A stretch of DNA of 60,943 nucleotides, filler included, from Sphacelaria rigidula (Eukaryota), in the NCBI GenBank assembly GCA_964200075.2. It is 6 parts of 6 records of this genome, joined end to end, with 100 filler letters (N's around TTAATTAATTAA, not from the genome) between each part and the next. Parts side by side here need not be neighbours in the genome. Positions count along the whole stretch, not along the records: positions 20,349 to 30,422 come from CAXNAA020007201.1; 5 more parts are not named here. One strand, given 5' to 3'. The notes below the pieces were generated by a model. It had not been told where the DNA came from, searched no databases, and saw nothing but the letters and a program-made list of their open reading frames with translations. This document shows, in pieces, positions 1 to 60,943 of this stretch (position 1 is its first letter; each line of letters opens with the position of its first letter). The position numbers and the translations under genes are program-made.

Positions 1-99
1 ACAAAATCCATTTCCCTCGCATCCAGGCCTGCTTACATGTATCAATCATTGAGTGTGAGTATATTCGATTATACTGTGGCCCTATACCGAAACTGGTGC

Positions 100-1740
100 C
101 GCCGACCGAATACATCGATCGATAGCCTCTCAACTCTATCGATGCGATAATGGCTATCAATAGACTGTGCCGAGTCTATTAATGACGGCGATGGCTATTG
201 ATAAAATGTGTACCACATCTTTGGATGGCGACAATCGCTATTGATGGATTATATGTACAACATCTATTGATATCAATGAATATTGCTAGATACATACCAG
301 AATCAAAGTGCGACAAAAAAAACAGACATAATCTACTGCGGTATACAATGCATGCCTATCAATTTCCCTGCCGTCTGTTGCCACACCTACTTTGCAACAT
401 ACTGTGTATAGAGCATATTATACTCTGTTGAAGTGCAGTAGAGAAGCCGTAGGTGAACATGCAGTGGGTATATGATGATACCACTTGTGAAATATGCTGT
501 CCACGATTCTGCAAATTTGAAACGGTTGTATGTGGTAGGAATCCGCAATATGTGTGGACAGCAGTTTACGAGTTTTGTTGTCGGTGTGGTGTTGGTACTC
601 AGGGTTGTCCCTCTGGTGGACATGACTACTACCATACTACTTTTGTGCGTAGGTGAGGTGTGATCGTACACTGGACATTAGACAATGCAATAGAACATTG
701 CCGCTGCAATAGTCCCGGAATTTTCGCAGTCAACAGTCGTTGTCAGTGATAAGCGACTGGCATCACTGTTTATCGATAGGTATTGTGAGCGAGGACAAAT
801 CCGGGACAAAGGACAGAATGCATCATTGCCGTGACACTGGAGTGGTCAAGTTGTCTGTCGATACAAGTCATTTGTTGTAGTAGGTACTGAATTACGGCCA
901 TCGATGTCTACTGCTAATCGCAGTAGGATCTGCAACGCGGCCACCACTACATTTTGTTGGCCACAACAGGATCTAGACCGCGCCCACCAATGTCTATTTT
1001 TGCTGGTCACGATATAATCGGAATCGCGGCCACCAGTTTCTGTCGCTGGTTACGATAGAATCCGGATCGCGGTCACCAATGTCTATCGCTGGCCACAATA
1101 GGAGCTGAACGGCAGCGATCACTAGCTATGTATGCACATTCTTCGATGGATGTTTTCATGTTATTCCACAGAAACTATAGCCAACGATCGTGTGAGGGGT
1201 ATTGCCGTTGACGCCGGAAGACAACTGCAATGAACAACATATTTATCGAATTGCCGCTGATGACATAGCACCACTGCAGCGATCAACATATTGATCAAAA
1301 CCTATCGTTGGCGTCACTGACTATCCATAGATGCTCCCTAGAACCTTCGGTTGTTGACGGCAATGGCTTTTGATGGATACCCCAGAATCCGTTGTTAGCT
1401 GCAGGGGCTATCAATAGATTTTTCACCAAATCTTTTGATGACGGCAAAGGCTACCGATAGATGGCTCACCAAATCTATTGGTGACGGCAGTGACTAAATA
1501 ACGATGGATGGCTCACCAAACCTAGTGACTACGGCAATGGCTATCGAGATATACATCTCAGAATGTATTGCGATATACGATGTCCATCGATCACCGTGAT
1601 CTTAATCTAGTGCAATTGCCATAGACCATTGATCGACTCTTGCTACATCTGTTGACCCTTACAATAATATCAATATATGTGTTTCACCATCTATTGTGTT
1701 CGACAATATATATAATATAATCGTATATCGATAGGTGTCC
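100..1740. repeat. Degenerate ~42-45-bp tandem-repeat arrays
   Basis: Units like TCTATTGRTGACGGCAATGGCTATCGATAGATGGCTCACCAAA at ~135-305 and ~1300-1590; a second unit type (GGATCGCGGYCACCAATGTCTATCGCTGGYCACRATA) at ~925-1105. Confidence 0.65.
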
Positions 1741-4129
1741 CCCCGCGTTCATTACTGAAGCATTGGACTATTGTTGTGTCCATTGTCCAGTGTGTGGAAT
1801 TTAACGGGACAAGAACATGCTTGAAAACGTTTACTGCGGGGTCGAATTATACCCGAAACCGTCGTGTTTCGGTGATGTGAGATTGCCCCGTGTCCAGGGC
1901 GCTTCCAATTTCAACTTATTTCGGTGTTTGTGACTTTGCGGTCTCGGACTGCGGGGGTGAAACCGGAGTGGTCTCGGCTGGATCTTTTTACTCTAAAATG
2001 AATGTCTGCCGCACGCACCCGGGGTATGGTGATGTGTCGTTGCACGGAAGCGTAAAGTTGTATTGAAGCATAAATCGTGTTCGTGTTATCGCCGTCGCCC
2101 TACATTCGCAAGGGCCCGCAGTAAGCCGGCGCTGAGACGCGAGCCGTTTCCCAGCAAATTCCCGCTAGATCGTCCCGCACCAGCCCTAGCCACTACCATT
2201 CCTATTTTGAAGTACACATACACGACTTGCTTACCGGTATGCCATAGACTATAAGTTGAAAACTGCTGTTTCTCGGGCAGACAGGAGATGGTGTCAAGCG
2301 TCAAGCAGCAGCACGCTGGGCCGAGGGGCCCCATATCGGGAAATGACGGCATCACCACCCACCAGGGTCGCCAAAACCTCATTCTGGGGCTGTAGGGTGG
2401 GAGGACGGGACCCTTGGGCACCCTATTCGAGGAGGGGGGGGTGCCCCCCTGATCGATGGATAATGGCGATAGTAGTTGCTGTGTGTGCGCGCATCGATCT
2501 TCAGAGCACAGATCTATGTACAAGTACGGTACAAAAAAATTAGTGATCGCTGCTGTGTTTGACGCTGCGTACCATCCGCAGCATGACGCGTTCGGCGGTA
2601 CTACCTGCTCACTGCACAGCTATGGGTGCGCCTGACCCCCAACATGAGCAAAGCAAGTGTCACCGACCAAAATCACGAAAAGACATGAACAGGTCGACTT
2701 TTACGGCTTATCCGGGCTCGTGGGGTAAAATGCGCATGACGTCATCGGAAAAGAATGACATAGAACCAAAATTCACAAGGAGACATAGCGGAATACATTC
2801 GAAGAGTCAGAACCCTAACGTGGCTATGACTGGCATTCCAGCGTACCGCAAGCGCGGACGAAAAACGACGCAGTGACATGCGATGTATCAGAAAAAAGCG
2901 AATGGGACGGGGGAACAAAAGCAAACGTAAGGCAGCAGACACTTAGCAGTTCAGCTGACGCTGTTAGCCCTGTCTCCCGTCGTAGCCTATGTCTTGTCGT
3001 CCCAGCAGTCGCAGTTGCGCAGGAAGCATGCGAAGTTCTCTGCTCAGGTGTTGGCGAATGGCGTCTATCGCTTTGGTCACGCTAAGAATACGCCAGACAA
3101 CGCCGCTAACCTTGCGCAGCCGCTCCCAAGGGGTCCGCAAAACAAGGACGCTGAACCACAAGCAGCATCCAGGCCCCCTGCACCTGCCCAAGACGAACTC
3201 TCAGGTACCTATACATTTGTAGTACGTCTGTGTTGTCTTTTGGACATACTGCACATTTCGATCACAAGCAGGGTGGCAGCGATTTTTTCATGAGGCCACG
3301 CGGCAAGGGATTCTGGCGTGAGTGGGACGCCCAGCATATTTTTGCCTCGCTTGGACAAGCTAAGAATGTAGCGAGCCGGATTCATCAGACGGGACATCAT
3401 CTCTAATCGATATCGAGGGATGAGGGTCCAAGGCGTGATTTTTCCGTTAGGGGTATGACGATACGATCGTTTGTGGTTTGTCCATGCTGTTAGCGTAGAA
3501 TTTGAACATAAATGTAATCGAACAAACTTTTGGGGGGGATGCGGATCGAAATTGGGCCAAGATCGTGTGATTAACATGCGACGAAGCCATATTATGTACT
3601 GCTGAACTTCAACGTGGCCGTCCCTTGGACAGATAAGGGGAGTACACAGTCGCCGGGTGTGTGATGTAGGCTGGGCGGATGTTGGTCGACCACCTCGTCA
3701 TGTTTTGAGGAGCTTGATTTATCGGATGTCATCGTTCCGCATTTTTGGCGGACGAATGACTCGCCTTGTGCAAGTGTATTTGGTATTCCGTATACATGAC
3801 GTTTCATGTCATGAACATGATACTTGATCGGACGGACTCGAAAGATATTTGTGTTTCAAGAGGGAATGGAAACAAAACGTCGCCACGTGTGTCACTCACC
3901 AGTGCCGATTACAACAGACGCGTGTCTTAGGACGGGTGGGTCAACTGAAAGACATGACTGGGGCTTCGGTGCCGTGTGGCTTCAGCAAACGTGGGCCGAC
4001 GACTTGCTGCTGTATTTTGTGCCGTCTTGATGACGCAGCATAGTTTACAATCCGGGAGGGTAAGTTAGTCCATCTTCATTCTAGTGTAGACACCGGAATC
4101 CGGGTCTTTGAAGGGGGCTGTGCTCTTAG

Positions 4130-4290
4130 CGTGCTCCTAGCGTGCGCAGAACACGTTTTTGTCTAAATAGGCGCCTGGGGCGCCGATTTGGGGTCTAGCA
4201 ACGCACACTGCGCCTAGAGAACACTCTGCACACCCCTTGCCCGAGGGTTCTCGTCATGCCATCATTGGGGTTAGGGTTAGGGTTATGGTT
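4130..4290 (+). repeat. Dispersed repeat ending in (TTAGGG)-like telomeric motifs
   Basis: Aligns with 19005-19160 (AGCGTGC...GGCGCC..TT...TCTA..AACGCACA..GCCTAG...TTGCCCGA..GTTC); ends GGGGTTAGGGTTAGGGTTA. Confidence 0.55.
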
Positions 4291-4567
4291 CGTTCGCTTC
4301 GCTGCTGCAAGGTCACGGCGATTCTTGCTTGCTTCCGTGCGACTCACTCATCCCGCCTGTTGGAGTATGCGGCCATCGCGTTCAGCACACTGGTCGTTTT
4401 TTTTCTCGTACTCTTTCCGACGCGCCAGCTTACTAGGTGGCTTATATTTCTCATTCCGTTTGCCCATAGATGCCGTCAAGTGACATTAGATACTAACGTA
4501 CATTATCGATCAGATACTAACGTACCCTATCGATGGCGCGGTGATTGCGCGGTGCGGGAGAACGACA

Positions 4568-4620
4568 GGTGGAGACCGCGGAGTCCAGAATAGGTGGGAC
4601 GACAACACACACAACACACT
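4568..4620 (+). mobile_element. 3'-end fragment of tRNA-derived SINE family 1
   Basis: GTCCAGAATAGGTGGGACGACAACACACACAACACAC matches the 3' ends of the copies at 59732-60085 and 31141-31508. Confidence 0.6.
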
Positions 4621-5522
4621 AATTCTGCGCAGAACACTTTTGAAATCGTGTTCGTGCTGACTGTAGAAATATTTTGTCCACGGTTGGGTTCATTTCCATA
4701 TATAATGCAGAGTCTGGTACATTGCCACTTTTAATGTAACGGAGGGCCTGGTACATTTCCACATGTAAATGTATGTGATGTTACTCAGTGATGCCGTGAA
4801 AAAACTCCGCCACATCTGCGCGGACTGCAGGTGAGGCAATCGCCGAAATATTCACCTGCAAACTCTGCTCCAGTGCACTGTGAGTTGATATCGCTAGAAG
4901 GACACTACTATAACCACCTTGCCGGCTGCCAGACTGTCAGAACGTATGATCCGCTAGCATTGCTACTGTCTGTACGGGGATGTTGCCCCTTTGTCGGATA
5001 CGTTTTGGAGCATGATAATAGATGTAGATAATCCTTGTACATGGGCACCAAACGCTGAGATTCTTACTCAAGACTTCGATTTGGGGGATGATACTAGGTG
5101 GGCAGGAGCAACTGCTGCGTGTCCAGGTGCCCCTTGGAGCAAGATGTGTTTGGTTTCTGTTGGACAAAGTTATCCCCAAAACCGAAATCGATAGGATTTT
5201 TAGAGTGGAAACATCTCGGAAAACAAATGTCGCAAGAATCGAGTCGCAAAACTCCTGTCGCAAAACTCCTGTCGCAAAAAACGGAGTCGCAAAAACACGG
5301 TTCGTCGAATTTTCACCCGCAGCAGAAACCAAATACACTTCGTGAAACTGAAATTGGAACTGATGATACGCATGAAAGACCCAGGGAGCCTTCTTACAGT
5401 TTCCCCTACATCTGTCGTAGAAAAACTCAGATCGCCCTCGAACTTGACAGTTCCGTAGGTATTGATGCGCCAAATAGAATGATTGTATTGACAATATTTC
5501 AAACTTCCTACGTTCTGTACCG

Positions 5523-5984
5523 TGTCATGAGGACGCGTATTAGCCTGTTGTCATACCGCCTCAGACCCGTTGATGAGTCCAGCTATTGCATTTCTGGTAT
5601 TCTAAGGCCTGAGACTGCAGGTCTGTTCAGAGTTGGTCATATACGATTGTGAACTTGTATATAGCAAGGATAGAATGAAGAAGCGCTTGAATGCACGGTA
5701 CGCATCAAAGTACTACCATCTACTGCCTCTTTCCCAGCAAAGAAGTCTAACACCGGTGAGACTGACTGACTGAGCGTGAGATTGGATTGATTGATTGGAT
5801 ACTGGAAGGTTGAGATCAAGCAGAAAAGAAGAGATACTGCCTGCGCGTGAAATATTGGTATCTGTCGGACACGTCTGTGCGAGGAGGTGTTTGTTGTCTA
5901 GCCTGGCTACTCAGTTGGCGGACTGGCTTCTTGCCTTGCCTAGTGTGCCTGTGCTTGCCATAACAGCACCGCGACCCCATTATA
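5523..5984 (+). repeat. 5' LTR of family A
   Basis: TGTCATGA...CATTATA (CATTACA in the other copy); end-to-end similarity to the reverse complement of 51975-52415. Confidence 0.85.
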
Positions 5985-5986
5985 TT

Positions 5987-6003
5987 TGGCGTCGACGGTA
6001 GGA
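5987..6003 (+). promoter_or_regulatory. Primer-binding site, probably tRNA-Ser
   Basis: TGGCGTCGACGGTAGGA 2 nt after the LTR; its complement TCCTACCGTCGACG-CCA resembles eukaryotic tRNA-Ser 3' ends (G discriminator). Confidence 0.7.
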
Positions 6004-7827
6004 CACCACATTACATTTGGCGTTTGACTGAGGAGTCTCTTCTTCTGCAATTGCGTTTCCCTTCTGAACACCGACTGCACCCCTGCTTCTCGAGCTGCGC
6101 GCGCGTGGCTTCTTGTCGGCGATCTGTTCCTTGTGGTCTTTGATAAAGGTGGTTAAACCTATGTCGCTGCTTCCGGCTTGCTAGATAGTCAGTTCTTAGA
6201 GCTTTCCCCCTGTGTGTTACCACGTCATAGTACTTGTGACTCGCGACTCTTGCTGCTTGCTGCAGCGTTTGACTGCACGCCTTGTGCCACGCTAGGTCAA
6301 CGCGATCGCACGCCAGCCCCGCTTTGCTGTGTTGTTGTGTATTTTGGGAAATACGCACCTGCACTTTTCACTTCACTTGCGTGCTACCTACACAGCGCAA
6401 CCTTCTTTGTTCGTTCAGTACAGCACGGTCACACGCCCAGCCATCGCTGCCTCGCGTACTTGGCCTTGCTGCCTCCCTCTTTTCTGGCAGGACAAGTGTC
6501 CTACCACGGGTTTATTACAGGAAACGCTACACAGGGTGCATCTTTGCCCACAGTCAGCTGCTGTTCCTGACCTGAGCCCTTTGCCAAGTCAGCAACCTGC
6601 CGCTTTCACATTTCAGTATCGATTGAACACGGCCCATCGCATCTTTTGTGTTCACGGGTCGTCGCGTAACACAACCCGTGCTTCCCCGACAGGTGACCAC
6701 GAACATCTGTACTCGAGATTCGTAGCCGTTCTGGCACTTTCGCTGAGTCGCGAAATACTTCACTTGTAGCTAGTTTGTTGTTGTTGTTCTCTTCTAGTGT
6801 GCTTCGCACATCTGTAGAGCGGCGCCGTACATCACCGCAATAATTACCATTACACAGCCTACCCGGCTGGGAGATTTCATCACTGAACCTCCCTCGACCA
6901 AAAACAATTCATTGTTCCGAGACCGTTCCGTTCGCGAGAATACGCGCCTGTAACATTCCAACCTACCAGGCGCCTGTTGTTCTCCCCCACAACTCAGTTG
7001 TTGTGGCGATTTCCACAACTACGCTCTAGTTGACACGCCACATTAATAAATTCCAGACCTACGTTACCTGCTCACTCGGAGCACCGGCACTCAAAACCAG
7101 TGCCCCTTTGGTGTGTGACTCTTTTTCGTGACACGCCCTCAGCGTTGCCTCTGCTGCACACTACCTCCACTTTGTTTGATACACGTACGTTGTCACCACT
7201 GCGTTGTGTGACACACCTTCGTGCTGCACTACGCCGCCCGATCCTACGGTCTCCATTTCAAGCTTTTGTAGAAGCTTTTGTGCTGCCCTACGCCGCACGA
7301 CCCGTCGGTGCTCATTCCGATTTCTTTCTAGTACCGCCAGTCGTTTCTCAGCTTGAGCTGGGAAAATACAGGTGTGGCTTGCCCCTGACGCCGACACCGT
7401 GAAAACGTGTGATTTGTACTACGTTCAGGTACCAACGCCGCTACAGTCAATTGGATTCGTGCATTTTTCGCCGCCGTGCATCTGTTCTGTGCGCGATCGC
7501 GAGCTTCCGTTGCTAGCTCTTACCGACATAACTTAGATAGTTGTAATAGGTCAGACCTCCAACACTGTTGTTACGTACAGCAATTAGCTTGACTAACAGT
7601 ACTCGAGTTCATCAGGTTCCCAACGAAGGTCCCTCTAGGCGCTATTAGGCTTCATTATCCCGTATTTCTGGATACAAGCTTCGGCCGTTGTACCTAGCAT
7701 TTCTTAGCGCCCCGCTCCTTTGATTGGAGCCCGACGACCACACACCCTGCTCCCTCTTTTCTAAGCACACAAGTTGCGTGCGACTAGGTTCATGTCGCAC
7801 AGAAATAACGTCGACTCTTCCCCTTAA

Positions 7828-10010
7828 TTGGGAAATCAACCGCTTCGCCGGACACGGAGCCACACTACTGGTGGTTCGAAATCTTTAGATATCAGTAACG
7901 CGTCACCTTCGGCTACTCGAAGAACGTACGCGAGCGCCGCTCGATTTTCCGGATCTGAAGACCAACTTTTGAGCGCTGCTTATCCTTCGGGACTTGAAGA
8001 AGAAGCTATGACGCCGCGACCTGTTTTCTCCAAAACCGAGTCGGACTCAGAGAACAGGACTGTGCCACCGGCTGGGTCATTGGCTCCTGACAGACATGTC
8101 AGTGAACGCATAACGGTGGATTCCGTAGCACCCCCCTCGCTGCGGCCTGTTCTTCCGGGTCCCGATATGGAATCCGAAGACAGGAGTGTGCCCCCAGCTG
8201 AGTCGTTGCCCCTAGAGACACAGTCCAGCACGACCCTGTAACGGTTGCTTCAACCGTGGCACCCCGTCGAACGACAGTTGACAAATTTCGAGACGACTCA
8301 GTCCCGACGAAGCGTATCGATTCTGGAGCAAGATATTTTGTCACGCAGGTTGCTTCCGCTACATACCCCCAATCGCACGACTCTCGGCAGTCCAATGCAC
8401 TCTGCTTCGCGGTCCAGCGTTTGACCAGCAGTCGCAGCCATGCATTCTGCCCTGCAGAATTTGCCTCGCCCTTCTTCGGCGTCAGCGCACACGCCAGTCC
8501 CAGTTTTAATCGAGGCATTCACGGCTTTTGCCAGGCCGCGTTCCAAGACTAATCGTCCTCTGCTCACGTGCAATTCAATGATGACTCTGCACCTACCGCG
8601 CCCAAACCCGTACGTCTGGCGTCCCGATCGACGACACCGCGCTCTCCGTTCGTCTCTCATGAGACTTTCAACGAATACGAGTCCAGCCCCTCCTCCACTT
8701 CGCACCTAAGTCTTTCTCGCGTTACTGGACGGCGCCGCACACCGACAGTTGGTCACGACCACGTCACCCGTGCTGGAAGCCCCAAGGACAATTCCCGGCA
8801 CAGCTCTATTGATCGCGCGTTCTCACATGCCCGACAAACGTCGCTCATGGCCACACATACGAAAGTAGTTCACGGCACAGCTCTAATTGATCGCGCGCTC
8901 CCATGCGCCCGACGAATGCCGGCCGCGACCGTACTCACGAGGATAATTCGCGGAACAGCTCGAATTCATCATGCGCCCAATTGCGCTCCAAGAATTTCAA
9001 TCACGCCACCGCGCGCACCCCTCCTGCTTCACCTCGGTCACGCCGCCGTCATTTACGCAATGATAGTACCGTACATGTTGCTGACATTCAGGATATAGTT
9101 TCGGACATGTCGCCGGCTCTTAAATCCTCAATAGAGGGGTCCAGCCGTAATTCATCGCACAACCGACGAACCAGCACTGACCGCGAACCCCCGTCCCGCT
9201 CTGATGCTGCTGTCATTTGCTCTCTGCAACCACAACTCGTAGATCTCAAGCGAAGACTCGCCAAGACCACCATGAAAAACGAAGGAGTACCCGCCGCCGC
9301 TGCTGCCGCCACCACTGCCGCTGCCGCCGCTGCTACCACGGCCGTCGCGCCTGCGGTCACAGCTACTACCGTCACGGTCCCCACCACAATTGCCGCCCCG
9401 TCTGCCGTCGACACCGACGCTGATATTGGGCTCACAACTGATTCCGTCACGGATGTCCCCGTGTCCGCGACTCCGTCTGTGGAAGATCTCCCTCCGCTCG
9501 GTGACGAGTACTGTCCAACTGGCCTCCTCTTGAGGCTCTTCAGGAACCATCCCCGCGCGGAACAAATGGCGCTGGTCAAGAATTACGCCTCGGAAGCGCC
9601 AGCGCTTGTCAAGGATATCCTCGATCAGAAACGCCAGGCTGACGCCGCCGCTACACGTCTCCTCGCAGAGGAACATGCTAACAAGCAACGGGATCTTCAG
9701 CGGCAGGCCTCACACGCCCAAACGACGAACATGGCTGCCCAACGCACCTTTTAGGAAGGTCGAACTGCTGCCATGACGGCCCAGAGACAGGTGCGGGACC
9801 TGGAGGACCATGTCCGACGGACCGCTCACGACGCAGCTACGTCGGTGGCCCGCCTGACCAACCATCAGGCCTCTCCGCCGTCCGCCGTCCGCCGGCAACC
9901 TGCTCAGTGGTCGCCCTCCTAACCCGCCTCCGGCCCACACAACCCAGTCCAAGACTGTCCAGTCGACTGACAAAACCCCACGTAAGTCCGACCAACCGTT
10001 GAGCATTGCT
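7828..10010 (+). pseudogene. Frameshifted N-terminal part of the long Gag-like ORF of family A
   Basis: Chain of S/T/R/P/A-rich ORFs (7828-8241, 8256-8552, 8568-, 8903-9754) homologous to the minus-strand ORFs at 57428-59566. Confidence 0.65.
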
Positions 10011-10074
10011 ACGGTAGGGGTGCACTTTTTTCGCGAAATTTTGTCTGGTTCAGGGGCTCCTCACGCTTCTAGAC

Positions 10075-10174
10075 NNNNNNNNNNNNNNNNNNNNNNNNNN
10101 NNNNNNNNNNNNNNNNNNTTAATTAATTAANNNNNNNNNNNNNNNNNNNNNNNNNNNNNNNNNNNNNNNNNNNN
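10075..10174. other. Artificial spacer N44-TTAATTAATTAA-N44
   Basis: 44 N, a six-frame stop 12-mer, then 44 N; recurs every 10,174 bp. Confidence 0.98.
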
Positions 10175-10290
10175 TGGCAGTCTGTACATTTGTGTAGGTT
10201 TTGGTGGCTTGTTTTTACAGCGCCGTTGCCACTCGACGCCAACCCAAGAGTCTAGAGGTGAGGGGGGCGGGCGCGTTGGGGGGGGGGGGC

Positions 10291-10991
10291 GATAACCAGA
10301 CAACTGGGGGCCAGTTTGCCCTACATGTGCAGGGACACTTCGTATTTCCTTCTCAATACCCTGCGCTGGAAAGAGTCTTACCCCATGACACCCCCAGCAA
10401 GAAACGCGCATACAAGGCCATTACTTTAGGTGTAACAACCAAACCCCTCGACATATATACTCTGTAAGTATAGCCACAACATATGGGGGACTGCTGCTGG
10501 CGCGCAAGCATGTCACACAAGGTGGCCACACAAAAGCACACAAGACTCCTCTTCTCGATATCAGAACCAGGAAAGGTTTCGAGTATCCCCAACTCCCCCG
10601 TACCCCCCGCTGATGCCTACTGACAACCTCCATTCAATCCATGGCCACGCAGCATGTTTCGATGACACCCATCTCAAATGCTTCGCAGTTCTTCCGCAGG
10701 TGTTGGAGGTAACACCGACACCGCGCCTAATATCATCGGCCGCATACACTAACTTTTTGCAGAGAAGTTCTGAAACACCGTTCACCCCGTCGACGGCCAA
10801 TGATGTGCCGCACCTCCAAGATTTGTTTTGTCATCATCCAGTGCGCAGGAGTATCTCGCTTTGACGGTCATTTTTCTCAACCTCAGATCGCGCTTCACTT
10901 CAATCTCGAGGTACTATTGTACCACCATCATGTCCTGGACTCGACCGGCGAGAACGGAACACACGTCCATCCCATCGGGAACGTCACTTTC
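10291..10991 (-). mobile_element. Probable degenerate non-LTR retrotransposon 3' end abutting a poly-C tract; interrupted by the chromovirus
   Basis: Minus strand ends in hairpins TGTCCCTGCACATGTAGGGCA and AACTGGCCCCCAGTT, then GGTTATCG and a long C-run; removing the chromovirus restores the reading ...RVVRVVGFESDVPDG. Confidence 0.4.
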
Positions 10992-10995
10992 GAAT

Positions 10996-11249
10996 TGTAG
11001 CCAAATGATACCAAGCCGTAAGGTTTCAGTACAACCGCATGTATGATTGGAGCAGTGGTAGGGGACAGGTGATCCTGGATTGGTGGCCCTTTTCTGTGTG
11101 CCCCCTTACTATTTGGCTCGTGATCTGTAGATGATCACTCCGAGATAATGACAAGTTAGAAGAAAGGACTTGTCGAGCACGAGGCCAGTGATACTAGGGG
11201 AGTCCCTCGTTGAAAGTTCTCTTGATCAGATCGTCTGGCAGAGGCTACA
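10996..11249 (+). repeat. 5' LTR of family B
   Basis: 7-bp terminal inverted repeat; about 10% divergent from the 3' LTR (~26 mismatches by eye). Confidence 0.95.
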
Positions 11250-11304
11250 ATATCTACCTAGATATTTCGCGCATTTCCTTGCCTGGTTCCGTAGGTTCGT
11301 TCTT

Positions 11305-11566
11305 GAGTCATCCTACGACAGGGGGGGGGGGGGGGGGGGGTTTTGTTTGCAAGAAAAAAGAGGCTCAAAAAGGTGTTAGGCGACCTCCCCCCCCCGCGGG
11401 GGCGTTGTTTCTGTTCAAAGCGGTGTCGATCGGTATGGATGAGTGTTACGTATATATAACAAGCTCATTCGGGCAACCGTTGCTGCTTTCAACGACGATT
11501 TGACTTGAAATTTCGCGCAAGAAGTGGCCCAAAATACCCCCCCCCCCGCCTATCGTAGGATGACTC
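11305..11566. mobile_element. MITE with GAG...CTC termini (Sola-like)
   Basis: TIRs GAGTCATCCTACGA(C/T)AGG followed by G/C runs; flanks TCTT/TCAT. Confidence 0.8.
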
Positions 11567-11568
11567 TC

Positions 11569-14500
11569 ATGGCCCGCCTTATTCTGGGTTTTTGGTCCGA
11601 GCTACGTCGATCGGTGTGGGACTACTGGAACAAATGTCTTCGCAGTTTGGCGGCGTTCAGCTGCAGAGTCCGTTCGAAAATGGACCGCAAACGGCGCAGA
11701 CCGCCACGGGTACTCCCGTGGTGATTACACATAAAACGGTGCAGCGTGCGTACGCTGTGGGGGGCTGTGGAGTTGCAGCCCATCACTTCCGCGGTCGTGC
11801 CCGGTAGGGATAACGTGGTTCTGTTTGGGATGACGACGATAAAGGAGCTCGGGATCGATTTGTATCCGCTGGCGTTGGATAAATTACGCCCGCGTGCTGT
11901 GCCGGTGCAAACCGGCGTGGAAAACCCCAGCTATCTAGCTGCAAGGCGTATGACCGTATCCATACGGTCGTTCCAGAGAGCCAATCAGGAGGAGGCTCCT
12001 ACGGATGAAGCAGTGGAGCGCTTGATCGATCGTGAGCCCGACATGTTCATGGACTCTGCGGAGGAGAGAGGTGCAAGAGAACGTGCGCTAGAGGATAGCG
12101 TGCAGCAGACCCAGTAGAAGGGCCTGAGCGCCGATGGCGCATGTCATCTGCGTGACAATTTGGCTCGTCGTGTTGATACACTTCGTCGTGCGCTGCGTGG
12201 TGACCCGCCAGCGCGCGTGGAGCCAACGATGGTGCAGCTCAAGCTACAGGCGAAGGCTGTAAAGGCCAAGCCTCGCCGTTACGATCCGGTGACGACCGGG
12301 TGGCTTGCTTCATGCATCGCAGCTTTGGTGGCGTTTTGTTTGTTGTTTAGAAACAATCAGGCTGTGTGGGCGAGTCCGACGATGGCGTTGCCGAAGCGGG
12401 ACACATTCCGTTTGGTCAGCGACTACCAGGCTGTGAACGCGCAGATGGAACAATCTCCGAGGGTGATGCCAAGCCAAGACACATGCGGGAGTTGCTGGGA
12501 GTCCAATGCTTCGGCAAGTTGGACCTGCTGCAGGGGTATTGGCAGATGCCTCTGACGCCGGAGGCTCAGGAGATCTTTATGATCGTCACGCCTGACGATG
12601 TGTTTACGCCCACTCGTGTCCCGCCGGGCGTGTTGAACGCCACGGCGCATTTTCAAGGTGTGCTGACTGACATTTTGCGAGGTCTGAACTGTAAAGTGTC
12701 GGTTGACGACGTTCTCTACTTTGCTGAAACCGAAGTAGCATTGTTAGCTTTGCTTGACGAAATTCTTGGCCTCCTGGAGAGTGTTGGTCTTTTTTGCCCG
12801 CGGAGTGATTTGGTTTGGTAAGGTGTACTCCAAAGGTACTGTTTTGCATGATCCCACCCGCATCCAAGGTTTGAGCAATATGCGACGTCCTCGAACCGCT
12901 AGTGAGCTGGTGTAGTTTCTACAGGTGGTGAATTGGTTGCGGACTTCGCTCTCGCACATGGCGGAAGTAGTGGCACCGCTTCGTGTGTTTTTGGAACAAC
13001 TTATGGTAGGGGGTTCGCGTCGGACCAAGCGGGTGGCGCGTAATCATATAATCCCGGAGGACGCTTGGACGGGGAATCGTGTGCGGGCATGGCGTGCTGC
13101 GCAAGATTTGGTGGCGCAAGCGGTGCCGCTGTATTATCCTTGTCCAGGGTGCGTTGTTCTGATGTTTCCAGATGCTTCGGGTTTTCACTGGGGTAGTTTT
13201 TCAACGTAAGTGCCTGTCGCCGAGTTTAGTAGTGGGATTGCGCTCGAAAACATGTCACACGAACCGTTGGCTTTTAGCTTCAAGGGTTCACAGTTGCGGT
13301 GGGCGACAGTGGACGAAGAAAGTTTCGCGGTAGTCCATACAATTCTAAGGCTAGAGTACTTACTTTGGGGTGGTGTTCGCATTTTAAAATGCATTTTCAA
13401 CCCCGAAGAGTGTGTCACATCGGTGACGAACGCCATGGCGCAACGGCTTGAAAATTGGAAAGGAGTGCTCGGCCAATATCGGTATGCCATTGAACACACT
13501 CCTGAAGAACGCAATTATTGGGGACATTTGTTGTCTCGCTGGTTGAAGGTTCCTACCGTGCCTCTTCGTTCTGTTGCCGTGTACAGCCCAGCCCGTGTGA
13601 TCTGATGCCAATGATTCGCTGCCCTCGTTAGATGTCATTCGTACCGGGCAGCGCGAAACAGTCGGCGAAGATGTTCATTCTTTCCTACGACTTCCGGTCA
13701 CGCTGCTTTGGCTGACGATGGTTTGTTTCGCATGCGTGTGGGCAGTAGGGATATTTTGTGGCTTCCGTCGGATGATAAGGCTCTATAAACTCGCTTGATG
13801 GTGTGCGCTCACATGCGGGTGGTCACCGTGGTGTGGCGCCGACTCTGTTTCGTTTGAAAGAATACCGTGTGTGGCCTCACATGGATTCCCACGTTCGCGA
13901 CTTCGTGCGCCAGTGTTTGCATTGTGTATAGACACTCGCGCTGGTGCCATTGTACCTCGTCCGTATGGCGATACTGCGCATGGTGAAGTTGGTCACTTTG
14001 ATTTCTGTGCGTCGGAAGTAGCGGACCTGAAGGTGCTGCTAATGGTTTGCCTGATGAGGATGGTTTCGGTACGTTTTGGTCATCATGGGTAATTTGTCCA
14101 CTTTCATTTGGTTGGAGCCCACCGAGGCTTGCACCGCTGAGGTTATGGCTACTCACTTGCTGCATTGGTGCAAGACTTTGGGGTTGCCGCTTGTGTGGGT
14201 TAGTGACACCACCACGTGCTTCAAGAATCGAGAAATCGCGCAGCTGAGCGATGCGCTCGAAGTGCAGCACCAATTTACTGTTGCGTATACCCCTTGATCG
14301 AATGGTGCTTGTGAACGCATGGTGAAAGAGGTTATTCGTGCGTTGCGGTGCATTTTGTTGGATTAAAGACGGCCGGTGTCTGAATGGGTTGATGTTTTGC
14401 CAGTCGCTCAGTGGGCGTTGAATACTTCTTTTCGTGAACGCTACCAGAACCCTCCGTATTGTGTGATGTTTGGGCGTGCGCCGCGTACAGCGTTTTCCGC

Positions 14501-15151
14501 GCTGGCTTCTGTCACTGGCGGTCAGTGGAACGTCGATGTCGTAGATGCTGATATGTTGCGTGGCAAGGTTCGAGGCGTGGTTGACGAGCAAGTGCGGTTT
14601 TGTAACGAAGTGCAAGCTGCTGTCGTGGTCTATCGCGAAGCCAAACGCAAGCTTGCTCCGGGCCAGGATGTGTTGCCCATGTTTGCAGTTGGAGATTTTG
14701 TCGTGTATGCCCGTGTACGTAGGCAAGGTGTGACGCCCAAGTTGACGTCCACGTGGACAGGTCCGTGGCGAGTGGTCGGATCCGATCACGCTCGCGTGTA
14801 TTCGGTGCAGAGCATTCTTTCTGGCGCCGTACACTCGGCCCATGTCGCTCGTTTACGTTTCTATGCTGACTCGAAGTTGCATATCACTGCGGAACTAAAA
14901 AACGTATTTCAGCATTCGTATGCTCAAGGTGAAGTCGAATAAATGCTTTGGTGCATGTCGCTGAGGATGACAATGGTGATGTCATTGTTTTGGTCGATTG
15001 GGAAGGGTTCGGTGCTGAAGAACGTACGTGGGAGTCTCGTCGCAAGATTTATTCTTCTGCGCCTGAATATGTTTTGAAGGAACTGCGTAAACCGCGGTTG
15101 ACTCGGGCGCTGACGAGTAAATTAGCGTCGGAGTATGGTATCTCTTTGTGA
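11569..15151 (+). pseudogene. pol pseudogene: protease, RT, RNase H, integrase, chromodomain
   Basis: RT motifs WASP..LPK..FRLVSDY, KLDLLQGYWQM, SVDD; RNase H FPDAS; integrase HHCC (GHRG...CLHC), SNGACERM, WTGPW; chromodomain VLVDWEGFGAEERTWE; several stops and frameshifts. Confidence 0.92.
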
Positions 15152-15229
15152 TCTGGCGCATGCGGTTTCGCCTTGGTTTTTGTTGATTGTCAAGCTCGTT
15201 CGTTTGTCTTGAACTCGCTTTGAGGGTGT

Positions 15230-15483
15230 TGTAGCCAAATGATACCAAGCCGTAAGGTTTCGGTATAATCGCATGCATGATTGGAGCAGTGGCAGGGGAC
15301 AGGGGATCCTGGATTGATGGCCCTCATCTGTGTGGCCCCTTGCTGTCTGGCTCGTGATCTGTTGAGGATCACTGCGAGATAATAACAAGTTAGAAGAAAG
15401 GACTTGTCGAGCACGAGGCCAGTGATACTGGAGGGGTCCCTCGTTGAACGTCCCGTTGTCCAGATCGTCTGGCAGAGGCTACA
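15230..15483 (+). repeat. 3' LTR of family B
   Basis: Direct repeat of 10996-11249, preceded by a weak purine tract GAGGGTG. Confidence 0.95.
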
Positions 15484-15867
15484 GAACCCAACAACCCTCA
15501 CCACTCGGTACTTGGGTCTAGCCACAAAAATATGGGAAATGACAGCACCGTCTAGTCAACCAGACGTCTAGAACCAGAATGGTGAAGAAATCAACACGCA
15601 CCTCCTCTACACCTAGCTTTACCCGGGTAGAACAAACAGTACAATAGTACAATGATAAACCATCAGACGCAGTGGATTTAGCAATCCCCTGTTTCTTCTC
15701 GTCTCGTCACGCATGCATCGGCGGCAGACAGGGGAGAGAGGCCAAGCCTACGCGCGCTGATGCACTAGCCTCACAACAGGACCTCTCGCAAGTGTTGGAT
15801 TCCAATCCTCCCATCCATTTGGGCTACTGCGTGAAGCAGCGCGGACATGAGAGAGAAGAACGCTCAC

Positions 15868-16784
15868 ACACTCTCCGCCGACGTCACAACCTTCGATCCC
15901 TCTCCATCTCTGTCCGGGATTATCTCCTATTGCTGCTTCGTTTCGACCGGAGCGGAGATGCGGACGTTGCCCGGGAATCCCATAGGAAATGCGAAAGCAT
16001 CGCCTTCTTCTAACACCGCTGACTCGCCGCGAAGGAGTGGTTTCGGGACCTGCGACCCTCGCATGTCGTTTGACAAATGGGAAAGGGGGAACGGACAGGC
16101 TCTACCTGTTGCATGCGTAGCTCGGGGTACAGCGTAGCTTGTGGCGATCACATATACACGACGGAGAGCATACATCACACGCGGCGTTCGATGATCTGAC
16201 CCCCCCGTCATTTAGCCACCAGCAATAATAGATGGGTCGCATCCGTAAACACGTGCTACACCTTATGAAGGACCGCCAACAGTCGCCTGTTACATACCTT
16301 CCGCCCAGCCTTGATTATCGTGATAGCGTTCTTGCCGAGAGCGGTCACGCGAACGCTCCTCGGGGTGGTACCACGCAAGGCCTCCACGCGAACATGCCTC
16401 CTGCTCACAGTCTTATCTTCGGCAAGACGGGGACGCAGAAATAACGAGCTGCAGGTGATCGAGAAGAAAGCGACGGCGGGCAGGGGCAGGGCAAGGCGGG
16501 GGTCGGGCGCGCGTGGGTATGTACGGCGACGAGTGGGCCACGCTTGCTGAGTACGCGACGCGTACAACGAGCCCACTTGTATCGGAGGCAAATATTTATG
16601 CGCAGCATGGAGACCGGAGCATCGTTGCTCACCTGCGATTGCCTCTTCCAATAATAATCTCATTCATTTCACCACAAGCGCCGAGATGGACGGCTTCCAC
16701 CCCGTCGACCGTCAATGCTACCGTACCTCCATCATCGCTTTGCTCGGTCTTGACGACCTCGTTTATCGCATCCTGGATCATCAT
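15868..16784 (-). pseudogene. FHA-domain gene or pseudogene (PNKP/APTX/APLF-type FHA); exons ~16784-16633, 16448-16298, 16049-~15868
   Basis: Spliced in frame at GT-AG sites: IIIGRGNRS/SLFLRPRLAEDKTVSRRHVRVE...VRVTALGKNAITI...RK/VPKPLLRGESAVLEEGDAF (GR, SRxH, N, GD motifs); TAG at 15927-15929 may be premature. Confidence 0.7.
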
Positions 16785-17803
16785 GCCCGGCCCGACAGAC
16801 CGGCAGGGTGGTGCGCACAACACGCAGTAGCGACGGTCGGCGTGCGAGGACATGTACAGTGTCGGTTGGCGAAACAATTTTTTCGTGGTGTCGATGCAGC
16901 ATACAGGTGAACGGACGTTTTGGCCCAAGTGAGCAGCTATTCTGAAAGCGTACGCCCGGACCCATGCACGCACGATGCGCACATCTTGGCCACGAAATGC
17001 CAAAAAGCAACCTGAAAACTATCATTCCATTTGCGGATTGTTTGGACAGTGCGCGAGTCCAATTCGCTGCGTCACTGACGCCTCTATCGTTCTGGGATTT
17101 TTTCCTCTCTCCTGCACATCGCCTTATCGACTTCCCACCACGGTTATTCGCATAGGCGGAGTGCGTGCACGTGTGTACGTGCATGAAGCATACAGGTGCA
17201 AGGGCACTCTGCGGTAGCTAGCAAAATGAGCTGCCGTTCGAACAATGGCCTAGCACCCAGCTACCTCATGTCTGATGACAGCACACATCAAACATGCAAA
17301 GGTAAGGAAAATAATTTTGGAGCAAATGGCAAAAAAAGAAGTCCCTGGGCAACATAAGTCCAATAGAAAATACGCCAGAGCTATGCCACGTGCTTATTCG
17401 TACCATAGTCATTTGTCGTTTTCGCACCTGTACTTTTGTTGCCGTTTTCGCCATCACCGACCACCTTCGATTGAAGACCTTCTCCTTGTCGCCGGAAACG
17501 ACTGTGCGATAGATACCCCCAAGAGGAAGAACCCCGTTGGCGGCGGGGGGAAAGCGTCACAACAGCGAAAACACAGAGGAGACGAGATTGATGTTAGGTC
17601 TGCGCGCAGGACTACATGCGCAGTGCGGTCAGACTAACATTTACGTGAGTCGTTCGGAATACAACTGGAGTAGTCCACGAAAGAGACTTGCCTTCTTGGC
17701 TCTCAGGCAGCGCCAATCACCCTTGGTTTTTGGTATTGCAGGCGGTACTGCACTGATTGATCTGATTGATCGTTGCACATGAACTAATCCGCCGATGTGG
17801 TGT

Positions 17804-17890
17804 TCACAAGGTCACAAGGTCACAAGGTCACAAGGTCACAAGGTCACAAGGTCACAAGGTCACAAGGTCACAAGGTCACAAGGTCACAAG
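17804..17890 (+). repeat. (TCACAAGG)~11 tandem repeat
   Basis: Perfect 8-bp period. Confidence 0.97.
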
Positions 17891-18584
17891 ACAGGCGTAC
17901 CCGAGGTGGAAGAAAGCGAAAATGAAAGACTCCCTGTGCAGGAACCTCGAGAGATGGCGGATATTAAAAAATTAAGAGAGGAAATGAACATAGTAGGACA
18001 ACCAGAGGTTGCCGCATCTCTTCGGCTACTGCACCACACCCACACACATACACACACCTTGCCCCCCCCTCCCCCCCCCCGTCTTTTATTTGCCCTTCTC
18101 ATGGGGCATTTCCAGACATTGGCCGAAACTCACTACAAAAACGGTGTGAAAGTCTTGACAAGCCGTGGCGTTAACTGCAGGAGTGATGCATGATCCAACG
18201 CACACACAAAACTGGTTCGGCGAACTGATCTCATCCTACATTCCTCTTGACGGGGTGCGGCGCCGTCCCAAGGATACCGTACTGCGAAAATCAGTTTGCC
18301 TATCTTGTGTGTTTTTTATCACCACACTGGTTCGATCTTCCTGACTGGCGGTCAACTCATACCAGCATCTCGGAAACAGTGCACATCACTGCTCCGAGTT
18401 CGGGAACATACTTCCAACACGTGAACCAGCACCATTTCCACGAGAACGACTACGTCTGGCAGCCTCATCACTTGGAGGCAGAGACACCAATCCACCAACC
18501 CCTACCCTTGCCCCTGCCCGCCCCATGCATGGAAGAAGCGTAATGAGCGCCTAAGTATTGGAGGTGTCTTTATTAGGAGAAGGG

Positions 18585-18654
18585 GCGGCGCTCCGTCTCG
18601 GAAGGGATGCTTGGTCAATGCTCAAACAACCAAGGCGAGCAACCAATGAATACG
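18585..18654 (+). mobile_element. Poly-C-adjacent retroposon 3' end, variant A
   Basis: GCGCTCCGTCTCGGAAGGGATGC...AATGAATACG followed by CCCCCC. Confidence 0.7.
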
Positions 18655-19004
18655 CCCCCCTTCCCCACCGAATTTTGGACTTTCGGGAAAATATGCCAAC
18701 CCCTGGAATAAACTGAAGAGACGGGGGGAAGAAGGAAATGATCTTAAATCGGTCTCCGAGCAAAAAAAACGATAAGCTCGAGCCGCCTGCTTCATGCAAG
18801 GGAGTCGTCAACACGGCCTATGGCTATTCTACGGGAAAACGGTGACAATAATCGAAATTGCGCACACACAGCGCAAACCTCACAAGAACCCAGATATGAC
18901 GGTCTCCCCAACCCGTCTTCCCAAATCCGTGGCTGGAAAAACACTTTACTTGGTTGTGGTGTCAGCAAACATATTCGGATCTTTCGGAGGTTGACAGTCC
19001 CGAG

Positions 19005-19160
19005 GGCTCGCCCAGCGTGCCCAGCACGCGTGTTGGCTCAAATTTGCGCTGGCGCCAATTCGAGATCTACTAACGCACAATTTGCCTAGGTTGCTTTTGC
19101 GCATCTCCCTTTGCCCGACAGTTCCCGGGTCTACACTCGATTGGGGTCAGGGTTAATGGT
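19005..19160 (+). repeat. Second copy of the repeat with a telomere-like end
   Basis: Similar to 4130-4290; ends TTGGGGTCAGGGTTA. Confidence 0.5.
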
Positions 19161-19541
19161 GGCCTCAGGGCATGGATTTGGGGAGTCGGGGTTGGGAAGA
19201 ACCCCCTCGAGAAATCACGGCGTGCGTCCGTCTACGAATGAAAAATGACACGCTAGCGCGCCTTTCCCCCTCCCGAGAGTGGCAATTGAATGCGCCGATT
19301 TTGAGTGCCATAAACGTGGTTACCTTTTGATGCACTTGATGGACTTGATCCACTTGATGGTACATCATGTCAGAAAATCTTCCGCCGCCAGCATTTAATT
19401 GTAAAACACCCTCAGAAAAATTTCACGTGGGGTCGGGAGAAAAGGGAGGTTACTACTACTTGTCCCGAATTTTCGCCGACATTACACATATACAAGGGAA
19501 ACACGACTCACTGTTGACGTCCTTGGGAAGAAACAACACAC

Positions 19542-19686
19542 CCATGTCCGTGCTCCCATCAACAAGGATTATGCTGTCGCCGGCGTCCGTTTTGTGGTAG
19601 ACGGTGCCCATGACGTCCACACAGATGCGTGATCCCACCTTGAGGGGACCACCGGCCGCGATCGCGTCTTTGAACTTCTGGCGACG
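19542..19686 (-). CDS. Possible isolated exon of unknown protein (RRQKFKDAIAAGGPLKVGSRICVDVMG...)
   Basis: Pyrimidine tract and CTGCAG acceptor, open frame, GT donor; no recognisable domain. Confidence 0.3.
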
Positions 19687-20248
19687 CTGCAGAAGCACCG
19701 GAAAAATGATTACGGAGGGAAAGATAGCATTTGCAGTCAATGCAGCTACGGCCGCAGTTGGCACGGACAGTAGTACTGCGCACGCTCAACACGACCGGCT
19801 ACAAACACGGTGTTAGGGCTTTCATCATCATGTCGGGTTTGAGGGGTGATATTCGTCGTCCACGGCTCACACATGCCCTTGAATCATGAGTATGTGCTGA
19901 CCAAAGCTGACGCTGAGGCGAGTATCACGAGGGGGCTTCCCGTACCGTGGCGGCGTTCGGTCCCGTGGCCGTTGCTGACCTTGTGCCGTGAACATCACAT
20001 GTCGCTTGTGGGAAAACACCTATTCACCCTCAGTCACTTGGCACGCGCTCAAGTTCTCGAGCGCGACGAACAAGACCCCTTAATATTGCTTGCAGCATAC
20101 TGCGTAAAACGGCGCAGTACAAAGGCGCAAAGAAGATGGCCGACGTAGCGACCCATTTTCCTCTCTTCCTCGTGCGGCGATGCATTCCTCTTCCTCCACT
20201 CCCCCTCCTCCCCCCCACCCGAGGTCCCACCTACGCTATCGTGCTCTG

Positions 20249-20348
20249 NNNNNNNNNNNNNNNNNNNNNNNNNNNNNNNNNNNNNNNNNNNNTTAATTAA
20301 TTAANNNNNNNNNNNNNNNNNNNNNNNNNNNNNNNNNNNNNNNNNNNN
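20249..20348. other. Artificial spacer N44-TTAATTAATTAA-N44
   Basis: Identical to the other spacers. Confidence 0.98.
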
Positions 20349-20385
20349 GGTCTGATGACTATGGCATGCATGATCATGAGTACAT
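20349..20385 (+). mobile_element. Poly-C-adjacent retroposon 3' end, variant B (cut by spacer)
   Basis: ATGACTATGGCATGCATGATCATGAGTACAT followed by CCCCCC. Confidence 0.7.
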
Positions 20386-20758
20386 CCCCCCTCCTCGAAG
20401 TCTCAAGTTTTCGATCTTGGGGCCCATGTATCCAGATATTTTCTCCCGACCAACATGCCCTTGGACAAACCTACGAAAAGCACTGCAGTCTGACACCATG
20501 CTGCACTTCTGCACGCATCTGTCGGGGAAAACAGCACACAAACTGTCCTGATCCTGGTAATAGCCCATTGCGCCAGAGTAGGTCATTCGGATAGCAACGT
20601 CACTTTTGAAGCGAAGACGATGCCGGTTGAACAGATGGCTAACCGTGACGATCAAGAAAGGGTCACGGAGAGCTGGGCTGCCCTCCGTTAACGAAAAAGG
20701 CAAAAATGTGGCATATCCGCCTTCTGTTGCCGCGCATATTCACGCGTCTCTTCGTCAG

Positions 20759-23700
20759 GACTGTCTTTGGGCTAGAGACTGATCGAGAAACATCTTCGCC
20801 GTCAAACGGCCCTGTCCTTGGACAAGATCAAGAGAATTGGACGATGTCAAACCTGACTTCCATATGCCGCACGGACATATCTAAGTGCTTTCGATTCACG
20901 GGGTTTTCACTCAACACCGAAATGTCCCAGCGAGGCCGCCCAGAAGGGTCTGCGGGGTGCCCGAATGTTGCGGCTTCCGTCGTTGGAGGGGATCGAGTCC
21001 TCGCCGTGTTGAAGACTTTGGGTACAGTTGTGTCAAGCATTCATGTTCCAGGAGGATCTAGACTTTTCGGAGGGGGAATTTCGGACGATCAACGTCGGAG
21101 TCTGTTCCGCGATGTGCTTGAATTTCTACAGAACATTTTCGCTGGGATTGCAGTGGAGAAGGAGCGACGAAACGAGAAGGAAGGCGGGCGGTGCGCTGCA
21201 GAAATACACAACACAAAACAAACCGATTGTGCGGATACGGTATGGGTGAGATTTTCAGATGTTGCAGACCTGCAAACGATGTGATCGCACGTATCACAAA
21301 GGGGACGGGTTGAGTTCTCAGTGAAAACAGCTGAATTTGATTGCGGACCCTTGAAGAATATCTTTCGTGGCGTCACTCCCTCCTCCACGATATACAGGCG
21401 CCGCCCACCATTAGTTCCGTCACTTCAACCTCGGACCCCTAGTTGAACATAAAACGAACAGACGTTTCGAAATGGTGGGAACTTTAGTTATTTGGATGGG
21501 GAGACACCGCCCACATCAAAGTGTGTTGTAACTCGTACGCCGCGCGTCATCGCTTTTCGTGCCTAAGCCATGGTAGGCAGAATATGAAGTTTTACTGTCC
21601 CAGTAAACCAAAGCACCGTCGGTGATCGCCCCAGTTGAACATGTAGCGTCAGTACATACAGCAGAAGAATGAATGGACACAAAAACGCGTGCACTTCCCT
21701 CCCTGAACCGTGAGGAAAATGCTTCTGCACGCCCGACGTGCCCCAACGTTACCTTTTGCGACACTTCTGCCGAGCGCCCATATTCTTCTACCGCCCCATA
21801 ACTTCGTACAGTTTCAATCTTTCCCCTTCCTCAGGACGAGCGGTGGTCCGAAGGACTCAAGCCGTCTCTCTCTCTCGGTACACGGCTTGCATGTTGGTAC
21901 CGTAGACTGAAGTATGACTAGCACTCCCGCACCGTGTCGACCTTTGTCAAACCAATTACTTTAGCTGCACACGCTCTCACGTTTTGAACGAGAGAAATTA
22001 CACACTATGCAGACTAGAGTCCAAGTGCGTCTACCTTGAATGAACGGGGCATTTTTTCGACCTAATAGTTTCGGATTTTGTATCAGACCGCCGGGGCGCG
22101 GCGTCTGCTTCAACAAAGAATCATTCTACAACAAGTTGCTGAGGTGTCAGCGGCCAATATTGTAGAACAGAAAACACTGGCGTCCGAAAAGGAGAATGCC
22201 GCCAGGTCAAATTTGAATGCCTTGATCACTGATTTTCTGAACTTCTGTTTCTTATCATGCGTTATAGGATCAAGCGTGCGGTCTTCAAAGAGGCCTCATT
22301 CCTTGGGTACATACTGTTTTTGGAATCAAGTAATTAAAATCCGGTGTGGGTACCACTGCATGGAAAGAAAAGTTCCCACCAGTATCGGTCGAGGATATCC
22401 AATTTTTCACACTGGTGAGAGACACCACTGGAAAAATCGTACGCTCGAATGAACAGAGGATCCCGGGTTCAAATCCCGGCTCCCGCCAACGAAGAAAAGA
22501 AGTGCCCCCTGAAGTTAAGTGGGCATAAAAAAATCGAAAAAATGGTGGGGGACCAGACAACTGGTGGGAGATCTTTGAGTAAAAGTCCAGTCTCACGGGA
22601 CAGTCTTCTGTGGAGATTGTTGGCTTGACAACCCAACACACGTAGAAGATTTTTGAAGAAATGTGTAAGTCCTCACCACGAGCCGACGAAAATGGTTGAC
22701 CCTACAAACCTCTTATCTGTTAAATAACGTTTGAAGAGGTCCATTCAGGGGGGCGTACTCATTTGTTGCTTGCCTTAGTCATTTGACCATTGACCACGCA
22801 TCCCTTTCGAGACGGAGCACCATCCATTCAGGGGGGGGGGGGGTGATGTGGGTACCACCACATGGAAGGGAAAAATCCCCATAAGCGTCGGTCGAAGAAG
22901 GGCCTTTTCACACCAGCTTTGATTTGCCTATTTACCGGCAGCTGTCTGGGCCTGTGCGTGCCTTCATAACTTAGAATCAAATGATGACGGACCGTGCTCA
23001 TTTGTGTTTCCTCAGGACATAGTTATCGCGGGTCTAACAGACACTTGGTCCGATATCCGCAGGATGAGCCAAGATCACGCGAGAAAACTCGCCGTGAAGC
23101 TCGGGCAGCTCAATGTGAGACATTTCCCACGTAACGGTATTTGCGCAGGCTCTATTCCGTCAAGGGTTTGCCATGGTAACAGCGCTTTGGAGTTGCTGTC
23201 AGAGTTTGCTCATGCCGAACAAATGCTGGCACCACCTACTGACGGTGCCCGACGTACAATATTTGGGAGGAGCATAGGGCGTATTTTCTGCATATCTAAC
23301 GAGCTTCTTCTGCAGCCGAGTGTAGGGTTGTGATATGATAGGATATATGCGTTTAGCGTTAGTCGCCGTTGTTCTTCCAAAATAACACATGTTCCGTACA
23401 GGTACCCTTGCCGTCGTCAGAGGTTCCTCGACCTATATGATCAAAATCCTGCACTTTAGACGCATCGTACCATGCTACATGTTTCCTGAAAAAATGTGCT
23501 GGTGAATCGACTGCTTTTCATTGACACAGGCGCGCGTCCTCTACATTCGTGTCGCTAGGGGTACTGCCGCCAACTCGAGTTCGGGCGCAGAAGTTCCGAG
23601 TCGATGGCAGAACATCCACGGTTGCTTGCTAGGCATGCGCGCGGCTCTAGAAGGTGCTGCATCTTCAACACCATGCTGCCACTGCGTACGTCTCATTAAT

Positions 23701-26700
23701 GGAGGCACACCCGCTACTCCTCAAACGGTGGCAAGGGCCCAAGAGAATGATCGCGAGCTACGGCGTGAAAAGTGTGATTGTCGAACAATACTTTCTATGT
23801 TCGCTGCAGATGTTGTTTGGGCATTTGAAGATCGGTCAAAAGAGAAAGATCGGGGAGCACATGCCGAAAAACATGAAAAGGGTGAGCATAAGCATGGGAT
23901 ACACAGGAACGCTAGTGCGCCACATCGGGTTGAGGCGAAAGAGCAGAGGGCAATCACAAAAGCGACACGGGATCAAGACTCGCCAGACACAACATGCCCA
24001 TCTCCACGTAGAACTGACATTCTTCCCCTGCCGCACGAGATACCAGCCGTTTCTGAGCAGCTTCTCCGTTTGCCGCCTCCTCCACCGCAACCGCACATGC
24101 TCGAGGCGGCGGAACCTAGCGCACCCCGTCGGGTGTTCGATAGCCTAGCTCATCGACAGCTCGCGGTGCGAAATGCCGCGGCAGCAGTGGTGCAAACCCT
24201 AGCGTCTGTGCTGGGCCCACAAACGGGGCTATTGCTGCATGAGTGGACGATTGGTGAGCTCGAAAGCGTCGACGCCTTGTCGATGGAACGCAAGATGCGC
24301 GCTAAAGCGGCTGGGCTGCTGAGTGTTCTAGGTAGACTGGTGCGTTTGGTTCCGAGACGAAGCATTGGTGATTCCTGGGATCGAGTTTTCATCACGCTGA
24401 GGTATGTTTCCTTACGTCCAAAACCATAGAAAGAAGTGAGCGGGCTTACAGTATATATGTCTCACAGACGGTTGGCAGGCTAGCGTGCCGTAGTAGTAAA
24501 CAGTCACATCAAAAACATTTTCTTACCAGACAGCCACTCAGCAGCCAGCTACATAGATCGGCCACCTCCAAGCTGTGCCCTCGAGGTGCGAGGTGTTGAA
24601 GGCAAATGAGTGTGAAACGGACGACGTACGGGCAATCGCTGACGCCATTTCTCGCGCATAACACCTCACCTTTGACCACGGGAATACGGTGGGCAACTAT
24701 CAGAAAACGTTCGAAACCCTCGTTTGTGGGCATCATTTGTACACCAAGAACCACCATGCCGACATGGAGTATGGTCAAGAAGTCAAGTTGTACCTATCCG
24801 CATCGTGAGGGATAATGGCCACGGCCCGAACATGCTTGACGGCAGTGGATTGAGATCGGAGCCGCCAACGACAGAAACAAACGCAGCACAAACTCTTACT
24901 TTGTTTTTTCCTGCCACTTGGATTCCACCCCTCCGCTGGATGCAACCAATCCTACTTCAGACCCTATATGTGCCATCCAGCGTCTTCAGTTCGTCAGGCC
25001 GCGACAGCAGTTCTGCAGAAAATCGCGATAGTGCCAACGGCTCCTTCGCTTGGTGAGCCAGCGTGTGCCGCTGGAACTCCGAGAACATTATCCGCTAGCG
25101 AAATTCCCCCGGAATATAGCAACAACATTGTGTCTGTGCGTGTTGTACTGGGAACCTTGAGCGTCGCGTGGGATGAATCTGGCAATTCGGGCAGTCAGAA
25201 CAATACAATGAGGAACGGTGGTGTCGAGGGCATGTCATGCGGTGTTGCGGACGTCACATCTTGGCTGCGTAGCATCGCGGACGCCAATGCTTCGTGCTCA
25301 GTATCGTCGTCTCCCCGGAGGGGAGGAGGCAGGAGCGAGAATAGCACTGGTGATGAGGACCCTGCGTCAGAGAGTGCCGTACATTCAACAGAAGGGCCCG
25401 CGGCAGATCTACGAACAGGTTGTACGCCTCAGGCGAGACCGTGGACCTTTCGGGAAAGTGTTCTCATGGCTTACGAAGGCGTGCTAAAACACCTCACTCT
25501 AAGTAAAAACGAGCATATTCCCTCTTTGTATTCCTCGGGAGGAGAAGGGTTCACGCTCTCAGTAGAAGCAACGCCGACTTCTACGGCTGAAACACGGGAG
25601 ATTCACACTGCTGACTGCTGGTCAACAGAGGTTGTCGATACTGCTCCGACAATATGCGATATCTTGAAGACAGTGATCCGTCATGCGGAATGGGCACTAT
25701 TCGAAGCAGAGGTGGGGCGGGTGGCGGTCGTTGTGCACGTATAAGGCTACTGTAGATATTTTGTCATGCTTGTCAAATTGATCGTGCGTTGAGTAACGGC
25801 GAAAACGAAATGTCAATGCTGAGGGAAATGCGCTCGTCTCGGGCGTTAATGTTCCCACGAGTCTTGTTTTTGTGTCATTGCCTGGTTAGTTGGTATAATA
25901 TGTAGTGGGGGAGAACAAATTAGAGTGCACACAGGCACTGGCAAAATGAGCCGCGTAACACTCCCTAGAAGGAATGCAGGAGGGGGAAGAACTAAATCTA
26001 TGCCACCGACGGATTAATTTGAACCTTTCAAGTTGCCTTGTTGCTCGACTCAGGTGCGAAGGGACCTGGTTAGTGCTGCCAAGATTCCCATGAGTCATGA
26101 CTTCACAAACGGCGCGATAGAGCTCCGGCGCGCAGGTTCTCAAATTCTCCCGACTTTAGCAAGGGTGCTAGTCTGGTGGGATCGGAACGCACTACTAAAG
26201 TGAGTAAATAGCCAGGATTAGGGTGCCGTCGCTGGATTGTTTCCGCTTCTTCACGGTGGTACCCCGTTGTGCGCTTCATGTAAGTAACTTTCGAGGGCAG
26301 GTCGAGTAGAGTATACTCAATTGCGGAATATTTTGAAAAACGTACTTGTAGTACACAAATTGAGGGTAGGGTATTAGGGATCTCTTTCCAGTTATTGTTT
26401 GGGTACGACTTCTAACACTTTACCCTAATTTGAGTACCTCAAGTACGCCTTTCAAAATACCCCGCAATGGAGTATACTCTACTCGACCTGCCCTTGGTAA
26501 CTTTATCTCGCAAATATGGAAACCCAAGTCTTGCACCGAGCTATGCAATGGTGTCTACCCTGGGGGAATCTATTCGACATTTTTTACTTCTTTTGGTCTG
26601 ATCCCAACGTTCATCTTCCCATGCTTGCTTGCTTGTATGGGAGTAGTGGTAATATTCAGTCATCATCTGGGACAGCGTGAAAAATATCACCTGTTGAACA

Positions 26701-28923
26701 GAAAAATCTGTCATACGTAGTATGTAATAGTTGGATACCTGTATCCAAGTTGTTACCTTCGGCGATGTTCGTGGGCATAGAGCACACAATCTCTATCTTG
26801 CAGCATTATACCATGACAGGCAGATTAAGTACTCTGCGTGCAATGTGCGTAAGGTAGAGGCTACTATTCAGACTTGGGAGGTCCAGCATCCTGAACCTGA
26901 ACAAGCCACTTCTGGTCGATACCCGGTACTGCGGCAAGATCCCTAAGTGGTACACGCGCTCTTTCGTATTATACTGTGCACCTCAGACTTTTACTCGATG
27001 ACCACTGTTATTCACTAGAGACAGGCGGAACAAGGCGTACTCGCTAATTCAACAGTACACTATGCCGCCGTGCCCCGATGGTCTAATGATACAACTGATA
27101 CCATCAAGCGCGAGAAAAATGCTAGTCCGATTCCTGCCAGATGCGCTTGGTTTTCCTCACCGTTGAGAGCGTCAGGACGTGAGTGCAAAAGAGTTGACTG
27201 AGTTTCTTTAACGAGGGCCGACGCCGTATGGGAATGCCAACCTAACCGGCGAGACCAAAACATACGGCGTGTACCTGGAGAGAGTTGAGCTGATCCCTTG
27301 AGATCACGGACTTATCCCGAGGAAGGGAAGGGCTTAGACGTGTGACGAATATATATATATATATATATAGTGCAGGGTGCATAAGCTGAAGTGAAAATCC
27401 TGAGATCTTCAAGAGCTATGTCAATGTATCCACATGGTGCTCCCTGGTCTGCCGTTTGTGCGCCTCGACCAGCCATCCTCTCCGTTAGGTGGGTGCTGCT
27501 TGACTCGGGTGCGCGCAGAGCACCAGGTCGTGCATTTAGTAGATATGCTTGTCAAGCCATCTCCATGTTTCAGATACACTCCAACCACTCCAAATAGCAT
27601 CGATATACGTCATCTAATATTGCGTCGATCTGTTTTCACATTGCCAGGGCATGCAGACACGCCGCGAAAGTTGAGGAGTCCGGAAAATATCTCGATCTTC
27701 TGCGCCGCACTCGTCTGTCGGTGGCATGCGAGCTGGTCAGGGCAGCCGTTGCGCACTCACGACATCTGGTGGAGCTTTACACCGACGCCTCCAGGACGCG
27801 GCGCGGGCCGATACCCACCCGTCACGAAGCGGACGAACTCAGCTCAGTCGGATCTGCTGGTAACGCCACCGCAAACAAAGACGATACTCTTCTGGAGGGC
27901 GATGTTTTTGTACGTGTGGTAGATTCGGAGCGCTGGGGGGCTAGCACCGAGGGTATCTCGGACAGCGGCCCAGGGTCTGAAAGATCGAGGGAAAACTCCG
28001 ATGGTATTCTGGGCCGTTTAAGAATGCTGGCTGAAACTGCGGCAGGATCAAACGTGTCGTCACCGGAAGGTGGTGCTCAGCAAGCTTGTTTGGTCTTGGT
28101 AGCGCGGATAGCTGAGGACGCTATGATGTTGTGTCGGGATGGAGCACCGTTTCTTGCTCAAGCTTTGACGACGATGCCGAACCCCGAAGACCTTAAACTC
28201 CCAGCTGAGATTGAGCCCGCCGTTGCATCAGCAGTCGCTATTCCCGGAGAAGCTTCTTCTGAGCGACAACCATCATCCTCCGATGAAAAGCACGGGCAAA
28301 GCACCTTGGATCCCGCGTGGGTCTTCACGGGTGTAATCGAAGCACTGGTGTTGACAGGAGCATTTTTGGCGACAACAGTTGTTCGCTCCGGGAAGCAGCG
28401 CGGCATCGGCAATAGTTTGAGCCACATGGCGGAAGAAACGTCGACAGGAGCAGTGCAAGGGAGCTCACCTGTTGTCGCCGGGGAGCAGAGGGGATCGCAA
28501 ACTTCCCTCAGTTGCACCGGAAACATTGTTGCTCGACAGCTCAAGCTGCTGCACCAGACTGCGTTCTCTTCCTGTGCTCCTTCGTTAAACTATCGACGAG
28601 AGCACGACCCAAACCGTTTGGCGAGCTGTAGTCCTGTTGCAGGGGGTGATTCAGGAACATCGGCGGGAGCCCGCGACACGAACTCCGTTGCCGGTGGAGA
28701 TGGAACGCGTGGACGTTGTAGCTGTGGAGAGGAGAGCACTGTGACCTGGTTTGCAATACCCTTCACTTCAGGATGTATGCCGATCGTAAATTTGCGAGGC
28801 ATGGCGCCCGACGCAAGACGAGCGCCGAACATGCAAAGGGAGCCTGGGTGCATGTCAGTGGATCACCCTAATGCTGGGGAAAACGCAAAAAGGTCAGCGC
28901 AGCATCAGACTACGGCCCGAAAG
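20759..28923 (+). CDS. Partial multi-exon gene, HEAT/ARM-like helical protein; exons 20759-21239, 22087-22143, 23016-23114, 23530-24401, 24961-25711, 26054-26199, 27648-28923
   Basis: GT-AG exons join in frame; HEAT-like segments GLTDTWSDIRR, SLAHRQLAVRNAAAAVV, HPASSVRQAATAVL, ELRRAGSQILPTLARVL; start and stop not identified. Confidence 0.75.
22414..22540 (+). mobile_element. Degenerate tRNA-like head with A-rich tail (possible SINE)
   Basis: Perfect T-arm CCGGG-TTCAAAT-CCCGG then CTCCCGCCA; 5' half degenerate. Confidence 0.35.
22754..22822 (-). mobile_element. Poly-C-adjacent retroposon 3' end, variant A, with 14-bp TSD
   Basis: 69-bp insert between direct repeats TCCATTCAGGGGGG (22740-22753, 22823-22836). 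Confidence 0.85.
26292..26496. mobile_element. hAT-type MITE (205 bp), intronic
   Basis: Long TIRs C(A/G)AGGGCAGGTCGAGTAGAGTATACTC; perfect 8-bp TSD GTAACTTT; second copy at 47689-47894. Confidence 0.9.
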
Positions 28924-29432
28924 GTGAGCATTCAGATCCTTGTGCACGAGATTCTCGCGAACAAGATGCGGTACCCGAGGGGCAGGGCAGTGTACGCTGT
29001 GCGCTATTTATTCTCCACACCCTGGACAATATAATGTGTAATATATAAAGAGGTTCGGCGGCTTCGCCGCCACGATCAGTGGATCGACACCAAATATACA
29101 TGAGCACCTGTGATAGCTTTGTGCGCTGCGTAACGGCAAAGAATATAGTTTGGAGAGGCCTTAGCTGCTCACCAGCTGAGCGTGCTGTGCTTGACGATTT
29201 AATTTTGAACATGACGTCGATTCCAAAAATGAATATTCTTGCCTCGTTTTTAATCTGAAGATGAAGATAGGTGTCACGTTCACAGGAGCACATGCAACGG
29301 CTTGACCCTTGACAAACAACCCAACACTATCAAGGGTGAGCCTCTGGAACTCATTGCCCCCGCAAAAACAAAAGCACACAGCTCGAGCCGTAGATGGTCA
29401 TTACCTGAGCTGTGCGTGACCTTGCACCAATC

Positions 29433-29989
29433 CAAGGTTGTGTTCTGTAGGGTGCGGTTTTCCGTATACTCGGGGTATTTGCCCGGGTATTTACCGTACC
29501 CGACACTTTCATACCGGTATGCGACAGTTCTGTAAAGTCTGTAACACTTTCATACCCTTATCCGATAGTTCTGTGAGTTCTGTAAGCCTCCCGTACTGTT
29601 ACCGGGGGCACGGGTACGCTCTTGACCAGATACCCGGTTGCGGGTACGGTTTTCTGTGCAACCTTCATACCCTACTCGACATTTTCTGTGAGTTTTGTAC
29701 GCCTCTCATACCCTTGTCTGGCAGTTCTGTGAGTTCTGTACATAATGTATGCCCGTACCCGGAGCGCGGTTATGCTCTTGAAAAAATACCCGATTGCCGG
29801 TACAGTTTTCTGTAGGCCTCCCGTACCGCATCCGACAAGTTCTGTAATTTCTGTAAGAATTCCAAACCTGTACCCGACAGTTGTGGAATTTCTGTAACAC
29901 TTTCATACCGGGACCCGATGTTTCTGTAAGTTCTGCGAGGAATCCCATCACCTGGAGAGTATACCCGTACCCTACAGAACACAAGCTTG
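29433..29989. mobile_element. hAT-like non-autonomous element (~560 bp)
   Basis: TIRs CAAG(G/C)TTGTGTTCTGTAGGGT; many internal TTCTGT(A/G)AG and TACCCG motifs; second copy at 31613-32152. Confidence 0.8.
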
Positions 29990-30162
29990 CATAAATTTGT
30001 TCAGAATTTAATGAGAAACGATGATTTGTGCAACACGCGCGCGAATCGGTGCCAAATCGCGCGTTGCGCAGTGGCACAGGCCATATTTCGAAGGAGACGC
30101 CGTAGCTGCTCATCAACTGAGGACGTCGTTTATTCCCCAGGCCGCGAGGGTAGGTCATCTGG

Positions 30163-30362
30163 TCATGTGTGTGTTGTCATCCCATCTATTCTGGACAACA
30201 GTCTACGCCTTTCAGTATATGTGGGCGCACCAGCCGGGGTCACACAGGAGTAAGGCCAACGCAGGATTTTTTTTCTTTTTTCTTTGTTTTAATTCTCTAC
30301 TTTCCTCCTGCGATGCTTGTCTTTTTATTTTTCAATCGCGAGAGGATTTCAGTAGTTCCTTT
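30163..30362 (-). mobile_element. SINE family 1, 3' half
   Basis: Aligns with 31150-31350 and with the reverse complement of 59890-60085. Confidence 0.75.
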
Positions 30363-30422
30363 TAACAGCCAATCATCTATATTGAGGATGGTGCTATTGA
30401 TTGAGGATGAGAACCCGGAGGA

Positions 30423-30522
30423 NNNNNNNNNNNNNNNNNNNNNNNNNNNNNNNNNNNNNNNNNNNNTTAATTAATTAANNNNNNNNNNNNNNNNNNNNNN
30501 NNNNNNNNNNNNNNNNNNNNNN
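30423..30522. other. Artificial spacer N44-TTAATTAATTAA-N44
   Basis: Identical to the other spacers. Confidence 0.98.
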
Positions 30523-30827
30523 CAGAAGAAATCGTGAATTTGGTGATTTTGAGTCGTGATGATTTGTCCTAACCGTGGATTATTTGTCTTAACCGTCAAA
30601 GTGTCTGGTTTAAGGAGGTAAAATCTATATGGAAATCAAAATGACAAAAGCCGAACAGAGCGAACTGGTGGGAACTCCCAGACTTGGGGTCGTTTTTGTC
30701 AATGTCGCCCATAAGAGGCGCTTCATGCAGTCTGAAGCCAGCTATCATGCGATATACGACCATCTTGTTCGTGACAATTTTGGGGCTGGTCTGGGGGGGG
30801 GGGCGGGGGGCTATCGCAGCATCACTC
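30523..30827. mobile_element. Sola-like MITE, partial (left end not seen, at block edge)
   Basis: Right end GGGGGCTATCGCAGCATCACTC; body homologous to 39385-39630. Confidence 0.6.
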
Positions 30828-31140
30828 AGAAGCAAAAGTATGAAATGGTAAGAGAGAGGAAGCAAGGGGGAGAAGAAAATTGAACACAAAGAACTGGCTC
30901 TGATGAAAATGACGGATCATGACCAAAAATAATATAAGGAATCAAAACACACGGGGAACAGGAGATGGGGTGTCAATGCAGTATGTACCCTTTCACACAC
31001 CGCAAGGCGGGGTGGGTCGTCTGGGCCTTGCATTCATGTTCATGGTGAAAATAGTGCCGACTGACGACCCCAACCTATTTAGCGGTCGAAGGCGGTCGAA
31101 AGATGAAGAATGCTGCTGCATGGGCTTTGGCGTGAGACCC

Positions 31141-31508
31141 AGTGTGTTGTGTGTGTTTGTGTTGTCGTCCTATTCATGCTGGACGCCGGTCTACACCTTA
31201 CGGTATATGTGGGCGCGCCAGCCAGGGTCACACAGGAAGAAGGGCAACACTGGAGCTTTTTATTTTTTATTTGTTTCAAGTACCTCACCTACCTTCTGCG
31301 GTGCGTGCCTTTGTTTTTTATCGCGAGAGGGGTTCGTCAGCCCCTTTCCCTCGTCGAGCGTTGAGTCGAATTTCGTGTACCCACGACATAGTCGCTCTCC
31401 GCTGTTGGACATGGTGTGAGAAAAAATCCCAGATCGCTCCGAGATATGAACCCACGACCCAACCGTCAGGAGGCCTCGAGGTTACCAACTGACCCACCGG
31501 GGCGGCCA
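31141..31508 (-). mobile_element. tRNA-derived SINE family 1, full length
   Basis: Head GCCCCGGTGGGTCAGTTGG (A box)...GGTTCATATC (degenerate B box); body matches 59732-60085; CA-rich tail. Confidence 0.85.
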
Positions 31509-31612
31509 CCCGGGATCACAAAAAACACTGCGGTATGAAGGAGTAGTCAGGGGCGACTGCGGAAAGCGTACGCTGCACGACGGTGAACGAATAAAAACAC
31601 GACAGATATGTT

Positions 31613-32152
31613 CAAGGTTCTGTTCTGTAGGGTACGGTTTTCTGTATACCCGGGGTATTTACCGTACCCGACACGTTCATTCCGGTACCCGACAGTTCTG
31701 TAAACTCTGTACGACTTTCATACCCTTACCCCATAGTTCTGTGAGTTCTGTAAGCCTCCCGTACCTTTACCGGGGGCACGGGTATGCTCTTGGTAATATA
31801 CCCGGTTGCGGGTAACGTTTTCTGTGCGGTCTCCATACCCTGCACGACAGTTTCTGTGAGTCTTGTACGCCTCTCATACCTTTATCCGACGGTTCTGTGA
31901 GTTCTGTACATGATGTATGCCCGCACCCAGAGCGCGGGTATGCCCTTAGAGAAATACCCGATTGCCGGTACGGTTTTTCTGTAAGCCTCCCATACCGTAC
32001 GCGACAAGTTCTGTCATTTCTGTAAGACTTTCAAACCGATACTCGAATGTAATTTCTGTGAGACTGTCATACCGGTGCCCGATATTTCTGTAAGTTATGT
32101 AGGGAATTCCATACCCTACAGAGCATACCTGTACCCTACACAACACAACATA
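31613..32152. mobile_element. hAT-like non-autonomous element, copy 2
   Basis: Colinear with 29433-29989; flanks GATATGTT/TCTATGTT. Confidence 0.8.
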
Positions 32153-32495
32153 TCTATGTTTGTTGATGTGGGATCGTGTTGAACGAGCACGATACGAATG
32201 AAAAGTGTTGGCGGGGAGGTTGGGTGCAACGCGGTACAAGGATATATACCCACGTTTCAAGTAAAGTGTGCAGTCTGAACAAGCGCCCAGACTTGCGCAC
32301 TGGATGTGTGTATGTACAGTACAAAAGGTGTACCCTATATACGTGAGCTTTCAGTATGGTGACCTTGGTTGCCGTGCCGTGTGATTTGTTGTAGTCGTGC
32401 CGCTCTTGTTGATGATGTTAATGGACGTGTTCTCGTCATTATGTAATGACCTTGCACTTTCCGCTGCTTCGCTTCTCGTGTGTAACCACCGTCAG

Positions 32496-35342
32496 GAGTT
32501 TAGCCGACTGGATGACAACATGGGCGTGGTGGTGTTCTCCATAGACTTCGAGGCCATCTGCAGCAGGAGCCAACTCGTCCGATGGCTGGTAGACTCAGGG
32601 GGACCCGCCGTGAGTTTAATTTTTTTTTTGTCTTTAACATGACATGCGCATGCGTTTTTGTTTTGTTTTTTTCCCTTTGAAGGAAGAAACCTCACCCAAC
32701 ACTTACCCCGCGAAAGGCTTCGTGTGCCGATCGATTTACACGAATGGTCGGCTAGACCGACTCGCGGGAGTCATGTGGGGTAGGCGCCTCTAGCCTTGGG
32801 AAAGCTTTGCTCGAGGCAATTGATTGATTGACTGTCGCACTTTGAACCCTTTTTGAACCCATTGACGATTTTTGTTTTTGTGAATCAACATCATTTTCAG
32901 TAATTTTTTCAAGTCAGACTGATGACTGCCGATTCACAAAAACAGAAACCGTCAAAGGGTTCCCAAAAGGTTAACTGACCCCTCCAGAGATCCAGCCCTG
33001 GTCACATGATGGACGCATGCAAAGCCCACTAAAACCCCCCTGTCAACTTGGCGCGGTGCACTCTCCGCCCTACTCTCATGAGCTCCGGCCCTAGGTGTGT
33101 GCGCGTTTGTGCACGCGCACGTGCCGCACGCGGTAGAAGCCCAAGAGCTGAGATGTATCTCTTCACCGTGCTATGTTTCACGGGGTCTATATCGTATCGA
33201 GTGGGCGATGTGATAACGATATAGCAATCACTCATGTGTTGGTTTTTCACTCGGGTGTGTGTGCAACTGTTCCTTCCTGTCGAGAGCGCTTTTTGACTCG
33301 CCTTGGGAAAAACGTCGGGGGTTGCCTCTGCTTGTTGGCGACAAGAATCGGAGAAAAGCGATGCGGGTCTTCTGTCGGTTGCCGTCTATGCTTGACACGT
33401 ATCTTTTTTCGCGCTGTACACCGATGTGCTCACTGTTTGTTGCCTCGAAATTGCGTGCAGACGCTTCGCAGGTCTAGTGCGGCAATGCTGCGCAGCGGGG
33501 CTAGGCCCGTTGCCGTCACGCCTACACCGGAGGGGTTAGATCTGGTGTGGGAGACATTGACGGAAGACCTCGTGGCCGTGCAGGCAGGGAAGCTGTCCGT
33601 TAACATCATCGAGGACCCCCCCGGCCTGAGGTGAGTGCGTTCGCTCCCGTATCCTAAGCGTAGTTCCGTTATGTCCTCTATAGTCGAGCCACTCGTAAAT
33701 AGTTGAGTGTGTGTGTTGTGGGAAATATTTCTCGTACTACTGTTCGTGCGTACGCACCGGCCAACGGCCTTCACACACACCACAATACGTGTAAGTGATG
33801 CTACGACAGGGGGGGCTTTTTCGGCCATTTATTCCACGAAATCCCGCCCGAAATCGTCGTTAAAAGCAGCAACGATGGTTCGAACGCGTTTGTTACTATT
33901 GATGCACGCTCATGTATACCACGTGACGCCGTTTTCACCCAAATACAAGCGCATCGCGAGTCGTGACGTCGTCCGACACACCCTTTGCCCTGCACGTGCA
34001 CCAACCGCCCCTGCTGCCGCCCTCGCCGCCCGTCTGCCTACCGTTGCATATATATCGTTGTGCGGCTCTCTTGTCGCGGAAGGGTTTCCCGTGTGAAGGG
34101 ACCGGGACAGCCCCAGAGCAAAGCCCTCGCGGGTGAAGAGGAGATCGTGCAGAGCCTGCTTGAGGGCATCAACACCGTGGCCTACCCCAAGGCCTTCGTG
34201 AAGAGGAAACTTCCGAAAGAAGCACGCATTTCCGTGGAGGAAGTTGCACAGGCAATGGAAAAGGCGGCGACGGTAACGGGGGCGTCGCCGCCGGCGGCCA
34301 ACGCAGAAGCCACGAAGTCTTCTTTGCCAGGTGGGAGAAGGATTGAGGATTGTATCGATGCGGCCCCCCAAGCATGTACACTCATGCATGTGGTGGATTC
34401 GGGAGTTGTTTGCTTGCGTATCAGCTGCGTGGGCCGTACATGTTGTGTTTTTCTGGGCTCTCACAGAGGAGGGAGGGTACTCATGGTCTTGCATCCCCTA
34501 GTCATACGCGTCGTGTCTTTGTGGGTTCACAGAGGAGGGGGGGTGCGCATAACCTTGCATGCCCTCGTCGTGCGCGTTGTGTCTTCCTGGTTCACAGAGG
34601 AGGGGTATGTGTTCCTGATGTTGCATGCCCTGGCCATACGACTGTTGACACAGAGGAGGGGGGTGGGGCAGGGGGCAGCTGGGGAGATTGACTGCATGAA
34701 GCGGGGGGTGTTCAACTTAATTTTCTGCCTAGCTTTTCGGCAGACGGAGAAATCACCGTGCTGGTTTATATATACTTCGTTCAATGTGTCTGGATTGGAA
34801 GAACGCGCGCGCTATTTACTTTTGCATCGACTTTTTCTTTCAAGGACAAGGAGCAAGCAAATAGAGCAGTCAGCAAGTACTGCGTACTTAGTGCCGAAGC
34901 GAATACGTTTTCGTCGTCACCTCGCTTCTTTTTTTCCATCCTCCGCCTCTCCTGTGTGTGTTTTTTCTTTCGTCATGACCTCCTTTTCCCAACGACTGAA
35001 CGGAAAAACGTTTTTGGGCGATGATGAGCTCACCGCCGATACCGTGTACGTACTCTTTATGTCGGACCATCTGTCAAGCCTGCTCCTCAGCGGAGTACCC
35101 TCGCACGTTCTCCACCTTCTCGTGACCCTATCTAATCTGTGCCCTTTCACCATATACGGTTGTTGCCCCCTGTTTTTTTTTCACCATTCAACCCCTCCTC
35201 CCCCCCACCGCACTCACCCTCCCCGGCATCGACAGAGCCACAACAGCGCGATACGGAGCCAGCAACAACAACAACGGCAGCGGCCAAGCCACCAAGTAAG
35301 GGGCGAGGGCGGCGGTCTGGCGGCAAGCGCAAGTCCAAGTAG
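32496..35342 (+). CDS. 3' part of an unknown protein gene; exons 32496-32609, 33461-33630, 34083-34330, 35235-35342
   Basis: GT-AG exons splice in frame (EFSRLDDNMG.../TLRRSSAAM...PPGLR/VSRVKGPG.../EPQQRD...KRKSK*). Confidence 0.7.
32847..32970. mobile_element. piggyBac-type MITE
   Basis: Near-palindromic; CCCTTTT...AAAAGG ends flanked by TGAA/TTAA; related copy at 50514-50631. Confidence 0.7.
34460..34670 (+). repeat. Intronic minisatellite, ~65-bp unit, about 3 copies
   Basis: CACAGAGGAGGG recurs at ~34462, 34528, 34593, 34649, with TTGCAT(C/G)CCCT between. Confidence 0.7.
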
Positions 35343-38334
35343 AAACGGCATCCTCCAAAAAGGCGAACCTCATTATAGAACGATTGAAGGATAATTGATC
35401 ACGCCCACGTGTACACTTCCTGTTCCACCTGAAGAAGTTGGCTGCATTGGTCTGCGGGTTCTCGAATTGAGCAGTCGTAAGAGTACCTTGCTTCAAGCTG
35501 AAGAGCGGAGTCGGTTACGAGGCCTGCGAGTGGGTGCACATGATCCAATTCTTCCAGTTTTCTCTCCGAAAAGATCGAGCCAATTATGATGTTCATTGCT
35601 CTGGTATATTTCTGGGCGGGGGGGCAGGCAGCATTCTCGCATCATGCGGGGGTTGTTCGACTGATCGCCTCTGAGGTCGCTTGGTTCGGGTATTTTTTCC
35701 AGGGTATACAACGATTGTGAAGGAGCGACCGCACCGCACAGCTGCATTAAGTACGCAGGGGAGGTTGGTTTGTTTGCCGTGTCACTTTTTTCGGTCTCAG
35801 CTGCGGACCGTGTCTACGGTGGTGAAAGAAAAGTGTCGGAATTCGACTGTACTGTGTACGCATGAGAGCAGCCTCCTGTTGACTTTTGGATTGATGTGTG
35901 CAGCTATGTGCTCTCCGTCGACTCTTGTACAGTGACGCTTGAACAGTGGCAGCCCCTTAATGCGGTGATTCGGTGCAATGCACGGCAACTGTTGACAGTT
36001 TTCGAGGAAGATTCAGCTCTGAATTGCGCTGTTTACCTACCGGGGGAGTGATGATGCGAGCCGATTTCCACTACCGTGTGGTGGGGGCTTGCCTTGGCAT
36101 CAACCGCCTTGGAGTGACGTCACTGCCGTAGACAGAAAACAATGTTTTCGTGCGATTGAGGGAGAGTTTTATTTTTCGCTCCAACTCGACCAATTTTCAC
36201 TCCGAGTGTGCTTACCTTCGCCTGTAACACTGTCATGTCCCGACAGCTACACGTCGACATCCTACTCGCGGATATCAAGGGCTTCAGTATAGCAAGCTAC
36301 TACCTGAAGTGTATCGGTCCTCGTAGAAGCCCCTGAGGGGCATTTCGGAACTGAAAACTATTTCATTCAGAAAAATAATTGACCGCTTCTCACCCCCAAT
36401 CGTATCCTGGACTCTTGATCTCACGAAAATACTGTTGGAGGCACTTTCCGAGGATTGTACGGCACAGTCCGAAAAGGGCAAAGATACCGCAGTTTCCATT
36501 CAACCCTTAAAAGCTTCACAATGCAGTGGTCGTCTCCAGTGATTGTCATGAACAAATGATTCTGCACCACATTTGCTCCACGTCTTCTGAGTTGACCCCT
36601 TGACCGCGGTGCGGGTATACGACCTGGGCCAGCCAAGAGTACGTGTGAATCTCGCTCAGGCGACGTATGGCGCGATATCAGGAGTTGGACGCTGAAATTT
36701 TGACAGCAGCCTTCCATGATCGAAATGCAGAAGATCACGGGTCCAGGAAATGAAACAATTTAAAAGTAAGAAGTTATGGGCATTTGAAATTTCAGCAAAA
36801 ACAAGATAATGCCGGAAGTCCGGGGAAAAAAAAGAGAATCTGCAGCTGGACTCGTGAAGTATCAGTCCCTTGGGCGCAGAAGCTCTTCCTGAAATTTCAG
36901 CTCAGGACTCGTCGAATTGGGCCGTGCGTTGAACATTTTCCGTGACGCTGCTGCATCCCTTTAGATCAAGTTATGGGAGACTCCAATTATGAAGGTCATG
37001 AGTTCGAATCCCGACAGATTCTCTCTTTCTTTCGTCCGTAGTTAAGGTTATACATTATGCAGTACATTTTTTTCATTTCTTCTTTCATTCAGCAGCGGTG
37101 CCTTGTGTCACTAAGTTGGTCTACACTTTACAGTGATATGCTTACATCGGGTTCATTCGGGAAACTGGGGAAGCTGTGGTTTGAGCAAGTTTTAGCAGCT
37201 TTTAGTCTGGCCCAGCTCGTCGTCCATCTGGGTCACGCGTACTTTTTTCAAGTGAATATTGATGCCGATGCAGCAGGTGATCCATCCTACCCTCGCGGTC
37301 GAAGGATCAAGATGTATTTCGGCGACCGAAACTTTGTTCCTGAGTTTTCTTCTGTGTGTGCATTATGCGTCATATGTAATGTCATGTGCCGGCAGGCAGT
37401 CTCATGGCAAGCTTTGTACGTACTCACGACCAAAAAATAAAATGGAAAATAAAAATCGGCTAAACAGCTGTTGCCTGCTTGAGTATCAGCTGCAGCACTG
37501 TACTGGCTGTATCATGCCTTCTTCACGACAACACTCGCTGAATCTCGAGATGCGTATATTCCTCGAGGATGCAGAATCGGGGCATCAAGTATCCCGTCGA
37601 TGACGCGCAAGTTATGTCCGCGTCCGTTGTCCAACGACATTTTGGTCAGCGTGAGGTGGAAAAGCATAAGATCCATGATGCTGTCCCGCGATCGGTAGTC
37701 AAAAATGCGACAGGTTAGCTGATGCGAAACGGTACTTCTCAAATTAATCCTCAGAAAGTTCTTCCTGGTGCCCAAACTGACGAGGAAGGAACGCAGAGTT
37801 CTCTCGTGCTGTACTGTACACACTACAAGGAAAGTATTACTAGGGCCAGAGAAAAACTGGACCAGCGCCACGCACTCATGAACATGATCCACACATCGAT
37901 GTGCTTGATGCTCTGCACGAAGAAGGGGAACACGCAGAGAAAGCTTCGCCACCGTTACCCCCGCTGAGGCAGAAGGCGTAAGTTGCCGAATATATCGGGA
38001 GTAGAGAGCAGTTTGTCGAATTAGTTCACGGAGTCAGTGTCTGGCACATGAAGAAAAAACAACTCCGCGTGTTTTCCCTCACCCTTGAAAAGTTCGTCGA
38101 AAACTAGATTCAGATATTCAACCGCAAAAAACTTGATGAAGTACCAAGTAGACGAAACAACATGGTCTTCATGGGCATCTGAGGGTCGCCCGTCCGGATC
38201 CTCAAAAAGGCTAAAAAATTCTTGATAACCCGGCCAGGAAATAAAGCTCAATACACAAAAATTTAACACGACTACACATACACCATCACCCCCCGCCCCC
38301 CCCCCCCATCCCTCCCTCCCTCCTACACCAATCA

Positions 38335-38973
38335 TCATTTCCCGCCTCTACCAACCAGCCGTCCAAACCAGCCTCTTTTCTCCGCAGCTCCCGACGCTGT
38401 GCCACCCCCCGATCCTCCCCCACCAGCCTCCGGCGACGTGAGATACGGATCTCCGCTTCGATTAGCGAAGGGATCTTGCGTGGCCAACGAATCCTCAAAC
38501 CTCGTGCTGGTATCAAACCCGGACCCCGTGACAGCGTCCCCCGAACGCGTAGCGGACGAATCCACATCTCCACCCGTCGGCCTGTAAACGCTTGCCGCCC
38601 CTACGGGTGGCAACGGGGGCGCTAGTGCCTCAACTCTCTGTGCCTGCGCGGCGCTCGGCGACGGTGGGGCTGCGCCCCCACCTCCCATGCCTTGAAGAGA
38701 TGGATCTTCCTGAGGCTGCGGTACCTGCGTGACTAACTTCGTGATGGCGATGCCCATACCTTCTATGAGAGCGAGCAACACGCCGCCAACCACCGCGTTT
38801 TTGGCCGCGGTTTTGGGCCCTGCTCGGAGAGCCAGGATTCCGCCGGTTGCCGCGCCCGAGAGGATGGAGTTCCAGGGGTCCTCCTTGTGCCGGATGGCTA
38901 CCAGGGAGCAGTCGCACACTGCGAAGAGCCCGCCCCACACAGCGAAGTTTCCACCCAAGACTGGCGCTCGATA
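38335..38973 (-). CDS. TIM17: Mitochondrial import inner membrane translocase subunit Tim17, last exon
   Basis: RAPVLGGNFAVWGGLF..CDC.L..IR.KEDPWNSI.SGA.TGG.L..R.G...A..GG.LLALIEG; CAG acceptor at 38974-38976; upstream exon not found in the block. Confidence 0.93.
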   Translation of the reverse strand, partial: YRAPVLGGNFAVWGGLFAVCDCSLVAIRHKEDPWNSILSGAATGGILALRAGPKTAAKNAVVGGVLLALIEGMGIAITKLVTQVPQPQEDPSLQGMGGGGAAPPSPSAAQAQRVEALAPPLPPVGAASVYRPTGGDVDSSATRSGDAVTGSGFDTSTRFEDSLATQDPFANRSGDPYLTSPEAGGGGSGGGTASGAAEKRGWFGRLVGRGGK

Positions 38974-39372
38974 CTGTTTGGTGAGTAGGTTTAAGGAAAC
39001 GTGGGGAGGAATGGGAGAGTGCGCAGTGATGATTTGAGATGGACGCTGAAGGTGTTGTTGGAAATTACCGTTTTTCGCAGTGATTTTCACGTGCAATGCG
39101 AGTACGAGGCTGAAGTAAGCACAATATCGGGATCCGGTGTTGTACAACCGCCCATGGCGGTATTGGCTTAATTAACCACAACCCCTTGACCGCGAGGATA
39201 GGGAGGTAGTCTGTGTCATGCATCAAGTTTTGAAAGTGAAATTGATGCCGATTCAACCGATGGCCTATGCTGGTTATCATAAGGTTGACGGAGAGTGTTC
39301 GTGCAGAATCTGTAGCGTACAGGCGTCGCGTCGCGGGTGAAAACACGAGACTTCGTGAGACGTACGTGTACA

Positions 39373-39630
39373 CCATAGTAAAGGGATACCCCCCCCCCCA
39401 AGATAAGTGGCTGATTTTCAGGAGTCAAAATCTACATGAGAGTCAAAATGACAAAAGCCGAGCACACCGAGCAGCTGGGAACTCCCACGCTTGGGATCAT
39501 TTTCGCCGATGTCGCCCATATGAGGCGCTTAATGCAGTCCGAAATTAGCCATCACACGCTGTAAGCTCATTTTCTTCGTGAAAGTTTGGGGGATGTTTTT
39601 TTTTTGGGGGGGGGGGCTACCGCGGCATAA
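39373..39630. mobile_element. Sola-like MITE
   Basis: GATACCCCC...GGGGGCTACCGCGGCATAATG ends; body homologous to 30630-30827. Confidence 0.55.
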
Positions 39631-40469
39631 TGCGGCGGTAGTTTTTCTATGTCTACAACTCGCAGCGTCAAAATAACCTCCATCTCTCGAGAGATAAAAG
39701 GAACAAGGGATTATCCTTTAGACCGATGTTCACGGCAGGTGATACGAATCCCAAAAATTGGAGTGGTCTGCACCTCAGCATTCCGCAATGTGAGCATAAA
39801 GTGTCACCCGGGTGGTGAGCACTGCCCTCTAATTTGTTGCTCACTTCCATATTGATATTTTCTTCCTGTGTGTCACGGTTGCATGTTGACCGTTGCAGCA
39901 TGGTACTTTGATGGCTACAAAAATATCTCATCAAGGTACATGTGTATATGAACAGTAACTGTTGAATAGCACAAGAAGCACGATGACGCTCTCGACAGGA
40001 TTAGAATGGCTGGAGTGCCCACAATATCACCTACTACCGGCGAACCGAGTCTATCTTCAATTCCCGCTGTATTCCGAGATAGCCCCAAAGATGATCGGAG
40101 CTTACAACAAAATGTAGCGTTGAAAAATGAAAGATGAAGACATGAAACGGCCGTGTTTTATCGCAAACCGACAACCGCGGATGCCATTTCGAGCGAGGGA
40201 GTTTGGTCGTAACCGCCTCATCGTTAGCAATAATTGAGTCTTGCAAGCGGAACCCCCTCGTAGCTCTATGGAGATTTGTGCACCCCGAACGACGGGGACA
40301 ACCGGCAAAACAGTCATGCTGACGTCTCTAAAACACATCATTGACACCAAACGCCTCTCTCTAACGACCACACACCCAATCACCGAGACCTGCAAGATCT
40401 GACCCTGAGATCGCCGGAAATCCTCGAAACAAGGAAAAGGGCGATCTCACTTTAGGTGTCCTGGCCGAT

Positions 40470-40534
40470 ATCCCGTATCGGACGGGATGCGTGGTCAATG
40501 GTCAAACGACCAAGGCAAGCAACAAGTGAGTACG
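40470..40534 (+). mobile_element. Poly-C-adjacent retroposon 3' end, variant A
   Basis: GGGATGCGTGGTCAATGGTCAAACGACCAAGGCAAGCAACAAGTGAGTACG followed by a C-rich tract. Confidence 0.7.
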
Positions 40535-40596
40535 CCCACCACACCCACCCCCACGCCCACCAGCAAAACACGCGCACCCACCGCGCCGCCACTAGC

Positions 40597-40696
40597 NNNN
40601 NNNNNNNNNNNNNNNNNNNNNNNNNNNNNNNNNNNNNNNNTTAATTAATTAANNNNNNNNNNNNNNNNNNNNNNNNNNNNNNNNNNNNNNNNNNNN
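40597..40696. other. Artificial spacer N44-TTAATTAATTAA-N44
   Basis: Identical to the other spacers. Confidence 0.98.
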
Positions 40697-40822
40697 AAAT
40701 GCAGGATAATCGGTAGGCTCCGGGTCGAACAATCTTAGCAGGATGCAGCTCACCCTTCATGCGACTCGCCGAACACACCACGGCGCTTTGTGCTTGGTGG
40801 TTTGAATGCAAGCCTGGTGAGT

Positions 40823-40909
40823 TCGGCGAAAACCCGGCGTGCTCCGTCCCGGCTTTGTAGGGATACGAGGTCAGGCCTTATGACTATGGCATGCATGATC
40901 ATGAGTACA
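40823..40909 (+). mobile_element. Poly-C-adjacent retroposon 3' end, variant B
   Basis: GGCGTGCTCCGTCCCGGCTTTGTAGGGATACG...ATGAGTACA followed by CCCCC. Confidence 0.75.
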
Positions 40910-42270
40910 CCCCCGTGTATATCTCACACGGCTGTAAGCCAATACACTGGAGAACAAACAAGACGAGTGCGACTTGTTGAAACCTCGGTAAGACCGTTAC
41001 TCCACGGTGTGCTCCTGAAAGTACTATACGTGGCGTGCTTGGTTTCATGAGACTGCGGTTTCGTACTTGAGTGGGCTCCAAAAATCCTCAAGCTGGCTCC
41101 AGGACTAGTTATATCCTCTTAACGTCCCATAGCGATGCGCCACTCCATAGTACGGGCACTCCCTGTACAGTGCACACATCAATCCGGCAAATAGCGGCTG
41201 CACCGCGGGGTGTTTCGGTGACGACTACATCACCGTTTCCGCGACGAAATCTGGAAGGGCTTTGACGATAGACCGTCGTTTACAATGTGATGATGCATTG
41301 ATCTAGCACTACGCCGGTGTAGTTGTACTCATAAATTACCACCTGCTCTCCATGGTCATGTTTAAATATGGTTTCCGCTCTGGTAGGTTACTCACCCAGC
41401 GTACACATCCAACTCTGGACTGTTTAGCGCAAATTTCATGCGAGCTCCATGTATATGTAGTACGCTGAGGCCGTCACTACGGGAGGTATACTGCACTGCC
41501 GGTGCGATGCGCCCAGGCGAATATGCGTCGCGCCGCGAAACAAACCGTTGAAACTCTTCAAGAAATTCACGCGCGGGAGAGGCAAGCAGAAGGGCATCCC
41601 TCCGTCCTCCTCACGACACTGTAGTGTACTGAGATGAAGAAGACATACAGTTCTGCACCGTTCCGCCGCGTTCGTCTTCGGTAAATGAATCACCCTGTGC
41701 CACGATATTTTCAGCAGTTCTTGCTTCATATCTGGGTCGCGATAATACTACAGTCGAAACTAGTCATTCTGGGTGGAAATCCCATCAGCTTGGATGTGAT
41801 TTTGGAATAATAGTTTGGTATATGATATGTCCATCCTGGTAATAAACACCCTGAAGGCCGTATAAACGGTTTCATATATTCGCCCGTGTAATTCAATGTG
41901 GAAGAAAAAAACAGCTGATGTAGAGCATTGTGGATTGTCCTCGTCTCTTTGTCATGGGTCCATGGAATGTTTAACAACATATCTTGCGTATTGGGGGGTG
42001 CTGGAAGTGTATTGGTGCTTGAAGGAGTGGGCGCTGTCTCGCCGAGGTAGTTTAACTGAAATCAAGCATAAGTAGATATACTTGAAGGTGTTCATACTAA
42101 GGTCCGACTCATCCAGAGAAGACCGGCTCACTTGAAAGTTATTGCGTTTGATAGCTGCAGCTGCTTTTCACGTCCAGGCCGTCCGCGCATGGTCCGTTCA
42201 CCTCTTATTTGTAATTGACTAGTCTCGTTTGCGTACCTCCCGTGTTTTTGTCGTGTTTTTGTTGGAACAG

Positions 42271-45200
42271 GAACACTCTAATGCAAGCGAAATTCGATGA
42301 GCTATCGGAGTTAGCCGAAAGTGAAGAGAACAAAGATGAACCGTTTCTGGTTGTTATGTCTGGTGACTCCACCATGAAGCACCAGTGGGGCGCGATGTGC
42401 GGGTTCCTGGCAGAGCGAGAGGGCCGCCGATTTGATCCAATGGTGAGTAGAGCATGATCAATCAACATTTTTTGTCAAGCAGTTCTTGATTGTCTAAATG
42501 ACTTGCGGAATCCTTGTGTTGGGATTCGCCACGCATTGAACGAGTCATTCGGGCATATGAGGACAAGTGAGGTGAACTCCTCCCACCAGTTACGACGGAC
42601 ATGAAGACCGGTAAGACGGACGTCCTACTAGTCATCCGGGCAAACGAGGAGGTCGAGTCCAGCCCTCCGAGTCATAAGAAAAAGTGGCTGCTCGTAAATT
42701 CAGGGGTTCTGAGTGCCACGGGTCAGACTAGGACTTGTTGAATCCGTAGGATTTTCCTTGGCAAGTGTGTGTACAGCTTGGTAGGGCTGACGTGTTCAAA
42801 ACACCACACCGACTCCGCAAACAGGGCTTCACAGCTCACTTATAAACCAAGTGCTCGTTGAACCCGCAGTGGAGGCTCAGCTTCTGTCCGAATGGGAAAA
42901 AACGACCCGACGAGCAGATGAGGGGGGAGGGATGGACATCAGGCGCTAGGTTCAAGTAAAGTATATCGATACAAGAGGTAAACCGCGCGATATCAACTCC
43001 ACAACGGCGAAAATAGGACAATGCCAGTGACGCTTGGAGGAGGCGAGGGCTGCGGTGTAGAGAAACAGAGAAGGACTATCGAAGAAAACGGGTATCGATC
43101 TGAGGAAGCGCGAGCAGAGGAAGGGAAGACAGCTCCCCGATTTGTGCTCACTACAGCTATCGGCGGAGTAAACGGGGTCGGCCATGTAAACAGGCGACTA
43201 AACGGTTTTGGAAACCGACTCACGAGAATCATTAGACTTCGAGACAGCATGTACGACGATATCCATAGCTGGATCCAACGCGTACGTACACGGGAGCTAA
43301 AACAGCTCAAGCTGGCACAGATTTGGCCGCGCGGTGATGTCAATCGGGACTGGTAGTGCGTTGGTTGAGAGACGCTGTGCAGGGAACGAGCGGTGAAGGC
43401 ACGAGTTCCAAGGACAAGCTCATGCATGTGGATAATTTTCTTCCCACGTATGCTCCAACCTAATACGTAAGCTTGGGCGACGATTCCAGGGTTCTAGACC
43501 GCACTCGATAATTGCGGCACCCAGACCACCCTAAAACACAAGCTTTCGTACAGATAGATCCGAATGTCTGCAACAGCTGACGACTTGATACGAGCAGTAA
43601 GGCGCAATGTACAGAACGATAACGTCATCTTTCTGGCAGGATATGCGGAGAACATATACCTCTTTGCCAGCACCTCTTCAACACGCGCGGAGCAGGTCAA
43701 TCTCACAGGTTCGGGGGGACTAAACCTCCGGCGACGACATATCGACTCGACTACGTACGCACACGCCAAGCACACCGCCGCCTCGTACGGACCGCAGGTG
43801 TAGACTACGCAGGGGATGAGGATTTCGATGAAGCAGTATTATAGCGTATTTATCGACTCGACTACCTTGTCCAGTTGCCACCCGACACGTTTAGGGGTAA
43901 CAGCAACAGGCGGACCTCCGACAGCTCGCAAATCGGCCCGTCCGAAGGAGATGACTCCCGCCATCGGAGTACAACTTTGTCCCACCGGCAGCCTCCGAAG
44001 AGCACCCACGGTCGATAGCTTCACCACCAGCTTCGCTGAGATGGTGTGTACCGTAGCGAGCAAGAAGATCCACCACAACTGCGACGAATGCACCAACAGG
44101 CGCTTTCATCCCTGTGCAACGTTCTTGACATCACGTTTCGAAATCCCACTTTCTGCGTGCTGCTGCAGGTAAAACAAGATAGAAACGGCTGTTGTGTAGA
44201 TACGGCGGAGGGAGGAGGCCGCGGACTCTGCTTCAGGTTTCGAAATTACCGCTTCTTGAGCGCGACAAACTACAGGAAAACTCATTTCGATGTCTTCTAC
44301 TTCGGCTCAGGCCTTCACACGCTACACATGATCTACGGGGACACGTTACTGGAGCCCTTTCGAGTGCAACAGTGAGTCATGGAATTGTGCTAGGCGTGCT
44401 CATCAGCCCTATTCGATGATTATTTTTTACATGTTCCCCACAGTATCACGTCTGGACGGTCTTTTTGTGCTCATTGGATCACAGGAGATTGCATCTGGTG
44501 CATGGTTAATCTATCGATGTTGACGTTGAATTGAATGTCACATCAGACCAATTTCAGCGCCTAATATTGATCTTTACGGTGTGCATAGTGTACAAGCACT
44601 ACACCGAAGTGACGTGGGAATGATGTAAAAAAATGAAACATTTGACACAAAACAAACGAGAAGAGTCTTCACCCACGATCATGGCTCACCCGTGGGGACT
44701 CGGCGAATCTGCAGGAGAAGATAGAAGATAAGGCCCGAAAATGCAGTTGATGATCGGTTCCGAGGCCAAATAAGCCACGGGCACCGAAACCAGAATGAAG
44801 AGTATCACACCGAACCAATTCCGGCGCCTAATGTTCGTTTCGGGATTCTACACCATAGCACGGGCTTTGCTGAACCATGAGTTGTGGTGTGGCGCGTAGA
44901 AAATGTGGGATACGCACTGCGGCTGTTGCGCCAATTAACCTTTGGTAAATGCTTGCACCGTGCGGAAACGATCTTGATTGATCTCGCCCATTGTTGTGAC
45001 TCGCCACGAATGTCGTCGTGGCGTACCAACGGTGCGTGAGCGGCGAGCACTCGTCGATTGGAACTACAAAAAGAAGGGGGGAAAGACAGCACAACGAGAA
45101 ACATGTAGAATGATGACAAGAACTCCAGGCTAACTTGTCGTATACTACCGATCCCGAAGGAAAATATAACGCCTCTTCTATACACTGCACTGTATCGTGC

Positions 45201-48200
45201 AGTGCTAGATATTGCACCTATCATGGACTGCGTGTATTGTTGTGAGTGTTTAAGATACTACACTACATGCCCACGCGTAAAACCCATCAAGTACCCGACG
45301 AGCAGCTTAACGGGGTAGTCCTCACTCCTTTTAGACGTCGACTGGAATGGTATTATGTTTTCTGTTCCCTCAAATACCAACGGTAGTGCATGGGGTGACC
45401 GTCCTGGGCTTCCAGGGGTGTGGTGATCTTGATCCACTATGTAACATCCGCGAGTGGTCATTCTCCACTACCTCCACTACCTCCATTTTCAACAGCATGT
45501 AACTGTCCGACCCCTACGAGAGACTCACCATCTTGTATCCTCAGCACCATGTGCGTGCTTCACAGCACATCCACAAAGTTAGACTTGACAATCATAGTAC
45601 GAGTCTTCCGTGGGGGGATCCTCTATTTTATGCGTGGATAGGAGTTATGTTCGTTGAAGAGTTAGACTACACTCGTTGAAAGAGCAGGAGAGCGTTCTCG
45701 TCTGGTTGATCGTTCTGTATTTCTCTCCTCTGTTTTCACCACGATTTTACGAGTAATGTTCGATTCGGCTTGCCCGGTGCCGTAATTCTCTCACTCCATG
45801 GAATACTCCCTGTTTGAAGACTGAAAACGTATTACCCGGGTGATCCGTTAGACCGCAGAGCGTTTGCGGATCTTGACTGTACAAGCTTCCAATCATTAAA
45901 ATGATTTCAGGCAAGAGTTCTTGATTAAAATGTACATGGGCTCTCACTAGAGAATGGCTGCAAATGATCCAGAGTGTACGTCATAGATATTATTATATTG
46001 CGGTCTTCTTTTCGAGTCTGGGGGGGGGAGCATCGGAGTGCGCACAGCGGTGACCACTGCAGAGCCAGGTATCTGGGAAGGTTTGGAATCGGTTGTAATG
46101 TGATACGGAGGGAAACACTGCAACCACTTGCTAGGAGATTATGCATCATAGTGTACTGCAGGAAATCGGTGAGAGGTTTTGTTGTTCGCTACTGGAGCAG
46201 GCTGGTTTGAGCCACAATATGTTCTTCCCTGCGACAGCGTGCTCGGCGAAGTTTTCTTTTGATACCATTCCGAGGATGTTTGTCACGATCATGGGTTGTT
46301 GTTGTTGTTGCTGTCGTTGTTGTTGTTGTTGCTGTTGCTGTTGCTGTTGTTGCGAGGTTTTCGGCGTTTCTAGAAGTGAATCGAATGATCATCCTCAGTG
46401 TAGACGGGTACGCGACAGATTTTCGTCTCATTTTGAACCGAAATTCATCGTTTTCGCCTCCGTATCTCTTTGCTTCAATTTGATCGTTCTCAGATGGTTG
46501 GCATACGAAGAGCTTCTTGAAGACGAGATAGCAGTTCTTCGGGACTTCAACGGCCCAGACGCACGGTGAGTATGTCACAAATGCTTCTTATCGTATCACG
46601 TCCTAACCCTGAAGGTAAATGGTGCACATTACCAGTACGTGGCACACCACCCCATGAATAGCACCCCTGGATGATGGGTTTTGGGATAGTTGTTGCACCT
46701 GCCACACAACCGCATATAGGTACGTGGTGTTAAATCTCATCCCTAAACACCACCCCTGGATGTGATTTTTTCGTGTCCCAATAACATACTACCTGGGGGT
46801 GGTGTGCATCGTCATGAACAACGCATGATCCAACAGTAGATACACCAGGAGGCGAGTGCCCACAGCTGATACCCTCGCTTCTCTCTTACAGGATAAGAGG
46901 TATCGTGAACATGAGCGACGAAAAACGGAACAGGGTTTTGGCTGCAAGCTCGTGGGGTGAGGGTCAATCAAGTCACAGTGTGACTTCTCCGTCGAATCTG
47001 ACAAGTTCGCGCGGCATCCAATTTCCTCCAATTTATTGAAACCTAGCGTGAACAAGATATCAATGGTGTTTCTTCAGAACAGCTTTCAATCACCTCGATC
47101 AAAAAGCTGCTGGCAAATCGTCACCCCGCTCTAATACAGGAAAGCGAGTGGGTGGATAGCAGAGTAGCAAAACGAACGAGGTTCCGAACCATCGTGTTGT
47201 GTGTGCGAGGGGAGGGTATTGATGTATCCACGGAGATAGTGCGATGTCCGTGACAAAAGTTTGGTTCATGCATGAGGATCCGGCATCGCTGACGCGCCCC
47301 CCCTTGTCCCTTCGCCTGTTGCCCGAACATCCATCCGCAGAATTATTTTCATGACAACCCACACCGTGACTGACGCCCGATACGGTGGAGATTGGGCCAG
47401 TCTAGTCGACGCGTGGCGCGGAAACCCTGGAAATGAAACTATCCGGGAGGCATGCGAATCTCAGGTATGTATGTACGCGACACGTCATCCGGAAGAGAGA
47501 ATACAACAAAGAAGATGAGGCCTTCTTAACATCCAAGAAGTTTCCACTCTGTCTGTGGCCATGCACGCGTACGTGCTGGACGGTTGCCGAGATGAATAAC
47601 ACTTTGGTGATTGACACAACGCCGAAACCTTGTGACTATGCCGTCCTTTCTCGTCGGGGAGTGTCGATACAATCGCCCGGGAATCTTCCAAGGGCAGGTC
47701 GAGTAAAGTATACTCAAATGCGGGGTATTTTGAAAGAGGTACTTGAGGTACTCAAGTTAGGGTAGAGTGGTGGGAGTCGTACCCCCAAAAATAACTGGAG
47801 AGCGATCCCTGAAACCCTACCCCCAATTCATGCACTTGAAGTACGACTTTCAAAATACCCCGCAATTGAGTATACTCTACTCGACCTACCCTTGTAATCT
47901 TCAACAAATCACGGATTGGAATGCCGAGGAGTTCCGGGAAGCGAGCACAACACTTTCACGTAAACTGGATACCTGTGTAACTATTAAAAATCGCTCCCGA
48001 CGTAGCCATGGGAAAATATCCATCCGAGTCTGATGTGGTACCACTGTCATCGAAAAACCCGAATCGGTCGTGTCCAAGAGCCCTCGCATCGAAATTATGA
48101 CCGAGGTGCAGAGATAAAAGCTAGAGCATTTTCCGCGACCATCGTTTTATTTCTGCGCTTCGTTACCTTCTTTCCCCCTTGCTTTCCAGTTTGCCTCGTC

Positions 48201-49824
48201 CACTCTTTCGTTCGTTCGTTCGTTCGTTCTTTGTCCTTCCCCTTCCTCCAGCTTCCTCGCCTGAATTCCCATGTCTCTACCTTGGGTATATCTGTTTTGT
48301 GACATGCGCTGGATATTTAGCGAGTCACATGATGTGCAACAGCCGATCAATCATTCAATGCATGCCTGAGAGTCCACTTTCCGATGTCTAGTATGTAGCT
48401 GTTCCTGAACTCGGTGTCTCGGACGTCGACGTACTGAATGCCAACTGACACTACCACCAGTCAACTTTTATTGGAAAACATCTGAGTGCCTGTCTACGCA
48501 CACTCATACATGATCTGTTTATATGCCTTCTCGAGTATGTATAGGGTGCTATTATAGTCTTGAAAAGGTGTACTTCCGTGTTGATCGCCCCGAGGAAGTA
48601 CAATTTTGGACTAGAAGCCCCAAATTCAAACAAAGCGCCACAAACATCGTTTTTGCTTGGAATTCTGCAGGCATCTCGAAAATGTGTCGCACGCGTACCC
48701 CGAAAATAGAAACAGGTATTGGCACCTTGTACGGCCACGCGTAAAATAGCGTACGTCGACCGAAAACTTGTTAGGCCAGATTGAACGGTATATATCATGT
48801 AGCCAGTCTTTTTCTAGACTTGCTTATCCATCTTTCCTTAGCAGATGCGAACTGCCCACATCACCGTGTGTTGACTGACTGCGCGTGCGCCGCCCGAACC
48901 TCCACCAACAGCAACCGTGGCACCCGCAAAATCTCTTCTTTACCGGCTTCGTTGCCTCTGATTGAGGACATCGGCAAACGTGTCGTGTGTCTTTTCGGAA
49001 ATGAATTTCTCGAGTTTACCCGCTCACAGCTCCAACCGACTATTCGGCGTTTTCGGAAGAAGGAGGTGGCGGTTTTGCGTTTCGTTTCGCGGCCCTTCAC
49101 CCGATGAACGCGTAGGTCGGAAGCATGTACAGTCTTCTTGGGTCAAGCACATCATGGCACCGCCCTACACCTCTCTGCCTGCTCGCAAGGGAGAGCGCAC
49201 GTGTTACTGTAGTCGGGATCGCGTTGCTCGTGTCAACTTACCGTCCTCGCTTTTTGGAATCATTCAGATATATAACGTCTGAGACAATGGCCTGGTCTGC
49301 CGCGAAGCACTTCGAATTCAAGTCGAACAGTACCACGCCGAAGATGAGAACAATAGGTGGGATGAAACGCATCCTTGCCCGAGTGCCCAGCGTGGTTTCC
49401 GGGTCGAATATGGCAGAACATTCTCCGCAAATCTCGGGAGTCCTTCAGTAAAGTCCCAGCCAATCCTCAATTTGCATCTCCGGCTTTGCCCGGCATGAAC
49501 TCCCACCCACGAGGCGTTGTACGATTTGCTCACGCCTCTAAAAACAAGGACAAAACAGAATGGGCAGGGACTATGTTGTACAAACAGGCCGTCCGAACTT
49601 GACCTCCAGGGACAGTGCCTAAAATTCTGTTTATTACGTGACACCGGGCCTGCTGTCCGGCACTAGGTGGAATATGCCGCCACGGGGAACCCAACGGACT
49701 TCACCTACTGGGAGAAGCACCTGGATATCGACGGGTACACTAAGCAGGGGAGCGGCGAGTTCACGGTGGAGACGTACTGCGAGCAAGGACTAATGGATCG
49801 CCAAGGATCACAACAGTTGAATCG
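42271..49824 (+). CDS. Partial SGNH-hydrolase / PC-esterase-like gene; exons 42271-42442, 44169-44371, 46494-46565, 47341-47464, 49667-49824
   Basis: Exons splice in frame; motifs VVMSGDSTMKHQW..MC.FL (GDS), DVFYFGSGLH, IIFMTTH; the DxxH exon lies outside the block. Confidence 0.75.
43020..44140 (+). mobile_element. Highly degenerate Ty1/copia RT-RNase H relic in an intron
   Basis: Ordered traces PVTLEEAR, LMHVDNFL (YVDD-like), GLNL..HIDS..YA (RNase H start), KSTH..HH..EMV, ATFLT. Confidence 0.4.
46295..46352 (+). repeat. (TGT/TGC)n trinucleotide microsatellite
   Basis: Direct reading; intronic. Confidence 0.9.
47689..47894. mobile_element. hAT-type MITE, copy 2 (opposite orientation)
   Basis: TIRs CAAGGG(C/T)AGGTCGAGTA; TSD GAATCTTC/TAATCTTC. 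Confidence 0.9.
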
Positions 49825-50195
49825 GTGTGTCCTGAAAACATTGAGGAAAATCGTCTGATGCTTTACAACGCCAGCTTCCTGCCTTTGGCAGAGTTCGCAA
49901 AGTCCCCTCCCTCCTCCCCCAAATTAGTGGATGCAGTATGTGGACCATTCCAAAGCTGTGCAAAAACACGAAACCCCGTAGAGCGCGTACCATCCTCTCG
50001 TAGTCCTCAATATCTTTTACTCAGTTTGTATTGCTGCGGAGAGTTTGGTTTTTAGTGCAGGGGAATCGAAAAAACACGTCTGCGTTGGCATATACATGAA
50101 CTGACCACAAAAGGATTGCTACTTCGCGCGCAAGGGGTTAGAATCTTGCTGACGGCAACACCCCTCCAGTCCCCCCCCCCCCCCCCCCAACAGCC

Positions 50196-50280
50196 TTGTC
50201 CGGCGAGAACCCGGCGTGCTCCGTCCCGGCTTTGTAGGGATGCGAGGTCAATGACTATGGCATGCGTGATCATGAGTGCA
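50196..50280 (+). mobile_element. Poly-C-adjacent retroposon 3' end, variant B, with degenerate TSD
   Basis: Left flank C18-AACAGCC, right flank CCTCCCCCCCTCCCAATACC. Confidence 0.75.
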
Positions 50281-50513
50281 CCTCCCCCCCTCCCAATACC
50301 ATGTGTGAACATTTTTTTGTTGACAAGCAAGAGAGCCTGTCGCACTGCCGATGAAATGGGTATACGGGCAAACCCCTATGGTATATCACCAAACGGTTAC
50401 GTATAATATTTTTCGTGAGCGGTGTGGTTTTCGAGGAAGCCTGGTGTCGAAAATGCTAAATGACGCATGAATCCCTTCGCCTTCCCTCCCACCCCACCCA
50501 CTCCCGAGCTTGA

Positions 50514-50631
50514 CCCTTTTGGAACACATTGACGATATGGGTTGTTGTGAATCGGCATGATTTTGACTTGAAAATGACTGGAAATTAAGCCGATTCACAG
50601 GAACAAAAATCGCCAATAGGTTCCACAAGGG
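50514..50631. mobile_element. piggyBac-type MITE, copy 2
   Basis: TTGA|CCCTTTTGGAAC...GTTCCACAAGGG|TTAA. Confidence 0.7.
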
Positions 50632-50770
50632 TTAACGGGTTTCGCGCCTTTGAGCGTTGTTTGGCTCCTTCACGGTCAAATTGTTTTTTACGGAGACTTG
50701 ACTGATCTCAAGGTGTACGAGCTGGGCCAGCCTAGAGGCGGATTTGAAGTTTGCAGGCCCATGCTCTTTT

Positions 50771-50870
50771 NNNNNNNNNNNNNNNNNNNNNNNNNNNNNN
50801 NNNNNNNNNNNNNNTTAATTAATTAANNNNNNNNNNNNNNNNNNNNNNNNNNNNNNNNNNNNNNNNNNNN
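50771..50870. other. Artificial spacer N44-TTAATTAATTAA-N44
   Basis: Identical to the other spacers. Confidence 0.98.
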
Positions 50871-51047
50871 CCCGCGCCGCGTCAACTCACGTGACACACA
50901 CCCAGTCGACTACTTTGTTTACTCACGTTCTCACGCTTTCCACGGTAGAAAGCATACATGAAGAAGGAAAAACCCAACGCGTCGGGAATCGAACCCCCGT
51001 TCTCTTCATCCTAATCACGACAGTCGGACCGTTACACCACCGGGGCG
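50871..51047 (-). mobile_element. tRNA-derived SINE, family 2
   Basis: Minus strand GCCCCGGTGGTGTAACGG (A box)...GGTTCGATTCC (B box); no full cloverleaf. Confidence 0.55.
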
Positions 51048-51974
51048 TAGCATTGTTCCCGCTCCACTTTCTCCGACTCTACCATCAAACATGCATGCAA
51101 ACATTTGCTGTGCTATTTCTTGCACAGGCACCGTTTGACACGATTCTTTTTCAGATAAACTGTATACATTATGGACTATCCTCTACGCCTCGCCAAGCGT
51201 GCGGTCAACCTCCATGGCCGGCGCCTGGAGGCGTACCATTGCGGTCGCCACGCAGCAATGCAAATCAGCACGCTCCATACCATATCACTCCGGAAACAGG
51301 CACCTTTGCAGTCAGATCTCGGCACCGACAGTCCTGCCTTGAATGAAGCTTTCCAGCGATGCCGCTTAGTTGTTGGACTCCTACCCCTCCGCCGGGGGCG
51401 CAACCACCACGCCAAGTGTGCGTGTTCTGCGTCTGATTTGAGCTTAATTATTGCACCATGACTTTTGTACGCGACCAGTCACACTAATAACTGTTTTTTC
51501 TCCTTCAGACGCAAGGCTGAGATAGAGGTAGTTGTTCTGTTGTTCTCAACTCACGATAAAGAGATACCTGGCATTTCTCAAACCCGTTTCTATTACAAAA
51601 TTGCTACAGTACCAGCTGCGCCAGCCTAGAGGCGGATTTGTAGTTTGCAGGCCCGTTCATCGGCCAACACTTGGAGTTGGATCCTGGAATTTGGCATGGA
51701 CAGTGAGTAGGGGAAAAAAAAACGCGTGGACCCAGAGAGTTTCTGTTTTTCCATGAGATTTAGGCTACTTCGTATGTGAAAAAAACACGTGGTCAGAAAA
51801 GGCGTTTTTCAACAGCGCGATTTTCACATAATTTTTCGAAGTAGCCCTTCTTACGTGATTGACGCACTATCAATATTGAAAACGCAGCGTTCATCGTTTT
51901 CTATGAGGTGTGCTGGCATAATTTCAAAACTCCGGGGCGCGCGAGAGAGACGCAGCACTCTGCTGTTGTGTCAT

Positions 51975-52415
51975 TGTAATGAGGTTACGGTGCTGTTATG
52001 GCAAGCACAGGCTCACTAGGCAAGACAAGGGAGTCAGTCCTGGGACTGAACAGCTAAGCCCGACAACAAGGTACAGTCTCACACAAGACGTGCCCAAGAA
52101 TACCAATATCTCACGCGTAGGTTATATACTCTTTTTTATTGTCTGGTCGTATCCACTCAATCAATCCAATCTCACGCTCAGTATACCAGCCTCGCCGGTC
52201 TTAGACGTCTTGCTGAGAGAGGTGACAGGAGGGTGGGACTACGTTCGTGCGAGGACAAACGAAACCGACATCATCTCTGCAATATACAAGTTCACACTCG
52301 TAACTGACCAACTCTGAACAGACCTGCAGTCTTAGGTATTAAAATACCAGAAATGCAAATAGTCAGACTCGTCAACGGGTCTGATGCCAACAGGCTAATA
52401 TGCGTCTTCATGACA
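51975..52415 (-). repeat. 3' LTR of family A (441 bp)
   Basis: TGTCATGA...CATTACA on the minus strand, preceded by purine-rich GGGTGGGTTAGCAG. Confidence 0.88.
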
Positions 52416-53079
52416 CTGCTAACCCACCCAGACGAACCTTTATTACAGTGCGAGGATTTATCCTACGAGCAGCGAAAGCTAAGGTCTTCTTTACTCGTAA
52501 AGTCATGAGCGGCTAGTAAAGCATACCTAAGGAAACGCTCCGGTACTCAACACGTTTATCCTCAAAGCATTGGATGAAAACACTCCCGTACCCAACACTC
52601 CCGTACCAACTCCCACACCTCAAAAAAAGGAAAGCATGTACTGCTTCGAGGAGCAGAAACATTCCTTCGCAACTCGAAAGCACAAACTGCTTCTGCGTGC
52701 TAGCGATCAACGAAGAAGCGAAAATTGCTTCGGCGTCCTAGCAAAACGAAGGGGGAAAACAGGGAGATACAACAGGGAGCAGAGCTTCAACCTGGGGGAA
52801 TCCAAAGAAAAAAAACGTCAACATCAGTATCCGACCACGCATGTTGGTCGGAAGCAAAATATGAAAATAAGTGATCTAACGAGATCGAGCGCCAGCCGGA
52901 AGGGGATGCTGTAGCTCCAGCAGTTGTAGATGGTGGGTGTCTTCAGTAATTTTTCGATCGCCGTCCGATGTAGGCCTTGTTGTGGATGTCGTAGAAGAGG
53001 GTCCTAGTGAAAAAGGGAGGGCAAACAATGCTACAAAAGGGGGGCAACAGTTGCAGCGAAGAAACGTGGTTCAAAGCGG

Positions 53080-54650
53080 GGCGTGGACGTTGTGGGTGTA
53101 GTCAATTTTGCGCTGGAGACCGCGGCGAAATCCTTTGGACTTGAGGCGCTGGAGGCACCAAGATCCGCGTGGTGCAGATGGGCTGGTAGTGTATAGTGCT
53201 GGCCAGAGCTTGAGCTATATGAGTCCAGGGTCATCGATGAAGCGCACGATGTATGTGTCGGCAGAAACCGGGTTAGCGGAGTGGGTCTGACCCAACCACC
53301 AGAGGTTGTCGCTGCCTTTGAACCAAAGGTAGCTGCCCTTGGGCAGTTTTCGCTGGTTTGCGAAGAACTTCATCTTACAAGTCTTAGTGAGTACAAGTTC
53401 GAAACCATCGGTGACGAAGCGTGGTCCCTGATCGCGGTGAAGTTCACGGGCTGCTGCGCCACGACGAATGTTGCGATATTTCTTGGCGTGAGCAAGATGC
53501 TGATGTTGGGATTGCGTCCAGTACAGGAAGATTGCACGGTGGTGCAATTAAAGGTCGGATTCGCGTTCCCAAGACGCTCTCCGGAGACCGTGCCAGTGGG
53601 TCTTCTACATAACAGCCACCTCGACCACGGTTTATCTGGTAGCCGGAGATGGTGGACACGGTCAATCGGAGGGGCTGTTCCGTCACGTCGTCAGTGGTAA
53701 CGTGGTAGGGCGGGGACTTGGTCGAGTAGCTGTTGAGAACATACTGTGCGAGTCCGGCAGGCAGGTACTTGGGCATGACTAATGCCGAGATAGCCCCCCC
53801 ACAAAAAGTGCACCGGCACCATCCAACGAACCGGCTGCGACCCCACTTTTGGGCTCGTTTGCAGCAATTTTGCCCGCATGAGAGGAGAGTAGCAGTCCGA
53901 AATCAGCTATAACGCTCAAATCAGTCGCGTCGTGCAGAACGAAACCAGCTTTAACGGCAGTTACGATCATCGCCTCCGTGCACGTTTTTGGTCGGCTCAG
54001 GGGGGGGGCTATCTCGGCAGCAGTCGCATGTCGCTTGTATCATGCGGGTTCGTGCATGGTTTGCATCTATGCACAGAGACACGGGGTTTGGTGTCCTTGC
54101 CCTGGAAGTCGCGAGGCAAGTCGACATAGAGCAGTTTGTCAGCAACGGGTTTATCAAACGGGGATGATGGCGATGGTCCGACTGTCAGGATCTTGAATGG
54201 TCCTGTCCAATTGAGGGACAACGTTGTCTTCAAAATTGTTTCGTTAGCTGCCTTGCTGGTGCCTTGGCGGATGGTCGACAAACTGTTGTAAATCCAAACC
54301 CAATCACCAACTTTCCAGTTGGGGTGTTTGTGCATGAGGTTGTAGAGAGCAGTGTTAGATCTCGTCAGGCGTGAGGCGTTGATAGCGGGTTGCTCGCGCA
54401 CGAGGGTTAACGCTCTGCGTTGTCGTGAATGCGCTAGCTCGTGATAGGATATGTGATCCTGATCCAATCATTGGTGGCCATCGAACGTGTGTCGCTCAAA
54501 CACGGTGATGGGCAGCCGAGGTTAACGTCCAAGATGGAGTGCGTTCGGAGAAAGGCCTGTGGCAGCGTTAACCGAGTTGCTGTAGGACAACATGATGTGC
54601 GAGAGATGTAGGTCTCAGTTTTCGTTTCTTCCATGATACTTGATAGAGCC
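53080..54650 (-). pseudogene. Integrase C-terminal part with GPF motif, chromo-like and PWWP/Tudor-like domains
   Basis: DLHLSHIMLSYSNSVNAATGLSPN..LGR.PRLP; WTGPFKI; ISGYQ..RGRGG...THWHGLRRASWERESDL; LPKGSYLWFKGSDNLWWLG...YIVRFIDDPG; stops and a MITE insertion. Confidence 0.8.
53777..54025. mobile_element. MITE (249 bp) inserted in the integrase
   Basis: TIRs GACT..TGCCGAGATAGCCCC; TSD GCAT; removal restores the peptide TSDMPKYL. Confidence 0.92.
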
Positions 54651-55226
54651 GTCGAGCTCAAAGTCGTCGCATTGGGGAGAGATTGGGGTCGTGGATTTCC
54701 GCTCGAAAGAGGTGTACGTGATGATGCTCGCGCGTCCTCGGGGGCATGCTTACGGGGCTTTCTCTCTCGCCGTGACAATGGTCGGGGAACTTCCAAAGTA
54801 TTTGGGATGATACCACGACTGCGTTCAGTCGGGTGGATGGGGTCATCATCGGGGCATGACGGAACGAAACTTGTAGGCTGTTTTCCGTAGGTAAGCTTGG
54901 GTGGGGAATCATAGCCGAAGGTATGTTGGGGCGGTTGTTATTAGAACCGGCCGAAGGTAGGTCCGTGCGTGTTGAAAATCGCGGGGAAGGAGCTCGATCC
55001 AACTGATTGGGAATTACATGATTCGATGTGGTGACGTTCAAATCAGCAACACTTGGGTCAGCTGAAAACGGCTTGCTACTACCTGTGCGTGCGGTCGCTG
55101 GGGGAAGCCTTTGTCTCAGGGACTGGCGGTTGGTCCTTCCACACCTCAGACTTATACTCGGCACTGAAGGACAAAGTTCAGGACCGGGTGTAGGTCTGAG
55201 TCGCGGGGTGACACAACTGTTACGCG

Positions 55227-55580
55227 GTGTGTGGAGGGATGAAGACGGGGGTCGTTTCGAACGGCCGTCTGCAACGCTCCTGCATAGTGCCGGGGGAGCC
55301 GGGCGGACAATCCCAGTCGCGGGCTCTGCGGGCTGTGTTGAAAAGTGTGTGGAGGTTGGAGACGGGGGTCGTTTCGAACGGCCGTCTGTAGCGCTCCTGC
55401 ATAGTGCCGGGAGAGCCGGGCGAATAATCCTAGCCGCGGGCTCTGCGGACTGTGTTGAAACGTGTGTGGAGGTTAGAGACGGGGGTCGATTTGAACGGCC
55501 GTCTGTAATGCTCCTGGGTAATGCCAGGGGAGTTGGGTGAGCAATCTTAGTCACGGACTCCGCGGGCTGTGTTTAAAAAA
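55227..55580 (-). repeat. 117-bp (39-codon) tandem repeat, about 3 copies
   Basis: GACGGGGGTCG at 55244, 55361, 55478; encodes DGRS(K/N)RPPS... units. Confidence 0.9.
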
Positions 55581-58500
55581 TCTTTGCTAATGCTGCCGGT
55601 GGCGCGGAAGACCGTGGAACGCCGGGATCGGCACATCGTGAAGGTACCAGGGTTTCTGGTGTTGGGGTTGTGGGTCGACCCCGTCCGCTGGTGGCTATCA
55701 GGGGATCGTTTGTGGTCGCGAGAATTATTATCGTTCTGGCGAGGGCTTGCATTATTGTTGTTTTGTCGGCGACCGCGATTAGAGCTTTTGTGGCCACGTT
55801 GATTCGAATTATTACGACAGTTTCGATTCGGTGGGCGATGGTCGCGCATGCGTTTTTGCCATCGGCGCCACGCGGGTTCATTGTACTACAATTCAGGGTT
55901 CATTAAATCAAAGACATTGATGCATGAACTGTCGCAGTCACGCATACTGTGGCCTTGAACACTACAGTTGATGCAACTGTTGACATGGCTGCTGAAGTCA
56001 TTGCGTCTAGCAGGAGACGAAATAAGTGGGTTCCACAAATGGGGATAATCTGTAATGAATACTGTTGTTGAAGTCAAATAAACATCATCCCAAGTTTCCT
56101 CGGGAAACGGCCAACCATCGAAACACGCACTGAATGCATCTCTGTTACTTCAAACATGCATAAGTGAACCGGCTACCGAGTCGGGGGTCCATGAAGCGCG
56201 AGATGAACTCGAATTCCTGCCGCGAGACCCTTTGTCATGAGCGAAGGACACAACCGTAGGTTGTGAACGTAGAGGTGTAGAAGGTCTGCCACGTATGGCG
56301 GGCGTTAGATTACCCTCTTGGTGTACAAAAGCAGACCACATAGCATCAACAGAGGCGTGAGGCACCTCGCGATGCGCCATGGCGTCCATAATAACGACGG
56401 CATCAGAGCCGGATATTGTTCAGCAACGCTATTGCGAACGTCAGTCTGACATATTGCGTCGCTCGATCCGTTCTGGCGTCCGACACCCGTAGTCCCGGAG
56501 ACTCAAAGCTTATGGTCGCGGAGGTAATCCGCGAAAGGGACATCCGATGGATGATGGATCTATGCGATACTTTATGCAAAGGGGTCTGCCAGCCATGTAC
56601 CCAATCGGGATCTTCGAAACGTTGAACGCCAGTTGCATCCACAAAGTGAAGGATGTTGCGAACAGTACGGCGAGTGGATGTGATGAGGGCAACAGTAAAC
56701 TGTCCCGAATCTTCGTTATCCGCAGCAGGCATGTTTTCGATATGCCAAAGCTTTTTTACATCCATCTGGATGTACTCTCTCTGTATTGAAGCTACTCGGG
56801 GAGACTCGACTCTATCGGAAGCTATTTTTTTACTAGCTTCGGAACGTTCTTTGTCAGCCGTAGCGGTTGCTAAAGCGCGGGCTGCAGTAGAAGATAATGG
56901 ACGATCTGGTGTGTCCGTATCAGATAAACCTAAAATGCGACCCGAAACATCGGCCAATTCAGGTATCACTTGCCTTGGTGTTGCCAAACCCGAGGGGGGC
57001 AGGTCTGTGCCAGACCGGTTCCAGCCTGTCGCTGAAGATCGAGAGGAATTGCCTCCGTTTTTCCTCCCGGTCGGGCCACGGTTATTGTGGGCCGGGCGTT
57101 TTGATCCGGAACCGCCCGAGGAGGATCCTCCGCCGCCATGGCGGCGGCGTGGGCCTCCTCCACCGTTGTCGTTGTCATCCCGCCGGTGGTTCTTCTTTTT
57201 TTCTCTGCAGTTGGCACTCGTGGGAGTCCAACCATCGTCATCCTGGTCATCGTCGGCAATGGTGGCGTCGGGGTCAGAGGTGTAAGTGGCACGTAGCGCC
57301 GCAAAAAGATCGGGGATAGTTCCCACGTAATGCTGGTGATCAGGGCTGGCGCCGATGGTCATATGAAGAACAAGTTGACCCAGGGTGAGGGACGGCATGC
57401 CTTTGTCAAGAAAGAATCCGCCCTGGTCTACGTAAAGGCCAACAACGTGATGGAGACGTCGCGACACCAATGTCCGAGCCTGGCGGGAGCAGTGTAGGTG
57501 ATTGGTCTTGTGGAACGGGCTGGTAAAGTCGGCCGCGGAATGAGAAAGTCACGTTCGTTCGTGGGCGTGAGTTGCAGACCTGGTCTCCGGCTGGCATTGG
57601 CCGCCGAGCTAGCTGCTCGAAGCGGGGGTGTTGGGGCCGTCTTGGGGACGGCAGCGGCCGCAGCATAGGACGGTTCATCGGACGTACGTGGGATAGTGTA
57701 AGTCGACGTACCGGCCTTGGACTGGGCCTTGTGAGCCGAAGGCTGGTGAGAGGGGCGACCACTGAGCGGGTTGCCCACGGACGGCGGAGAGGCCTGGTGG
57801 TTGGTCACGCGGGCCACTGACGTAGTCGCTTCGTCAGCGGTCCGTCGGACATGGTCCTCGAGATCCCGCACCTGTCTCTGGGCCGCCATGGCAGCAGTGC
57901 GACCTTCCTGCAGGGCGCGTTGAGCAGCGGATTTCTTAGTTTGGGCGTGTGAAGCCTGCCGCTGAGGACCACTTTGCATGTCAGCATGTTCCTCCGCTAG
58001 GAGATGTGCAGCAGCGGCGTCAGTCTCACGTTATTGCTCTAGGATGCCCTTGGTAAGCGCTGGCGCTTGCGAGGCGTAATCCTCGATGAGCATCACCTGT
58101 TCCGCGCGGGGGAGGTTCCTGAACAGCCTCAAGAGGACGCCAGTCGGGCAGTGCTCGTCGCCAAGCGGAGGGAGATCCTCCACAGACGGGGGCGAGGGCA
58201 CGGGGGCATCCGTGACGGGACCAGTGGTTGGGCCACTATCAGCGTCGGTATCAACAGCAGACGGGGCGGCAACGGTTGTGCGAGCCGTGATCGTAGTCGT
58301 TGTGGCGGGAGGCGCAGCGACCATGGCAGCAGCAGCGACAGCGGCAGTGGTGGCGGCAGCTGCAGCGGCGGTAACTCGTTTGTTCTCCATAGTGGTCTTG
58401 GCGGCAGCGGCCGTGGTTACTTCCTTGTTTTCAATTCTTGACTTGGTCAATTCTCGCTCGAGATCTGTAAGTCGTTGTCGGAGGGAGCGAATAGTCGCAG

Positions 58501-58956
58501 CATCAGAGCGGGACGGGGGGTCGCGGTCATTGCGGGGTCGTCGGTTGTGCGATGGATTACAGCTGGATCTCTCAGTTGAGGATTCAAGAGTCGATGACAT
58601 GCCCAAAAATACAATCTGGATGTCGGCAGCATGTACAGTATTATCATTGCGTAAATGACGGCGGCGTGATCGAGGCGAAGCAGGAGGGGTGCGCGCGGTT
58701 GCATGATCTGTATTCTTCGAGCGCGAGTGAAGGCGCGAGGAATTCGATCTGTGCCGCGAATTATCCTCGTGAGTACGGTCACGATCGGCATTCATTGGAC
58801 GCTTCGGAGCGCGCGATGGATTGGAACTGTGCCGTCAACTACCTTTATATGTGCGAACATGAGCGATATTCTTCGGGCGTGTGAAAGCGCACGATGAATT
58901 CAAGCTGTGCTGGGAGTCGTCCTCGCAACTACCAGCACGGGTGACGTGGTCGTGAC

Positions 58957-59204
58957 GACTGCTGTCGAGATAGCCCCTCCCCGAACCGGCCGAAAACGTG
59001 CACGGAGGCTATGATCATAACTGACGTTAGAGCTGGTTTCGCGCTGCACGACGCGACTCATTTGAGCATATTGACTGATTTCGGACTGCTACACGCCTCT
59101 CATGTGGGCGAAATCGCTGCAAACCAACCCGATAGTAAGATCGCAGCCGGTTTCTTGGACGGTCCCTTGTGCACTTTCGTGGTGGGGCTATCTCGGCATC
59201 AATC
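58957..59204. mobile_element. MITE (248 bp), same family as 53777-54025, opposite orientation
   Basis: TSD TGAC; the empty site is present in the other copy at ~8745-8770. Confidence 0.92.
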
Positions 59205-59731
59205 TGACCAACTGTCGGTGTGCGGCGCCGTCTAGGAGCGCGAGAAAGACTTTGGTTCGAAGTGGAGGAGGGGCTGGACTCGTGTTCGTTGAATTTTTCG
59301 TGAGAGACGACCGGAGAACGCGGTGTCGCCGATCGGGGCACCAAACGTACGCGTTTGGTCGCGGCAAGTGCAGAGTAATCGTTGAATTGCACGTGAGCAG
59401 AAGTCGATTGGTCTTGAAGCGCGGTCTGGCAAAAAGCCGTAAAAGCCTCGATTAGAGCTGGGACTGGCGTGTGCGCCGACGCCGAAGAAGGGCGATGCGA
59501 ATTCTGCAGGGCAGAATGCATGGCCGCGACTGCTGGTCCGAAATTGGACTGCGTAGCAGGGCGCATTGGACTGCCGAGACTCGTGCGATTAGGGTCCGTA
59601 ACGGAAGCAACCCGCGTGACAAAATCTCTTGCTCCAGAAGCGATACGCTTCGTCGGGACTGAGTCGTCTCGAGAGTATTATTGAGAGCAATATTTGCGTT
59701 GGCTCCAATACAAAGTATTGGTATCATATTG

Positions 59732-60085
59732 GGTCGCCCCGGTGGCTCAGTAGGTAACCTCGTAACCTTCTGACGGTTGAGGTGTGAGGTTCGATTCCCG
59801 GAGCGATCTGGGATGTTTCCTTACACCATGCCCAACAGTGGAGAGCGACAATGACGTGGGTACACAAAATTCGACTTAACGATCGACGAGGGAAAAGGGA
59901 CTGCTGAACCCCTCTCGCGATAAAACATCAAACGGCAAGCACCGCAGAGGGAAGGTGGGGTACTAAAAACAAGCAAAAAAGAAAAAGCTCCTGTGTTGAC
60001 CTTGCTCCTGTGTGACCCCGGCTGATGCGCCCACATATCCCAAAAGGGGTAGACTGGCGCCCAGAATAAAAGGGACGACAACATT
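59732..60085 (+). mobile_element. tRNA-derived SINE family 1, full length
   Basis: A box TGGCTCAGTAGG, B box GGTTCGATTCC; body matches 31141-31508. Confidence 0.85.
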
Positions 60086-60436
60086 GGAACATATTGTATT
60101 GTCCAGGGTATAAGCAACACAGCCCCGATGACCACAGGGGTATCAAAGGGCGAAAGTCGACCCGCGTTTTCTGTCATCGTGATGTTTAGCCAAGCTATAT
60201 TAATTGCACGCTGGAAAGGGGATGGGCGACCCCGCCCCGGTGGCCAGATAGGTATCAGGAGGCATATATACCGGGTCGCCTCCTCTGTCACCATATTTTC
60301 TGACCAGTTCCAGTTTTCAAATTGGTTGTTGTCTCAGGCTATCCCAGATTCGGCTATAGATTTTTGTGACAGAAAACACTCTCGCTTTTTCGGAATACTT
60401 TTTTAAAAACCAGCAGAACCTCTAAAAAAACCTGCA

Positions 60437-60681
60437 GAACCTTTCGCAAAACTGCTCAAAAGATGACCCCATTATCTTGACTACAGGGTGGTACCCTCAC
60501 AACCAGACAACTCTGCAGTGGTGTATGAACTGCAGAGTACTACTCTCAACACCAGACGGCGAACCTTTCGGAAAACTGCGCAAAAGATGACCCCATTATC
60601 TTGACTACAGGGTGGTACACTCACAACCAGACAACTCTGCAGTGGTGTATGAACTGCAGAGTACTACTCTCAACACCAGAC
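60437..60681 (+). repeat. 124-bp tandem duplication
   Basis: Near-identical units starting GAACCTTTCG at 60437 and 60561. Confidence 0.92.
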
Positions 60682-60943
60682 AAGGCAGTTATGCCGTGTT
60701 TTCTGGTCGCTCGTGACGGACTGTATTCAAATGCAAAAAATTGTAACCCAGATCTGCACGTTGAGATATGCGGCGGAGTACTACACTCGACCGAAAACAA
60801 CACAGATGTTCTGCAGCATCATCACGAGAAATCACGCGCCGTTCTAATCGCGTTCCGCATGAGAAGGAGAAGAAGTAACAACAGCAGTATCAGCAGCACC
60901 TTTACTGCCAGTAGATGTACGCGGCTGGAGGGGGGGGGGCGTA

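Follow-up and report, generated by a model that had tools for sequence, protein, structure and literature searches.

The L1 retrotransposon carries an APE endonuclease and a reverse transcriptase (RT) and moves by target-primed reverse transcription, which leaves copies with a fixed 3' end, 5' truncation and a TSD starting in the tail homopolymer. Microsatellite-specific elements of the Tx1 type are also known, and a short 3' UTR followed by a simple-repeat tail is a trait of RTE-type elements. The tail of L1 is poly-A (PMC5381506). Simple-repeat tails are found in the I element, (TAA)n, and in UnaL2, (TGTAA)n (PMC3747384), and Ectocarpus has an RTE element with (CAA)n and a CRE element with (CA)n (PMC12477816). 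The Ectocarpus transposable element library of 2025 lists RTEX-1 and RTEX-2 as "single EN-RT ORF; (C)n 3'", with TSDs scored as "C-rich" (PMC12477816, Supplementary file 1). Its entries RTEX-N1_Ec32 and RTEX-N2_Ec32 are non-autonomous, have only their last 60-100 bp in common with the autonomous LINE and have C-rich TSDs (PMC12477816). The main text of that paper was searched for the C tail or its mechanism; 'poly-c', 'c-rich' and 'homopolymer' had 0 occurrences and 'polyc' occurred as part of 'Polycomb'. For the C tail a '(C)n' note is given. No text describing a C-tailed LINE or an RTE-X tail was found in the available portions of the literature, including PMC5381506, PMC3627910, PMC9942856, PMC3747384, PMC5753468 and bioRxiv 10.1101/2024.02.27.582245.

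The DNA analysed here, referred to as the window, is a stretch of 60,943 nt from Sphacelaria rigidula. It comprises six pieces (five of 10,074 nt and one of 10,073 nt) with five 100-nt N/TTAATTAATTAA linkers between them. A 69-bp insert in the window and its relatives are best explained as 5'-truncated copies of an autonomous single-ORF APE/RT LINE that is C-run-tailed and C-run-targeting, and this was given a probability of about three in four. A sequence-only reading of the window knew of no described poly-C-specific family in brown algae. The RTE-X LINEs with '(C)n 3'' and 'C-rich' TSDs catalogued in Ectocarpus (PMC12477816) contradict this. As this kind of element is already catalogued there, the present work adds a detailed anatomy and a mechanism that can be tested, not a discovery.

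Copies in the window

The sequence TCCATTCAGGGGGG was found at 22740-22753 and again at 22823-22836, forming a perfect 14-bp pair that encloses 69 bp, and its second copy enters a G13 tract. The insert, its repeats and the boundary in G13 had been reported by the sequence-only reading and were recovered exactly. By our own arithmetic, exact 14-mer pairs at a spacing of 40-300 nt are expected by chance about 0.06 times per 60 kb. The TCCATTCAGGGGGG pair is one of 14 such pairs in the window outside the (TCACAAGG)n array; of the other 13, all but the pair at 43740/43851 were checked, and these 12 lie within listed window repeats. The inserted copy encodes the final 20 codons, the TGA stop and the terminal GTACG, and was 100% identical to metagenome contig L044 over 74 nt. 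Its TSD consists of C6 and 8 unique bases, with 7 additional C upstream. Taken from the TSD geometry alone, the 13-C run is read as the pre-existing C tract of the target. The C6 of the TSD copy on the 3' side of the element is indistinguishable from a short C tail.

The features are listed in Table 1. All five related copies reported earlier do end in GAGTAC(G/A), or a one-base variant, and a C run or C-rich tract, with two of the positions corrected: the copy placed at 40470 has its 3' end at 40534, and that placed at 50196 starts at 50200. The 3' ends of the window copies read ...TGAGTAC(G/A) and are followed by a C-rich run. Ten copies were aligned, 8 of them window copies and 2 metagenomic, and the 3' end was fixed and flanked by C-rich sequence in all 10. 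The motif TGAGTACRCCCC, with at most one mismatch, had 5 matches compared to 0.42 expected, and 5 or more were reached in none of 100 shuffles. The 5' extents were also said to vary, which is the case for the window A copies (125, 68 and 67 nt from the 3' end). It is not the case for the copy at 20349, whose 5' start is not a biological truncation because it is the first base after the artificial linker at 20249-20348; X5 contigs extend upstream of 20351 at this copy.

Table 1. Element copies, TSDs and junctions in the window.
Feature	Position	Strand	Description
A-type copy, 125 nt	18530..18654	+	Last 39 codons and stop; then C6 at 18655-18660
B-type copy	20349..20384	+	3' end GAGTACA at 20384, then T and C6 (to 20391)
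TSD copy, element's 3' side	22740..22753	-	On the element strand, C6 + TGAATGGA
5'-truncated LINE copy, A-type	22754..22822	-	68 nt equal to the 3' end of longer copies, plus an extra T at 22822
TSD copy, element's 5' side	22823..22843	-	TSD 22823-22836 plus 7 more C of the 13-C run 22831-22843
Two degenerate head-to-tail B-like 3' ends	34469..34590	-	Copies near 34477-34524 and 34543-34590, each then a C-rich stretch
A-type copy, ~67 nt	40468..40534	+	Then degenerate C-rich tract; feature to 40565
B-type copy	40775..40914	+	3' end at 40909, then C5
B-type copy	50200..50280	+	Between degenerate TSD copies; whole feature 50171..50304
G10 then CGTA	60930..60943	-	Fits an antisense copy, as its C tail and final 4 nt

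A TSD was readable in two of the five window copies with a readable 5' side. Besides the 22754 copy this is the B copy at 50200, where the degenerate, C-run-containing TSD described earlier proved real. Its 5' TSD (50171-50199) is C18 + AACAGCCTTGT and its 3' TSD (50281-50304) is a C-rich run + AATACCATGT, aligned over 25 columns with 4 mismatches and 1 gap. The form is a C run with 10-11 unique bases, adjoining C18. No clean TSD was found at the flanks of the 18530 copy, which has a C-rich 5' flank. The TSD of the 40468 copy may lie beyond its piece, which stops at 40596. The B copy at 40775..40914 has nucleotide homology to the other B copy from 40821, and protein-level similarity to the LINE C-terminus goes back to about 40775.

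The degenerate pair at 34469..34590, absent from the earlier list, is an old tandem array. The G-run followed by CGTA at the end of the window, which had been read as the same junction, is present in the sequence, but the last piece stops within it and a match of 4 nt proves little.

Coding core and full-length element

The core of approximately 75 nt is coding sequence and holds the C-terminal ~20 codons of a LINE that is 5.1 kb or longer. A metagenome scan with a 17-nt pattern returned 119 loci, of which 2 were kept; the other 117 had 17-38 nt in common with the element, mostly the searched pattern itself. The two contigs carry the core 859 nt further upstream at 89% identity and terminate in ...ATGA(G/C)TACG followed by C8 or C11. 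A 281-amino acid frame, open at its 5' end, passes through the core to the TGA. The last 60 nt were identical at 58 of 60 positions compared to 47-56 of 60 in other bins, a figure from two copies only and too weak for use. Viral contigs scanned for the element gave 0 matches, and a search of one genome (G001) with the 3' 133 nt returned the query locus only.

Five longer homologues were found, two of them full length (1,360 and 1,328 amino acids), and the same C-terminal peptide ends all of them. Extending the element 5' in this way, as had been proposed, yielded both a reverse transcriptase and an endonuclease of the APE type. RVT_1 was identified by Pfam in the two full-length homologues P0004 (E 9.8e-31) and P0005 (E 1.7e-32), as was Exo_endo_phos (E 3.4e-12 and 8.1e-15, respectively). 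Exo_endo_phos_2 scored 30.6 bits in P0004 (E 3.3e-07), above the Pfam curated cut-off of 27.4, and 21.9 bits in P0005 (E 1.6e-04), below it. The Pfam search of the 281-amino acid C-terminal piece gave 0 families, and comparison to a protein atlas gave generic EN/RT clusters only, without a clade.

Contig L121 contains an intact open frame of 1,382 amino acids with 0 stops, which covers EN and RT and is 88% identical to P0004 over residues 1-1360. A further 1,067 nt of L121 lie upstream, and the single-ORF finding covers the EN-RT frame itself. The stop codon is located 5 nt before the element end, which is followed by C13. The ORF is about 1,330-1,380 amino acids in size across these sequences, with APE endonuclease and reverse transcriptase domains. 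The 3' UTR is nearly absent, the TGA lying 5 nt before the last base, and a C run stands where L1 has poly-A. The window copies are all strongly 5'-truncated. What the three A copies retain of the protein amounts to 39, 21 and 18 aligned C-terminal residues, each time in the frame of the stop, and the core is an in-frame coding end, not a separate small element. In the B-type copies (3 of 3) the frame homologous to the A-type ORF is open into the C run and would add a poly-proline end.

The element has an RT domain, an N-terminal APE-like endonuclease, a fixed 3' end, variable 5' truncation, a variable TSD and no LTR or TIR, as in LINEs. It shares a single EN-RT ORF, a (C)n 3' end and a C-rich TSD with RTE-X. 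The Ectocarpus protein P0006 was 67% identical to the C-terminal 281 amino acids and has nearly the same end peptide. Based on this homologue and the shared features, the element most likely belongs to the RTE-X group, the comparison to RTEX-1/2_Ec32 being by description. A SINE, which would have a head derived from tRNA, 5S or 7SL with a pol III promoter and a non-coding body, was rejected, Rfam giving 0 matches in the window at gathering thresholds and the A copies being in-frame LINE coding ends. The L1 clade was also rejected; a C tail was present in 10 of 10 copies and in L121, and a polyadenylation signal has no room because the stop is 5 nt before the end. The CTGATGA of the 20349 copy had been considered as hammerhead or Penelope-like, a reading abandoned on finding the ORF. 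No conserved RNA hairpin was predicted at the 3' end (RNAalifold, 0 pairs in 10 sequences), and the single-sequence fold of the 3' end had a z-score of -0.13, with 87 of 200 shuffles folding equally well.

Contig evidence and alternative readings

The genome-wide pattern was taken from contigs of four sequencing runs (X1, X3, X4 and X5) from two studies. In X1, contig depths added up to 1.2-4.0 million in the bins of the element, compared to ~70 in flanking single-copy sequence. Copies of the element are probably present at 10^4 or more; the copy number is given as 'very abundant' only, because depth sums are not copy numbers. Contigs of all four runs break inside the element. Eleven C/G runs of at least 10 were observed compared to 0.095 simulated.

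C runs of 15-20+ C were found beyond the 3' end in contigs. Loose ends in runs of 11-20 C at 22747/22748 numbered 669+95 (X1), 414+105 (X3), 581+105 (X4) and 136 (X5), and those at 20391 numbered 275, 124, 221 and 58, respectively; such contig counts at homopolymers are not locus counts and are inflated by length variants and errors. Consensus agreement at the loose ends was 0.39-0.65 only. At the 5' end of the copy, 517, 335, 417 and 140 contigs (X1, X3, X4 and X5) go on into the LINE at 22821, and 213+146, 196+123, 215+126 and 53 enter a C run at 22819/22820. Joints that go back 68-74, e.g. from 22819 to 22748, were found in 45, 19, 46 and 6 contigs, respectively, and show head-to-tail copies with a C run between them. 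Among the contigs listed for the four runs none bridged 22773-22798, and among the joints listed none skipped the 83 bp as an empty site would.

An alternative is that the C run is made at insertion and is not part of the target, with the RT adding untemplated G or slipping on terminal C at sites otherwise unselected. This would suit A40468 and B40821, two of the five copies with a readable 5' side, which have no C run at the 5' flank, and the variation in tail length from 5 to 13 in assembled copies and longer in contig consensus. The youngest copy (22754), however, has 7 extra C upstream of its TSD, beyond the reach of the insertion process, and the B copy at 50200 directly follows C18. C runs also lie 5' of truncated copies in hundreds of contigs per run in all four runs, and in the curated Ectocarpus annotation it is the TSDs themselves that carry the label C-rich (PMC12477816). 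An insertion-made C run was judged unlikely, and slippage on top of targeting may lengthen the tails.

It is slightly less likely again that most short copies are not independent insertions. A unit of ~66-68 nt plus C run would have multiplied into a satellite, through unequal crossing-over or slippage during replication, or the copies would belong to a short non-autonomous element whose 5' end is fixed. The 5' end at 22819-22821 is common to many contigs, and for these the amplification of one truncated unit fits better than random truncation. One truncated unit amplified would be a tandem array or a short non-autonomous derivative. The joints going back 68-74 in all four runs and the degenerate tandem pair at 34469-34590 also agree with such a unit, as do the Ectocarpus entries for RTEX-N1, with the remark 'can be present in tandem', and for RTEX-N2, of 188 bp (PMC12477816). 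Against this, the 22754 copy is solitary and its perfect TSD is an insertion mark, the 5' ends of the window copies differ (125, 68 and 67 nt), and repeated insertion into resident C tails would also yield same-orientation arrays. An amplified unit accounts for the arrays but not for the dispersed copies.

It is highly improbable that the repeat belongs to the terminus of a DNA transposon or MITE, or that the direct repeat is a chance match. The shortness of the copies is all that favors these readings. No terminal inverted repeats, which the sequence-only reading had named as a mark of a DNA element, were found in 22700-22880 (0 pairs), and the sequence encodes, in frame, the C-terminus of an RT/APE protein. 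The 14-bp pair is expected ~0.06 times by chance, and the end motif had 5 matches compared to 0.42 expected.

Proposed mechanism and comparison with known elements

The L1-like geometry with C in place of A proposed by the sequence-only reading, with a fixed 3' end, 5' truncation and a TSD starting in the C run, was upheld by the ORF with APE and RT, the differing truncations, the 3' C runs genome-wide and the 5' C runs. Target-primed reverse transcription at C/G runs is well supported because of the high copy number, the 3' C runs, the C runs 5' of truncated copies and the head-to-tail arrays. The priming step itself would be oligo-G on a C-tailed RNA. The predicted endonuclease would nick the G-run strand of a C/G homopolymer tract, and the freed 3' oligo-G would pair with the C run at the 3' end of the element RNA. 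This C run is probably transcribed, by read-through, from the C run that lies downstream of the donor copy; a post-transcriptional origin is unlikely. Reverse transcription would begin at ...GTACG and cDNA synthesis would mostly end early. The other strand would be cut ~8-11 bp past the C run, giving a TSD of some C and 8-11 unique bases. Each insertion would leave a C run on both sides and so a fresh target, which would explain the same-orientation tandem arrays and part of the excess of C/G runs in the genome.

Taken jointly, the C homopolymer would be both tail and target, selected by the endonuclease or the priming step and supplied to the RNA by read-through, and the RT would recognize coding sequence because there is no 3' UTR. 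The family would seed its own targets, build arrays and be a main cause of the C/G-run excess in these algal genomes. This combination is put forward tentatively, at a little under even odds.

A short, extremely abundant repeat can thus be assigned to the coding tail of a LINE that looks active, activity being read from sequence, and the many long C/G runs of the genome would be tied to its mode of insertion. For annotation, pieces of 60-130 nt should be masked as RTE-X LINE ends and not as SINEs or unknown repeats. Long C/G runs can adopt unusual DNA structures and disrupt assemblies, and the contigs of all four runs break at this element.

The closest described families are RTEX-1_Ec32 and RTEX-2_Ec32. 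Like the Sphacelaria element they are annotated with a single EN-RT ORF, '(C)n 3'' or '(C)n termini/TSD' and 'C-rich' TSDs, and each is among the most abundant families of its own genome (PMC12477816). The host differs, the element proteins are 67-69% identical and the likeness to the curated families is by description. The position of the stop codon, 5 nt before the end, and the geometry of the TSD are reported for the present element and are not described for RTEX-1/2_Ec32 (PMC12477816). The entries for RTEX-N1/N2_Ec32 state that they 'can be present in tandem' (PMC12477816), similar to the short tandem units in the contigs and at 34469-34590. For the short copies in the window no separate 'head' was found, and the A copies are simply truncated coding ends.

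In simple-repeat-tailed LINEs the template includes the repeat of the tail, the point at which reverse transcription begins depends on pairing or slippage there, and 3'-end recognition is called 'stringent'. In the present element the repeat unit is a single base, C. L1 and the present element have in common an APE endonuclease with RT, a fixed 3' end, 5' truncation and a TSD starting in a homopolymer. Compared to L1, the homopolymer is C, there is one ORF and not two, there is no polyadenylation signal and the 3' UTR is all but missing. A LINE with a C tail that targets C runs contrasts naturally with L1, and could be used to separate the shares of the nuclease and of primer-template pairing in the choice of target during target-primed reverse transcription.

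Insertion locus and related copies

Two copies of a 14-bp direct repeat, TCCATTCAGGGGGG, were located at 22740-22753 and 22823-22836 with 69 bp in between, the second running into a G13 tract at 22831-22843. The minus-strand order is C13, TGAATGGA, a single T, a 68-nt repeat with the end ...AACAAATGAGTACG, C6 and TGAATGGA. The target-site duplication (TSD) of this 22754 copy is comprised of C6 and eight unique bases, with seven further C upstream of it. The sequence-only reading had described a 69-bp insert between 14-bp repeats beside G13, and this was confirmed. By simple arithmetic an exact 14-mer pair spaced 40-300 nt is expected by chance ~0.06 times per window of this size. A window-wide scan for exact 14-mer pairs outside the 8-bp microsatellite gave 14 rows including the 22740/22823 pair. 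Twelve of the other 13 pairs were inside known window repeats and the remaining one was 43740/43851. No inverted repeats were found at the locus.

Related copies were placed in two groups, A-type and B-type. The 3' stop position was identical, and followed by a C-rich run, in all ten aligned copies (two of them metagenomic). The end motif, allowing at most one mismatch, occurred five times compared to 0.42 expected, and five or more occurrences were seen in 0 of 100 shuffles. The A copies were 5'-truncated to 125, 68 and ~67 nt. Both the relatives with a common 3' end and C run and their differing 5' extents had been noted earlier, and both held on BLAST and alignment.

Repeat copies, tandem repeats and joints in the window. 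A-type, B-type and degenerate copies were identified by within-window BLAST and alignment.
Feature	Position	Strand	Detail
A-type copy	18530-18654		
A-type copy	22754-22822	minus	
A-type copy	40468-40534		
B-type copy	20349-20384		more distant
B-type copy	40821-40909		more distant
B-type copy	50200-50280		more distant
Degenerate tandem copies	near 34469-34590	minus	2 copies
Microsatellite (TCACAAGG)n	17804-17891		~11 units
117-bp tandem repeat	55237-55587		3 units
124-bp tandem repeat	60437-60681		2 units
N-block joint	10075-10174		
N-block joint	20249-20348		
N-block joint	30423-30522		
N-block joint	40597-40696		
N-block joint	50771-50870		

Features touching the joints are artificially cut because the window is a concatenation: 100-nt N blocks with TTAATTAATTAA mid-block, five in all, separate six pieces, of which one is 10,073 nt long and the others 10,074 nt. 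The 20349 copy starts at the first base past an N block, so its 5' side cannot serve as evidence of 5' truncation as had been suggested. The G-run and CGTA at 60930-60943, previously read as the same junction, is interrupted where the last piece ends and is unusable as a full junction.

The LINE behind the core

A 17-nt pattern from the ~75-nt core of the repeat was searched in metagenome contigs and gave 119 loci. Of these 117 had just 17-38 nt in common with the element, made up largely of the query pattern, and were discarded. The two real element copies, L044 and L073, were 89% identical across 859 nt upstream of the common 3' end. L044 contained a frame of 281 aa that is still open upstream, spans the entire core and stops at the TGA within ...AAATGAGTACG. 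A protein search limited to longer proteins identified five relatives, two of them full length at 1,360 and 1,328 aa. Among the five was a protein of Ectocarpus sp. CCAP 1310/34 annotated as an unnamed product (67% identity), and the C-terminal peptide was the same in all five. Exo_endo_phos endonuclease and RVT_1 reverse transcriptase (RT) domains were present in both full-length proteins.

A further copy, L121, was found by a genome-contig scan on a 5,259-nt contig in a bin labelled bacterial. Its 1,382-aa open frame has no stops and is 88% identical to the 1,360-aa protein across all 1,360 residues. The ORF stop is 5 nt before the element end and is followed by C13. The element has 1,067 nt or more ahead of the ORF, and the contig does not reach its 5' end. 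Based on the frame through the core, the RT/endonuclease relatives and L121, the core codes for the C-terminus of an autonomous LINE of the APE type in which a 3' UTR is almost absent. Extension in the 5' direction to an RT and endonuclease, proposed as a check in the sequence-only reading, yielded an ORF of the APE type (Exo_endo_phos and RVT_1). No conserved RNA structure was found in the last 100-120 nt, no Rfam families were found, and no RNA run was listed as containing the stretch.

Of the ORF, the A copies keep just 39, 21 and 18 aligned residues at the C-terminus, all in the reading frame of the stop. Homology of the B copies to the LINE ORF is seen at the protein level, and they belong to a family related to the A-type LINE, of which no full-length form was found. 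In all three (40775-40914, 50200-50294 and 20349-20391) the A-homologous frame reaches the C run without a stop; either the B master had no stop before the tail or the B copies have decayed. The B-type frame would continue through the C run as proline codons.

Other features were observed in L121. At 4745-4800 (minus-strand reading), ~550 nt before the ORF begins, is a divergent antisense copy of the LINE's own 3' end, with ~31 nt of other sequence between it and a C-rich stretch. It is located within or next to the 5' region of the intact element, and may represent an older insertion nested there or a piece of the 5' UTR. Two to three ~60-nt tandem units, each with a terminal T run, are located at the far upstream contig end (5100-5259) and may be a repeat within the LINE 5' UTR. 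Eukaryotic LINE ORFs were present on two or more contigs of the bin labelled uncultured bacterium (L120/L121 and L122), and the bin is evidently contaminated with algal DNA.

The C run, abundance and arrays

Readable TSDs were present in two window copies, 22754 and 50200. The degenerate C-run TSD noted earlier for a copy at 50196 is present, with the copy itself starting at 50200; this TSD is comprised of a C run and 10-11 unique bases, after a C18 run. As insertion cannot make C upstream of the duplicated segment, a long C tract was already in the target. The first nick would fall within or at the edge of the G strand of this tract and the second cut 8-11 bp past it. The window contained 11 C/G runs of at least 10 compared to 0.095 in simulations, most of them not beside an element end, and such runs are plentiful potential targets. 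Among the five copies whose 5' side is readable, three had no clean TSD. In two of these three, A40468 and B40821, the 5' flank lacked a C run, so C-run targeting is at most a preference, or these copies are too old to read. A C run carried by the RNA would most likely come from read-through of the donor's C run, since the element leaves no space for a polyadenylation signal, and RT slippage possibly lengthens it. In this testable model each insertion would seed a new target. The C-run-associated non-LTR retroposon first suggested from sequence is thus supported and anchored to an RT/endonuclease ORF; its priming mechanism is one that we infer.

Other repeats were seen in the window. G20 (11321-11340) and C11 (11537-11547) are opposite-strand long runs ~200 bp apart, with TCGTAGGATGACTC 2-6 nt after each in own-strand reading. 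These appear to be members of a further repeat family that borders on C runs, arranged as an inverted pair, and a portion is found again at 15229-15483 (family D5). A ~215-bp MITE-like repeat with internally inverted halves (families D14 and D16) is located at 26288-26503 and 47685-47901, with a summed X1 contig depth of 6e4-1.2e5. Degenerate ~40-nt repeats (TTCTGTAAG...GTACC; families D3, D4, D9 and D19) are densely clustered at 29433-32148 and 30093-30422. Another repeat of very high abundance is located around 30166-30331 (X1 bin depth 1.2 million).

Four public sequencing runs (X1, X3, X4 and X5), drawn from two studies, supplied contigs that were aligned to piece 3. Depth in X1 was ~70 in flanking single-copy sequence compared to summed values of 1.2 and 4.0 million in the element bins, which shows very high abundance and is not a copy number. 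Loose contig ends past the 3' end were 11-20 C in hundreds of contigs in every run. Among the contigs listed, C-run loose ends numbered 669+95, 414+105, 581+105 and 136 at 22747/22748 and 275, 124, 221 and 58 at 20391 (X1, X3, X4 and X5, respectively), counts at homopolymers being inflated by length variants and loose-end consensus agreement being just 0.39-0.65. At the 5' end of the 22754 copy 517, 335, 417 and 140 contigs continued into L044-like LINE sequence, and 213+146, 196+123, 215+126 and 53 entered a C run (same order). Joints going back 68-74 nt were present in all four runs, among the rows listed, and show head-to-tail copies with a C run between. Contigs broke inside the element in all four runs, so none of them shows an empty allele.

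Comparison with Ectocarpus elements

Transposable elements of Ectocarpus were described in a 2025 paper (PMC12477816), with families listed in Supplementary file 1. The entry for RTEX-1_Ec32 (5,867 bp) reads 'single EN-RT ORF; (C)n 3'', with a 'C-rich' TSD, and that for RTEX-2_Ec32 (5,582 bp) reads '(C)n termini/TSD'. The non-autonomous families listed include RTEX-N2, of 188 bp, and RTEX-N1, of 607 bp, which has its last 60 bp in common with RTEX-1/2 and is annotated 'can be present in tandem'. RTE-X elements are given as the most abundant in Ectocarpus, with seven families and 16,418 copies making up 3.41% of the genome (PMC12477816). The main text of the paper does not discuss the C tail, with 0 occurrences of 'poly-c', 'c-rich' and 'homopolymer'. 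In the literature searched, no description of a C-tailed LINE was found besides the Ectocarpus table, and no statement on RTE-X tails in general.

The Ectocarpus homologue and the hallmarks common with RTEX-1/2 suggest that the LINE belongs to RTE-X. A poly-C family in brown algae had been unfamiliar to the sequence-only reading; such elements are already catalogued in Ectocarpus (PMC12477816, Supplementary file 1), and this kind of element is already known from a brown alga. Added here is the anatomy, with a coding core, a stop 5 nt from the end and a TSD of the C run plus 8-11 unique bases, together with the evidence of a pre-existing target C tract, the same-orientation arrays and the testable target-seeding model.
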